A program made the translations under genes and the position numbers. From Raillietiella orientalis (lineage: Eukaryota): a DNA stretch of 64,000 bases. Below the pieces are notes generated by a model. That model ran no database searches and had not been told where the DNA came from. It saw only the letters and a program-made list of their open reading frames with translations. The stretch covers positions 1,984,001-2,048,000 of the forward strand of contig JAYWIR010000017.1 in NCBI GenBank assembly GCA_036172245.1, in the 5' to 3' direction. The number at the start of each line of letters is the position of its first letter. The first letter of the stretch is position 1. Shown one piece after another: positions 1-64,000 of this stretch.

Positions 1-1919
1 ATGGAATAAGAGATAAAAGAAGTACTTCTTTATACCACTGAAAATCGGAAAAGTTAAGCAAGTTTGAAGAGCAGAAGGATTGTATTGTATGATGCCTCCA
101 TATCACCCACTTATCATGAGATAGAGAGGATTCCCTTGCTCATTTCCACAAGTGGTATGAGGATGCTTTGTGTGTTGAGTAAAGAATTTGCAGTGCGGCA
201 ACTGCTAAAGAACGTGAAACTACTTCTTTGTTTCCAAAAGTTCCCAATAAAGAAAAGAAACATGGAGAAAAGAACTTCATGAAAGAGTCTGAAGGTAGAG
301 AAGAATGAAGTAGCTATTGGCTGCGCAATGGCCCACGTCAAGCACGTTTGCGATGGAAAGGGACTCTTATAGCTCCCCATCTGACTCGCATTATGGAAAA
401 CTGAAACGCTATTGTAGAAGAGTGAAGCAGTGCCATCTGCGGATCACTGATCTCATGCTTTCTGCAACTTCGTTTTGTAAATTGCAAACTATGGTACTGT
501 ACTGTGGTTTCATATCTTTCTGAAATCACTGCATCTTACAGATTCAGGCTGATGAAATGCCCTCAAGGGCTTTCATTGTCAACGACGAATGGCTGACTGA
601 GGAGTGTGCCGAGCTGTGGTCTGCACCGTTGAATACCCGGCCACCTTATTAATGCTCCTAGCAATCTGCCGAGTGAACGACGAAGATGAGACTCTCTTCT
701 GTTTGAAATTTGGTTCACGGATTCAATCTCCGGCATTCGCATCTTCCTTTTTAGCTCTTCATAAGTTTCCATTTGACGCTTCCATGTGTTTCGGTTGCCT
801 AAGATTGTTTGGATGAAATTCTTCTCTGCTTTCCTTTCATCTGGTTTGCTGCCTCCGATTATTTTGGATTCTCATCCTCGTTTTGTTTTCCGCTGTCAAT
901 TACAGCTCCCGACTGTGCTTTTCCTTGTAAGATTGTTAATCGTGCAAGACTGGAAGTGAGATTTTGCAGTTTCATGGCAAAAGAAGGAAAGGAAAAAGCT
1001 GCCTTTAGATGAACCGCGCAAAGTTGCTGCATCCCTGTTTCGGATGTGTGGCTCCCCACGCAGTTTGCCCATCCAGAATGAGTGCAAAGTTGGAGGCGAA
1101 GGCATGGTATGACGCTCTCACTTGCCTACTGGTAACAGGAAAATCTTCCTTCCCAGTCTCTAAAGAAAGGGTGTCGTGCAATGAAGATGATTCAGATGAT
1201 GCAACTTATCCAGAAAGTGAGTTGTGAAAAAAAGATAAGAGCATTTCGAGGTTAGCAACAAGTATACAGCTGCGGAAGTCTTTTTTCTTTTTTTGTTATG
1301 GTGAGAACGAGACATGACAAAATGGGTTCGTTTTCATGGAGCATTGGGAGTCCTTTGCTTCTGGAGAAGAAAGAATTACGTTGCATTTTCTTTCATATGT
1401 GATCGTAAGAAAACAATGAAAACTTGTATGGATTAAGAGCGAGATGCAAACAATCTCTCCTAGTGAACCAGAGAAGCAGAGCACTCATGTTGACGATTGC
1501 TCTCCGCTGCCACTTCATTCACACTCGTCAGTGGAACGACAAATCGAGATGGGAAGACTGATTCGGGATCTTGGAGATTAAAAGCAGTGAAGCGGAGTTC
1601 AAGACGAACAAAGTTAACGACCACAGTGCTGTGACATTTGTTTTTGTTTCGTTACTTTCCTTCTTTCTGTCTTCCCTCTGGGTGTCTTTGAGAAATCCTG
1701 GATCTGGAGATCCAAACTACACCTCTATGGCAGGGTGAACTACCTCCCTTCCAAGTCCGAACCTCTTGATGTGCCCATATGAGAGCACTAGAAATCACTT
1801 TCCAAAGAATGAATGAACCAATGTTTTTTTGTTGATCCTCAATCATTAGTCTCCTTCTCAGAGTAAAGGCAGCTCAAACGATCCTTCAATAGTCTAATAC
1901 CACACAAAAGCGATTCTAA

Positions 1920-2330
1920 TTATGAAAGTGATTTCTCAATGATGTAAACACTCATCTGTGCTATTCAGTGTGTACATGGTTCATATGTGGTGTCCGATTT
2001 TCTAAGATTCCAGCTGATGTCTTTAGTAATCCATTTTGAGATGATGATGGCAGATACCAAGAGCTCATGGTGATCAAAAGTGTGAATTTTGTTAGCAAAA
2101 ATCTCTGATGACGTTTAGATACACACATGCGGTGATTCTTTACGCAATTCATGCCCGATTGTAACACGAAACTGTGTTTATTATTATTCCTGCTACCGTT
2201 ATTATGGATTACTATCACGTGAAAGCATTGATTGCCATAGGATAAAAGGCGATCAAAGCTGATGGGAAGGTTGAAAAAGTCCGGAAGCAGGGATGTGCGT
2301 TTCATAAGACACATTTCTGGAATGCAAATG
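1920..2330 (+). mobile_element. Decayed Ty3/Gypsy RT-connection / RNase H fragment
   Basis: Colinear degenerate motifs: ESDFSMM*TLI (~AF..LK..L), ccgattttctaag (~PDFSK, 1994-2006), ADVF (~TDAS), KSVNFVSKNL (~PVAF.SK.L), HVKAL (~DHKAL), GRL...RFIRHISG (~F.I.HI.G). Stops and frameshifts present. Matched by eye. Confidence 0.5.
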
Positions 2331-2689
2331 CAAGGAGTCGTGATTACGTGAGTGTTATATCACAAGGAAAGCAGGCCTTATAACGATGACAGATTGATCC
2401 TTATTGGATTATTCATGGAGGAAAACACTTGACACTTGACGGGCTTACATCGTTCTGGAGCAAGTTGGGTCATTTGGCCTTAAAAAAAGGTGCATTTCTG
2501 ACATCCTTACATTAGATTACATTCGCATAACTTTAAGGAACGGTTCGTATGCGTCTGGAGCAGTTAAACAATTTACCAAAGGATATTCCTGGCAATTTCA
2601 CTAATCTGAGCTGGAAAAACAGCAGTGCCCTAGCATGATTACGAATTTTTAAGACCGCCATTAATATGATTATCAACAAGCTATTTATG

Positions 2690-3405
2690 TTCCCAATTCG
2701 TAAAATTCGTGAAAACTTTCGAGCAGATCTAACTCTAAATGACGAGTGAACTCCAAGAAGAATCAACTCCAACATGTACTGTCACTTCTACCATTTTCTC
2801 ATGTACAAGCATTGTCATTTCAAGATTTACATAGTCAGAATTGAATATGCATGTATACATATGAATAAACATATCAATATGTGTGTATTCATATCCATAG
2901 TTATGTAAGGATACGAATAAATATGTATTTGAGGATGTTAATATGCACATAGATGTAGATACATGTATTTAAATGCGTATATGTGTATATGTGCGCATAA
3001 ATAAATACACATATACATGTGAATCTGTATGCACATTTTTGTATCAGAATATTTATTTTTATATGAAGATGTATGCATGATTACTGACATTCGTCATTAA
3101 AGTCACAGTATATTCATATCTCTAGTGTATATATCCATTGATTGTAATATATTTACAGGAAGAGAAAATATGTGTACTTTTATCCGAACGTATATCTATG
3201 GATTTCAGGGTACACTTAATATGAGATCAGAATATACATGTCAACACCCACTTTAACAGATTTGATGCTGATGTTGTTATATATAGTGATACGAATGCAT
3301 TCATCTTGATGCGAATCTACATGTATCTATTGATATGAATTCCTAATTTATAAAATTCGTAAAAAAAACTTTTGAGCAGATCTAAATATAAATGACGGGT
3401 GAACT
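2690..3405. repeat. Direct repeat pair of ~63 bp (2690-2752 and 3340-3405) flanking an AT-rich segment
   Basis: taaaattcgt..aaaacttt.gagcagatctaa.t.taaatgacg.gtgaact is present at both positions. Confidence 0.85.
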
Positions 3406-4080
3406 TCTGCAAGCTTTTAGTTAGCAAAGACGGGAAAACTTTTTCCATTTATCTCTGAACTGCTTACGTTTTTACAAGTTGCTCTTCATTGGACAAGAAT
3501 TTATACACGAATCAAGAATTCACTAAAACTGTTCAATTGAAATGGCAAATCAGCAAATTCTCGAATAACCAGGTATTGAAAAAAAATGAAATTGCAAGTT
3601 TTCCAAAAGCGAAGTATTTAACAAGACTGTTCCCTTGACAACGTCATGGTCATAATGATATTCTAGCACGGGTCTGGTTCAAACCCCCAAAGCCGAAACT
3701 CCTAACCATCAGAAGGCCGATCACAAAAGACATACATTTATCCATATATCAATCTTTATTTGAATATATATATGAATATGCATTTATTTTTTGGAATCCT
3801 CACAATGTATATTAATTTAATATACACATATATATATATTAATCTATGTGATATATATTATGAATATATATATAATAAGCATAGCTCTTATTTTTTATGA
3901 TCTTTAATATATATATATATATATGAACAATATAGTATACAACTTATTAATTTTATCAATAAAATGTTTGTCACTGAATCTTGATGAATACATCTATTCT
4001 AATAATAGTACTGTGAATAAGATATATGTTAATGAATATGTATAACTATGCATATTAAAATAAATTTGTATTAATCGATG
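2790..4080. repeat. AT-rich low-complexity region with degenerate (TA)n / TATG repeats
   Basis: Runs such as atatatatatatatat around 3765-3925 and tatgtg/tacat motifs around 2850-3030. Confidence 0.85.
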
Positions 4081-4539
4081 AAGAATAAGCACATATTTAT
4101 GATCGTTCGGGATTCTGATTACTCGAGATTTTATGGCCGTTGTACTTTGAGCACAGCTGTGATCTCATTAAGCTTTCTCGCAAGTCTTCCCAATCGATCT
4201 CAGCTCTGCTTAAGGAAATGCAAGGGAGAAACAGTGGGAAGGATGACGCCCTTCCATTCTCAACCACCACATATTTAGCTACGTGCTTCCGAAACAGTGG
4301 CCATATTTCAAGAGATGTCCCCAGCCGTCAAACGGAAGACAAATGTACAGTAGCATTCTATTCGAGGAAGGGGTTCCAAGAAACTCCCGAATGTTGATCA
4401 AAGTACTGAAGACAAGGGTGAGGATTGCTCAGATTTGAACTCAAAGTAGGCACTTCCGATTTTTGCAGACCCCCCCCCCAAAAAAAAACAACAACAACAA
4501 CAACTAAATCCTTCTTTATTTCTAAGGGTTAAAGGGGTG

Positions 4540-5420
4540 CATCGGAAACACGGCGACTTTCCTGATTTTTGTTTGCATACACAATGCTGCAGCCAAGTGT
4601 CTAAATGCTGCAAAGTAAGGTATTGGATACCTCAAGAAAAACAGACTCGATTTTCTTCTCAAACCTTTGGGATAGCTCGTTTGCAGCGGGTTGTTCCGCT
4701 GTCTTCTTTAGCTTTGCACCGAGACCGTCTCCAATTCCGAGAGCAGAATCTCGTACGAAGAATTAAGGAGACGTTCAGTCAGGTTCACAAAAGGAGGTGC
4801 TAACGCTATCCATGTACTCAGGTAGATAGAAACATTGATTGATGGAGAAAGATGGACTTCGTCATCAATGGCAACATGCTGAGCTGGAAGGATACAAATG
4901 CTGTTTCCGGCAGCTGTTTCATAAAGCTGAACGTACCGAAAAGAAGAATGACGGTACTTTGGTATGATACTAACCATCAACTGGAGAAGCGGTCTCTTTT
5001 CATGTTTTATGCAAATAGGCAATTTAGTTGGAAAACAAACAGAACAAAGCATATGCAAACTGTTAATGTGCATCATGACAAGAAAACTATGTTTTCTTTT
5101 CAGTGCATCTTTTGGACGCTGAAAAAACATCACCACGGAAAGCAAATTTCTCTCAGTCAAATAAGGACTTAGAAATAAGATAGCACATTATCTATTCTCA
5201 GACAAAATGAGACCCTAGAAAGCCTTACATGACGTCTCCCTGTTTCTCAGGTTTTAGGGAGCTTTACCATATTATACATTCTCGCAAAAGAGATCAGTTA
5301 AAAGATCAACTATCAAAGATCAATTCCCTCGAAATCGCGGATTCGAGCACACTCTCGTTGAGTGTGAAACATATGAAATCACAATCAAATATTCCAAATG
5401 AAGAATTTTACGAGGGACGA
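4540..5420 (+). mobile_element. Decayed pogo-like DDE transposase
   Basis: One frame, 4537-5172, with two internal stops: RFSSQTFGIARLQRVVPLS (~F.AS.GW..RF..R..LS), FSQVHKRRC*RYPCTQVDRNID (~F...V......Y...QI.NMDE), KRRMTVL...EK. The next ORF has FSGFRE...DQLKDQLSKIN.LEIADSSTLSL...SNIP (~DSF..H...VK..L...N...IPGG.T..L...NKP). Confidence 0.55.
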
Positions 5421-7301
5421 GATGAACTTTGTGAATTTCGCATTGCAAAGTTTTACTCTCATTCTTGCGTCCAATGAAACTCCCTAGAGATTGCAGCATT
5501 CGAGTCCACTCACAGAATCACCACTCTGTTCCAAAAATACCATACACAAGCATTTGCAAATTACTATTCAAGAAACGCTTTGGTCCTCGGCAGCAGAATA
5601 TAAGCAAAGACAGAATCCTAAACATGCAATGAAATGCGGTTAGCTGCTGCTTATACACCCATAGTTTGTCTTGAAGATTTAGTTATACAAATAAAAGGTA
5701 TAAACTGTTTATATGAATAGTTCACCGCAGTTCGAAACCTACAACATGGGGAGGCTTTGACCACGATGCACACAGCTGAAGTGCCCATCACAAGTACTGA
5801 TACACCGGACTTCAAACGAAGTTTCAGGAGATTTCGGCAGCATCAGATTTTTCTTAGCTCGCAGCATGTTAGCATGGAAGCCAAGATGTGATTCACTTGC
5901 CTGGATCCAATTCATGGTAGAAAATGACTCTTAAGACAGAATAATGTAACGTATACCAACTGTAGCTCCAAGGGATACTCTATGTTCCAATTTCAATTAA
6001 ACGAGTAGTTCTCAATTACTCATTAATGAAAATGTCTTAAAACGGTTGATTTCTAGAATTTCCTGAAATTCTTGATCGCTTTCGATTTCTCACTCATATT
6101 GCATGGAACACGAAATTGGTTGATGCGAAATGAATGATTGCGGAAGTCGACTCCGCGTAAGATAAAGTTCACAACGATTAAAGTTCCAGCTTTACACTTT
6201 CACATATGCAAATCCACTATTTCTTTGCACATCTACTGCCTACAGAGTTCCTTGCTAATTTTGAAGCAACTTCTACGGAATTTCATGATGCTCTTGTAAC
6301 ACTCCCTCAACTGAGAAAGCAGTTTCACTTTTGTTACCTTGAGACCCACAGAAGGTACACATCACTGTTCAATTAAACATCACCAATAAGAACGGTCCTA
6401 TATTGATCTAGTAATGCATATGGATGAAAGTTCTTTTGAATGCTTTCATAGAAAGCACACAAGAAAAGGGTTCAGTTTATTTTGATGAAAGGTTGATTTT
6501 TCCCATCAATACAGACGTTTCGTTGTTCGATAATGGTATTTCAGTCTTATACTTTTAACCTGCACAAGGAACGTGAACATTTATCATAATGCACATTATT
6601 ATAAATGTGCGATGACCCTATGAAAACAAACGACGCGGTCGAAAATTTGTGTACATTTTGAGATCAAATTTCAAGCGAGATAATGCACAAAGTTTACTAC
6701 ATCAGATCTGTCTGTATCGTAAGCGCAAATGAGACTGTGCGTTCAGTCCAGTTTCCCAGCTTCGAAAGTAACTTGGTTTATGACACACTTGGAAACGCAT
6801 GGTGAAAGGCAGCCTAATGAAAACGTTGTTAAAACTTTCTAAAATGTCACTTTCCATTTCTTTTAACTTCTCACTGCGATGGCAAACAGTACGCGAGGAC
6901 CGACAGCTAAAGCTGCGCCATCTCTCGAGGAAACTTACAACAAACTTAGTTTTCCGAAGTTTCGTGTATGCGCAAGCATCGTTTCTTTCGGGGGGGAAAG
7001 GCAGGCATTCATCTAAATTACAATAATGATTGAACATAATTCAAAAATGTGTATTTCAAAATAGATGGTAGGATTCACCATCTAGATGTATGACTAGAAC
7101 TTCCAACGATGAAGTACAACAAAAACACTTAACTGTTCTCACAGATTTCGTAAAATGCTTAAAAATATTCTTCTTATATCATTCCATTCTTCTATCACAT
7201 ATCGCGGATTTTCTATTATCCTAAGTATCACAGAAAAAAGTTTATAAATCTGGTGGTCCCCTGGAGCAGCTATTGAAGTCTATTCCAGATGAAGGGAGAA
7301 T

Positions 7302-7470
7302 CTAGTGGATTTCCTTTTGGAGTATATGAACAAGATCAGAACGATTCATAGTTTTCAAGGCTTCCATCAACGAGTGTAGAGCGTAGACGGGGCTGGTATA
7401 ACGGCATTCCCAGAAGTTGAGAATTTCTTTGCATGGATTCGGCTTCGTTGCGAAGTAACTGACGGCTTTG
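7302..7470 (-). CDS. unc-5: UNC-5 last coding exon, death domain C-terminal part; stop TAG at 7304-7302
   Basis: Follows a 51-nt intron. Translation SKAVSYFATKPNPCKEILNFWECRYTSPVYALHSLMEALKTMNRSDLVHILQKEIH* (cf. UNC5 YFATK..P...IL..WE). Confidence 0.93.
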
Positions 7471-7521
7471 CTAGGGACAAACAGAAAGACATCTCACCCA
7501 ACATCAATCTGATCAATTCAC

Positions 7522-7694
7522 CTGTCTATGTACAGTGCCTTGGCCAACAGTCTCCACTCGTTTGTCACGGAACTAGGTAGGTCGAGATGCTGGCTTATAA
7601 TGTTCTTTATGAATGAGGGAAGTTTGCTGGGAGACTGCGTCTGGGATTCGGCAGTGTACAGACCGCTGCTCGATGAGGAAGGCCTCTCGATGAC
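7522..7694 (-). CDS. unc-5: UNC-5 death domain, N-terminal exon (phase 0-2, 173 nt)
   Basis: Acceptor ttcttgcttag, donor ag|gtgaat. Translation ...KLPSFIKNIISQHLDLPSSVTNEWRLLAKALYID matches the UNC5 death-domain LD.P....DWRLLA pattern. Confidence 0.92.
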
Positions 7695-7738
7695 CTAAGC
7701 AAGAAGTAGCATGGATTTTCCGCAGGAGAACCACTTGC

Positions 7739-7909
7739 GTTTTTGTTAAAGGTTGACAAGAACACGCTTTTCCCTTCTTTGTCTCGTCCTTTCTGATACA
7801 CCAGCAGGTGAGCTGGTCTTAAGGAACGGGATTCGGAGTCAAAACAGAACGTAAACGTCAATCCTTCCTCCGGGTGCCTTTCCTGCCAAACGTCTTGGAA
7901 CGGCAGCTC
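7739..7909 (-). CDS. unc-5: UNC-5 UPA domain, C-terminal exon (phase 0-0, 171 nt)
   Basis: Removing a 48-nt gtgcgt...ttcaag intron gives CQ|ELPFQDVW (cf. UNC5 QEIPF..IW), then HLLVYQKG. The exon end relies on a GC donor at 7738. Confidence 0.82.
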
Positions 7910-7957
7910 CTTGAAAAAGCTTCCATTTGGGGTCATTACATTTACGAAAATACGCAC

Positions 7958-8490
7958 TTGGCAATTTTGTTGTACACTGCACCCACTGGGGAGATCTTTT
8001 ACGAACATCACTACGTTGAAGCCACTGTCTTCAACCAACAAGGTCTTTGGTGTGTCCACCAAAACATATCCCAGGTGCTCCAGCTTCGATGATGCTTTTC
8101 GAAAAAAGGTGGATCCTTCTTTCATGCAAAACACCCGGACTCTGGAGACGTTTGACCCGTCGGTACTTTGGAAGGCCACGATGGTCATTCTTTTGACAGC
8201 GAACTGATGTGACAAAGACTCCCCCACAAGGCACAGTCCACTGAGTCTGTCGCACATGACGTAAGCAGTCATGTCGTCGACCTCGACAAAGAGGGGGCAG
8301 CCTCTCGGATACTCGTCCACGTACGAGAGGAGTTTCCACTTCGTTCCCGAGGGGTCGCTGTGGTACACGGCGATCTTCCAAGAATTTCGGGACAAGTCAG
8401 CACTGTGCTTAAAGAACAAGATGGCGGACTGATGGAGAATCAGTCCGTGCGGTTCGCACAGGATGACGGGACTGATAATCGTTTGATGAG
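7958..8490 (-). CDS. unc-5: UNC-5 ZU5 C-terminal part and UPA domain (phase 1-0, 533 nt)
   Basis: Follows a 46-nt intron. Translation PHQTIISPVILCEPHGLILHQSAILFFKHSA...W...CLVGES...AVKRMTIVAF...RVRVFC...QQNCQ. Confidence 0.92.
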
Positions 8491-8536
8491 CTGGAACATT
8501 GCGTGTCAGCAGGAGCGGTGAGCGTGGCAGACTTAC

Positions 8537-8761
8537 GATTGATAAACGGGTGCACAGTGTCCTCAGAAAGAAGTGATAAAAACACGTCTTGGGGTTTTTC
8601 GCTTGCTATCGTTCCTTCGGGAATGATCATGGACACGTCACAGTTCGAAGCCTTTACGCATCCTCCTGCATTCGAGATGCTTGCTTTGGACAGGGATAAG
8701 CGCTTCCCAAAGAAGGAATCCGCCGATCTTGAATTTTCCTCAGCAGAAGAGTCACAGAACG
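8537..8761 (-). CDS. unc-5: UNC-5 ZU5 domain, N-terminal part (phase 1-1, 225 nt)
   Basis: Follows a 52-nt GT-AG intron. Translation ...SISNAGGCVKASNCDVSMIIPEGTIASEKPQDVFLSLL (ZU5 GG...VS.IIP.G.I pattern); donor gtaagt. Confidence 0.92.
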
Positions 8762-8813
8762 CTATTGCAGCAAAGATATGAATCAGCCACCTCATGACTC
8801 GTAGGAAACGTAC

Positions 8814-9149
8814 AGCTGAGAAAGGAAGAGCTGGAAGCCGGCGTGGATCTGCACTCATTCGCTTTGCATTGCTTGGCAGGTAAACCGGTGGTCGGAACAA
8901 GCAGAGGGGTCTCGCATGCTTCCATGGAGAAATTGCAAACTGCTGGTAACCGGAGCTGAGGGTCGTCGTACAGATTGTCGCTGTCATGACAACGCGCCGC
9001 GTGCCAGGCATGGCAGTTGAAGAAGGCACTGCTGCTCAGATCCTTTTTTTTCTCTGCATGGGAGATTTTGGAGGTAACATTCTTGGTAATGTCAGGTTGA
9101 ACGTTATAAGAAGGCTTCTCTGGATCATCGCAGACACTCCTTTCGAATC
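8814..9149 (-). CDS. unc-5: UNC-5 juxtamembrane cytoplasmic exon (phase 1-1, 336 nt; possible upstream acceptor with exon from 9248)
   Basis: Acceptor tttgtttcag, donor gtacgt. Open frame GFERSVCDDPEKPSYNVQPDITKNV...DNLYDDPQ...SSSFLS; VQPDIT resembles the UNC5 QPDLT motif. Confidence 0.85.
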
Positions 9150-9248
9150 CTGAAACAAAGACTTGGTAAAGACAGCAACTCGAAGCGCAACTCCAGAAGC
9201 AAGGACGGCTTTCGAAACATCCGTTCTCAAGGATGGAGCTCCACAGAA
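9065..9248 (-). repeat. Inverted-repeat arm A (unc-5 intron end plus exon start); partner at 12599-12791
   Basis: Manual alignment: 184 aligned nt with 10 mismatches, plus 6-nt and 3-nt insertions in the partner. Confidence 0.97.
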
Positions 9249-9290
9249 CTTAGATCGTAAGAATTATATTAGCATTCTGAAGAGTATTAC

Positions 9291-9446
9291 CAGATATTCC
9301 TCTAGCTAGACTGTAACCAGGATTATTTCCATTCTTCTTCTTCAGGAATCTTAAGAAAACAACAAGCATGGATAAAAACAGCAAAATCGCAATTATGAGT
9401 CCACAGTAAAGTGCCACATCGGTGTGCATAGACTTCTGCGTGGTAG
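9291..9446 (-). CDS. unc-5: UNC-5 transmembrane exon (phase 1-1, 156 nt)
   Basis: Acceptor ttctctttcag, donor gtaata. Translation ATTQKSMHTDVALYCGLIIAILLFLSMLVVFLRFLKKKNGNNPGYSLARGIS: DVALY.G motif, hydrophobic helix and basic stop-transfer. Not in the ORF track; translated by hand. Confidence 0.92.
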
Positions 9447-11690
9447 CTGAAAGAGAAACATTTCAGTAACCGATCATTACAAGCATCCCACTTTACAAGA
9501 TCCTAAATATACGCTTTTGTAACAACGCCTAAAAGAAAAACGGTTTGACACTCATGTGATGTGATACAGAAGACGAGATAATCACAGAGTCTGAAAGGTG
9601 CTTTCAGCTATGCTCGTTTAATGTGCAATTCAAGGGAATTTTGTCCTTTGGTTCCCCCCTTCCCCTCCCCCGCTGTAGTAAACAAGAGCGAGCAACTGAT
9701 CTGTGAAGACGATAAAAGCATTCGCCATTTTGTTTCGTACTTTGAGGTCGAAGCGATTTCCCAAAAACCTCTATAATAAAAGAATTCGTATAATTACTTG
9801 GATGGAATGCGAAAATCACTGCACTCAGAGTTATCCAATCATTCTGAACAGAACCATTCAGATAATTGCCAAATAATCTCAAAAAGTTGACAGGAAACAA
9901 AATATCTGCCACATCTGCCTATCTGCAATGCGCCGTAAAGAAAAATGAAATGTAAAGAAGCATCCCACAGAGGTCATCCGAATTTCAGTTAGAAGAGTTC
10001 TGCTCTGGAACGGAACTACATTCGAAGGCATTTTTTTTTTTCCACACATTTCAAAATAATTGAAACCCACTAATTGGTTCACATCACAGCCATTCTGTGA
10101 AATTTCCTAATTTGCTGTTGAGAATTGTTCACAATTTCAAATTTATTTAATGACAAACGCAGATGCCATAGAGAAAGTTTCTAAACACCTGGAACATGAG
10201 TTTTTCAAGAATTCAGGAATCCGTATGTACTAAGCATACCAAAACAACTGGGAAGGTACAAATAAAATTTACGGCAACTTACAGCGTGCGAAACACGTGA
10301 CCGTTGAAGAAAATTTCCCGAGTTTCTAGTGATTTCACAATGCCGTATTTTATTTACTAGCTCATATATAAAAAAAAAAAAACGTATGGAGAAATGATTT
10401 TCCGTACAGTCTGCCACCAAAAGCACAATACAAGTACAGCAAATCTCTGATGGAAACAAATTAAATTGTTCTAGCACTAATTGTGTATTTTCGAATGTGG
10501 GAAACACCAGACCTCCTTTACATACGAGCCACAGAACGATGATGGCGTTAAAAAACCCGAAGTAGAAGATATTGGCATCATCATTACTGTCTTGTAAAAA
10601 TTCTAATCTGACTGCAATCATGTCTTTAGTTTCTGTATTTGCTCTACATAAAATGTGTGCTGCAGTATTAACATCACAAACTGGTTTCAAATGTCTGCAA
10701 ACTTCTGCACACATCAATTTTTGAAACACACTATGCACAGCATCTACGAAAGAGTTAACTGATTTTCAAGAGCGGAAGGTTCAGAATGTAGAGAGTCTCT
10801 TTGAAATAAAGGGTCAAAAATCAAGCAAAGGTACTGCTGGAGAGCTACTTTGTATGCTCGGGTGGTGATGCCGAAAGGATCTTTGACTATTGTGCTTTTA
10901 GGAATTGAAATCCAAGAATCTGCAAACTTTCCTAAGATTCCTGACCAAGTTTTCGCATACTTTGAACAGCTCAAAAAATGACTTTGAGTGAGATAATTAA
11001 AAGCAGAAATAACTGATTCGTAGAATGCAAATTCAAAACAATCACATACGCTGATCACAATCCATCATGCTGTTAACAGACTCAGTCTGCCCAACCACTT
11101 GAAAACCAAATGTTCTGTGGGTTCACATTTTGCAGACATTTTTTCCTGTCAGGAAGCAACAGCAGCAAGTAAGAGCAGGTAACTCCTTTTAATGTTAAAC
11201 AAACATAATGCTAATATTAGAAAGGAAATATATTCATTGATAATATGAATACACAGGTATATAAAATGGATGCATTTGCTCATTCAAAGATATGTGACAC
11301 GAAAACACACATGCTGTGAAGATCCACACACGAAAGTACCATAGCTACTAAAGCAAAGAAGCGTTTCATGCTTTTATGTGTGTACACTTGACAAGCACGT
11401 ACAATCAAAAAGATGAAGTTCGAGCAAAGATGTTTCCTTTCGAGTACAAGAAATCAACTTGATCTACTCTTTCAGATGGACCAAACACCAACTTTTCAAC
11501 GGTTTACAAAAGCAGAAGAGCACGATGCAAAAGAATGCTTAACTTCAATCTACTTTTGTCACATTTACGGAAACAGGCTTACCTTCCAATATAGAAGTTC
11601 CAGATGCATAAATCAACAGAGACTCAAGATCTACAAGGAATGTTTGTTTTTTTTTAAATTTTTTATTTGGAATTAAAAAAATTATCCTAC

Positions 11691-11861
11691 CTTCGCCTTT
11701 TTTACAGAAATCCCCCGTGCAGTTTCGTGTAAGGATATCAGGACCTTGGCACGACATTCCTCCGTTAGCTGGTACTGGATTGCTACAGGAGCGAGTCTGA
11801 CTTTGCCTGCAGTCAGGAGCGCAGGCAGACCAAGATGACCAAGAAGTCCAGCCACCATTCT
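11691..11861 (-). CDS. unc-5: UNC-5 second thrombospondin type-1 repeat exon (phase 1-1; 171 nt, or 174 nt from 11864)
   Basis: Tandem acceptor tttCAGCAG, donor gtagga. Translation NGGWTSWSSWSACAPDCRQSQTRSCSNPVPANGGMSCQGPDILTRNCTGDFCKKGE. Confidence 0.95.
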
Positions 11862-11940
11862 CTGCTGAAAAGCATTTAACGGTGCAACGAAATTGCAAAA
11901 AGTTTCTTCGTTTTCCTATGTAATCTCAAGAGGTACCTAC

Positions 11941-12111
11941 GCGGACAAGGAATCGTGCATTCAGCTTTCTGAGACGCTGGTCCAACACAAGGTTTTCCTC
12001 CACTTGATGGCGAGGGATTTGTGCAAGAACGCGCGCGTCTTCTGAATCCTTTACCACATTTATTGCTACGACATTCTGACCATGTGGACCACGCAGACCA
12101 ACCACCGTTTA
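11941..12111 (-). CDS. unc-5: UNC-5 first thrombospondin type-1 repeat exon (phase 1-1, 171 nt)
   Basis: Acceptor atcctag, donor gtaggt. Translation [57 protein letters not shown]. Confidence 0.96.
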
Positions 12112-12516
12112 CTAGGATTACAAAAAGAGCTTCAGCACAATGGCACATAAATTGCCTTTGTTTAGAACCCCATTCTCTCGCTACTCATCACCATTTTGCT
12201 CTTCACGGAAATTTGACCCCAAATAGGAGAGCACAGAAGGATGATATCCACACATGCTTACACACAGAAATGAACGTGCGTGATTGTCACACACGTTTAT
12301 TTCAAGACAAGGTTAAAGTGAAAGAAGTAATGAAACCACATCTTTGTATACAAAAAATGAATGTACCCGCAGGGCCTTACATACTTATAGAAGAGATTCC
12401 TGCAAATACTTTCGGAGTACGAAAATGTATTTCGGTATGTAAAAACAAACACCTTCAGGATTCTATTGTTTAGGAGATGAAAGATGCTGTAGCAGTTTTT
12501 GTTTAGGTCGCGCGCT

Positions 12517-12970
12517 ATGATCACGGCGACATCCAACGATGCTAACGTAAGTTTTACTATCTGTATTTTTTTTTCACACCACGCTTATTCGAATTAAATT
12601 CTTTGGAGCTGCTTCCTTGAGAACGGATGTTTCGAAATGCGTCCTTGCTTCTGGAGTTGCGCTTCGAGTTGCTGTCTTTATCAAGTCGTATGTTTTGTTC
12701 TAGGATTCGAAAGGAGTGTCTGCGATCATCCAGAGAAGCCGCCTTCTTATAACGTTCAACCTGACATTACCAAGAATGTTACCGCCAAAATATTTCAAGA
12801 TCAATGGCAAAATGTGCGATAAATTGAGTCAAGAATTGCGTTTGAGGTCTTCGGAGCTATTTCTTGTGCAGAAATTAGTGAAAACTTGTTTGACAGCAAC
12901 AGAATTCGAAAAGCAAGAAAGCATGGCGAAAATATGCAGCATTACAAGTCGATTCCGTTCCGTTACATGA
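12517..12970 (+). CDS. Hypothetical nested antisense two-exon ORF (12517-12546 + 12704-12970, 98 aa)
   Basis: Acceptor tttttgtttag (AG 12505-12506), ATG at 12517, donor gtaagt at 12547, acceptor ttttgttctag (AG 12702-12703). The phase-0 join is open to TGA at 12968-12970. No homology or expression evidence. Confidence 0.25.
12599..12791 (+). repeat. Inverted-repeat arm B: inverted duplicate of unc-5 9065-9248 inside the Ig2-TSP1 intron
   Basis: The plus strand encodes RPCFWSCASSCCLYQV...GFERSVCDHPEKPPSYNVQPDITKNVT, nearly identical to the minus-strand unc-5 frame. Confidence 0.97.
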
Positions 12971-15369
12971 TAGATAACAGAACAGCCAAAAAGATTATAG
13001 ATATATAACCAATTCTTCAGCCTAAAAGGAAAAAAAAATTGCCCTCTTCAATGTATTAGAGCTAACTTGACTACATGATCGTCTCAGCCAAGGATTTGGG
13101 ACTTTTATGTCGATGGCTTTACGTAGACCGATGCACAGCACGACTTCAACACTACTGAATGAGAAATAGAAGTTTAACCGATACCACACCTCTAAGTTTT
13201 CCTAAAAAGGGAAGAACGGAGGAAAACGTGGATTTCTTTCCCACTCACTACAGGTATTCGAAGAAAAACTGAAATAGGCGCGAAAGGTCTGGAAATTTTG
13301 AAGTCCAAAACAAGCATCGGGTTCATCTTGTGATTGCAACCTGCTTGATTCACAAAGCACAACGCTTGCAGATCGGAGTTCACAAAAGCTGAGAGCGGCT
13401 CAATGATTCATAAGCAACAATTTTTATTTCCAAATGAAAATACTTTGGGGAAAAGCTTCCTTCCTTGAAAACTCTGCATGCAACAAGCATTTTGACCCGG
13501 ATCTCTCGGGGCGATTATTCTTCTCTCTATTATTGATCTGTTCAATCTAAATGATTAAACAGATCTCAATGCAAGGAACTCTACTATAGGGTGGCAGACC
13601 AAAATGTTTTATTTTATAGATTTTTTTTTTCTTTTACTGGTAACGTCTAATCTGCAATTTGCATTTAAGAGGCTCCAGAAGCTGTGAATGGATGAGCATA
13701 CGCTCACAGAGAAGGAATTGAAAACTCGAATGGTGACCAAGCACGATGCCACGCTTTGTGCACCTATTCTTGGAGCTCATTAATGCTGCATCAATCGTGA
13801 AAACTAGGCAACAGACCTAAAAGATTTGAGAGCATTCAGGAAATGAAATCCATCAAACATTATCAGAAATACCAAGGAAATGCATCTGACAGATGCATCA
13901 GTTTTGCGCAATATCGTATCGATTATCGAGAGCTTCTAACACTATAAGCCCAATGTGTCGCTTACCGGCTCCAAAAATTTCAACAAATCCAGATGTGAGG
14001 CATCAAAAATTTCGAGTATGAAAAAGCGGCAAAAGAATTTTAAAAAAATGTCAGAAGTAAATGTGAATGATAGTAAATGAAAAAATGTAAAAACCCTTGC
14101 ATACCCATGCTAGCAGCATGATACTTAAAGATGCACATGTTAAACATACAGCTCTGTGAAGAAAGAGTTGCTATGTTTCAACTGTCAGCGAGAACCTTCC
14201 TATGGTGAATCTTTGCCCGCGCTCTTGCACTTTAAAAAAAAAAAAAAAAAAAATGCTCAAAAAGAATCGAATCTTTTCGTATTAAAAACGGCAAGGGTTC
14301 GATGATGCCAACGAACCTTTGCCACTTTCCGCTGCTACGCACGTTTCTCTCCCTTGCACGTAATCCCTTCTTCTTCCCTGGTGAAACCGAATGTTTTCAC
14401 GGGAAAAAAAGGCTCAGAGTAGAGCAGTGTCGATATCGGCAACAGAATGCGGCATTATCACTATACGCCCTAGTTGTCTATTTTCCACTTTCAAGACGCA
14501 AGAGTGCATACTCAGCATCCTTGAAATATAGAGTGGAAATCCACGAAAGCAGAAGAGGTGCAAAGCAAGAAGAAAAAATGTCGAATGCTCGACATGCAGG
14601 GAAAGTTTCCCTCTTCTTACTCTACACCTCTTCTGGCTTCGTGGATTTCCACTTTTCCGGCACGTCAAACATTCGACATTTCATGTTGAACTCATGCTCG
14701 TTCTCCCCTCCACCGCAGAACGCAGCTCGAAACGAGAAGATCCGGAAACTTTTTGTCATGGTGGTTTGCGAAGATCTTAAGGGTTACGGAACAATCTCTA
14801 AACAGAACATTCGCGTGGAGTTCTAAATTACGATTTTTGAAGGAAAGAGCTTCAAAGAGCTGGAAAATGCCACCAGAGGATATTCGTGAAGGTATCTATG
14901 CCTCCTCCGATGACGAAAAAATGACATGAAATTACTTTGACCACTTGAAATCGCTGAATGGTTGCGTATTGCCACGCGACGGTTGTGGTCACCCTAACGC
15001 TGCCGAACGCGCTCCTCCGGAAATACCATATTCCTGTCAGGTCACATGAGTCCTTTTAGACATAATTTAAATTAGAAAAGCTTTTCCTCCACAGTGCTTC
15101 TTCTTCAAAGAATCACATTCTTCATAAACCTTTTGCATCATTTCGTCTCGTCTCGTCCTCGCCGGCTGCTCACCACTTTATGTCCCACAGATCGAACGCA
15201 GTGAATGTCATTGCTGCCTCTACACACCCCTTGCTCTTATTTTCGGGTAAATATCACGTTTTCCTAAGGTTGCTAAGTTCTCTCTAAGGTGCTACAGGTG
15301 CGATTTCGTGCTGGACTGCCTAGGCAATGGTTTTACTTCGCCAAAGCAATAATTATGCCTTTTATTCTG

Positions 15370-15620
15370 AAAACTCCTGGCAAACATCCCCAGGATGATA
15401 AAGAGTCAGCTGAAACGGCCTGACTGTAGTGTCGAGCAATAGATAAAAATTTCTGATCAAGGTAGTCCGCTGTTCCTCCTCCTCTATAAAAATTAGTGCT
15501 AGCTGGTATGCATTCGGAAAGATGGTGATTGAATGGGCTTACGAGCGTCGCCCACCGATCAGCAGTCGCGAATCTCTCGAGCTGAAGAGTGTTCAAAGGC
15601 TTATACTTGCTTTCTGTGGA
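15370..15620 (+). mobile_element. Decayed LINE RT C-terminal fragment, antisense in an unc-5 intron
   Basis: Single frame 15405-15608: VS*NGLTVVSSNR*KFLIKVVRCSSSSIKISASWYAFGKMVIEWAYERRPPISSRESLELKSVQR, colinear with LSWN.H.....ANR.L.FL.R...C....K..AY...VRP.LEYA...W.P........LE.VQR. Confidence 0.6.
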
Positions 15621-17299
15621 GGACACTTATGCTTAGTACCTTTCCTCACAAGGCTTCTGTCACGCCGGTATACGATGCCTCTGGGAACATGAGCGCAACT
15701 GATGTTTATCATTTGCCCAACTGGCAGACAAAAAAAAAAAAACCAACGAAAGTTGCTGAATACCATGAGAAGATCTACATGTCTGTAGAGCGGCATAAAT
15801 TGGATACCCTTTTCGCATAATCAGGAGATGATTATTCATGGGAGGTGCGTGAAGGCGCATGGTTTCTCGGTATAAGTTTGACGTATAGAAGGAGGCAAAG
15901 AAGAGTCGTTCCTTTTTTTCTTTCGAGTAGTCATGGATGAGTGATAGATCGATTGAGAACGTTACTGTCAAACAGTGAACGGAACCTTTCTTGATGAGGG
16001 TACGAAGTGCACAAGAAAGCAAACATTCCTACCAGATCAAGCAAGGCACTCGTCGCAGAGGCAGCAAAAAACAACACATCTCTATCGTCCCACTATTGAA
16101 AAGCCCTACTTGTTTGTAACTTGCGTCAAAATAAGTCATAGGTGGACAATATTCGCATAAAACAATTCCATGTGTACGATCTGCAAAAAAACGGGGAAAA
16201 GACCACAAGTTTGCAGTTTGCCTGCACTTGAACATTGGAGAGTTTCATACATGGCACACGATATATAGAAATCGTCAAGAAGAACCAAGATTAGGTCACA
16301 ATTTAGAAGTTTTCCTCAATGTCCAGCTCAATAGAAGCTAATCATCTGAGCTATGCTTTCAAAGACCATCTGCTCCTGATGCACACTGCCTCCCAGCTTC
16401 TCTGCAGCTTCTAAAACCCCCTTGATGGGACATATATAATGCCTTTAAGATAAAACTATGTAAATATGTCCACATCAAACAAATGCCACGTCGTCCTTGC
16501 AGTGGACTGCATGCAGCAGAGGTAGCAACGGAAGCAATTAGAAACAAAAAAGAGAATAGTACTAGAGCGATGTATGAACTTCTGGGGGAAAAAGATAGGG
16601 CGTTTGCAATCAGCCTCACTCAGCCAGAAGAAGGTAGGAAAGGACGGACGGTGCGTAGTCACGGTTCCAAACGAGTGGGCGGACAGGGTGTGCGCCCGGT
16701 GACCACGGCGCAAAAGCGGACTGCAACAGGCAAGGATTTCACCATCTGTCTATTATTTTGGATGAGTCTGCAGTGTGCATCAACTTCCAACTGCAAGCGG
16801 CACGATCACCTCTTCGACACGACCGTTCCGACGACCGTAGCCAACTGATGTACACCCATCTTACGCAACCTCAAGTGGATCTCTGCGCACACTCTCAATG
16901 TGCGCCACGTTTGAAATGGCACTCGAAGTGCGTATGCGCACGTCTTAATTCATTTCCTGTCTAGTTGTAACATTCGCACCGCGCTCATCTCATTTTTTTC
17001 GAAACCATCGTGTGCAACAGAAGTGAAAGTCATGCTGGGATGAAGCAGGCAGGAAAATTACAGAAACATCTTCCTCGACAGCAAACACACGAAGGATCGC
17101 AAGGGATGAAATGGAACAAGAACCACAAAAGCTGCTATTGACTACGAGAACAGATGGGATGCACAGAAGAATGAGTTCAAATTTTGCACCATTCGGCTGG
17201 TGCAAGACCTTCCGAGGAAGGATCGCCGTTCAACAAGAGATGGAAAGCGCTCCCCAGAAGGCAAAGAGAAAAAGTTGCCTCCTCCCTCCCGTTTCTTAC

Positions 17300-17584
17300 C
17301 ATGGACCGTTAAGGTCGCCTGCTCGCTGACTCGACGATGAGCCACGTTCTCCGCAATGCACGTGTAATTCCCGGTTTCGTTTAACCCTGCCTGGACTATG
17401 ATCAAACTTCCCTCGCTGGTGATGAGGTAATTCTTCTCCTCTTTAGGGTTGATAAGCACTCCATTCTTCAGCCACGAAATCTGAGGAGGAGGAAACCCTT
17501 CAGGAGGGAGGCATCTCATCTCGACTTGTGTGTCGACTTCCACGCTCTGAGAATACGGGTGCTCCAGGAACTGTTTTTTGATAT
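17300..17584 (-). CDS. unc-5: UNC-5 Ig2 exon (phase 1-1, 285 nt)
   Basis: Acceptor ttttcccgtag, donor gtaaga. Translation HIKKQFLEHPYSQSVEVDTQVEMRCLPPEGFPPPQISWLKNG...GSLIIVQAGLNETGNYTCIAENVAHRRVSEQATLTVH, in frame with both neighbouring exons. Confidence 0.96.
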
Positions 17585-17805
17585 CTACGGGAAAAAAAAG
17601 TCACCTTGCATATAGATCTAAGGAGCAAGGAGCTCTTTTCAAAGTTGCTCGCTTAAGAAAAAATCGTTTTCTTTTACGAATGCTCGTCAAGTTGAGAGCA
17701 AAACAAGCACAGATTCAGAGAGAGAGAGACTTCCTGAAAAGAAAAAAACTTTCCGTTGTTCTGAGGCGCCAGATAATATCTGGGGCCGTTTCGTTCAGCA
17801 AAGCC

Positions 17806-17869
17806 GCTCTCGAGAAATGCCAGGACCAACTGTGCACTCAAACAGTTGGTCCTGGCATTTCTCGAGAGC
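17806..17869. other. Perfect hairpin, 28-bp stem and 8-nt loop (pre-miRNA-sized), in an unc-5 intron
   Basis: gctctcgagaaatgccaggaccaactgt (17806-17833) is the exact reverse complement of 17842-17869; the loop is gcactcaa. Confidence 0.95.
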
Positions 17870-18322
17870 TCACAAGTTCTTCCATCCTCGCCTTTCTTGC
17901 ATCTCTGGAATCGTCCCTGGATACACTCGATCTGCACACTTCCGAGCAATGAGGCAGTCCTCCACCACCTTCCCTCCCCCCATTCTCCGACGCCCCGGGG
18001 TACCCGGGTGGCAACCCCCATTCTCCGATGTAAAAAGAGTCCCTTCATAAGTTTCTTGGGTTTTCGAATGCTGAGCAAATGAAAAAAATCATTCTGAGGC
18101 TATTCAGATGTGCACCGCAGCAATGGAACACTTGGCAAGAGGAAAATGTTCTTCGCGTTCTGTTCCAACGTGCTGCTTGTTCATTAGTTTGAAACCACTA
18201 CTCAATCGGCCGTGACTACGAGTGCAGCGTGCATTTGCACTGCGCAGCAAAACACCACCCGGTTGGCATGCGGCTCATTGGACGTGATCCTGGAGCACAG
18301 GCACAATCTCCAGAGATCGTAC

Positions 18323-19703
18323 CAAAATACGATCGATACACGAGCATTTTCATCTATAATGGACTCGCTTTTTTCTGGAACCACAAGGTTTTGTGGCTCG
18401 GTGGCTCCGCGTACTGTAAACCCCATACCTGCGCGCTTCTCTTCCCTTCTGTTTGACACCGGCTTCGGAATGGCTTGACCTCAATATTCCAGGCAGGAGA
18501 GTGTGCTAAGCCTGTGCCACTCGGTAGCGTTTTGTTTCCCTAGAACTTGCGCAACTTCCCACACGGAGTGGAAGCCCATTGCATGGCGGCAAATGCTCAA
18601 ACAACATCCACTTTTCCCTTCAGGTGTGATTTCATCTTCATGAAGGTTTCTTCCTCCCTAGCTTCGATGATAATAACTGGTTACGATGCTAGTACGTAAC
18701 AATTTTGCTATTGACTTTTTTCTCCCCTCCGCGAGTGACATTTTTTCCAACAGAAGCGCCTTCCTGTGAACGGAAAAATTTGCTGACCTGCAATCTAACG
18801 AGTCCTCATTTGGTGATTTTCCTTTCTTCACAAGCTCTCTCTCTCTTTTTTTCGAAGACAGCACTTCTACAAACCTAACAACTTTGAGCATCCCATAAAC
18901 GATTGTGCACACCTAGCAGCTTCCTACTCGGTCCACCTTCACGGCGTCCAGAATGCAAAGCTTCTTAAGAACGAGCACAGAAACACGCAAGAATCCGTGT
19001 AGGAATAGGAGACGAAAACGGCACATTTCCCAAGATTCTCCGGGCTTCGGGAAGACAGGTGTGTAAACGGGAAGCAGCAGGAATGGCAAGCCATGCAATG
19101 AACTATTTCCTTCAAGAAGGCAAGCCTCTAGTTCAATAAACAGCCATGGTTTTTTGTGAGCGCATCGAAATCGGACCATACGTAAATCATCCCAGCCGAA
19201 TCAGGTTCCCTAGCAACTCACTCTGCGTATAAGTGAGGTTACACACGATTCACTCCGTGGAAGCAGCAAGTGCTTTCGCAGCAAAAAAAATTCCTTCAAC
19301 ATCCTTGCTGATGCTCTTGAGAAGGACGACAGAGAAAAACGCCTCCGAGAAACTTCTGAAACCTCGCCGAGTTTTCTACGAACAAAACGACGAGCGTGGA
19401 ATGACAAACGACTGTTTGACTTGGGGTCTGCGAACTGCTGTGAGCAGAACAACAAAAAATTATGAAGCCACTGACGATTCGACTTCCTATTGTCAAGTAG
19501 CTGTCCGTGTTTTAATGGAGTCAAAACAAAATACGATACACGAGCATTTTCATCTGCAAAGGACTCTCGCTTTCTTCTGGAACCACAAGGTTTTGTGGCT
19601 CGGTGGTTCCGCATACTGTAAGCCCCGTACCTGCGCGCTTCTCTTCCCTTCTGTTTTGACACCGGCTTCGGGATGACTTAACCTCTTATTCCAGGCAGGA
19701 GAG
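18323..19703. repeat. Direct repeat pair of ~178 bp (18323-18501 and 19527-19703)
   Basis: Both copies read caaaatacgat...acacgagcattttcatct...ttctggaaccacaaggttttgtggctcggtgg...acctgcgcgcttctcttcccttctgttt...gacaccggcttcgg...tattccaggcaggagag, with scattered substitutions and small indels. Confidence 0.95.
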
Positions 19704-20747
19704 AGAAGAATGCGAAAGAAAGACTTCGAGCAAGGGCGGTATAGGCGAGGATGGAAACGAAAGAGAGACTATGCCCAAAGGGTTCCTCCTATTGCACGAT
19801 CACTACTGAAGTTAGCATGAAGGCTGCTCACAACCACAAAGGAGCACACGTGAACTGAGAAAACCATGACACTGAACTGACGATTTCGTTGCTGAACATC
19901 CAAAGAGCAAAGAGGGGAAATTTCGGAATATTCGGGAAGTTTCCACACCCAATTTCGAAGCTGCGGCACCATGCCTGAGAGGCTTTTCAAGAGCTCCTGA
20001 CTGTGCATGCGATCCCACAATGATTTGCTGGCTCCACACTTTCGATTACTCCAAAGTTGGTTGGAACGCTTAAAAATAGACGGAACAGACAATTTGCGAA
20101 TTCCTCAACGGAAAATAACGAAAAATTCCGGAATCCAGAAAAAGAACTCCGCGCCCGCGAACAGTTTTTTTTTTTCCTAAGTAACACCGCGAGTTCAAAA
20201 ATTCCTCAATGAGCTTCCCTGAACACCACGCATTTTAATTAAATAGATGAATTGCGTACGCGAACACTTGTTTCCACCTCAGGATCTCTCCCCAAATGGG
20301 GTCTTTGAAACCTAGGTTATTTTTCATTTCCAGAGCAATGCTTCTTACGTTCACAGTTCACACACTGGGAGGGGGGGGGGAGTGATCGAACGACCGTCTG
20401 CAGAATACGAGCATCTTTTAGGTGGTCGGACACTAAAGATGATGAAAGAGATGGGAAAGACCTTTACTCTTGAGTGTTTACAGTGAGATTAAAAAAACAC
20501 GCCTCTGAGGTTTCCGGTGCCACGGTGCAGCTTTGTAACCATGCTGCAAACTCTTTGTCGATAAAATGTTCCAAATTCTTGTAATCCCCCCCCCCCCCAA
20601 TGTTTTCCTAATTATATACCACCAATTTTGGAACAGTTTTTGGCGTCACACTTGTGTGAAATTCTACGAACGCTCACTTTAAAATCCGAACGAAAGCTGC
20701 GCAAGTAGCGACGGCAGACAACAGAATCCCACAAAAGTTCTACTTAC

Positions 20748-21125
20748 GAGCTACTAAGATCTTGGCTACATCGCTCTTGATCTCTTTTCCGTTTGCCCAT
20801 GCGTAACATTCGCATTCGTAGGTTCCGTCGGAGAGCGCTTCCTCCACCTGCTTGCGAGTCACGCTCACTTGCAGGGAAATCCGACGCACCCCGGTCAGGG
20901 GATCCACGTGGTCGTGTTCGACTTGTTGGCTGTCATGCACCCAGTCCCCGTTGCACTTGATCTGCACTTGCTGAACGCTGATCGCCGTGCACTTCATCGT
21001 GGCCGCCTTGTTTTTGGTCACATAGCCATCCTGCGGTACTTCCACAAACGAGGGGGGGTGCTCCAGAGCTCCGTTGTCCAAAACTACGTTGAGAGTTTCC
21101 GTTCCCAAATCACCTTTTTGCACCT
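20748..21125 (-). CDS. unc-5: UNC-5 netrin receptor, Ig1 exon (phase 1-1, 378 nt)
   Basis: Poly-T tract plus tttag acceptor (21127-21126), donor gtaagt (from 20747). Translation PPSFVEVPQDGYVTKNKAATMKCTAISVQQVQIKCNGDWV...VSVTRKQVEE...YECECYAW is the typical UNC5 Ig1 pattern. Confidence 0.95.
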
Positions 21126-23379
21126 CTAAAAAAAAAAAAAAAAAAAAAAAAAAAGTTAAGTATACGAACATTGCACGGTATGGAGCAATTTCAAACGAAA
21201 CTGCATCTCCGGGGAACGGACCCGGACACTCAAATTTGCTCGTATTTTGAGCGCAGTTGGACTTTCAGTTCGATCCTTTCAATGGGCTCGTTCTGGAGGA
21301 GGACGGATCGTCAAATTCCAGGATCGCGAAGCAACCGAGTTAAGTCTTTGGCTCTCCGTCCTTACTCGTACGACAGACATAGCAACCATTCATGAAATCT
21401 CGAATCTTGAAACTATGTGGTTTGCGAGGACCTCGCGACTTTTAGTTTATTCCCCCCCTCCCTCCCTCCGGGTGCAAATTTGAACTTGAGGCATCAGAGC
21501 ACAGAATGACCCATTCAGTAAAACCGGAGACGTCAGCCAACATCTCAGTTATTCGTCATGGGAATTGATACACAAGTTTTCTGCATCCGGCTGCAGCTGA
21601 TCCTGACCGGTGGCTAGAAAATCCACTGAAGGGCGACCTTGTGCATCCTGATATGAATTCCAGATTCACATTTCCTGAATTCGAGACTTAAAACAAAGCT
21701 CTGTTAAGATGAAGAGATCGAAAGAATCTGGAAAAACGTGACAAAAAGGTTTTTATTTGGCTCTACCTTTCTGAATTTGCTCGACACGGACTCCCCACAA
21801 CAGTGACAGGAAACACAGTGTAGGGAGCATTCTCCGAAAGGTGGAATTCCTTGTCTAGATGGCTTCAAGCTTTCCTCCTCCTCCTCCTTGAAAAACAAAA
21901 CTTGCTGAGTACACAGAACGGAAAACGAGAAAGCATCATCATTTCAGCATTTTCTGCACGCAAACTTTTCGATAGCCTTAGAAAGGTACGGTGCCTTCAC
22001 GCCGCGAGTAAAAAAAAAAAAAAAAAAAAAAAACACCAAATAGGTACCCAAAGTCGGGAACGACATCCACAGTGCTTTGCAGGGATGGGTGGTGCTGTCA
22101 TTGGCACTCTTAAAAGAACACGCACTCGTGCAACGAGGGTGGGTCACGATTCTCGCGCAGAGTGGCGTCCACTTACGCTTAGCCGAGATCTTCCCCCACG
22201 TACGCTTAGAAGTACCGCGGTCACATGACCACAGTTGAGAACCTTCGCTGAGAACATGGGACTGATTCCAGCTCGTGAAAAAGGAAAGAGAGCGCTGAAT
22301 GCTAGCGGAACTTCATGAAGCAATTTTGGTCTCGTGACAGCACACAGTGCGGAAACCCCGGTTACACACGTGGATTTAAATCCGCCAGAGACGAACAGGG
22401 GGAAGATCGCACACTTCCCCACAAGATTCTGCGTACGCTGAATAGGAAAGCAAGCAAACCACTTCAGGGAACCGAAGCTGGTGCTGATGAATCAGGTTGC
22501 AGGTTGATTATCGGAAGGCATCAATCATATCAGAGGTCAAACATAAGCTCATAAGTTCTGAAAACAGAACCTACGGAAAACTTTTGGGATTTGCGGATCT
22601 ATGCAAACTGGTGTGCTTCAAACGGAGCCCCACGCAACGCCTACGAAAACGTAACGCAATTTTCAAATTCCTTGAATAAACAGCCACATGCCAGTCGGTT
22701 TTCGATCTGTGACTTTGTACAGCTACCTTCTCGAGGCAGTCGTTTATCCGAACATCAAAATAGCAGAACACGGATGCATCTTCTCTGCCTGCATGTCAGT
22801 ATATTATCTACGTCCACATCTCACATCAACCCTTTACACGGGTAGCAAGAATCAGAACGAAACATTTCCCACACCACCAAATGCAAGCCAGTGTCCAAAG
22901 GAATTTCGAGACAAAAAAAAAAAAAAAACACTTGTGACTATACACTTTTTTTTGGAGAACGCCATCATGCACTAGACCTGGCTCTGTATTTCAAAATGCT
23001 CTTTTGAATCTCTCCTTCAGTGATACCACTGCTATGATAAAGCTATCATGATTACACCATGACAGTAAAGAAAATACTTCTTATTTAGTTGCTCCTGGTT
23101 GAAGCCAAGCGAAATTGCTTGAAGACAACAGAGGAAAAGATCGTGTTCTCTTTGGACGGGCGATTCTGGTGACGGGTCCACAGGAAATGTCGTTGACTCT
23201 CCTCTACTCGGACCTCCTCCTCATTTGCTGGTTTACGTGCCATACTTTTCGAAGCGAACGGAGATTTCACTTCCTTCGATGGTTCGCGGTTTAATTGACC
23301 CACTTCCTTTCCAGCACCAAGCAATATACTCCACTTCTCTTCATTTCATTTTGCCCAGTTTTATATAATACACGTAACA

Positions 23380-23720
23380 AAATATTATGGTGTAATCCCT
23401 TTACGAACGAGGCGAGATGCTGTATGAGCGAAAAGAACCCACTCCAGGGAACCCGGTGAGATTCGTTGCTGCATGACTCGTCGCCTCATTACAAAGCGAT
23501 GACCTGTTGCGATTTGGGAGGGAGGACAATTCTACGAGGGTTAATCGAAATATCGATTTCGTGACTTCTGGAGGAGGCGACAGGAGAGGAATCGGAATTC
23601 CGCATAAAGGACGGCCATTCGTAAAAAGGCTACGATTTAAAAAGGATGTGCTTAGCACCTGTGTTTGTACACGCGCCGACTACACATGCAAGCAGTACAA
23701 CGAACACAAGAGTACATCCT
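23380..23720 (+). mobile_element. Possible decayed LINE AP-endonuclease fragment
   Basis: KILWCN (~I.TWN), VASLQS...RFG (~I..LQE.RW.G), FVTSGGGDRRGIGI (~SG.....GVG). Weak and judged by eye. Confidence 0.3.
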
Positions 23721-25501
23721 CCTCGTAAGTGATCAGGGTCATGGCACGAAGAACAGCACAGCTCTCGGAAAACCTCCTCTGCACCCGGAAAGCGTTCAAC
23801 AACCCAAGTGTCAAAGATCGGAGCACCGAAATTTCGAATACTTAATCAGGGAACCACTTCTTGAAAACGTAAAGCACAGGAAACCCATTTCTTTCCTTCA
23901 GCAATGATGTCACATTAATGTCATCATCCCATGACGGAGAGTGCTCCCGAAAACAAATGCTTGGTGTCGCACCTGTGAAAGGCAAGGGGAATCTCTTCGT
24001 CTTCTTCAAGTTCAGAACAGAGGAAACTGTGATTTTTGAAAAAGGAAGCTCCCACTAAAATAACAGATGACGTCAGGTTGAAAAAGAAGCATTTCTTGCT
24101 GGGAAATTTGGTCGTTTTCCTTACTCCCGGGTCCGTCCGCAATCTAATTAAAGTCCTCCTCGAGCGTGAAACGGAAAAAAAAAAAAAAGTCAGCTAATGG
24201 GGTCGTTCGATGTCCGCATTGGTAATCAAACGTTGCAACACACTCCATTCCCACGCAATCTTCACTCCGAAACGACACGAGCTGATCAATCGTGCGCTTT
24301 CCCCTGCATTGAGGGGGTTTGCTTGTCGAGGCTCATGCACTCATGCAGGGAACAGCTGCAGCTTCGCATCCAGAAGATGGAAAACACTCTGGTGGTGGAA
24401 AAGGAGCGGGGGATTATGATTTTCCGTTAATTTCATTGCACTTCGCAGAAAAGTCCCTGGCGGATGTGGAGGCACTGATCACTGGCAGGCACACACACAC
24501 ACACACACACGCAGGGAACAGGGGAGATGCGAAACCAGCAGGGCACGATCACGGTGCGGAAACAGGAACAAAAAGAAAAAGCACTCGCGAGCGCCGCCTT
24601 CAGAGATCAGACCAGGAGAATCCCATGGAAACGAGTGGGAACCGTCCTCCGATGGAAAAAGCATGGGACTTATCCGACGCGTTCGGGGTCCCTCGCGACG
24701 TGAAAGTTAAGAGGCGAAAATCCACAGCCATCTGGATCCATTAGTCTTGTGGTGGGATCGTCACAAACGCGTTCAAGTCTCCCGGAAAACCACGGCGTGC
24801 CGCCCAGGACGGCACACGTGGAACAAGAGCACGGGAATTTGTCCCTGCCAAAAAGGGCGCCGCACGAAAAGCTCTCTCGCAAGGGAGAAGGGGAGGGGGC
24901 GTTTTGCTGTTCGGCCCGACACGGGACTTCAGAAAGCGCCTGTTCCGAAGTCCGTGATCGTGGACGAGGTCCAAAAGGGAAGCTTGAGGATCCGCGTTGT
25001 CCGCGGCACAATTCTCCTTACTTTGGATATTCAGTCGACTCACCAGCGAAGGACGGAACCCCCACCAAAAGTGCACCGGAGTTCTGCGAGAGTTCCCGGA
25101 CTTCGCGACCCGTGCGGGAACGTCGAGAACACGAGAGCGCCCTTCGTACTCCTGGCGTGGGCTCTCCGCGCCGTCGTTTTTGTAGCCACGCGACGCTCTC
25201 TGACAGACGACGGGAGAGTCCGCCTTGGGACTTCCCTCCTGCTTTGCGGGCAACGCGCCGCCGTCGCAATGCCGGCAGGCCGAACCCCCGGAGGCTCTTC
25301 CCAGAAATGAAAGCGGGGGGCACTTTGGACACATCTGCCATCGCATCCCGCGGGCGGCTCCCGATGTTTGCATGCGCGTGGGAGCCGTGCGAGGCGGACG
25401 GACGGACGGTCGGTCGGTGTGTCGGTGGTGCGACGGGCGGACTCCCAAGAAAAAAGCAAAATTAAAAAAAAGTGCTGGCGCGCGCGCATGCGTGCGCCCA
25501 C

Positions 25502-25553
25502 CAGCTGCGAAAATGAAGACGACGACGACGACGAAGAGCACCCCCGGAGCTCC
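25502..25553 (-). CDS. Candidate unc-5 signal-peptide exon (GAPGVLFVVVVVFIFAA, phase 0-1)
   Basis: Acceptor ccctccag and phase-1 donor g|gtgggc. Splicing to the Ig1 exon gives ...FIFAA|EVQKG, a plausible h-region and cleavage site. It has no ATG, so a further upstream exon is required. The hydrophobic run comes from a (GTC)n repeat and could be coincidental. Confidence 0.4.
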
Positions 25554-27854
25554 CTGGAGGGCGTGTTCTCAGAGGCGGAGACGTCGCGGCGGCGGCAAAA
25601 GACGGCAGTAAAAACAGGCGCCAGGGGCTGTTTGCACGTCACCGCCTCGGGGCAGGAAAACGGCCTTTCGGTTTTAGAACCGTTCTTCTTCCAAGCAGCA
25701 GCCCCCATTGTGCGGGGTGATTTATTTCGGTTGGCTCGCGTTAATTGTTTTCGATCACCAAGACAAAAGGATGAAGTGGTTGCCCGGGCCACGTTGCATC
25801 ACGGGCCGGGAGGGAGCTGCCCCTTCCCCACTCGACCTCGCGGCTCCGGCCTGCTTGGCCGGAGCAAAACGCGCGCGCCCGGGATGCCCGGAAGCTCCCG
25901 GCACTCGAAGAGCACCTCGGGATAGGCGGGCGGGAGCGAAGGAGCCAGGCGGCGGTGACGGCTCGGTCCGTTTCCTTCTCTGCTCCAGAAGAGCTGAGAG
26001 AACAGACGCCGCAGGCCAAAGCGGGCACGGGGCCGCCCGCCGCATCGCTAAACCCCGGAAAAGGAGACGCCGCGGAGAACGCGCTCCCGCTCCCGTCCCG
26101 TCCCGTCCGCTCCAGCCGCGCCCGACCCCAGACCGGCCGCCGAGCGAAGGACTCCCTCGTCGGCGCAGCAAGCGATGGCGCGTGCTAGAGGGCGTAGACC
26201 GCGTTGAAGACTTCTCTCCCGCCGACACCTAGGCGAAGAGCTTCCACGGATGCGCGCGTCTCCCGTCACGGTGAGGCTGCGAGAGTTCCAGCATGGAGAC
26301 GGAAAGGGAAAGACAAATACGTCGGCGCGAAGGGCACCGCCCTGCTAAGTTCCGAGACAGGAAGAGGAGGAGGAACCGGGAGAGATGGGGCGGATGAGAA
26401 GGGAAGGCTCTTTTCGAAAAAGAGTTCCCATGTCGCTACCTGAGCTCTCGAGACCGCGGCTCGGGATCTAAGCTTCTTACGTGGGGTCCCAAAAAGAAAA
26501 AAAAACCTCCCCCCCTTCCCGGATGTGCTACTTGGCAACGCCCCGGCAGCACCGCGCCATTCGTCCATGGCTGCTTCTGTTGTCGCTGCCGCCGCTCCCC
26601 GAGCAATCGCGTCGCTCCCTCCGGAGCACTGGAGCGAGGAACGCGCAGCAACAGCTACGGCGGGGTCGCTCCCCGACCAGTCAGTCCATCCCGTGGTCAG
26701 CCCCCGAAAGCGCGCGCAGCCGACACGGAGGAGAGCCACAAATCGCGAAAGGTCCCTGGAAACCCCCCGATCTTCTTCGCGGCGAGTCCCCCCCCCCCTC
26801 GCAACAGCGGTGCGCGTTGCTAAGGTCGGGCATCGAGCCAGAGCCAGCACCGGCCGAAGACGCGCGGCGGGCAGCCCGGGGCCAAAGCCGGGCTCGAAAG
26901 GGGGCTAGCACTGGCGTCACCCGCGGAAATTGGCACGTTCGCCCGTCGCCCGCGTCAGCCGGCGGCAAGCTCTCTCGTCTCCTTTTCCTCCTCCTCCCCC
27001 ACCCTGGAGGGGAGGCGCGCTCCCCACGGAGGGCTGGCCTGGGCGAGATCCTGCCGACGGGTGTCAGGCAGCGTGGGAGAGGCGCTCCAACTCATCTTGG
27101 GAGGCTGCACGCTGCGGCACACCCGCTTCCTTCCCTCCCCTCCTCACACAGGGCAAAAAAAAAAAAACAGAAACAAAAACAAACAATTCGCCTCGCGCGC
27201 ACGCGCGGACCGAAAGGAGCCGGCGGGGAAAAGGAGATCGTGAGGATGAAGACGGGAGGGGACGAGGGAAGGGGTGGAGGCAACCAAAGCAGCGTCGCCG
27301 ATTATGACGTTCGACGCCGTGGACCGCGCGCGCGAAGATGCGGAGTCAGTCTCTCGAGAGGGAAGAGGGGGGAGACTGGCATCCTGGTGGACGGTGCGTC
27401 GCCTTCGAGATGCTCCCGCGAACCAAGATGCGGCACCGGGAAGTGGTTCACGGAGCCATCCTCGGATCCAGAAGGGAGCGAAGAAGTTCACGAAGGCAGA
27501 AAGATAGCGGCGCCAGCGGCGTTGCATCTCCTCGCACTCTCGTTTCACGCCTCTGCCGAAAGACACCATCGCCGCTGCCACCGCCTCTTCCAGCAACCGC
27601 GAGACGTGCGCTCCTCCTCCTTCCCTCCACCGGCACGCTTGCTACGGATGTCGCCGCCCTCCCGTCGGTGGCGGCTGGAACGCGCCCGTCGGGAGGAGGA
27701 GGAGAGGGAAGGAGAGCAAAGAAAGGCGGAAATGAAGAGGGGGCGAACTGGAAAAAGCAGCCACGGCAACCGACAAAGCAGCCCAGTCGACCGCTCGTCG
27801 CCGCCCTGCAGTCGCGCGCGACGTAGCCCCGCTTTGTTTGTTTTCCGCCCCTCT

Positions 27855-29378
27855 TTCCTCCCGCCGAGGACACCCCAAGCGGGGGAGGAGAGACGGCGGC
27901 GGAGGCGGCGCCAGACAGCCGGAGCGCGGGGACGCCTCGGCCTCACCAGGCGACGGCGGGGAGGGGAGGGAGGAAAGGGTAGCCGCCCTCGAGACGCACG
28001 GTAGCCGCCGCCGAAGCGCGCAGGGAGGATGCCGGGGAGAGGGGGGGGGGAGGAGGCCGCCAACCGTGGCTGGCCTCTGCAGCCTCCTCTCGCTTCTTCC
28101 TCAGCCTCCGTGCCGTCTCGGAAAGAGAGCGTCGTCCATCCGCGAGGCTGCGCACTCGGCACGGGAACGGACCCTGCAGGCAAACGGAGCTCCACCCGGC
28201 CCCACGTCGTCGTCCGAAGATCAAATTTCAGCTCCCCCGCGCACCCCCCGTCCTGGTCCCGCGGCCGGGAGTCGAGATTGGCGTTCACCCGTAAGAGCGG
28301 GTGGATGACACCCGCGCGTGCGGCAGGAGCAAGCGGACGGCGGACGCGCGCCTTTCTCCCGGATGCCCGGCTGCCGCTGTGCGCGCACTCGGAGCCTCCT
28401 CGCTAATTGCATCCCGGGTACTCCCTTCCGCCACATGGCGGTCGGAGGAGGGCGCCGACGCAGCGCGCGCCCGCCGAAGCAGCAGCGGGCAGATACGAAT
28501 CGAAGGATTAGCAAGGCGACAGCTTTCCTGGGAGCGTCGCGGAGATCTGGCGGCAGCCGATGCTATCGCAGCAGCCGCCGCACCGCGAGATCGGCGACGA
28601 ACCGGAGCAGAATGGGGTTGGCGCCGCCACGACGACTAAGCATTCCTCTCGTCTTTGTTTCCAGGAAGCCTCGCCATCAGTCTCGGCTTCCTCTTTGTCG
28701 CCGCGGAAGCGCCTCCGCTTCTTGCGTGGGGGAGCACCCGGGAGCCGCCACGCTTTTCCCCGTGGTTAGCGCGGAGGAATTTTTCCTTCCGGAGAGAAAG
28801 GAAAAGAAGCAGGCTGTGCAGCCTGCCAGCACAAAGCCACCGGAGAAACGAATCAGGACCGAACAGGAGCTCGACCGGCTCTCCAGGTCAGGCGCCCACA
28901 AAACAGGCGGAAGTAGCAGCACCAACAGCCCCCGAGGGCTGGAGAGAGAGGCGTGTAAGAACAGGTGCCTTGGACAGAAGGTCCTCCGCTTGCATCTCCT
29001 GCGGCACGAGAAGTGGGCCGAGACAGAAGCGACCCAGAAGAACGCACTCTGCCATCTCGGGAAGTGGAAGAGCGCGAAAGGAAGACCGGGAAAAATGACG
29101 CTTCAGCAGGGCTCTCAGAGTTGCGGGAAAACGGGACTCTTGAGAAGTCGACTGCCACTGCGAGACTCCCGTCCTCTTGATGATCCAGAATGTCGGTTGG
29201 GAAAGATTTCCCCTGCTGCATGACACTAAGACCGGAACGCGATCCACAGTGAACATCGAGTGCGAGGCTATTGGTTCCCGGCTCCCAGTAGTCCATTCTT
29301 TGATGATTCGCCAGAAGCAGGCTGAGGCCCTTCCATTCCACCTTCCTCCCGCCGAGGACACCCCCAAGCGGGGAAGGA
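27855..29378. repeat. Duplicated ~35-bp motif (27855-27889 and 29343-29378)
   Basis: ttcctcccgccgaggacacccc(c)aagcgggg(g/a)agga at both sites; each copy is self-complementary (cctcccgc...gcggg..agg). Confidence 0.9.
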
Positions 29379-31149
29379 AAGGCGGCGGGCGACGCAGAAG
29401 CGAGACCAAGGCAGGAGGGTGAGTTCAGCGACCACCAGGTTTCGCCTCTACATCTCCCCCCGCCTCCGGGTTCATCCAGGAACCGGCGCGTTCCGAAACC
29501 AGAAGAGGTCTCGTCTCTTCTATCCCTGATGACGTTCGCTTCTGTACAGACGGCGCCAGTTCGCGCTCCTACTACACCCTGCGAGCTCATTCCACGTACA
29601 GCACAGACCAGATCCGCCCTTCCACCGATCTTACTGTACGCAAGGGGAACGACGGCCGGGCCGCGCACGGCCGCGTACGCTCCAGGGGAGAACGGCGACA
29701 TCGCGGCGGATTAGGGACTCCATTAGCCGCATGTAGAAGCCTCTACGCGGAGTGCGGGCTAAGCGTGCACTCAAGCAACGTGTACGGGGCCGCTGGGCCG
29801 AGCACCGTGCGGCGCAGAAAACACGCTGGGCCTCCGCCGCACCGGGCGCGCAGCGTCTCCCGCGCTGCCTGCGTCACACCTCGGTGTGCATGCAAGGTCA
29901 CTTCACGTCCTTCCGCTCCCCCGTACCACGTTCTGTCGGGGACTCACCGAGCCCCCAAGGGCTCGGTGTTCCACCCGGACACATCTACCCGCACTCTCGA
30001 CACCTTACCGTGTCACCTTCGAAGGAAGCAAACCGCCGCGAACTGATGGCACCGCTTTCCTCTTTTTTTCTCCTTTCCTTCTGGACTCTCACACTTGAAA
30101 CACTACGTGTGGGTCACTCAGGCTGGTTTCCGCGTAGCTACGAGCGGGTGAGCCTCGCGCAGCCATCCAACGATCAACACGAAACAGACACAGTCCGGAA
30201 GCCGGCAGGAAAAAACTTCGATGCGCCTCACCACTCAAGTGTTGGATGCGCGGTGCAGCAGCAGCATGCCTGCCTGCTTCCCGGCCGGTTCTTCCCGAAG
30301 TTGTGCGCGCCGCAGCACAGCAGCGTGGCGTGGTGTCACCCGACGAACAGACGTTACTCGTCTCGCCGTGCTCGCTCGCTCAAACGCAGACTGCCTGCGC
30401 CTCGCCTAACGTCTACCTGTTTATCTGCGAGATCTCTTCGGAGATTCCGGCAAATTAGGGAGGAAAAAGCTTTTAGGAACCCTCGCTCCTCTCCCGGAAT
30501 TCTTTGAGGTTTTTCCCGGGCAGTATGTGGGCTACGGAGTGACAAAAGAAATTCATTAGGGAAAATTCTTCGCTGATTACTTTAAATATTATTAAAGAAA
30601 AAAAAAAAAGATTTTGCGGGCGTTTGAGAAAACCCGAAATTACCGCTCAACACGTGATTGGACGAGCGGGAAACCTGAAGAAGGGCACGAAGAGGAAGAG
30701 GCAAGAAAAAAAAGCGTCAGAGAAAAAACCTGGATAGCAATCCGTTTCTGGAACAAGAATAGAATCGAGATGCTGCTCCTTGGTGAAATCGCAGCAGAAG
30801 TTTTCCACATGACAGATGACTGCGAGCAAGGAATGCAGCAGCGAATGCATCCGTCTTCAGTTGCTTCTGCAGCCACAGAGGAAAGCAAGTCGGCGGACGG
30901 CGGATTTTTCACAAGTGCGTCGCGAACGGATTCGCATTTGATTTTATCCTAGCAGTGGTCGTTCTGCTGCACAACGGGGCAGTATTTCTCCTTTATTTTG
31001 GGGATGGGGTGAGGAGTTTCTGTATGCGATGGAAAGGAGATCCCGTTCTGCACTAAAAGGATTTATCATTATTATTTTAACGCAGTAAGCAGTGTCGAAA
31101 AATCGGGGAGTTCATTTTTGTTCAGTCCTGAGGTAGGGCTGGTAGCCAG

Positions 31150-32092
31150 TGGACCTTTCCATTTGTGAACTTGCAATAAACTACTCTGACTGTAGGAAGA
31201 GAAAGAAAAAAATGACCGGCGACATCTCTCACGAGGAGGCGTTGCTGCCAACCTCTTAACTGACCAGTGAAGTAGACCGAAGGAGTGATTCTGCAAGTGA
31301 AGCCTTCAATGCAACTGAGGACGACAGGCCCACAGGACATGATGTGCAGGAGGTGCTCGATATGAAAGAGTAAAAGACTCTCAGTCTCTGTTTGCGAGGT
31401 TACAACTTCATTGCTAAGAGACATCTGCTCAACTCATTAATCAAGAGGCTCAAGGCAAGTGCAAGGTGATGGTGGCACGAAACCTAGGAGACGACTGAGC
31501 ACTCGGATCAAACCTGGGGCTACCGCAAAGAAAGCTGAACCCTCGTACTCGACGTCGCCTACCCATCTGAGCAGGGGGCAACGGCACTTAGAGATGGCAA
31601 AAAAAAAGCATGACAAAAAAAAAAAAAAAAAAAAAACGAAAACCAAATACTGGAAATTGTCTCTCCTGCCCACCGACGGATGAGCACCGGCTTTGATTGG
31701 AGCAACTTGGGAGTCTGAGACTCGAAGAACGGCGACTGGAATCCCTAACACCACGGTGGAAACCACAAGAAGACAACGACGATAGTGTATGCCAATGTCA
31801 TCATAGCCGAGACATTTACAGGGAACACATCTTGATTCACTAGAATCACGATGAATAGTGAGCATCCTTCGGAAGGATAACAAGGTAGTGAAAACTGTGA
31901 AGAATCTTCCTCCCCGTGATTTGTTGCAAAAGGAAAGTCAAAAATTAACCAACTTGCAGTCCACACTTGGAAGCTGCTCTCAGAGTCATCTCATCAAGGA
32001 CCATTTCTTGACCGGAGGGGAGCAAGTCGCACGTCTTTTTCAGCAACACCCGGAGCAAGGGTTCCCCCCCACCCTCACTGTGAAAAAATAAA
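31150..32092 (+). mobile_element. Decayed 3' end of an RLE-type non-LTR retrotransposon, Utopia/NeSL-like
   Basis: Ordered motifs across frameshifts: CRRC (31345-31356), KTLSLCL (~ETL.HVL), KRH...IKRLKA, RIKPG (~L[RK]PD), LVLDVAYPSEQGATAL (~IIDVT.PFENG..AF), KTKY, IGA/LGS (~VGALGSW), SRDIYREHI (31805-31831), TAG 31841-31843, AATAAA 32087-32092. Confidence 0.72.
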
Positions 32093-32789
32093 GCGGTATC
32101 CCCCTTGCTCTTTCCTTCTGGGGTCTTTGGACAGAAAGCAAAGAGCACCAAGAACCAAGTGGACACTCACAAATCCAAAAACTTATTTTCGACAGGCTCT
32201 GGTTGTTGTAGGAGGAAGGGAGAGGAGGAGACGTAGCACGAAAGCGACACCTAGTAATGGAGTTATGGGGCCAGGGTTTCGAACCCTGGAAGAAGATGGT
32301 CATCCATTTGGAAAAGTTCAGAAATGTTTCGAAGAAATTGTAGCTGAAAGATTCGGGAGGTTATTCCCTACTTCTCCAAGAGGAACTTTTTCTGCCACGC
32401 TGGTCAAAGCTCCCCAGCGATTACGATTCGGGAACACATTCTGCATCCAGATTCACACGAATAGATGTCGGATCCGCGGTCTTTCAGTTTCCTAACTCGA
32501 GTACTCTGCTTTTCCGTGTGCCATCCGCTTCAAGTCCATTTTCATTGACGAGCATGCCGGAAAGTATAAAACGGATTCTCTCTGATGACGAATAAACCAC
32601 CGGCTCTATGAGGCTCATTCAAAGATCCTTGAGAATGACAAGCAACTGTGTGAGTTTTTGCAGTGAAAATTCGATTCTGCTCTCGATTCCCTCCCCCCCC
32701 CCTCCCTCAGGAGACTAGAGCCCATTTCCATAGCAGTGATAGACATTCGCTTCATCACAAAACGTCCGGGCTAAGCCGAAAGCGATTTC

Positions 32790-33270
32790 ACGGCAGCGAA
32801 CTTTGAACAATCAGCTCCACAATGGTCCATTCATTGAGTGGGTGACGCACACGTTGCCGAGAAGAATGGCCAGCGACTGCTCGACTGGATACCATTTTTT
32901 GCGCCGATCTCCCACAACGGACGGACTTATGTGCATGTGCCATCAAATGATAGGATTTTCTCGTTCTTGGCAGGTCATTCTTTTGTGCTCTTGTCCGCAG
33001 GTAAGGCGGGTGGGCTTGTTTATGGGGTAATGATGTGCACAGGGCACGAGAGCAAAAGCTCAGTTCGGAAGTCCGGTTTTTATGGAGCTCCTTGATCAGT
33101 TCGGCTCTCAACCAAGTTCCTCATGTGTATGGGGCTTATCGCGTTCCATTTGCTCCACTCTCTCTGTGCTTTCAACTTCCTTAACAGGTGCTAAGTTTCC
33201 GTGCCATACTGGTGCCAATACAGCCGTTCCCGTTCCGGCCTTTCGGTTTACCGACCTGCGTGTCGGGGAT
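32790..33270 (-). mobile_element. Decayed LINE (CR1/L2-group-like) ORF2 C-terminal fragment
   Basis: APVWHGNLAPVKEVESTERVEQ (~APVWH..L.......ERVQ), EELG*EP (~ELGW..L), HSSRQRVRHPLNEW...IVQS (~SF..R....WN.LP..IV). Confidence 0.45.
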
Positions 33271-34149
33271 GCCCCCCCTTCGTTTCTTCTGTGTCCTTTG
33301 TCCGGGAACTCTGTTCCTGGATGGTTTAGAAATAAACACCCCGGCGCACCCGGGTGAGAAACAGCCGCGCGTGCTCTCCTGCGCTGCGTGAAAAGTGCAC
33401 ACGAAAGTGGGGATGGCTGGACTGGGTCTCGTGGCAAGGAAAGTTGCTGTTCTCAAAGGATGGAATGGGTTCAATAGACAAAACTCTCGAGAAAAGAATC
33501 ACATACAAGAGCTCTGGCGCTTGCTTGAAATCAGATATGAGTTCTCCAGATTGCGATCTGGATCACTATTTCATCTTCCTGAGACTTATCAGCGTATCAG
33601 GAAAGGTGATGCGCGGGTGACGAACGTGCCGCTGCCTCATATCGCCGTTCGAGCGTTTTTCCTCGGACAAATGGCATTCCGAGTCTCTTTCTTCCTCGTG
33701 AACTTTCTCAAAACAGAAAGGCGATAGAACACACGCACACGCACGATCATCAGCATTCGGCGTTCACCACCCATCCTGCAGTTGATTGTGACCCGGGTGC
33801 TCCGGGACATTTATTCCGTATACAAGAATAAACATTTACAATCTCTGCGGTTGGTCCAACCACGTCCAATTTTAGAGCAAACCAGCTGCGTTATCGGTGT
33901 GCAGGCTGTCGAGGTCCACCACGGCAGCGGGAGGGGAGGGGACAAATAGAAAGAAAAAAAAGGAAACAAAAATAAAAATAAACAAACAAATTTTGGGGAG
34001 GGTGCGGGAATGGATTACGTTCTGCTGGGAGCGTCCCCTGCAAGATCCCGGCAAGCTCTTGCTGGATGTTGTTTTCACATACGAAGACTGCGAGCCACAA
34101 ATAGATTTCCAATTCTTCCTGGTCCAAAGGTCCAGAAGCATTTGGGTTC

Positions 34150-34400
34150 CACTATGAGTTCTAAGAACGAGGACCCTCTGCGTCCACCAGAAGAAACGTC
34201 AGGTACCTCGTTAAGGTGGAGCGGAGCAAAGAACCTCGCATGTTCGAAAAATACGTCTGCTATACGCCTCCCGTAATGAGCAATGCGTGAGAACCTTCCT
34301 GCTGAAATTCTTGTACTCCTGAAAGCTTTCGGATTCTCGGACGGAGTCCTTGAGCCGCAGAAGACGCTTCAAGAAGTATTCCTTTGTTCTCAAGAGTCAA
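34150..34400 (-). mobile_element. Possible decayed hAT transposase fragment
   Basis: YFLKRLLRLKDSV (~Y.ML.RLL.LK..V), followed by RIFRTCEVLCS (~PF..AT..LS). Weak. Confidence 0.28.
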
Positions 34401-35889
34401 TTTCCGCTCGCCGCTTGCTCCTTCCCACTTATTCGAAACTTCAGTTGGACTGTTTGCTTTTCAATGAAAATGATCGACTGTTTCCTTGAAAGAGAGATGG
34501 AACAAAAGTGGCCACTGCATAAGTTTTTTTGTTTTCAACTCCTTTTTTTTTTTTTCAGTCTCAGATTTTTTATTTATTTAGTTAGTTTTTTTGTGCGTTT
34601 GAGGTGTTCTGTTCAAAGCACACCATCCTGCTCCAGGCAAAGCTCGAGTACCGAGTGCGCGAAGCAGTTTTTTGAGCTCAGCATTCCACGGAACTCGAGA
34701 AAGCTTTGTGAATCTGAGAAGCCTGCTGGGAAAACTTTCTTGATGAGAATTATCAGTCCCCATCGAAACAGCAGTGAGATTTGGAAGGAAGAAAAAAAAA
34801 CGACCAGCTGCAACATTTTGCGGATGCATTCGGACTTCAAAGCAGCCTGTAATCCACGTACTGTTTGTCGATCATCTCTTCCGTGGGATCAGTCCTGCCA
34901 TGCCAAGAGAGAGTATGCGAGATTCGAGTGAATGCCCTGTACTTTCTTCATGAGACTGTAAAAGCGCACCTCTCCGTGGGGACAAATTGTGGAGTAGGAC
35001 GACTATTCTCTCGCTGTAGAAGGTGCGCCACCGGTGATGAAGTCCTGACAAAGCCACTGGTAGCCGAGCAACGCAAAGTTGATGCTGGGGATTGAATGGA
35101 AACTAACGTTCATATGCTGAACTCGGAGGCGTCCCTTTTCCCGTGGATGATTGGTGAGCACAAGTCATTGCACGCTCTAAACGCACACCCTGCACGAAGT
35201 TATACGTGCTGCCTGCAGATTTCTCTCCGCTCTCCCTACTGAGCAGCGCAGCGCTCGAAAGAAAAAGGAAAAAAAAAAAAATTTCTTTTAAAAGGAGCAA
35301 GCAGCCCGATTCGTTGAGGAAAGGAACCAATCCAGGTTTGGGGAGCTCCTGTAGAGGGGAAAAGGCGTGCAAGACTCTTCGGAAAGCTTTGCATCAGGAA
35401 GTGTCCTCATTTTGCGTCTGCTGGCTGGTGGGGTTCTTGAGGAACGCGTGACCTTCCTTCTGCATTGGGGATGGGGGAGAGGGGGGGCAGGGCATTTGCG
35501 TCGAGTTTCAGAAGCGCACCAGGATTTAGAATGCACGGGAACCATCGGCAGAGATCACCAGCCTCGACAGTACAGCCTGGGATGCCTTGTGAAGCAGTTC
35601 GATGGAGGCAGCATGAAAATCCCCGGCGAACGGAAGGGCAGAGGCTTAGGAGTTCTGGTTCTCTTTTGCTTTTGAAGGTCGTGAGGAGAAGAGGCGGTGT
35701 ACTGTGACGGTGTAGGCCGGTGCATCGAGACAGAGCTGACCTGCCACAGTAAGGTGAGGTTTGCTCCGAAAAGATGGCGAAAGAGAGGACAGGCATGCCT
35801 TGATGACACTGCTCTCTAAAGGCCGCGAGAGGACCCGGATCTTTCCTAGGGATCCGTGTGTCGTTCAAAGTTTGCACGACCGTGTTCCA

Positions 35890-36450
35890 ACAGTCAAAGC
35901 ATCCAAGTCCACAAACGGACCCTGGACCATTAAGATCGAAGCTTTCCCCTCGTTCCAGCTTCCGTACCGGTACCAAGAGTTTTAATTGGGTGGTACAAAG
36001 CGTCGAGCAACAACAGACGCCTTTCTGGAGCGAATCCGTTTGAGTTCTTGGGTCCCTCTGGATCTTCCCGTCTTCTCCTTCGCCCTCCTCACTCCTCTTT
36101 TCCATAAATCAAAAGCGCCGAGCTCGGCTTCAAATAGCCCCTGCGCTTGCCTTGTGTGATGCCCTGCTAAAGGGTCGGTTAAAAAAAGAAAGAAATTTCC
36201 CAACAAACATTTCGAGAAGAATTCAGCGGAGGATCGAAGAAGCTCGCATTCCGATGGAGCAAAGGAGTGGGGCATCCTTGAAACGCATCGCAAGAGCGCG
36301 CGGTTCCCGCTTATTCAATGTTTGCAATGCGGTCAATTACCGGACCGGAGAGGCTTGGGTAAACTGAGAGACACCGCTGCCGGATTTGTTGATTTTCGCC
36401 CTGACAACCGAGAGTCAGGACGGGTCACAGCTCTCCGGCGCATGGCCCCG
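35890..36450 (+). mobile_element. Decayed LINE reverse-transcriptase N-terminal fragment
   Basis: VKASKSTNGPWTIKIE (~K..K..GPD.I..E), WVPLDL...ALLTPLFHK...SNSPCACL...K (~VP.DW..A.ITPLFKK...NYRPISL...K), KHFEKN, QCGQLPDR (~QCGFRP.R), AAGFVDFR (~FVDF.KAFD), all in the expected order. Confidence 0.55.
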
Positions 36451-38899
36451 AGTTGCAATCCGACTCCCGAGTCAACTTCTCCTGTTACCCACGAAAATTT
36501 CGTATAGCTGAGAGAGCTTTCCGAAAAGAAAACAGAAAGATGGCAGCCCGAACTCTGCAGTGGTCGGAGACAGACGCGTGCGTCAGCTGTTGGAGACGGT
36601 TAGCACTCTGGTAACCGGGCAAGCGTCATCTCTGTTTCGTGGGGGCTAAAAAGAGTCCATGCAGCACGCCTGGCTACGGGTCCTTCCAGTGTACCGGCAG
36701 GACGAGCGCGAGCAGCCTTGTGCGTGAGTTGCCGAGGAACGGAAGAGGACGAAGAGAGAGGGATCAGGAAAACGCAGCTGCGCAAGCCACCACGAGATCC
36801 GTTCCCGCCCGTTCTTCTCTACCGCAAGCTTTGTGTGTTCCGTAGGGCGAATTTCCTAGCAGCCACGCAGCGCACGGAAGAGGCGAGGAGAGCACGCCCG
36901 CTAATGGCACGGCGGCTGCTGCTAAGTGCACGGCGCTACTTCTCGTCTTCAGCTTCTCCCAAGTTTTCCTCGTTAAACACCTGAACGAATGTGCCTCGTT
37001 GCGAGAGGAGGGAGGGGAGAGAGATGCGAAAGCCCGCCATAGAGATTCCGAGTACCTTTCGGTGCAGGCTCACCTAACGAAGTGATGTTGATTTACTGCT
37101 CACCGCAGGTCGGGAAAGACTAGTGACAAATGATGCTTCTTGCGAGATGGACGTAATGGAAGCCTTTTGAAACCGAAGCCATTTTTCTTAGACAAATGTG
37201 CAATGTTTCATCGGTAGGAAAAAAAAAAAAAAAAAAAAGAAGGAAAACTTGCATCTATCAGTAGGCTACATGTCTTATATTCAAACAAGGTGACAAAAAG
37301 GAGCAGGACGTCCGCAGTTAACGTCTCAAGGCACTCCTGGGAAGGAAGACAACACAAATTAAAACGCCAACAAAAACAAATGCTCCAGTTTAAGAGGGAA
37401 CGATATTCAAGAGCACCAGCACTTGATTTCTTTTTGCAAGGGTGACTATCTTTATGCCTTTGGTGTTAGCCGGAGATTGGCGCTGTCGCCGTAGAAAAAA
37501 AAAAAAAAAACCGTTGTGAACTTTGGATAAACATCTTTCGGAAGATAATGGGTTGGATTGCAATCACAATAAAAAAAAAAATGCCGCAATTTGTAGCCTG
37601 AGTGTAGCCCGAGTAGTAAAAGTTCATCAACTGGCATTCCGCATGGCTTATGGCTGGTGGCTCTCGAGGTTGCAAAGCAGCGTCCCCTGAAGCTCGCTAA
37701 AATTAATCCGATGCAAGATAAGAGCAGCAACTGCATTTTATGGAAAGTATGAGATACTCGCTTTGGAAGAGTCAGAAAGTTGATCCTTTGCGAAGGCAGA
37801 ACGGGACCAAATGGAATCTAAAATGGAAAAAAAAAAAGATTCTTTGATTCTGTTCTTTGATTTCCTGAACTTCCAAGGTGGTGGGGATTGAATAATCGCT
37901 CAGTTAAGTAATTTTTTATACGAGGAATGAAACAGAGCAACATGCCCTGTACATAGTGTAACCGTTTCGTATGCAGCAATTCTCTGTGTAGGTTACCAGG
38001 TCAGTTGGGTCACTGACAGTTCCCCCGTCTTTTCCGCTTTAAGCTATTAAGGAAAAAGCTGCTCTGAGCATTCTGAAAATCCTGGGTCGCAGCGCACCTA
38101 CTGTGGGAGAAACGCATCCATGTGGAAACACGTATTATGGAAGGTATATGTATTATAGATCCCTTCATCTGTATCGTGGGCACATACAGATGCAGATGCA
38201 CAATATATGGAATACTTGCATTTCCACTTACACTCATACACACACATACAGGTAGTACAATAAGTTTATTCCGTGTGCTCGAGAAACGGAATGCCTCTAG
38301 TCCTTGCATATTTGGTTCTGTCTACCCATGCCGTGTTCATTAATGGGATTCAAGACTAAAATCATTGATGAATAGGAAACAAGGAATGAAGATCACATCG
38401 GCTTTAGGATCGAAACAAATGATAAGGTCCGTTTCATCGATCCTGCCGCCTTGGTATTTGTTCTGGAATCCGTGCCATTGCTCAAATGGCTCCAGATCCC
38501 TTTCAGTTCAATCGAATACCCGACAGTGCGATGCACGAAGGGTGCGATTCCATTCAGGAGTTCACAAGAATCAGTGTGCAATCGATTAACTTTTTCTTTT
38601 CCTTGCCCTCACAGCCAGTGAGTTCCTGTCTCTTTGGAGGAGTCTGTCGCAAAATTCCGCCTCCCAATAAGAACTCTTCTTCCTTTCTCATTCCGGGCAC
38701 CGAGGAATAGTCCTCGGCCTCCACGGAAGCTGACCTGCTTCCCGAATGTCTGCAGGAGTCTTGTTCTTTCCCCTCGAAATGAGAATTCCACTGGCATGTT
38801 CTTCAAACTTTGTTCTCCAAGCCAGGCGACTAGGCGTTGAAGGAGAACTGAGGAAGGACGCCTCGCGGTTCTACCTTTCGGAAGAACAAATGCTTGCGA

Positions 38900-39860
38900 T
38901 AGGAGCTCCATCGAAAGGTCCCAAATGTAAAATAGCACCGGGTATTCTATCCAGAAGGAACGGATATGAATTGTTTTCACAGACTGCGCGGTTCAGTGAC
39001 TTGCTGAAAGAGCAGTCAGAGTCGAAATCATTCTCGGAGATGCTGATCGATAGCCGAGACAAGTCTCCATTCATCATTTTTCTCGTAGGTGTCTTTGCAA
39101 AGACCGTCGTTGAAACACTGCAGCTTCTTGAAAGCGGATTTCGGGTCACGGATCACCGAAGACGCCATCTCTTTTCCAAGCACAGGAAGCCGCGTGCTGC
39201 AAATCATTTGCTTCTCCGATGAGATAACAGTCCGTAGTAGATCTTTTTCGCTTTTGCCTGGAGTGAGCACCGAGAAGCATGATGGCCGAAGCCTGCTTTA
39301 GAGCACTAGAATTATTTGTGCACTGAGCTGGATTTCTGTATTGAGAAGAATTGAATTCGTATCCGAAAAATCCCTCATCAAGGATGAGTTAAGGAGCTCC
39401 TTTATCAAGGAGCTTTCGTTCACGAAGAATTTGTGCAGAGACTCCATGAATGAAGGAACGTTCCTTTGTGGGGATTTGCACAAACTGGACCCCTGTCAAC
39501 TAGGAGCCTGGGTAATCGATGATTACGATTCACTCAGGTGTTCCTGGAATACTTGAACGCTGTTCGTGGAATACATCTACTAAAGTAGATGTTGGAATGA
39601 AGACAGGGAAATACGGAATCCCAGAGCTGACTTCCGCTGGAGGCATGCATTGTATCCGATGACAGTCTCCTTGAAGTGCCCTTAACTTCAGTCCTGTGCA
39701 TTGCGCAAGCGATTTTGCTTCCTCCAGCAACGAATTCCTGAGCTATCTTCATTGAAGTGGAGACGAATGCAGGAGAGGAAGGCGATTTGAATTCTCAGAA
39801 GCGTTCTTTGATAATTACTACCTCCTACTCAACCATCTAATTTCCACTTCTGGATTTTGA
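38900..39860 (-). mobile_element. Decayed hAT transposase
   Basis: Ordered motifs: LDG* (~DGW, 39840-39829), STSMKIAQEF (~HT..NIA..L), KLRALQGD (~K.....TD), PYFP/C/FIPTSTLV (~H.PCFAHTLNL), CSTRL...KSAFKKL (~TRW...K.AF..L), DEWRLVSAIDQHL (~EW.....I...L). Confidence 0.5.
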
Positions 39861-40121
39861 CTGACTCCTGCGGTAAACTTGACTTTCTCTGCACAATCTC
39901 GACTCAGTTGCCTCCTTAGAATTTAATGTCTCATGGGATCCCATTTTTCTCTTTCTAGAACGGCTTAAGATCCAGGAAATAGCTGGCGAAAGACCCTTCT
40001 ATTTCAGAAGAGCTCCACTTGTATACAGTTCAGATGTATAGAAGGTCAGATCCATAAACTTCTATAGATGTACGGAAGATATCAGCAAGAGATTTTTAGC
40101 AAACTAGGTCTCTGCTAGACA

Positions 40122-40373
40122 TATTTCAGAATGTGTAGGTGTTCAGAAAGGAAGATTACCCACAAGAAAGGATTAGCATTTCGAATGTTTCCTATTCGGG
40201 ACGCAAGTTGGTTGGAAGCCATAGTAGATGCGTGCAATGAAGGAGACAGTGAAACCAAGTCAAATGAAAAAAAATCTTATCCACGCCTAATTTTTGAATA
40301 CGTTTTAGAAAAGAAACAGAAAATCCTTAGTTACTCGAAATTGTTCCAGTTGTTGCACTTGTCGGTGGAGTGA
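40122..40373 (+). pseudogene. Degenerate THAP zinc-finger domain, likely a DNA-transposon N-terminus
   Basis: MCRCSERKITHKKGLAFRMFPIRDASWLEAIVDACNEGD...PRLIFEYV...LLHLSVE versus THAP C....C.N....G.SFH.FP..D..R...W...C.R.D...RLCS.HF...L...AVP. The key W, C and H residues are substituted. Confidence 0.5.
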
Positions 40374-40999
40374 TGAACAAATCCAGGGACGGGAAGGGCA
40401 AACGAAAATAGATCAATGCCAGTGAGATGCACTAAGTCAGACGAGGAATTGGTAGAAGAACAATTCCAAACAGGTGAGGTGTGAATTTAACCAAAAGGTT
40501 GTCGGACGAATTCATTAGGAGTCAGAGCGAAAGAATAGCTGACAGACAAACAGTCATCAAGTCTGTGTTCATGTATCTGCAAAGTCTAAGATTCTCATAA
40601 GAAACTATGTGAGTTCGTTGAGTGATGAAAATTGAGCAAGATACAGAGGACAAATTCATGTAGGATTTAACTGACTTCAAATATACTGAAGAAGTCATTG
40701 CAATATATTTTCCTGCAAGAACACCGTTATTTATTTGAGCACGAAATAGAACGGAAATTAGAGGGTCACATTGATTTTTATTAAGTAGATACAATACTTA
40801 CAATTCATTTCAGATAATCAATTCTGCCTGCTTTGTATTTTATTTTTTTCCGTCTCGGAGGAACTCCATGGGATTCACTGGATAAGTAAAATGTAGATAG
40901 ACATCTTGAACCGCATTCTCCTTGTCCAATTCTGTTTCCTTGTTTTCCTATCAGATTTCTTTTTTTCCATCTCGCCATACAATATAAAATATTGTCAAT

Positions 41000-41520
41000 C
41001 AACTGATGATATATGGACCAACAATTTATAGACCATCCAAGAGATAAAACATCACACGAGTATCTTAAAAGGAGTTGGAAAAAAAAATCTCCTCTTAGTA
41101 TTCCAACAAGATGAGGTAATACATCTTAGGTAATGGCTGCCTATGCGTAGTAAAAGTAGAGTTCCTTGGAAATACTGGTTATGGAAACTCTGAAGATGGG
41201 ATGGAGGTTAGGAGGAACGTTAGGGAATAACCTTCTGAACTGCGGATATCACCATTCGCAATGACCTAAAAGAGGAGTTTATTCTCTTTCAGTCTCCGCA
41301 TAAATAGAAATTCCTCAAATAGGGCAGTCAGAATATCCCTTATGATCTGAGCTACCGACTCAAGTAAGAGGCAATCAAGCGTTGAGGAATGATTTCTAAT
41401 GCGGCTCGTGAGAATGCGTTGCAAGTTGCACTTGAAAGTCGGTCTCTCCGCATGGCTTGTTCTTAACGTTTCTCTCTCGTTTCCGTCATTTCATGATGGC
41501 CATTATCTCCCTAATTGCAT
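41000..41520 (-). mobile_element. Decayed Gypsy-type integrase fragment
   Basis: GDNGHH (~SDNG), H/PQ/TLDCLLLESVAQIIRDIL (~HPQTDG..ER.NQ.I...L), ANGDIRSSEGYSLTFLL (~AYN...HSSTGYSP..LL), and downstream VGPYII (GPY/F motif). Confidence 0.5.
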
Positions 41521-41699
41521 TTCGAATGGGTACAAGAACTCTCTAAATTTGTTTCATACGTTTGTGGGGCCAGAAAACTTCGCCCTTTTCACTGATGGCA
41601 AGGATGGAAAGTCACCAATTCGAAGTTTGCACGTTTGAGTAATGTTTCAAGAGTTACTGTCCTCTGATCTTCATAAGTTCCACTCGTTTTGACTTGGAA

Positions 41700-42760
41700 T
41701 TACGATTCGATCGGGTTAAATTCTTCAGACAACTTTCATCACAGCCGTGTAAAAGAGTCCATGAGGAGATAAAAATGGACTGCTTTGGCCTGGAGAAGTT
41801 CCATGAGACTTATTAGCTTGAGTTTTATTAGAGCGCGCCATTTACTCGAAGATACCTACCTTGATAAATTCACTCTCTGGAACCATCGAGTTGTTTTTGC
41901 TTGAGTGGGATCTCTGCATTTGACATGAAGTTTTTACATCTCTCTGCTTCTCTTGTCTACACTGCAAGTGGTCCCCTCTGAGAGTTTTCATAAATCTACA
42001 ATTGGATCAGCGAGACAATTCTATAAAGGAATAAATTGTTCGCTTACTGAATACAAAGACGTATGTTAAGATCGGTTCTTCCTGTCTCCCAAATGCTTCT
42101 TTTAGAACGGATGTGAAACCAAATTTTTTTCTACCGTGTAGGTGAAGATCTACAAAGGTCATATGCGCTCTTTCACAATGCAATCTTTTTATAAACAATG
42201 TTTCTTAGCATTGCTCATAAGGGTTGTAAGTTCTGAACAGGGAATTTTTCAACTTCTCATTGACAGTTCACATAGTAAAGGGACAATCGATGGATTTTCT
42301 TGATCTAACAACATTACGAGATCAGAGGGGGGAAAACCATCATGTAATTTGAAAATTTGTTGAAAAAGTCAGGGAACTGAACGGGAATTTTAGGAAGTGT
42401 TTTCAAGACCTCTGATGAAAATGCTCTCAAAAAAAAGTGTTTTGAGAAAGTGATCAGTCAAAGGACAGACTCCTGAGGAAGAAATAAATTTGTAAAGAAG
42501 GATTGATCACTGAAGAATGAGTCCAAACAAACGAAATGTTTGGGTTCACTCAAATACAAAAGCATGAAGCTTCTGATACGAAAAGAACACGAACTTTTGA
42601 AAGGACTGAATCTTTGATTCTCTAGGAACTCTTGGAATAAAAAGTAGAGCATCTAAGATTTGCGTGCAGGAGAGCTTGTTTTGGCCGAACACGACTTTTT
42701 GATGAATTCCAAGTGGAGCTCACTTCAAAAACGATACGCAGCACTTCGATTCCCACAATG
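41700..42760 (-). mobile_element. Decayed hAT transposase, C-terminal half
   Basis: EVSSTWNSS (~DV.TRWNST, 42726-42700), SPFKSSC (~PF..AT), LSEPKH/PNIS (~LS..K.PT.S), VMLLDQ (~LLDPR), and a weak dimerisation-like PGQSS...LFYTA. Confidence 0.45.
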
Positions 42761-43299
42761 AGGCCATTCATGTGAGCTTCCATCCCAACTAAAATGAAAG
42801 CGAAACCCGGGTTTCTTATAGTCATTCACGTTTGGGTACCATACATCCTTGTCTTTCTTTCCTTTGAAGTCGGGATTGCACCATTAGCTTAGCAAAACTG
42901 CGCTTTTCCATGAAATCATGTACACAAATGGAGTGCTCCTATTTTTATAACCATGTTTAGTCACCAATTCTAGAGGTATATTTTGCAGCTGAGGTATTTC
43001 TATTCCTTGAAGCTGTTTCTTTTTTTTTTTTGCGTCATAACAACTTCTCAAATTCTTCCTTCACCTGAAAATCGCATTTTACTTCTCAAATGATGATTTT
43101 CAAGTGATGCTGTGCTGCCACATTTTATCTTCATGATCACTCCTCTGTTAAATTTCCATTTTCCACGCTGCAACAGCATGAAACACAGGTTAGTGAACAC
43201 TTTGAGGTTGCTGTCGCCTGTCTTCGATGTTCACCACTTTATTTTGAAATTCAGTTTCGCTACTTGAATAAACTATTGCCCTATTCGACCCAACATGGA

Positions 43300-44350
43300 C
43301 TCTTTTGTGTGTTTTGCTAACTTCCCATGCAACTCAAAACACTATTTCAACTCAATAAGCTGTACGCCCAAATATCCGAGAAGAAATTCGCTTCTCATGC
43401 TTTCATTTTCGTGAGAAATTCTCCTGCACTTGCTCCTCACGAAATATTCCTCAATAGGGAAAGTTTCGCAGAAAAACTAAAACAAAAACCATGAACAACT
43501 GTTGGCTCCGTTGAGGTTTCTTGAGACAACTAGATGGTGTACACTACTCATGATGAGAGCATTTACTTGACCAGTTTCTCTGCGCATCTCAGTACGAAAG
43601 TAAAGCCAGTCAAGGAGTTCGAAACTACAGATAAGCTCAGAGCAATTCACTTGCACTTGTGAAATTCGCTCATCTTGTAACTCAGAGTGGCTGCGGATGA
43701 AGAGCTGTTTATCCTTTCCCCTAAACCGCATGTCTTCACTTGAAACTTGGACAAGAAAATGCAGTTTTATTATCCAATATCCAATTAGCTGGCATTGAGA
43801 AAAATTCTTATGATTATGGAGAACCAAGAGAACAAAAAGCAACTGCATCTTTTACTGTCAAGTGAGCCTCACGAACAGGAATTTTTAGCAGATTTTTCTC
43901 TAGAGGGTGCCTTGGTTTCCGTTTGGAGAGTTCAAATTTCGAATCATCACCGCCAGGATTAGCCTAAGACACTAATGTCTCCCTTTTCTGATTCCAAGAT
44001 ATGCTTGCAAAACTCTCTCTGTGAAAGAATTAAGAATACGGAACAAAGCTAAGAATAAAATGTCACGTGCTGAGTTTGCAGAGCAACATCTCCAAGATAG
44101 CATGCTCTCTGGATGCCTAGTGAACGGTCTGCTGCGAGCGGTCGGCAATCAACATCGGCATAGGACAAGCAGCTACTCATGCTAAACTCATTCTCATGAC
44201 TCATCTCTATACAATACAGTTGCGTATATGTCTACGTACAGATCCAGGAAAACAGCCAAGCTTTCAAACTTCCAGCCACTGTGGTCAAAATCTGAAGTGA
44301 GTTTCTCAGAAAATCAAAGATCTGCAATTAGCATACCTGGGTTTTCTCTC
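43300..44350 (+). mobile_element. Decayed hAT transposase
   Basis: CFANF/MQL (~CFAH.LQL, from 43310), ETTRWCTLLMM (~TRWNS...M, 43523-43555), SEWLRM (43682), PLWSKSEVSFSENQRSAISIPGFS (~hATC dimerisation W......FP.L...A...SIPASS). Confidence 0.5.
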
Positions 44351-46929
44351 GATGAATAACAGGTATGCCATCTTAATGACACGTGATCTCCGTGTATCTT
44401 TTCAGCGGGTTACCCATCTTATATGTTAATGAGTGGACAATGCTCGCATGAAAAAGTGAAGTGGAGCAAAGTACATAAGTAATGCTTTTATAACATAGTG
44501 TGACAATAATAACATTTTGGTTCAGTAACTGTATTTCTATATCACATCATTTCTCGTGGATGGCTTCAGGAGCCGTTCTCGAAGTTTCTCAGAAGAAGGA
44601 CTACTATTAATCAATCGATTTTTCCGCTCCGGTTTACAAGGATCAGAGCTATAAACCCATACAGTTACGGAACAAAGCTACAGTTAAAGAAAATCTACCG
44701 GCACCAGTAAATCTAATTGATGACTTCGTAAAATCTCTAAATTTCCTTAAAAAGAATCATCACAGGCAAACTATTCGTTTTATCAGTCCTCGTAAACAGA
44801 CTAATAAAAAATTAGAATGAACTCATCTTTTCTTTAGAGGTGTCATCATTGCTCTGCTGAAATTCCGAATAATCTCGGGTCTATTGCTGGGCATCTAACG
44901 GTTACTGCTTTCTCCTTCCGAATATCAATATTCGGCTCATTAGATCACTTCTGGTTCCTGGCATTCCGGGAGACCTTCATTTATGTTGTAAACAGAGCAG
45001 AAAAATGAAAATCTTCGGGACTTCTTAAACGAATAAGCCAGCAAACTGAAATTTTAGTTATTCCTCGACTTTGAAATGAAGCGTTTCCTTTCTCCGTTTG
45101 AGTATCGTTCATTGCCGCATGTAATTTGTGCCTGACGTCCAAGACTTTTTTTTTTTTGGCATGAAGGCATTTCAAAGGTTTGTTTCAAAACGTGCTTTTT
45201 TCCAAACCTGTTCCTCCTCACATCACTGTCCTTTAATTCTCGAATTCTGCATCGTTTGTTAACAGACGTGGTTTGTCATTGTGGAAGAAACAGCCATCAA
45301 GGCATTTTCTGTTCCGTAAGGAAAATTGCTGCATTTGTTAACCAGCGATTATGTGCACTCGCACAGCAAGCTGCAGTCGCTAAGACGAAGGCAAACTTAG
45401 TGCATTCTTCAAACAATCCAAAATGCATTTTTTTTTTTAGAAAAAAAAAATCTATATTGGCGATTTTTCCAATTCATTTCTATTGTAACTTATTCCAAAA
45501 TACAGAAAGAAAACAAAATGGTTTCTAAATTTCCCGTATCGTTGCCATATGCATTCCTTCATCGCTATTCCTTGCTTCCTCTATTGCCACCGGGATACTG
45601 AAAACAAGAAATGCAGTCATTTAGAATTTCTGTTGGCGAATCGAACGCTCAGTACAGTCCCAGAGACTTAGTAAGTACATTTACAAGCCATCTTACAACA
45701 AAACTGGACGAATTCTCAGCATTTTGTTTCTTCTTCGCGAGCACTGCATCGTGCGGCTTGAGGACCTGTGACAGTATTTATCTACAGGATGGCAACACAT
45801 GAATAAAAGGCTGAGCACTCCGTTTCGAATGATGCATCAGAATCAGCCGTCATAGTTTGAATACTCTGCGGACAGCATCCAATTATCTAATTATGTGTCC
45901 CGATTAATCGTCGGAGAAACTGTGTACTCCCTCAGAAATAAGCGTCGCGCCAATATGTGCTAAATTATGAGCAAGAAGCTGCGTAGCACTAGTTGAGTGG
46001 ACAGTGGTGAGGGTAGAAGCAAACCCGTCGCTTGTCTCGCAAGTGTATGCACCTGGTTCAGGAGATTAAAAATCCTTCAAGGGATTTGTTCCAAGGAAAA
46101 AATTGCATTTCAGGTCTCGTGAATTAGAAGAAATTCATATACTGCATTCTTGCACGTAATTAACGTGTGATTAATGTGAAATGCCTGGAGCTGCTGTTCT
46201 ACATACTCGTGATTGCCTAAAAGTCATACTTATTTATAGGGCATTTCGTTCTTGCTTATGATGAATTCCACAGCTAAGTCAAGATTTCTTCTATAAGCAT
46301 TGCTCCATTCAACAAAATGCCTTGCAGCTGACCTGTACCTTTGTGATCACCATGGCAACATCTAAGATCATTCGATTTCGATCGAAGATACGCCCACCTT
46401 CTTCCGGCTAAAGTAGGCTTTCGGAATCGCCATCGAACTATGAAATACAACCGCATTTTCAGTAGCTCGCGTCATGAGCGGCACAAGATTGCAGCACCGG
46501 AAGTGAATTGGACCATCTCATGAGTCGTGGAATCACTAAAGTGCCTCATCTTCAGTATATGAAATCAAGAGCTAGAAAGTCACACTGCACTGTAATGGTT
46601 GCTCTCTGTATTCTAACATGAATACCATTCCCAATTGCAGCTGTGAATCTATAAATCTATGTAGTCAGGGACCATAAAATCTACGGAATTGTAGGATTTG
46701 AAGCCAAAGCGCCATACAATACCGAACGATCACCTGTGTGAGTTACAGAATTTTTATAAGTACGGCAATTTTTAGAAGCTAGCTAGAAAATACCGCTGTT
46801 ATAGAATCACTATTCTGCTGAAAAGAACAGCTCACGGTGGATTTAAAAACAGAATTTCTCACTGGTAAGACTGGCCAAACGGTAGAATAGAGAACGAAAT
46901 GACTCCATGGATGCAAATTCCAACTATCT

Positions 46930-47090
46930 CGCAAGGGAACATCCACGCAGCAATGGAAACGGAAGTGAAATTGGTAGGTAAAAACTTATAAAGACGCGTG
47001 AACATGTAAAAGCAAATGCAAAACTTGTGCTTGCAAGAACGAATCCCGAGAAGCCTATTTAACTTGGCAGAATGGAGCTTCAATCAGGAA
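46930..47090 (+). mobile_element. Possible integrase fragment
   Basis: EHPRSNG (46937-46957), then, after one frameshift, LAEWSFN about 42 codons later (~HPQ.NG...AEF/W.YN). Confidence 0.3.
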
Positions 47091-50000
47091 AAAATTGCTC
47101 GTGTTCATGACATGCTGCGAAGAGCAAAATGATCAGCTGCATGGATCCACGAACAGGAGGAACACTTCGAACCTAACCTTGAAAGCTGGTCATGAGAATT
47201 TCGTGGAGAAAAATCATGCGAAATTTCAAGCGCTCCACGACGTCGGAAACCAGAAATGGACCATTTTAGGAGTAGAGACTTTTCGTCCACATCCGAAGAT
47301 CAAACTTTAGATGTGTACACCTTAGATGTGAAAAAATCCGTATAACAGGAAAGCATGATGTTCAAACAGTAATATATAATCATCATGCAGCGTTTTTATT
47401 TTCTCAGTCTTTCAGTGAAAAAATTACTTTCTTTGAGGGTACCGAACCCAAGGTACCGAACGCTGCGTCCCTATCAGGATTAAAATGTAGATGACACTTT
47501 AACAGAAGATGATTCGAAAATCGGAAGAGTTCATATCGACGAGGTGCGCTTCCGGATTGGCAAGTATAATCTAAAACTAATATCTGTGATTTATTTTTTG
47601 AAGCTAATCAGTTTTATTTGTAATGCGAAACACTACCAAAATGAAGTGTGGAATTTCAATGCTAAATGAGTTTGCCCCTGAAGGGCTTCTGACTTGCTGC
47701 TTTTAGCGTGTGACTTCGTTTGAACGGCTGACGCGTATATCCAACGTGAAACATCATTAAACCTGTGTGTGCCTACGGTTAGATTTTTAGCAGTTACTCT
47801 ACTTTTCAGCATGCCAATTAAAAATGTTTCCCAAAGAGAATCGTGCATTTCACTGTTCCTTTTCCAATCATGAATGTTCAGTTTTTGGGTGTTACTTGAG
47901 GCCACAGTGATTTACTGTTCGCCACAACTGCTGGCTTTTTTAAACTTGGTTAAGTGTTCTTGGTACTTTGTTCTTCCGCTTCATCCCCCCAAAACATCAA
48001 ACTGAAATTTTCCCTAAACTTTTCATGTAAGAATTCCTTACCGAGACTCTTCAAATTCTGAACTCACTCAAAGAAATGGAGTGTCATTTATGCTGCTTTC
48101 GCGGAATCTTCACTTTCGAACGTCATATGAGCGAACCTTTATTTACCTCGGTAATTTTAATTCTCCGTTGCTATATTGAACCCCTGAAGCAGGTTGAAAC
48201 CAAAGATTTCCTAATGAAACTCAATAAAGCAGTGATCGAGCGACAAAACCAAGGCGTGCAAGTTGATCCCTTGAGAAGGCTGAGAGGTTGAAAAAGCATT
48301 ACGACGTTCCATCACGATTCACCCCTTGGGAATGGACACTCATTTCCTTTGTAAGATCGGAAGGAAACCAAACGTTCTCTCATCAAAAACGAATCTGATG
48401 CTATGAGATATACGTGGATTCTCAACACTAAAATCCAAAGTGTAAGTCGCCAAACCTAAAGATTATACGACTTGCAGCTTTGCTTTTGCGCCAACAGATG
48501 ATTTAATTTAAGGATTGAAACCCGAATGCTTCCTTGCTCTCATTGAGTGTCCGAGAGATGCTTGATGTGGAGAGCTTCTGGAAATCTCAGCGTTCACTGA
48601 GTATCAGCTTGTCAACAAAGGTGAATTGGAGTCCCTTTGGAATGCATCACGTTCGCAGGACCTTGATTCTGAATGAGATGCATGAGATCTGTTGGGGATA
48701 GAGTCTGTTGATTTGTGTGTCTTTGTCTGCGCTTTTTTCATACTAATTTCCATTCTGATCAGCAACTTAAGGCGCACTTACGATTCTCTCAATTTTTCCA
48801 GAATTTATTCAACAAACTTCTGAAATTCATTGCAGTGTTTTCTACCAGATTTCTTTCCCATGAAATTCTACAGAGCATCCTGTGGCTGAAACACAAAAGT
48901 GCCTCTACGCTGCTCGACGTCTCCATCACATCTCCTTAAGGTTTTATTGTTCCATATGGAATGTTTCTTTATCGATTGATTGCTCTTGAGGATTTCTTTT
49001 CCCATAAATTTAAAAGAGCTTCTCTCCCGTTTCCTTCTTGTTTTCTGGACAATTCTTATCTCACTAACTCTGTTCAGAATTGACAGAATCTCTAGATGAT
49101 CATATCAGCTTTCATTGTGAGTAGGACAGTCAATGAATACGCCATGGCTTAACTGGTGGTGTTTATTTGTTTGCAAAAGAATGTGGGTATTGAACAAGAA
49201 AATCGTTGCGGCTTACTTTGAAATGAGTCTTGTAATTCGGTGGGCTGCGATTCTGGCTTCTCACAAACCTACAAATCTCAATTAATAAGGAGCTCGATCA
49301 TTAAATGAAATATAGATGATTGAAATATTGAAATATCTGCTTAATTGAAATATAGATGCTAATTCAATTTATTGCATAAATGTGATTTTCCACACTAAAA
49401 AAATTATTTTCGCGGAAGCCCTAACAAAGAACATCGAAATATTTCTCTTTTCACATCTCTTATACAGCCACAAGGTCTAGAGTACCCAGCAAGACATTAC
49501 GAAACCAAAAAAAAGTAGCATTTAAAATCAACTGAATATAACACGAAATAGTTTGAAGAACACTTAGACCGCTCGTAGGAATTCAGAGGAAAAAACGGAA
49601 ACAGCTGAAGGCAAAATAGCAAAGGGCAACTGAACTAATGAAACAGCAAGGACTAAGAGCAGCCAGGGCTCACAAGGATTGTTCCTACAATAGAAGGATG
49701 GAAGGAATTATGGAGTCATGATTTTAGCTTACTACTGCTATTAAATATAATTACTAATAAAATACAAATGCAGTCCCGCTAGAGGAAATTTTTTTTTATG
49801 GAAACACGACAGTTCACATGTTTGCCCGAATTTCATCAATCTCGGTTTGGTTTTCTCAAATGTCTAAGTAATCAAAACAGATTTGAGATTCCTGCGCCTG
49901 CAATCGAGAATGACTTTTATTTCAGCTTGAATGAAGGGCTGATGTGCATTCTACGCTCCTTAAGTGCAGTCCAAATTTTGGAACCATAAACCAGTGTTTC

Positions 50001-51189
50001 CAACAAGACATTAGTATCCTGAACCAATTCAGCTAATGAAAACACGAAGACTCTAAACATCGGATGCTGTTAATAGGCACTATCATGTTCTTTTTGATCC
50101 GCGGACATTTGAGCTGTTTCCGGAAACAATCCATGTTTATTCTGGACATCCTGACATCTGAGCAATTAAACTGTTTCAACTCACGCAAATAAAGGACTCA
50201 TACGATAAGGGAAGCAGACTTTTTATATTTAGGTGCATGTACACATGTGTGACAGAAAAAGAAATTTACACATATATGTGAGAGTAAATTCCTTTTTCTG
50301 AGCCTCCCTCGATGTGTATCCGTACATATCAAGGAAAACAGTGTAGTATGTGAGTATGTGTTTGTAAGAGACAGTGAAGAATTTGCATCTGTTTAAGAAA
50401 TCTGCCGTATTATTATTAATTTTGCACTCTGAAAAAAAAAGTCAGTTTAAATATCGGTAGTTTACTATTTACTTTCTATTTAGTATCATAACCTCTCTTC
50501 CTCTGAAGAGGCTTTTAGCTGGTAAAAACATGAAAACAGGAAAAGGAATACTAACTTTCAGAGCTTTTAAACGTCGTCCTACAGGCATGAAACATATTGA
50601 GAAAGAACTCGTATTCCTTTCCTTCTCCGAACATCCCACTATGTTTGATTGAATGTTTCATATGTTTTCACTATCTCACCACCTCACTGTTGGGAGCAGA
50701 GCGCTCGCAAAACTGGTCACAGCTGATAAAGAAATTGATAGCTCTCTTTAGAAGACATTCTATGAATTCTCTGAAGTCATAGTTTGATCACCTTTCTGGA
50801 GGTACGGCCACCAAAGGAGGGCCTTCGAATCTGTTTGCATGTGAGAAATGTCATCCCAAGTACGAAGGATAAATTTAATTGATTCCTAACTTCTTGATAT
50901 AATTATCGTTGGAAAAACTGAAAAAGATGGATGTTTTAAAATCTCTCGCACTGATAAACCCTCCACGATACGGTTACATATCTGAGTTTGGGAAGACTGC
51001 AGTCTCGAAGTGGGCTATTACTTACAGGGGCTCTTGGTAAAAAATATCAAAGAGGAAGCCCCTGTAATGGCTGCAACTGGCTTGACTCTTCAAAAGAAAT
51101 GGTACTTCAATTTAGTTGTCAACAGCGATCACGAATAGTTCTGCCCTTCCCAGGGAAGAAGCTTCGAGTTGGCGAGTCTCCTTAAAGAA

Positions 51190-51780
51190 CTGGAATCGAA
51201 GCATCACGTCGACAGTAGCGATTCAAAGAGATGCTAAAATTCCCTGTCGGGGCTGTAGCTAGAAAAGAGATCAGAAAGCAACACTAAGAGGCAAAAACAG
51301 TCTTTCCTCCTTCCATTTCATTCATGCGCGAAAGCACGCTCTGTTTTGCTTGAACCCATTGGAGAATGTTGGTGACAGTAGAGAGCGTGCTGGCATCAGA
51401 CACGATTCCTTTGAATGATGGCGTTTTTCCATGAATGGATTGTGGAGCTCGGAAGATCGAAAACTTGGAACAAGAAAGACAGTCTTACGAGGAGAATGAC
51501 GCAAGTAAAGGCGTGCGCCATCACGCAGACCTCTTGTCAAAGCAGAAAAAATTCTTCTCGTGAGGGATCGGCATGCAGTGTATCCCTTTCACAAAAAAAA
51601 ATAAAACTATGTTTTAGATATGTAGCTAAACGATTTCTTTCCACAGACACGATATTATGTTAGGAGGAAGAGGAGTGGAGAGAGGCCGCGCTCCGGTCCA
51701 TGATTCACATTTTGTAATGTTTTCAAGAAACAGTAGAATCCTTTCATGTGGAATGGGAGAATGCTTTCTCGTCAGAAATG
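51190..51780 (+). mobile_element. Decayed Gypsy-type integrase fragment
   Basis: IQRDAKIPCRGCS*K (zinc-finger CxxC, 51245-51256), in-frame SFHFIHA (~F..IH.D), AFFHEWIVELG (~AF...WI..FG), NPFMWNGR (~SPF....GR). Confidence 0.5.
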
Positions 51781-53389
51781 ATATCCAGTAGTCCCTTCTT
51801 GCTTGCTCCGGGGATGGGTTGCTGTATTTTGGAGGTAGTACTTCCTGCACGAGAAAGTTCGAAACGATTTTTGGCTACAGACCGAACTGCCAAAGTTAGC
51901 GGCTGTTTGCTCACGTGAGAAAGTTGAATAGGTCTTGATTGTGACATCGAGCAGGAAAGTGGCGGAGATGCTCAGGAACGGATGCAATTATAAACACGAA
52001 AGAGCTATTAACACCCAAGCCAATAAATCCATCTTAACGGATGGATCCCGTGGTTTACGATGAATTTGGCCAATTTATAGTCGCCAGTAACGATTTTAGT
52101 CACAAATGTTGCATGACAACTCGGATGCTTTAACTTACCGGTTTTCAAGCCATTCCTGATTTACAGGATTGAGGAGTTGATTTCAAAAATCACTTAGCTT
52201 GACACTACGGGGACAGAAATCGCGCGAAATCAGAAAGGAAGATGAGAGTTTTACTCGGATAAATCGTGTGCTTTTGAAACAAGAAAAATAAAGGAAGGAA
52301 GAAAAGGTACTTTTTGAACAGGAAAGGAAGACCGCAGGATGCAAGAATGGAGAGAAATCAGTCTTCTCAACCAAAATGTCACGGTTGCGGATTTTGCAAG
52401 CGGAAACCAAAGCAGCAGCATCCAGCAGATCAAAAAACTTGTGAGACTGAACGAAATCAACTTGGGGTAGAGCATCTTTGGGGTAGTTGGCGTTTTCAGG
52501 ATGGCCTAAAGCCGTGATTACACTTCAAGTAAATTACAGGATCAGGTTCGTCTAAGTTGTTGAGTATGTGCCATTCCGTCAGTGAGAAAGTGAGCGAGTG
52601 CCTCTGTCAACTCTTGGAATCCCGTGAAAACAAAAAACAAGAGACCTTTCCTTTCACCACTCTCAATCCTCCGATATCTCGGTTCTTCGTGTTATTTTCC
52701 AGTGAGAAAAACCACTCCTTTCATAACAAACAATGACCTCTGAGCGGCACCGCGACGTCGCACCGGTAGAGTCATTCCATCTGATGTGGTTTGTAAAAGA
52801 TGATTGTGACCTCAAAGTGGCACTTGAAGACAACTGACCTCCAGTGCTAACTGAGGTGTTCAGCAAAGGAACTAAAAATTGACAGGAAGAGAGACGTCGG
52901 GAATAAACGGCGATTTGTTCCGGGACTTGCTGCTGCAGAAACATTCAAGGATCTCCTAAGAAGGGGGGGAAATGTACCTTACTTTAGGTGATCTTAGCTA
53001 AAGCAGTCAAGTTTCGAATCACGAAACCAGGTGCTTTATAGCTGCAGAACCATCAGACCATAAACCTTGCATTGAGGCCTCAGTAGTTACGGCTGATAAC
53101 GATCCGAAGGCAGCCAGCGGCGATGAATGCAGCTGAGGAGAGTCGAAGCTTACCTGCTCCGGATACACACCCATATCTCAGGTTACGTTTTGCGCAAAGA
53201 ACTGCGGTGAAAACAACCGCTTCTCCAATGCGAAAGTACTCATAATTGGTCCAAGGATACAAAAGGATGCGAGGAGAAATCAGAAATTAACCCCCCCTCC
53301 CCCCATCTCAAAGTAAACACACGAGAACTCATGTCCTGTCTTCGCTGTCGTAGCACTCTCAAGAAAGTCAATCCTGCTCAAGCTCTTCG

Positions 53390-53697
53390 AAAGATCTTTG
53401 ACACCGGAAACTGGGGCGAAATCATTCTTCGTGCTCCAAGACTGGACTACCAGGGTGAGTGCTAGTGAGAGAGGAAGAGTAACGAAACAAAATGAACCGC
53501 TTTTTCTTCTTTCCTTTCCTCTTCTTCTATGGGGATTTCACATTCGTCTTGAGACACAGCACTGGCTTACGGACGGAGTAAGACATTCAAGTTCATTGCA
53601 TTTGGATTCCGGCTTTGATTTATCTGTACAGATGACACCACGCCATCTGGAGCTAAAGGTTCATAGGGTAAAGCATTCTTTGTACATGGAGGAGTAA
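53390..53697 (+). mobile_element. Decayed Gypsy-type RNase H fragment
   Basis: IFDTGNWGEIIL (~DAS..G.G.VL), TRVSASERGRVTKQNEPL (~SR.LS.AE..Y...E.E.L), FPLLLWGFHIRLETQH (~F..YL.G..F.LETDH). Confidence 0.45.
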
Positions 53698-54499
53698 AAT
53701 GTTAAAATCTAAGGCAAGCCAAAGGTTCGACTCTAGCAGCTAAGCAATGAGAAACTGATCATTGAGGATGTAGCTCTTGAGTATGCAGTCATTTCTGTCT
53801 CTATGATATAATTGAATTCACTCGTCTATTGGAAAAAAAAAAAGAATAAATGAATAAAGGAAAACTGATTTTTTTTACTTTTTCTTCTGTTTGAATAAAC
53901 GAGAAATTTTCGAAACATCTCACGAATTTTTCTTGTGATAACAGTAACAGAGATTTACACCAGATTTCCAGTTCTTATAATGGTCAGGTCATTTCCTGAT
54001 GAATAAAGCGGTCAAAAATGAAACGGAAAGAAGTTCTGATCTCCTAGTGATAGAACATGTCGTTACACTCCTGTATGAGCGACTTCAATGATTTACCTGC
54101 AGTAGTCTGCATTCAACCATTTACCTGTCTAGAATCGAATAGGATTCGCATCAGCCATTGAAACAGTGAGGTCAAAAGAATGCTTATTAGCAATCCAGAT
54201 ACAGAAGCTGTGAGTTCATGCATACATGCAAAAAAAAAAATCATTACCTAGGAGTGACAGCAAGAATAAACCTTTTCTTTGAAAACAGCATCACAAACAT
54301 GGAAAATTACCAATGGCAGGTGGAGAGTAGTTAAAAGGGAGAACTTACCTATTCGTCAAAGTCACCAATCTCAGTGAATCCATACGAAGTTTCTTTTTTT
54401 TTTCTGTGTTTCTTTCTCATGTCAGTACTCTGCAGATGCATGCAGATCTTTTGATCTAGAAGTCATTTCTAGTGTTTTGATCATTTTCTCTCAAGAATC

Positions 54500-54870
54500 C
54501 CCTGTTTCCGTAATCCTGTTTTTCTGTTGACTTGTGAACGCAACTGCGATCGAATAGAGTGCCTTAACCTCCTTGTCAAATGTTTTTTTTCGCTGCAGCA
54601 AGTGTTTAGAATGGCATGTCTTTTATTCAGATGAAAGTGCTGAGATTTCTCTCCTTGGACTAATCTTTTAAGATTCGTCATGGTGACGAATCTCCAGTAG
54701 CTGCATTAGGGCGTTCCTTGGAATAAGGAAGCGAGCGAGAGCTCTCCTGAAGGCATACCAGTAGCAGCAGTTCCCATATTGCTCCCCAAACTCTGGTTTT
54801 TGCTTGTCGTCTTCTGACAGCCACTCTAACGTGGAACTTTCGCTCATCCTCTTTCTTCATGCCTTCCTTT
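54500..54870 (-). mobile_element. Possible decayed Tc1-like transposase fragment
   Basis: EDERKFHV (~SDE.KF), RVWGAIW (~MVWGAI), PNAA (~NA..Y), FHLNKRHAILNT (~FQQDNA..HT). Spacing between the first two motifs is shorter than expected. Confidence 0.35.
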
Positions 54871-55129
54871 GTTTTACCTGACAATGGAGGATCTGAGAGA
54901 GAGATCTTGCTTCATGAATGTGAAATATTTGTGCCACGAGGGACATTCATTCAACGACTGTCTACGCGAATTTCACATTTCGGAGAATGAAAAGGAACCA
55001 GAAATATTTGCGGACTAAGTTTCCTCATTTTATGCTATAATTTTAGCTCATCTCCTTCAAAATCTTTCACCAGATACGAGCGGATCGATTGTTCTTTCAC
55101 ATGGCGAGCCACATTTTCTGGTTGATTTA

Positions 55130-56650
55130 TTGTTTCGGAATAATCAAGATGTAGTGATCATACCTATTTAAAACAATACAAAGTGGCAGTCTGCATAATT
55201 ATTTGGAATAATGATTTATGGCAGGTATCTAACGAACGTACAATGGTGGCATCAAATGAGGTTTAACAAGGGCAGGTCATATTTATGAAGATAAGAAATT
55301 TTATGGAATGCGAACAGTTCGGGATGAGCGATTGCCAGATAGATGGCCCTCAAGATCAAGATCTTGTCATCTTTCGTCATGAATTTTTAAAGCATACAAA
55401 AGCAACTCCCTTGGATTTGTTCAAAAGGGATGAACAAAATAATCATTGTGAATCGAGCACAGTTCCTGCGTTCTGAGTTTTGAAAGCATGGTTTTGGAGA
55501 TGGATTCGGTCTCTGTGAAAATCTCTGATCTAGGGATTTCAAATGCTTTTCTTCGTAGAAGAGACAGTCAGGCAGCATGCATTTCTAATAATAGTTCTTT
55601 TTCCGAACGGAATTAAGCGGACAGAATTCGAAATTTCGAATTTCAGCTTGGGAAAAGTGTTAAGACTACTATTGAATAGTATTCATCTAGCATAGACTAG
55701 TAGTGTTCCAAAGCATCTGGCATACATGCACATTTCATCTTTGCACCTTTCTCCCTCTCTTTTTCTTCGTCGGTGAGAACCGTAAATTCAAACTCCAGAA
55801 CTCCGAAATCGGGAAAGAGACGAAGAGAGGGCAATTATTTTAAAGAATGCGTTTCGATAGAAATTTGAATCCAAGATGAGGACTCGAAAGCGCGATCACT
55901 GCTTTGTGATCGTCTGAAAGGTGTTGCTGTTGATACTGATGGCAGAAATAGAAAGCCAAAAAGCAGAAGACACTTGAAGATTCAAAGCAAAGTTTCTGAA
56001 CTTTGGAGAAGCTTCGAAAGTTTTGGCACGATCCCGCAAAGTGGCTGCAAAATGTTTTTCGAATCCCTTGCCCATTCTGGGGAAATTCTGCTGATGCCTT
56101 TCCAGGATTGTCTTTTTTATTTTAACTCTGGAGAATCTTTTCCTTTCTGAAGGGGTAAGAGCAAAGATCTAAGATCTTGTCTAAGCAAAAGGGTACGGGA
56201 GCCAAACTGGTCTCAAGTCGATAGCAAAGATCATGCTTTTTCAAATACTATGGAATTCAAATGTACAGAAGCAAAACTTTTGCGACATTGATGGAAACAG
56301 GTGGCATCTGCTTGGATATGCTCGCTCTTTTGCGATCTTTGGAAACTTTCGAGAACATCGTCCCGTGATGGAGAAAGCCGCAAGAGAACGACCTGCTCTT
56401 TCAACTGAGCTCTTCCTGACCGACATCAACACCTTACCCAAATACATCTTCATTTGAATGCAAAAAGAATGATGCAGGGATGCCATACTTGAAGGTCTGA
56501 CAGAAAAGATGCATCCAGATAAGAAGTCGGAGCTGTGACATTTAAAGGAAGCTTTCCTTTGTTTCAGAGGATTCATCCGATTCCCAGATGGACGTAAACA
56601 TATTTTGGGAAGGAAATCTTCAGCGGAGCCATTGGAATTTTCACTTTTCT
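55130..56650 (+). mobile_element. Decayed LINE (CR1-like) RT in two pieces (~55130-55420 and ~56230-56650)
   Basis: VVIIPI, YLTN...HQMRFNKGRSYL (~QHGF.KGRSCL), DLVIF/VMNF/KAY (~D.IYLDF.KAFD); then KYYGI, LLGYARSF, ALSTELFLTDINTLPK (~LSP.LF..YINDLP). The order is as expected for RT. Confidence 0.55.
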
Positions 56651-58549
56651 GATGAAGGAATCACTCACAAGTCTACTGACTTCAGCAGTCAAATCAGTTC
56701 GTACTCATGTCAAGATAAAGATTTTGTCCCACTTAAGTGCTCAAAAGGAAAAGATGCTCGCTAACATTTCCAAAGCATTCTCGGTTACTTTGTAGACGAA
56801 TTCTTCTAAGAGTTCTTCGTCATTTCGCTTAGCAGATGCTTTCCAGATCTTTTTGGTGCTTATTTTAGAGGAAAAATGCAGGCATCTGGGTTTCGTCTCG
56901 AACCCTAATTATTAAGAGAAGACAGCTGACGAGCTGGAACGTTTTGAGCGAAAAAAGACAAACTGTTTGAGATTAGAGGAAAATCATGCAAAAGAGGGGA
57001 GGAGAAAGCTAAAGAGAAAGAAACCATCAGCTCCAAAATCAAGAAATATGCATTCTAGATGTGATTCCTTTGTGAAGGAGTGTCAGAAATTAATGGGTGG
57101 AAGGGGAAGAAAAGACATTGTTTTTATTCCAATCGCAACGACAATTTGTCAGGAACATGAATTGTCGTTTACATCTGATCTGTAGGTGCTTTTCTTCTTT
57201 AACCACCCAGGACCGCCTTCCAAAAATAGACAGCCATCTACTCGTTCAAGAATACTCGACAACCAATAACGGTCTAAGAATAAAGCACAACTCCATGAGA
57301 CCATCTCCACGAAGCGCACGAAGAATAAATAGAAGAAACCTGACTTAGGTTACCAAAGTTGCTACCAGCCGAATCGAGGGCAGAGATTTGAAACCCGACC
57401 ACAGAAACAAGTAATCTTTTGTAAAATCGAAGATCGAACAAATTCAGCTAAGAACAAATCAAAATCAGTGTTCCATTACTAACTGATGCAATTTGCCATC
57501 ACGTATCTTCATGCTTTCATAGTCTTCTTACATCTGCGACTGAGTGTTTAGAGTGGCTCAGAGTGCAAAATTGTTACACAACTGAGGAACTTCACAACGA
57601 GCTAAAGTTTTATCCCCGTTACTTGTCAACAGTTTTTGTTGAAAAAACTTTAAACTCATTAGCGTTTGAAACTTCCGTTTCTCTTGGCGTGACAGGATAG
57701 GAGATTCATCAAAAAAGGAGATCAGAGCAAAACGCTCCAGTAATCCCGAAAGGAGTTTTGAAAGGACTCCATGCAATTGGTGTTTTGTTTTTCAAACAAA
57801 ACATTTCAATCACGGCATTGCTTGCAAGTTGCTACTTTGGTTTCCAACACTATAGTCTTTTAGAAGATGGGTTTTTGAACATTCGGCCAACTTTGCAGCT
57901 GCAGAAACCATAAAAATAGAAGTCCTTCGATACCTCCGCTGCTTTGATTGCGCCTTTCATATGGCTGAAGCAATCACTACATAAAATGGGTCGGATGCAA
58001 GGTATAAGTACACGATCCTGTATTTGACCAAGGTGCTTGGAAGGAAAATAGGCTCGAATTTCTCACGAGGAAGCAAAAAATCTCCAGAACCTAATTTGCG
58101 AAACGATGTTCCAGGTAATTCCCATTCAGGTATTTGAGCAAGATTGTGTATACTCGTTTACTTTGCTTGATTCTTTTCTCCACATGGTCTACCTGGAAGC
58201 CTTCGAAGAAAGAAACTTCATTCTGACATTCATGAAAAGTGGAGAAGATATTCTGAACGAAGAAGGAATGCTTTTGACTGTGAAACTCGTGACATGAAAC
58301 TCACGACATGAATGACATATCCAGTGCCCGCTGTGCTGGAAGAATGGGAGGAAATGGCTACTGCTTGACGATGCATGACATACCATATACTTTGTTTCTC
58401 TTCCCACTGCCGTGCTTGAAATGGGAAAGGCGAACCGACCCCTCCAGCCAACACTGATACACTTTCTGGTTACCTACCATCATCATCTGAGGCTTATTTA
58501 CCATCCTGGACTTCAGTTTTTCTCTAGAGACGCTACCAACTGCTTTTCT

Positions 58550-58870
58550 TTCTTCCGTCGGTATTGGTTCAAATTCCCCTTCGTTCTTTCGATGCCGAAA
58601 CAAGGTATGGTGATGTTCGGCTTAGGACCAATCCCTATCATCATCAATTCTTTTCAAATCTTTGGAGGTTTTACTGCTTTGGAAATCAGCTTTCCACTTA
58701 TTCTCGTAAAGAGAAAAATCATGGAAAACCATCTTGATAACAGCGATCTCATTAACCACTATCTTGTTTTCAAATGGCTATAGTAATAGAAAGAAACTCT
58801 CTCCTCCTTTCGGGATCTGCAGAGCATCCACTCCAAACTTTTTCCTTTCTATTTCTTCTTCACCATCAGT
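58550..58870 (-). mobile_element. Possible retroelement integrase-core relic
   Basis: Long frame with two stops: KKFGVDALQIPKGGESFFLLL*PFENKIVVNEIA...DFQS...NEGEFE, loosely resembling GVD...RAVHLE...NF...GG.WE. Same strand as the adjacent BEL/Pao-like relic. Confidence 0.28.
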
Positions 58871-60079
58871 GGGACCCTTGTACATTTCATTCTCTTGTTC
58901 CCAACCCATAAAGGCTGGAATTCGTAGCTCTTGAAGGACAAAGCGTTGAAATGCCTACAAGATTCCGAGTAAAAATGAAAATGTTTTCCTCCCAATCCTC
59001 AAATTCCTCGATTTCTAAGCCACGGTTTCAATTGATGATCAGGTTTCCAGGAGCTCACTCTCGTAGATTTTATCATGAAAGTCACGATCAGCGGAACGTG
59101 ACGAAACAATCGATCAGCTATGATGCTGCTTTTCATCTCATTCGGAAAAGTTGATCTCAAAAAAGATCTTCAGGGTGACCTTCGAATGACAATTCATGGT
59201 GATTGCACGTGACTCTAAAGCTGGCTACAGCCATGTCGAAATCCATCCCGTTCGAGGGGGGAGGAGGGAGGCAATTTTCCGAGAAAACTTTGCCTTGAAT
59301 ATAGAATGTTGTTCAGGTACATCTCATACATATTCCTGTTCCTGCCACTTGATCGAATTTCGGGCTCCTCATGGGCCACGGCCTCTGTTTACTCCCGATA
59401 AACTACCCAGCTCCTTTCGATCCTTTCGCATCGGTTCCGAGAACGCGAGGAAAACCTTGGGTTACTTTGCTTTTTTTTTTGCTCTTCGGAACTTCCTTCC
59501 TGCCTTGGAGCTCGAATCAAAGCCAGCTGACTGGTGATTGTGGCCTCAACATGTTCCCGTAAACACAACACATACATGCACGAACACATCATTATGTGCT
59601 TCCGTTACTTCGCAAAATGGGGTAGTGCGTTAACCCGTCGGCTGAGCGGCGCAGATATGCTGCTACACATAGAGATGCGAGAGAGCACCAAACGGGAGAG
59701 GCTCCCTCATGCCTCCTGAGAGTAGGAAGAACTCATCTGACAGTGCTGGAGATGAAGATGTGCCTCTCTTTTTCTTTGCCTTTCGACCTTTTTTTTTTTT
59801 TTTTGTCTGCCGCCCGGACTGTTGCTTCAACGGAGCAGGAGTGTCAGCCATGTTTCTTCCTTATTTGCGCATCGCTAAATGGGAATTCACACAGAATTTT
59901 TGCAGGTTCACTCTACTGCCAAGGAAGGCTTCTCAGGCACGTGAAGAACGGAAAAGGGTCCTAAGAGAACCTGTTGCCATGGGTCCGAGGCGATACGGAG
60001 TCAGGTTGCACAAGAAACACGTCACCTATTTCTGATGCATCTGGGAGAGATTTTGGAAATAAACAAGCCTGTTGCTGAC

Positions 60080-62620
60080 CCAAGTCCACTTTCTGGAAGG
60101 CCCTGCAACGATCAGGTTCAGGTGTTTCTTTCCAAAGAAGGGTGTTTCCACCCCAGACCAATCTATGCTCCTGTATCCCTCCGTGAAGTGATGCTCAGAC
60201 CAATTTGTACTCCCCCTTGGTGAGGTCCTGACCTTACGAAGGAGGAGTCAACGCAACCCAGTACGCACTTGCAAACGAGCACATGCGCTCAGGAGATGAC
60301 CTCTTGGATCAAGAACTCAAGGATAATTCGTTCGGCATTCCTTGGTAGAATCCTGAAGGGAGAATGCCAAGCTCATGGCCATGGCAGCTTTTCTCGGCTT
60401 TTCCGGCTTCTCTTAAGTCTTCTCTTTGGCGTCCGATGTTTCCTGGAAAGAGCTACACGGGTCTCTCTAGATACCAGTGGAGTCCAGTGGAAGCACCCTA
60501 CCAAAAATCTAGTTGGAGTCCCTTTCAGTTCGCCCCGGCGGCATCAGCGGAATCAACAGGAAAGAGGAAAATTTGAGAGCCTTGAGAAATAGCTCCCACG
60601 GCAGAGGCGGTCCGCTAAATTCCGCGCTCCCTGTGGGTGTGCACGGCGCCACTTCCTAGCAAAGTTCGCTGTGGAAGACTTCCGGGACTCTGCAAGGTTT
60701 CCCACTCCCCGGGTATCGCAGTCCTCCTGGAGGCAGCTCAGTCTCCTCTTCCAGGGCATGTTTCAGCTGACCATCGAATTGTGGAGGTGACGCCTACGGA
60801 AAAGCACCTCGTGGTGCAAGAGTGGGAGAGCTGCGTCAACTCTTCTCCTGAGGGACTCGTGAGTCAGTCCTAGACGCCTCGTGGTGGCCTGCATCCGAAC
60901 CTAAGGTCTCACAGCTGGTACATAGGATTCTTTCTGAGTGCTCCCGCGTTGCGTCCTCGAGAAAAACCTGCTTCCTTGGACTTTTTTCCCCAGTGTCCAC
61001 GGAGATCTCACGAGTGGGTCCCTCCACTCAGTTCTTTCGCGGACGTCGGGAATCTCCCATCCTTGCCAGCTGTATGGCTGAGCTTTCCTCCCTCTCCTCT
61101 TGAGCCCGACCTCCTTATATGAGCAGGTAGCTCCTGATCTTACGCTGGCGTTTCACATACCCTTGCAAAACACCCAAGTCACCTTAGGGAGGTGTACCCC
61201 TTCCGGTCCTGGAATCGGCGGAAGTGATGGTGAGTCAGAAAGGAAGTCCTTCATTCGGACCGCAGTGATCAGGGAGAAACTGAAAGGCAACCTTGGATTC
61301 CATCCACTCTTCTTACTCTGACTAGGCTCCCAACAGCCGCGGTAATCGCAGAATGAGCGAGTCCAACCTGATCCGACCCACCTCCCGAGGTCTTCTCCCT
61401 CCTGAAGAGCACGCTCTTTCTGTCTGGGGGAGGTGAAACTCGGTGAGCTCCTGTGCCTGCAGCTGCACGCCGGCGTTCCTCCTCTCATGTCTGGAATTGC
61501 TTGTAAGACGGCTAGTCACGCTGCACTGAAAGAGGAAGGGGTAGGTTGCGAACGAGCGTTTCCCTCACTCCCACTTTTCGCTTTTCTTCAGCACGGGCGC
61601 ACAACAGGACGGCGCACACCACTGTGCCTCTGTACCACCCCATCATCTTCCCCTCCAAGGTGCGAACGGATGTGTAAGGAAAGGAGGAGGAAGCACGAGT
61701 AGAGAACTCTCCATTCCTTCCTTTTCCCCAAAAGGCTGCGCTCTCTCATTCTCCCTCTATAATTTCAAGAGCCTCCCTACCCCTTCCAGCCGATGCAAGA
61801 CCGTGGAGTTTGGAAAAGAACTCAGGACGTCCATGAATTGGTCGGTATCTGACCACAGCTCTTCCCCCTCCTGAAGTTTAACCCACGCCGCCACGGGAGT
61901 TCTCTTTCTTCCTTCGCTTTTCCTGCCCTCTTTCAAGATCTCCTTCTGGAGAGATTGGGTTCGAGGCGGAGGAACTTCGGGAACGAAAACGACCGGCAGC
62001 TTCCAGGGGTCCGGTCCGTTCCAGGAGCGACTTGACAAAGGGAGAGGAGGGGGAAAGGGAGAAGGGCTGGGGCAGAGCCCGGAGAACGGCCTATGGGTCG
62101 CGGAATCCTTTGAGTTCAACTCTCAAAGCGGTCCCGCCCCTCCTTCGCACCGGGTCCAAGGCACCAGGGAAGATCAGAAGCATCCAGTCCATCCTGAGTT
62201 CTTCTGGGAGGCTGAGGGAGGTCCACGTCTTTGGCAGGCGGCATCCCTTGCGTGCAACCGGCGTCGACCAAGGAGGCACCTTTCCTGCCGCCGTCACCGC
62301 TCTTCTTTCATTTCTTCCGTTTCCCTTCCAGAAAGCGCGATTCACGGAAACTCCTGCGGGATACCTGATCCACTCCTCCGATCCATTCTCCTTCATCCAC
62401 GAGGGAGGACTCTTTCCACCACCTGACTTCAAGAAGAAAAGGGAGGAGCGACAGCAAAGATGCTCCTGGTGGGTCCTACCTTCAGGTCGGTTGCTGTTCT
62501 ACGAGCGCACTCTTCTCGAGGGATCGGAGGCTCTATCCATCTTCTTCTCTCCCAGTGCACTACATGAGTGGTCTCCCGTTTCAAAGCAGTGCGGGCATCT
62601 CGAACATCAGGTAAGGGGAA
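60080..62620 (-). mobile_element. Heavily decayed BEL/Pao-like LTR retrotransposon gag-pol relic
   Basis: Ordered motifs: RCPHCFETGDH (knuckle-like), SLVDAGC (~LLDSGS protease), NAGVQL, RLLGA*, GPEGVHLP (~DPLG...P), *DQELP (~WDE.LP), DTGEKSPRKQVFL (~DASEKAYGAVVYL), WRRAHPQGARNLADRLCRG (~WRHVPG..NPAD..SRG) about 117 codons later, FHWTPL, NAERIILEFLIQ, KHP...LNLIV. Confidence 0.55.
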
Positions 62621-64000
62621 GGGAGAGGGGGAAATGCAGAAGGAAAGGAAGAGTTAAGTTTCTCCTTCTCCCTCTCCCCTTTAACCCACCTTCCAGTTTT
62701 TTTCCAGAATCAAGGGAGAGATCCCCTTTCTGGCTCTTCCCTTCTCTACCTATGACTACCTCCGTTCCATATCGAAAGACGGGAGTCAGGGTGTTTTCGG
62801 GGAAGAAAGGGGTGGGCGGAAGAAAAAGCCGGGGAGCGACTTCCCGACGCTCTCCCCTCTACCGGCTGATGCCTGGTCCATCTGGCGGTTGTCTACTAAG
62901 TTCTGGTTTCCTTGGATCCCAAGAAGTAAAAGGGAATAAGGACCGGGGTGGATTAGGAAACCCCAATAGAAGGACGCCATTGCACTCCCGATTCATAGGT
63001 ATGCTCGCCAACCCCGCTACCAGCCTTTCTAAACCAGGGACCGCATTCCAAGTATCTTTCGCTACGAGAACGTGGATCACACGGGGAGAGGAGGAACAGA
63101 GGAAGGAGGAAGCGATCAGTCGACTGCACTTCCCGCCCTTCCCCCTTAGTCACCTCAAGGGGCATCTCCCACTCTTAGCGAATTCCCGCCAAAGCATCCG
63201 TGCGAAGCGCGGTACCTCTTTTTCCGCTCCTGGCATCTTCCCACTGCACTTCCGGTTTTCCTTCCCCTAGGACGAGGAGGAGCGCACCGCTCCACCGCCA
63301 CTCCAGCCTTGTGAAACGCCTCCTTCCCTCCCTCTCTCTTCCCTCCCACATCTCTCTCACTCCCGCCCTTTCTGCTCCCGTCGCCGCCTCCGAGGACTGA
63401 GCTGATGACGTGCGCAGCGGTTCCTCTCCTGCACAAAAAGTAGGGGAAGGGGGGGGTAGAGAAAGGTAGGGACTGAGCATCGACTTATGCCTCCCGCTAG
63501 GGGAAGAATGCGTCATTGGAAAATTCTTTCGTCCTGCTCTCGGTGCCCTCCCTCCCCCCGGAGCTCTCTGTTTCCCTTGCCAGCTCTTGCGCCAGGGGAC
63601 TTCTGGTAGCAACGCAGAGAGCGAACAGTGGATCAGACAGGACGGCTTTCTCTTCCTGGTGCTCACACTATGCCCATTCTTGTCCCTCTCGCGACCCCAT
63701 CTCCCTTCTCTCTAGTCATCTCATCTGTGCCTCGAACAACTCCCAGCGGCATCCCCTTCCAAAAGGAAGCTTTTTGGTCTCTTTGGCTTGCTTTCTGACA
63801 CAGAAAAACGCGAAGGCTGCTTCAGGGGGATGAATCCTCTCGGATCGCAGCGAGTACAGACTAGGAAGGAGGAGGGACGAGGAAGTCTCATGAAAGTCTG
63901 AAGAAGGGCGTCTCTGCCAAAACGGTGAGAGCAGACCTCTTCGCACCTTGGAAGTCTGCAGCAGTCAGTCCACAGCTTCTTTGTCCAGGAAGTTGGCATG

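What the first reader, a model, noticed from the sequence alone, without database searches (positions are those of the whole stretch)
9065..12791. Intragenic inverted duplication brackets the TSP1-TSP1-TM exons of unc-5: candidate dsRNA splicing / circRNA switch
Seen: 9065-9248 and 12599-12791 are reverse complements (184 aligned nt, 10 mismatches, two indels of 6 and 3 nt). The pre-mRNA could form a ~180-bp duplex looping out ~3.35 kb that holds exactly three exons (171+171+156 = 498 nt, all phase 1-1). The duplex would also bury the next 3' splice site (9151-9150) and 85 nt of that exon. Established: flanking intronic inverted repeats promote back-splicing and exon skipping, and long duplexes are ADAR/Dicer substrates. 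Inference: three outputs are possible - (i) a 498-nt circRNA whose frame has no stop, (ii) an in-frame TM-less UNC-5 acting as a secreted netrin decoy, (iii) A-to-I recoding or endo-siRNA in the juxtamembrane exon. The repeat is built from the gene's own exon rather than from a transposon.
Basis: partly seen in the sequence, partly recalled or inferred. Interest (0 to 1): 0.85.

Follow-up and report, generated by a model that had tools for sequence, protein, structure and literature searches.

The report
Exon-derived inverted repeat inside UNC5 gene
A netrin-receptor (UNC5) gene carries, in one of its introns, a backwards copy of about 190 bases of its own intron-exon junction, so its transcript could fold into a long hairpin around three exons, but nothing yet shows that this changes splicing.

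Summary
Window 9065-9257 and 12590-12791 are reverse complements: 177 identities in 197 alignment columns, indels of 3 and 6 nt, E 1e-75. They are the only long-range inverted repeat in the 64-kb window.

The gene, on the minus strand, is an intact-looking UNC5-type netrin receptor.
- The loop contains the TSP1, TSP1 and TM exons, all phase 1.
- Arm A covers 108 of the 141 intron bases before the juxtamembrane exon, plus that exon's first 85 nt.
- Every skipping product is in frame, and the circle has an open frame.
- 182 base pairs are predicted.

The exon half of arm A encodes a juxtamembrane motif (QPDIT) shared by UNC5 proteins across bilaterians. Arm A is therefore the original and arm B the copy. 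No transposon marks were found.

Function is untested. No genome, reads, relatives or RNA data could be reached. The mismatch pattern shows no selection for pairing.

Best reading: an old, probably neutral micro-duplication that by its geometry should promote some back-splicing or acceptor masking. A regulated "switch" is unsupported.

The parts
9065..9257 (-). Arm A (the original). It holds the last 108 nt of the 141-nt intron 9290-9150, including the presumed branch-point region, polypyrimidine tract and acceptor AG at 9151-9150. It also holds the first 85 nt of the juxtamembrane exon, which encode the conserved QPDIT motif.
12590..12791 (-). Arm B (the derived inverted copy). It lies in the 5188-nt intron between the Ig2 exon (donor after 17300) and the first TSP1 exon, and ends about 480 nt upstream of that exon's acceptor. 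In the transcript it reads antisense to arm A.
11941..12111 (-). First TSP1 exon, 171 nt, phase 1-1 (loop exon 1)
11691..11864 (-). Second TSP1 exon, 174 nt, or 171 nt from 11861 (tandem CAG-CAG acceptor), phase 1-1 (loop exon 2)
9291..9446 (-). Transmembrane exon, 156 nt, phase 1-1 (loop exon 3). Its donor lies 33 nt from the edge of arm A.
8814..9149 (-). Juxtamembrane exon, 336 nt if the GTACGT donor after 8814 is used, phase 1-1. It is followed by a 52-nt intron (8813-8762), and the ZU5 exon starts at 8761. The 3' boundary is inferred from frame and splice consensus only.
17300..17584 (-). Ig2 exon. The donor after 17300 is verified. The acceptor near 17585 was read by eye from the sequence printed.
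20749..21054 (-). Part of the exon encoding the UNC5 N-terminal Ig-like domain (boundaries not determined)
7311..8761 (-). Exons for the ZU5, UPA and death domains (internal boundaries not determined)

Best explanation
This is a genuine, fairly old, DNA-level inverted micro-duplication inside an UNC5-type netrin-receptor gene. About 190 bp spanning the acceptor of the juxtamembrane exon (arm A) was copied in reverse orientation into the upstream intron (arm B). It is most likely an evolutionary accident that has been tolerated, not a selected device. It nevertheless makes a textbook reverse-complementary match. If both arms coexist on one pre-mRNA they should form a duplex of about 182 bp. That duplex places the donor of the TM exon (33 nt from the duplex) next to the acceptor of the first TSP1 exon (about 480 nt from it), and it hides the branch region, acceptor and first 85 nt of the juxtamembrane exon. 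The expected consequence is a minority of transcripts diverted to a 498/501-nt three-exon circle, or to in-frame skipped forms. Full-length mRNA would be made whenever the upstream intron, which carries arm B, is removed before arm A is transcribed. Shown here: the repeat, its uniqueness in the window, the gene and exon anatomy, the frames, the direction of copying and the predicted duplex. Inferred: that the duplex forms in vivo and every RNA product.
For: The repeat is real and unique in the window. It has 13 mismatches and two indels over about 193 nt, so it is not a fresh event or a typical assembly palindrome. The exon half of arm A encodes a motif QPDIT. A QP[DE][LIVA][TSMG] motif occurs in 27 of 57 UNC5 homologues of 600 aa or more. 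Carriers include horseshoe crab, octopus, mussel, whelk, firefly, brine shrimp, starfish, sea urchin, acorn worm, amphioxus and a caecilian (names). tblastn places the motif at the corresponding position of the Tachypleus protein, in a weak alignment (E 0.64). Arm A is therefore ancestral coding sequence and arm B the copy. Divergence is 2 of 85 in the exon-derived part and 11 of 108 in the intron-derived part (Fisher p 0.04). Only 2 of 13 mismatches are G-U compatible. That is the pattern expected if only arm A's coding half is constrained and arm B drifts. Predicted pairing is 182 intermolecular pairs at -314.4 kcal/mol, against -94.1 +/- 3.9 for 30 shuffles. All 182 pairs are kept in the global minimum-energy fold of the 3951-nt pre-mRNA segment. 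No competing complement of 40 nt or more lies in the flanking introns. Published work shows that inverted repeats of about 30-40 nt next to splice sites are sufficient for circularisation (PMC4201285, abstract and passages). It also shows that deleting reverse-complementary matches in C. elegans lowers both the circle and the skipped transcript (PMC8330042, abstract and section 8).
Against: There is no RNA evidence of any kind, and no back-splice, skipping, editing or small-RNA data could be obtained. The same paper that establishes sufficiency also reports that strengthening the hairpin can inhibit circularisation and that thermodynamics alone does not predict it (PMC4201285). A 182-bp duplex is far stronger than the tested repeats. 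Co-transcriptional removal of the upstream intron could eliminate arm B before arm A exists. Neutrality rests on 13 mismatches and two sequences, which cannot exclude selection. Copy number in the rest of the genome is unknown.
Confidence: 0.55

Rival explanations
1. The repeat is inert. The duplication is real, but the duplex essentially never forms on pre-mRNA. Either the 5.2-kb upstream intron carrying arm B is spliced out co-transcriptionally before arm A (3.3-3.7 kb further on) is made, or helicases and binding proteins prevent pairing. The repeat has no RNA-level consequence.
For: The gene looks intact, with all domain exons open, and arm A hides 108 of 141 intron bases plus the acceptor. 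Efficient duplex formation would therefore block production of the normal receptor, yet the repeat has persisted long enough to collect 13 mismatches and 2 indels. Very stable hairpins can inhibit rather than promote circularisation (PMC4201285).
Against: The arms are the only strong complement in the region and dominate the predicted fold. Much shorter matches (7 and 13 nt in zip-2) measurably act in vivo (PMC8330042 section 8).
Confidence: 0.2
2. This is the first reader's reading: a selected, regulated splicing or circRNA switch. The duplex is maintained by selection to divert UNC5 pre-mRNA into a translatable circle, a TM-less secreted form or a juxtamembrane-less receptor in particular cells.
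For: All alternative products are in frame and the circle has a stop-free frame. The duplex sits close to the relevant splice sites. The exon-derived half of the repeat is better preserved (2 of 85 vs 11 of 108, p 0.04). Splicing in the region around the membrane span is functionally important in a vertebrate UNC5 (UNC5B exon-8 skipping by NOVA2; PMC8358048, search listing and start of abstract only).
Against: Phase 1-1 exons are a property of the domain exons themselves and need no special explanation. Better preservation of the exon half is expected from coding constraint on arm A alone. Only 2 of 13 mismatches keep pairing through G-U. A TM-less product would carry the cytoplasmic ZU5, UPA and death domains into the secretory pathway, which is an odd decoy. 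No conservation or expression data exist.
Confidence: 0.12
3. The repeat is a double-stranded RNA substrate. Arm B serves as an editing-site complementary sequence for A-to-I recoding of the juxtamembrane exon, or the hairpin is diced into endogenous small RNAs that dampen the gene's own mRNA.
For: It has the geometry of an exon paired with an intronic complement. 85 exon bases, including the conserved QPDIT codons, lie in an almost perfect duplex, with helix runs of up to 43 bp.
Against: Whether this organism has ADAR or a suitable Dicer pathway could not be tested. The duplex is long and nearly perfect, which favours promiscuous rather than site-selective editing. No RNA data are available.
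Confidence: 0.06
4. The repeat belongs to a mobile element. The two arms are copies of a short interspersed or miniature element, one of them exonised, or arm B sits in an element that captured a gene fragment.
For: The unit length (193-202 nt) is in the size range I recall for such elements. Genome-wide copy number is unknown.
Against: The window holds only two copies. No target-site duplication or terminal inverted repeat exceeds chance: flank matches are 5 nt in both arms, with 65% (arm B) and 60% (arm A) of 200 shuffles doing as well. There is no tRNA or Rfam match. None of 17 intronic ORFs has a Pfam domain. The exon half encodes a motif shared by UNC5 proteins across phyla, so it was not brought in by an element.
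Confidence: 0.04
5. The repeat is an assembly artefact. Arm B was created by a chimeric read or a mis-join and does not exist in the organism.
For: Reads could not be inspected.
Against: The copies differ by 13 substitutions and two indels, and are separated by 3.3 kb of unique sequence with correctly ordered exons. From general knowledge, artefactual fold-backs are expected to be near-identical and adjacent.
Confidence: 0.03

Closest known systems
Reverse-complementary matches (inverted repeats) in introns flanking circularised exons, e.g. Alu pairs at human ZKSCAN1/HIPK3 and the short matches at C. elegans zip-2
   Same: Two complementary segments bracket a set of exons with canonical splice sites and lie close to the back-splice donor and acceptor. 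The length (about 190 nt) far exceeds the reported sufficient 30-40 nt (PMC4201285). Such matches promote both circles and skipping of the same exons (PMC8330042).
   Different: The downstream arm is not purely intronic. It covers most of a 141-nt intron, the next acceptor and 85 nt of the next exon, so it should also block the competing linear splice. The repeat comes from the gene's own coding sequence, not from a transposon. No circle has been observed here.
Mouse Sry circular transcript flanked by long inverted duplications (recalled; mentioned as the model locus in PMC4201285)
   Same: A non-transposon inverted duplication of local genomic sequence brackets the circularised exon.
   Different: As I recall, the Sry arms are many kilobases long and flank a single-exon gene. 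Here the arms are about 190 nt, lie inside one gene, and one arm is part exon.
Editing-site complementary sequences of ADAR targets (recalled general knowledge)
   Same: An intronic segment is complementary to a coding exon of the same pre-mRNA.
   Different: As I recall, known examples are usually short, imperfect and conserved, and lie near the edited exon. This one is long, nearly perfect, 3.3 kb away and of unknown conservation. No editing is shown.
Origin of hairpin RNA and MIRNA genes by inverted duplication of target-gene sequence (plants; 10.1101/682591, search listing only)
   Same: An inverted duplicate of a gene's own sequence creates a fold-back able to give small RNAs against that gene.
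   Different: That model concerns separate loci in plants. Here both arms sit within the target gene's own pre-mRNA in an animal.
UNC5 family netrin receptors
   Same: It has the full domain set: N-terminal UNC5 Ig-like domain, Ig, two TSP1 repeats, a hydrophobic span, ZU5, UPA and death domain. Exons are collinear with homologues, and the juxtamembrane QPD motif is shared.
   Different: The cytoplasmic half is only 23-33% identical over most hits, 33% for the best, to anything among 1.84 billion representatives. The lineage is therefore poorly sampled.

Membership tests
UNC5 netrin receptor gene | Domain order Ig-like (UNC5 N-terminal), Ig, TSP1, TSP1, transmembrane span, ZU5, UPA, death domain | tested here: met
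   Pfam hits were Unc5_NetrinR_N 2.9e-31, I-set/Ig_3 about 1e-13, TSP_1 1.1e-8 and 6.6e-3, ZU5 2.3e-5 and 3.9e-8, UPA 1.4e-8, Death 4.1e-7. The second TSP_1 hit scores 17.1 bits, below Pfam's 21.6-bit cut-off, but is supported by 56-59% tblastn identity to homologues. The transmembrane span is read from the hydrophobic stretch in the translation.
UNC5 netrin receptor gene | Significant similarity to named UNC5 proteins | tested here: met
   111 representatives had E<=1e-3; the best was 3.5e-23 at 33% identity. The named ones among the 14 looked up are netrin receptor UNC5 proteins of arthropods, molluscs, echinoderms, a hemichordate, amphioxus and a vertebrate. 2 of the 14 carry no name.
circRNA-flanking reverse-complementary match pair | Two reverse-complementary segments of at least about 30 nt able to pair | tested here: met
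   177 of 197 columns are identical. 182 predicted pairs at -314 kcal/mol, against -94 for shuffles, are retained in the global fold.
circRNA-flanking reverse-complementary match pair | Arms lie in the introns on either side of exons with usable splice sites | tested here: met
   Arm B lies in the upstream intron, about 480 nt from the acceptor at 12112. Arm A starts 33 nt after the donor at 9290 but extends across the next acceptor into the next exon. This departs from the usual purely intronic arrangement.
circRNA-flanking reverse-complementary match pair | A back-spliced (circular) RNA joining 9291 to 12111 exists | not testable with these tools
   No sequencing run was listed and no genome is held.
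circRNA-flanking reverse-complementary match pair | Removing an arm lowers the circle or the skipped transcript | not testable with these tools
   This needs an experiment.
ADAR editing-site complementary sequence | Intronic complement pairing with a coding exon | tested here: met
   85 exon bases are paired with arm B.
ADAR editing-site complementary sequence | A-to-G differences between RNA and DNA at the paired exon, and conservation of the complement | not testable with these tools
   No RNA reads and no related loci were available.
Transposon-derived inverted repeat pair (SINE or MITE) | Many dispersed copies | tested here: inconclusive
   The 64-kb window holds only two copies. The genome is not available.
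Transposon-derived inverted repeat pair (SINE or MITE) | Target-site duplications, terminal inverted repeats, tRNA-like head or transposase nearby | tested here: not met
   Flank matches are no better than shuffles. No tRNA or Rfam family was found, and 0 of 17 intronic ORFs has a Pfam domain. The exon half encodes a conserved host motif.

The most novel reading that the evidence does not exclude
The gene may have built a kinetic splicing governor out of its own coding sequence. An antisense copy of the juxtamembrane exon's acceptor, parked in the upstream intron, would sequester the branch region, acceptor and the codons of the conserved QPDIT motif whenever upstream-intron removal is slow. 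The rate of transcription or splicing would then decide between three outcomes: the full-length receptor, a stop-free 498/501-nt circle encoding TSP1-TSP1-TM, and in-frame receptor forms lacking the TM or juxtamembrane region. The same duplex would expose the conserved motif to recoding by editing.
Probability: 0.1. Interest if true: 0.7.

Novelty: new member of a known kind. Interest (0 to 1): 0.35.

Why it matters
If the duplex acts, this would be a clean natural case of two things. First, a flanking complementary pair that arose from the host gene's own exon rather than from a transposon. Second, one arm that simultaneously promotes back-splicing and blocks the competing linear acceptor. 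That makes it a useful natural minigene for the competition between linear and circular splicing, in a gene whose dosage and isoforms matter for axon guidance. If it does not act, it shows that a 180-bp intragenic hairpin involving coding sequence can be tolerated for a long time. Either way the present evidence is structural only.

Tried and rejected
- **Whole genome:** none is held for this window, so genome-wide copy number, ADAR or Dicer genes and paralogues could not be examined.
- **Sequencing runs:** none was listed for window 8400-13000, and no RNA holder was listed.
- **Earlier findings of the scan:** nothing was found by place, by sequence or by words.
- **Word-index protein search:** a search with the ZU5-UPA exon for longer proteins scored nothing. 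The exhaustive search found only distant relatives, at most 33% identity for the best hit. No close species is available for a conservation test.
- **Metagenome contigs:** a protein-guided scan gave 89 pattern matches, none confirmed. An exact 31-nt arm pattern gave 0 matches.
- **Rfam and tRNA scans of the window:** 0 matches each.
- **Pfam on the arm-B plus-strand ORF and on 17 intronic ORFs:** no family. There is no sign that arm B is an exon of an antisense gene or part of a coding transposon.
- **Literature:** 427 papers hold both 'unc-5' and 'circRNA', since the first term also matches words such as UNC-51. None of the 10 listed titles concerns a circle from an UNC5 gene, so this search cannot show absence from print. 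A search for 'editing complementary sequence' with 'inverted duplication' and 'exon' listed no paper holding the first term among its 10 rows.
- **Rejected idea, inversion by-product:** I considered that the repeat marks a past inversion of the enclosed segment. The three enclosed exons are in the gene's order and orientation.
- **Not pursued, pol III boxes:** by eye, arm A has weak resemblances to pol III box motifs recalled from memory. I gave this no weight, because ARAGORN and Rfam found nothing and the segment is conserved coding sequence.


Full report
**Observation.** The two segments are reverse complements as claimed. The repeat finder on 8000-14000 returned three collinear inverted blocks:
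- 9160-9257 / 12590-12687 (98 nt, 91%)
- 9108-9159 / 12694-12745 (52 nt, 90%)
- 9065-9115 / 12741-12791 (51 nt, 98%)

Gapped blastn joins them into one alignment of 197 columns. It has 177 identities, 11 mismatches and gaps of 3 and 6 nt, with E 1e-75. A global alignment over 9065-9257 gives 13 mismatches.

The pair is unique in the window:
- Neither arm has another hit beyond 13-23-nt matches with E 0.013-0.52.
- A search of 9450-17140 against all 64 kb found only this pair.
- Of the 5 inverted pairs of 40 nt or more in the whole window, 3 are pieces of it. The other two are a local hairpin and an A/T run.

**The gene.** On the minus strand lies an UNC5-type netrin receptor. Pfam finds the following:

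| Region | Pfam family |
|---|---|
| 20743-21126 | UNC5 N-terminal domain |
| 17145-17600 | Ig |
| 11879-12184 | TSP1 |
| 11548-11925 | TSP1 (17.1 bits, below the 21.6-bit cut-off) |
| 8412-9035 and 7610-8605 | ZU5 |
| 7610-8605 | UPA |
| 7305-7493 | Death domain |

tblastn supports the weak second TSP1 hit at 56-59% identity. tblastn with three homologues lays these exons out in the expected order.

The exhaustive protein search found 111 relatives, with the best at only 33% identity. I looked up 14 of them. Twelve carry names, and these are UNC5 proteins of chelicerates, insects, a crustacean, molluscs, echinoderms, a hemichordate, amphioxus and a vertebrate. The organism is therefore a bilaterian whose close relatives are absent from the collections. 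I could not name it.

**Exon anatomy.**

| Feature | Coordinates | Length |
|---|---|---|
| Ig2 exon donor | after 17300 | – |
| First TSP1 exon | 12111-11941 | 171 nt |
| Second TSP1 exon | 11864-11691, or from 11861 at a tandem CAG-CAG acceptor | 174 or 171 nt |
| TM exon | 9446-9291 | 156 nt |
| Intron | 9290-9150 | 141 nt |
| Juxtamembrane exon | 9149 to probably 8814 (GTACGT donor) | 336 nt |
| Intron | 8813-8762 | 52 nt |
| ZU5 exon | starts at 8761 | – |

All these exons are phase 1-1. The junctions Ig2->TSP1, Ig2->juxtamembrane, Ig2->8761 and TM->8761 all read in frame. The 498- or 501-nt circle has one frame with no stop over three turns.

Arm A covers 108 of the 141 intron bases. That includes any branch point, the pyrimidine tract and the AG at 9151-9150. 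It also covers the first 85 exon bases. Only 33 nt remain free next to the TM donor. Arm B lies in the 5188-nt upstream intron and ends about 480 nt before the first TSP1 acceptor.

**Which arm is the original.** The exon half of arm A encodes a short motif, QPDIT followed by K. In the homologues returned, a QP[DE][LIVA][TSMG] motif occurs in 27 of 57 proteins of 600 aa or more. In full-length proteins of 900-1070 aa it lies at residues 369-455, after the TSP1 repeats. Carriers include horseshoe crab, octopus, mussel, whelk, firefly, brine shrimp, starfish, sea urchin, acorn worm, amphioxus and caecilian proteins (names). tblastn aligns the Tachypleus motif to the window's at the right place, though the local alignment is weak (E 0.64).

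Arm A is therefore ancestral UNC5 coding sequence with its own intron, and arm B is the derived inverted copy. Because the copy includes intron sequence, it was made at the DNA level or from unspliced RNA.

No mobile-element marks were found:
- Flank matches are no better than shuffles, and there are no terminal inverted repeats.
- There is no tRNA or Rfam match.
- None of 17 ORFs in the surrounding introns has a Pfam domain.

Copy number in the rest of the genome remains unknown.

**Age and selection.** The arms differ at 2 of 85 exon-derived positions and 11 of 108 intron-derived positions (Fisher p 0.04). They also carry one 3-nt and one 6-nt indel. This level of divergence, with 3.3 kb of unique and correctly ordered sequence between the arms, argues against an assembly fold-back. 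It points to a duplication that is not recent.

The lower divergence of the exon half is what one expects if only arm A's coding part is constrained while arm B and the intron part drift. By my own Poisson estimate from the counts, the observed 2 changes do not differ significantly from the roughly 4 expected from arm B's drift alone. Only 2 of the 13 mismatches are G-U compatible in the transcript, and 5 are transitions. There is no bias towards keeping the helix. With two sequences and no outgroup this is weak evidence, but it gives no support for selection on pairing.

**Capacity to pair.** Co-folding the two arms in transcript sense gives 182 intermolecular pairs and -314.4 kcal/mol. The arms alone fold at -40.5 and -42.5 kcal/mol, and 30 shuffles of one arm give -94.1 +/- 3.9 kcal/mol. 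Uninterrupted helices reach 43 and 41 bp. The minimum-energy fold of the whole 3951-nt pre-mRNA segment 12900-8950 keeps all 182 pairs. No competing complement of 40 nt or more lies within either flanking intron.

**Mechanism.** Published work supports the general principle.
- Inverted repeats of about 30-40 nt next to the splice sites are sufficient for circularisation in cells. The same study stresses that thermodynamics does not predict efficiency and that stronger hairpins can inhibit (PMC4201285, abstract and passages).
- In C. elegans, deleting reverse-complementary matches reduced both the circle and the transcript that skips the same exons (PMC8330042, abstract and section 8).

By geometry this repeat should do the same, with one addition. 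Because arm A hides the next acceptor, the competing linear splice of the TM exon is blocked while the duplex stands.

The gene presumably makes a normal receptor. Most transcripts must therefore escape the duplex, most simply by removing the upstream intron, and arm B with it, before arm A is transcribed. That is inference.

I commit to this reading at 0.55: a tolerated accidental micro-duplication that diverts a minority of transcripts to a three-exon circle or to skipped forms. A fully inert repeat (0.2) and a selected switch (0.12) are the main rivals. The editing or small-RNA substrate, mobile-element and artefact readings share the rest.

**What could not be done.**
- No genome is held.
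- No sequencing run was listed.
- Two metagenome scans found nothing.
- The scan's own notes are empty for this genome.

As a result, raw-read support, genome-wide copy number, conservation in relatives and every RNA-level prediction remain open.

**Comparison and novelty.** The feature works like the known flanking complementary sequences of circular-RNA loci. It meets their structural criteria, but the defining product is unobserved.

It differs in two ways:
- It is derived from the gene's own exon-intron junction.
- It overlaps the next acceptor and the coding sequence of a conserved motif.

Non-transposon inverted duplications that flank circularised exons are known in principle. Sry is the recalled example and is mentioned as the model locus in PMC4201285. 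I therefore file this as a new member of a known kind. Interest is moderate (0.35), because it is structurally neat and directly testable but has no functional evidence so far.

Noticed in passing
window 14520-14665 (arms 14532-14573 / 14612-14653): A strong local hairpin lies in the same upstream intron. It has 42-nt arms at 88% complementarity with a 38-nt loop. The RNA fold is -81.1 kcal/mol, z -11.6, with 0 of 200 shuffles as stable. It could be a miniature inverted-repeat element or a small-RNA precursor. There is no Rfam match.
   Followed up: partly
window 18364-18454 and 19566-19656: A 91-nt direct repeat at 95% identity, 1202 nt apart, lies in the intron between the two Ig exons. Its nature is unknown.
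   Followed up: no
window 24001-30000: A GC-rich block (58-66% GC in 2-kb windows, against 32-50% for its neighbours) with CpG observed/expected of 1.0-1.16 lies upstream of the first Ig exon on the gene's strand. It may hold the promoter and the signal-peptide exon, which I did not locate. Long ORFs in all frames there look like a by-product of composition.
   Followed up: no
window 11861-11866: The second TSP1 exon has a tandem CAG-CAG acceptor, giving a 174- or 171-nt exon. Both are in frame.
   Followed up: partly
window 8762-8813: A predicted 52-nt mini-intron (GTACGT...AG) lies between the juxtamembrane exon and the ZU5 exon. It is inferred from frame and consensus only.
   Followed up: partly
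window 9086-9100 (minus strand codons): A juxtamembrane QPD-[LIV]-T motif is shared by UNC5 proteins from arthropods to vertebrates: 27 of 57 homologues of 600 aa or more. I know of no assigned function for it. It sits inside the predicted duplex.
   Followed up: partly
window 30000-64000: ORFs of 110 aa or more were only read by eye, with no family search. Nothing in the list looked like a gene to me. No RNA family or tRNA was found in the window.
   Followed up: no
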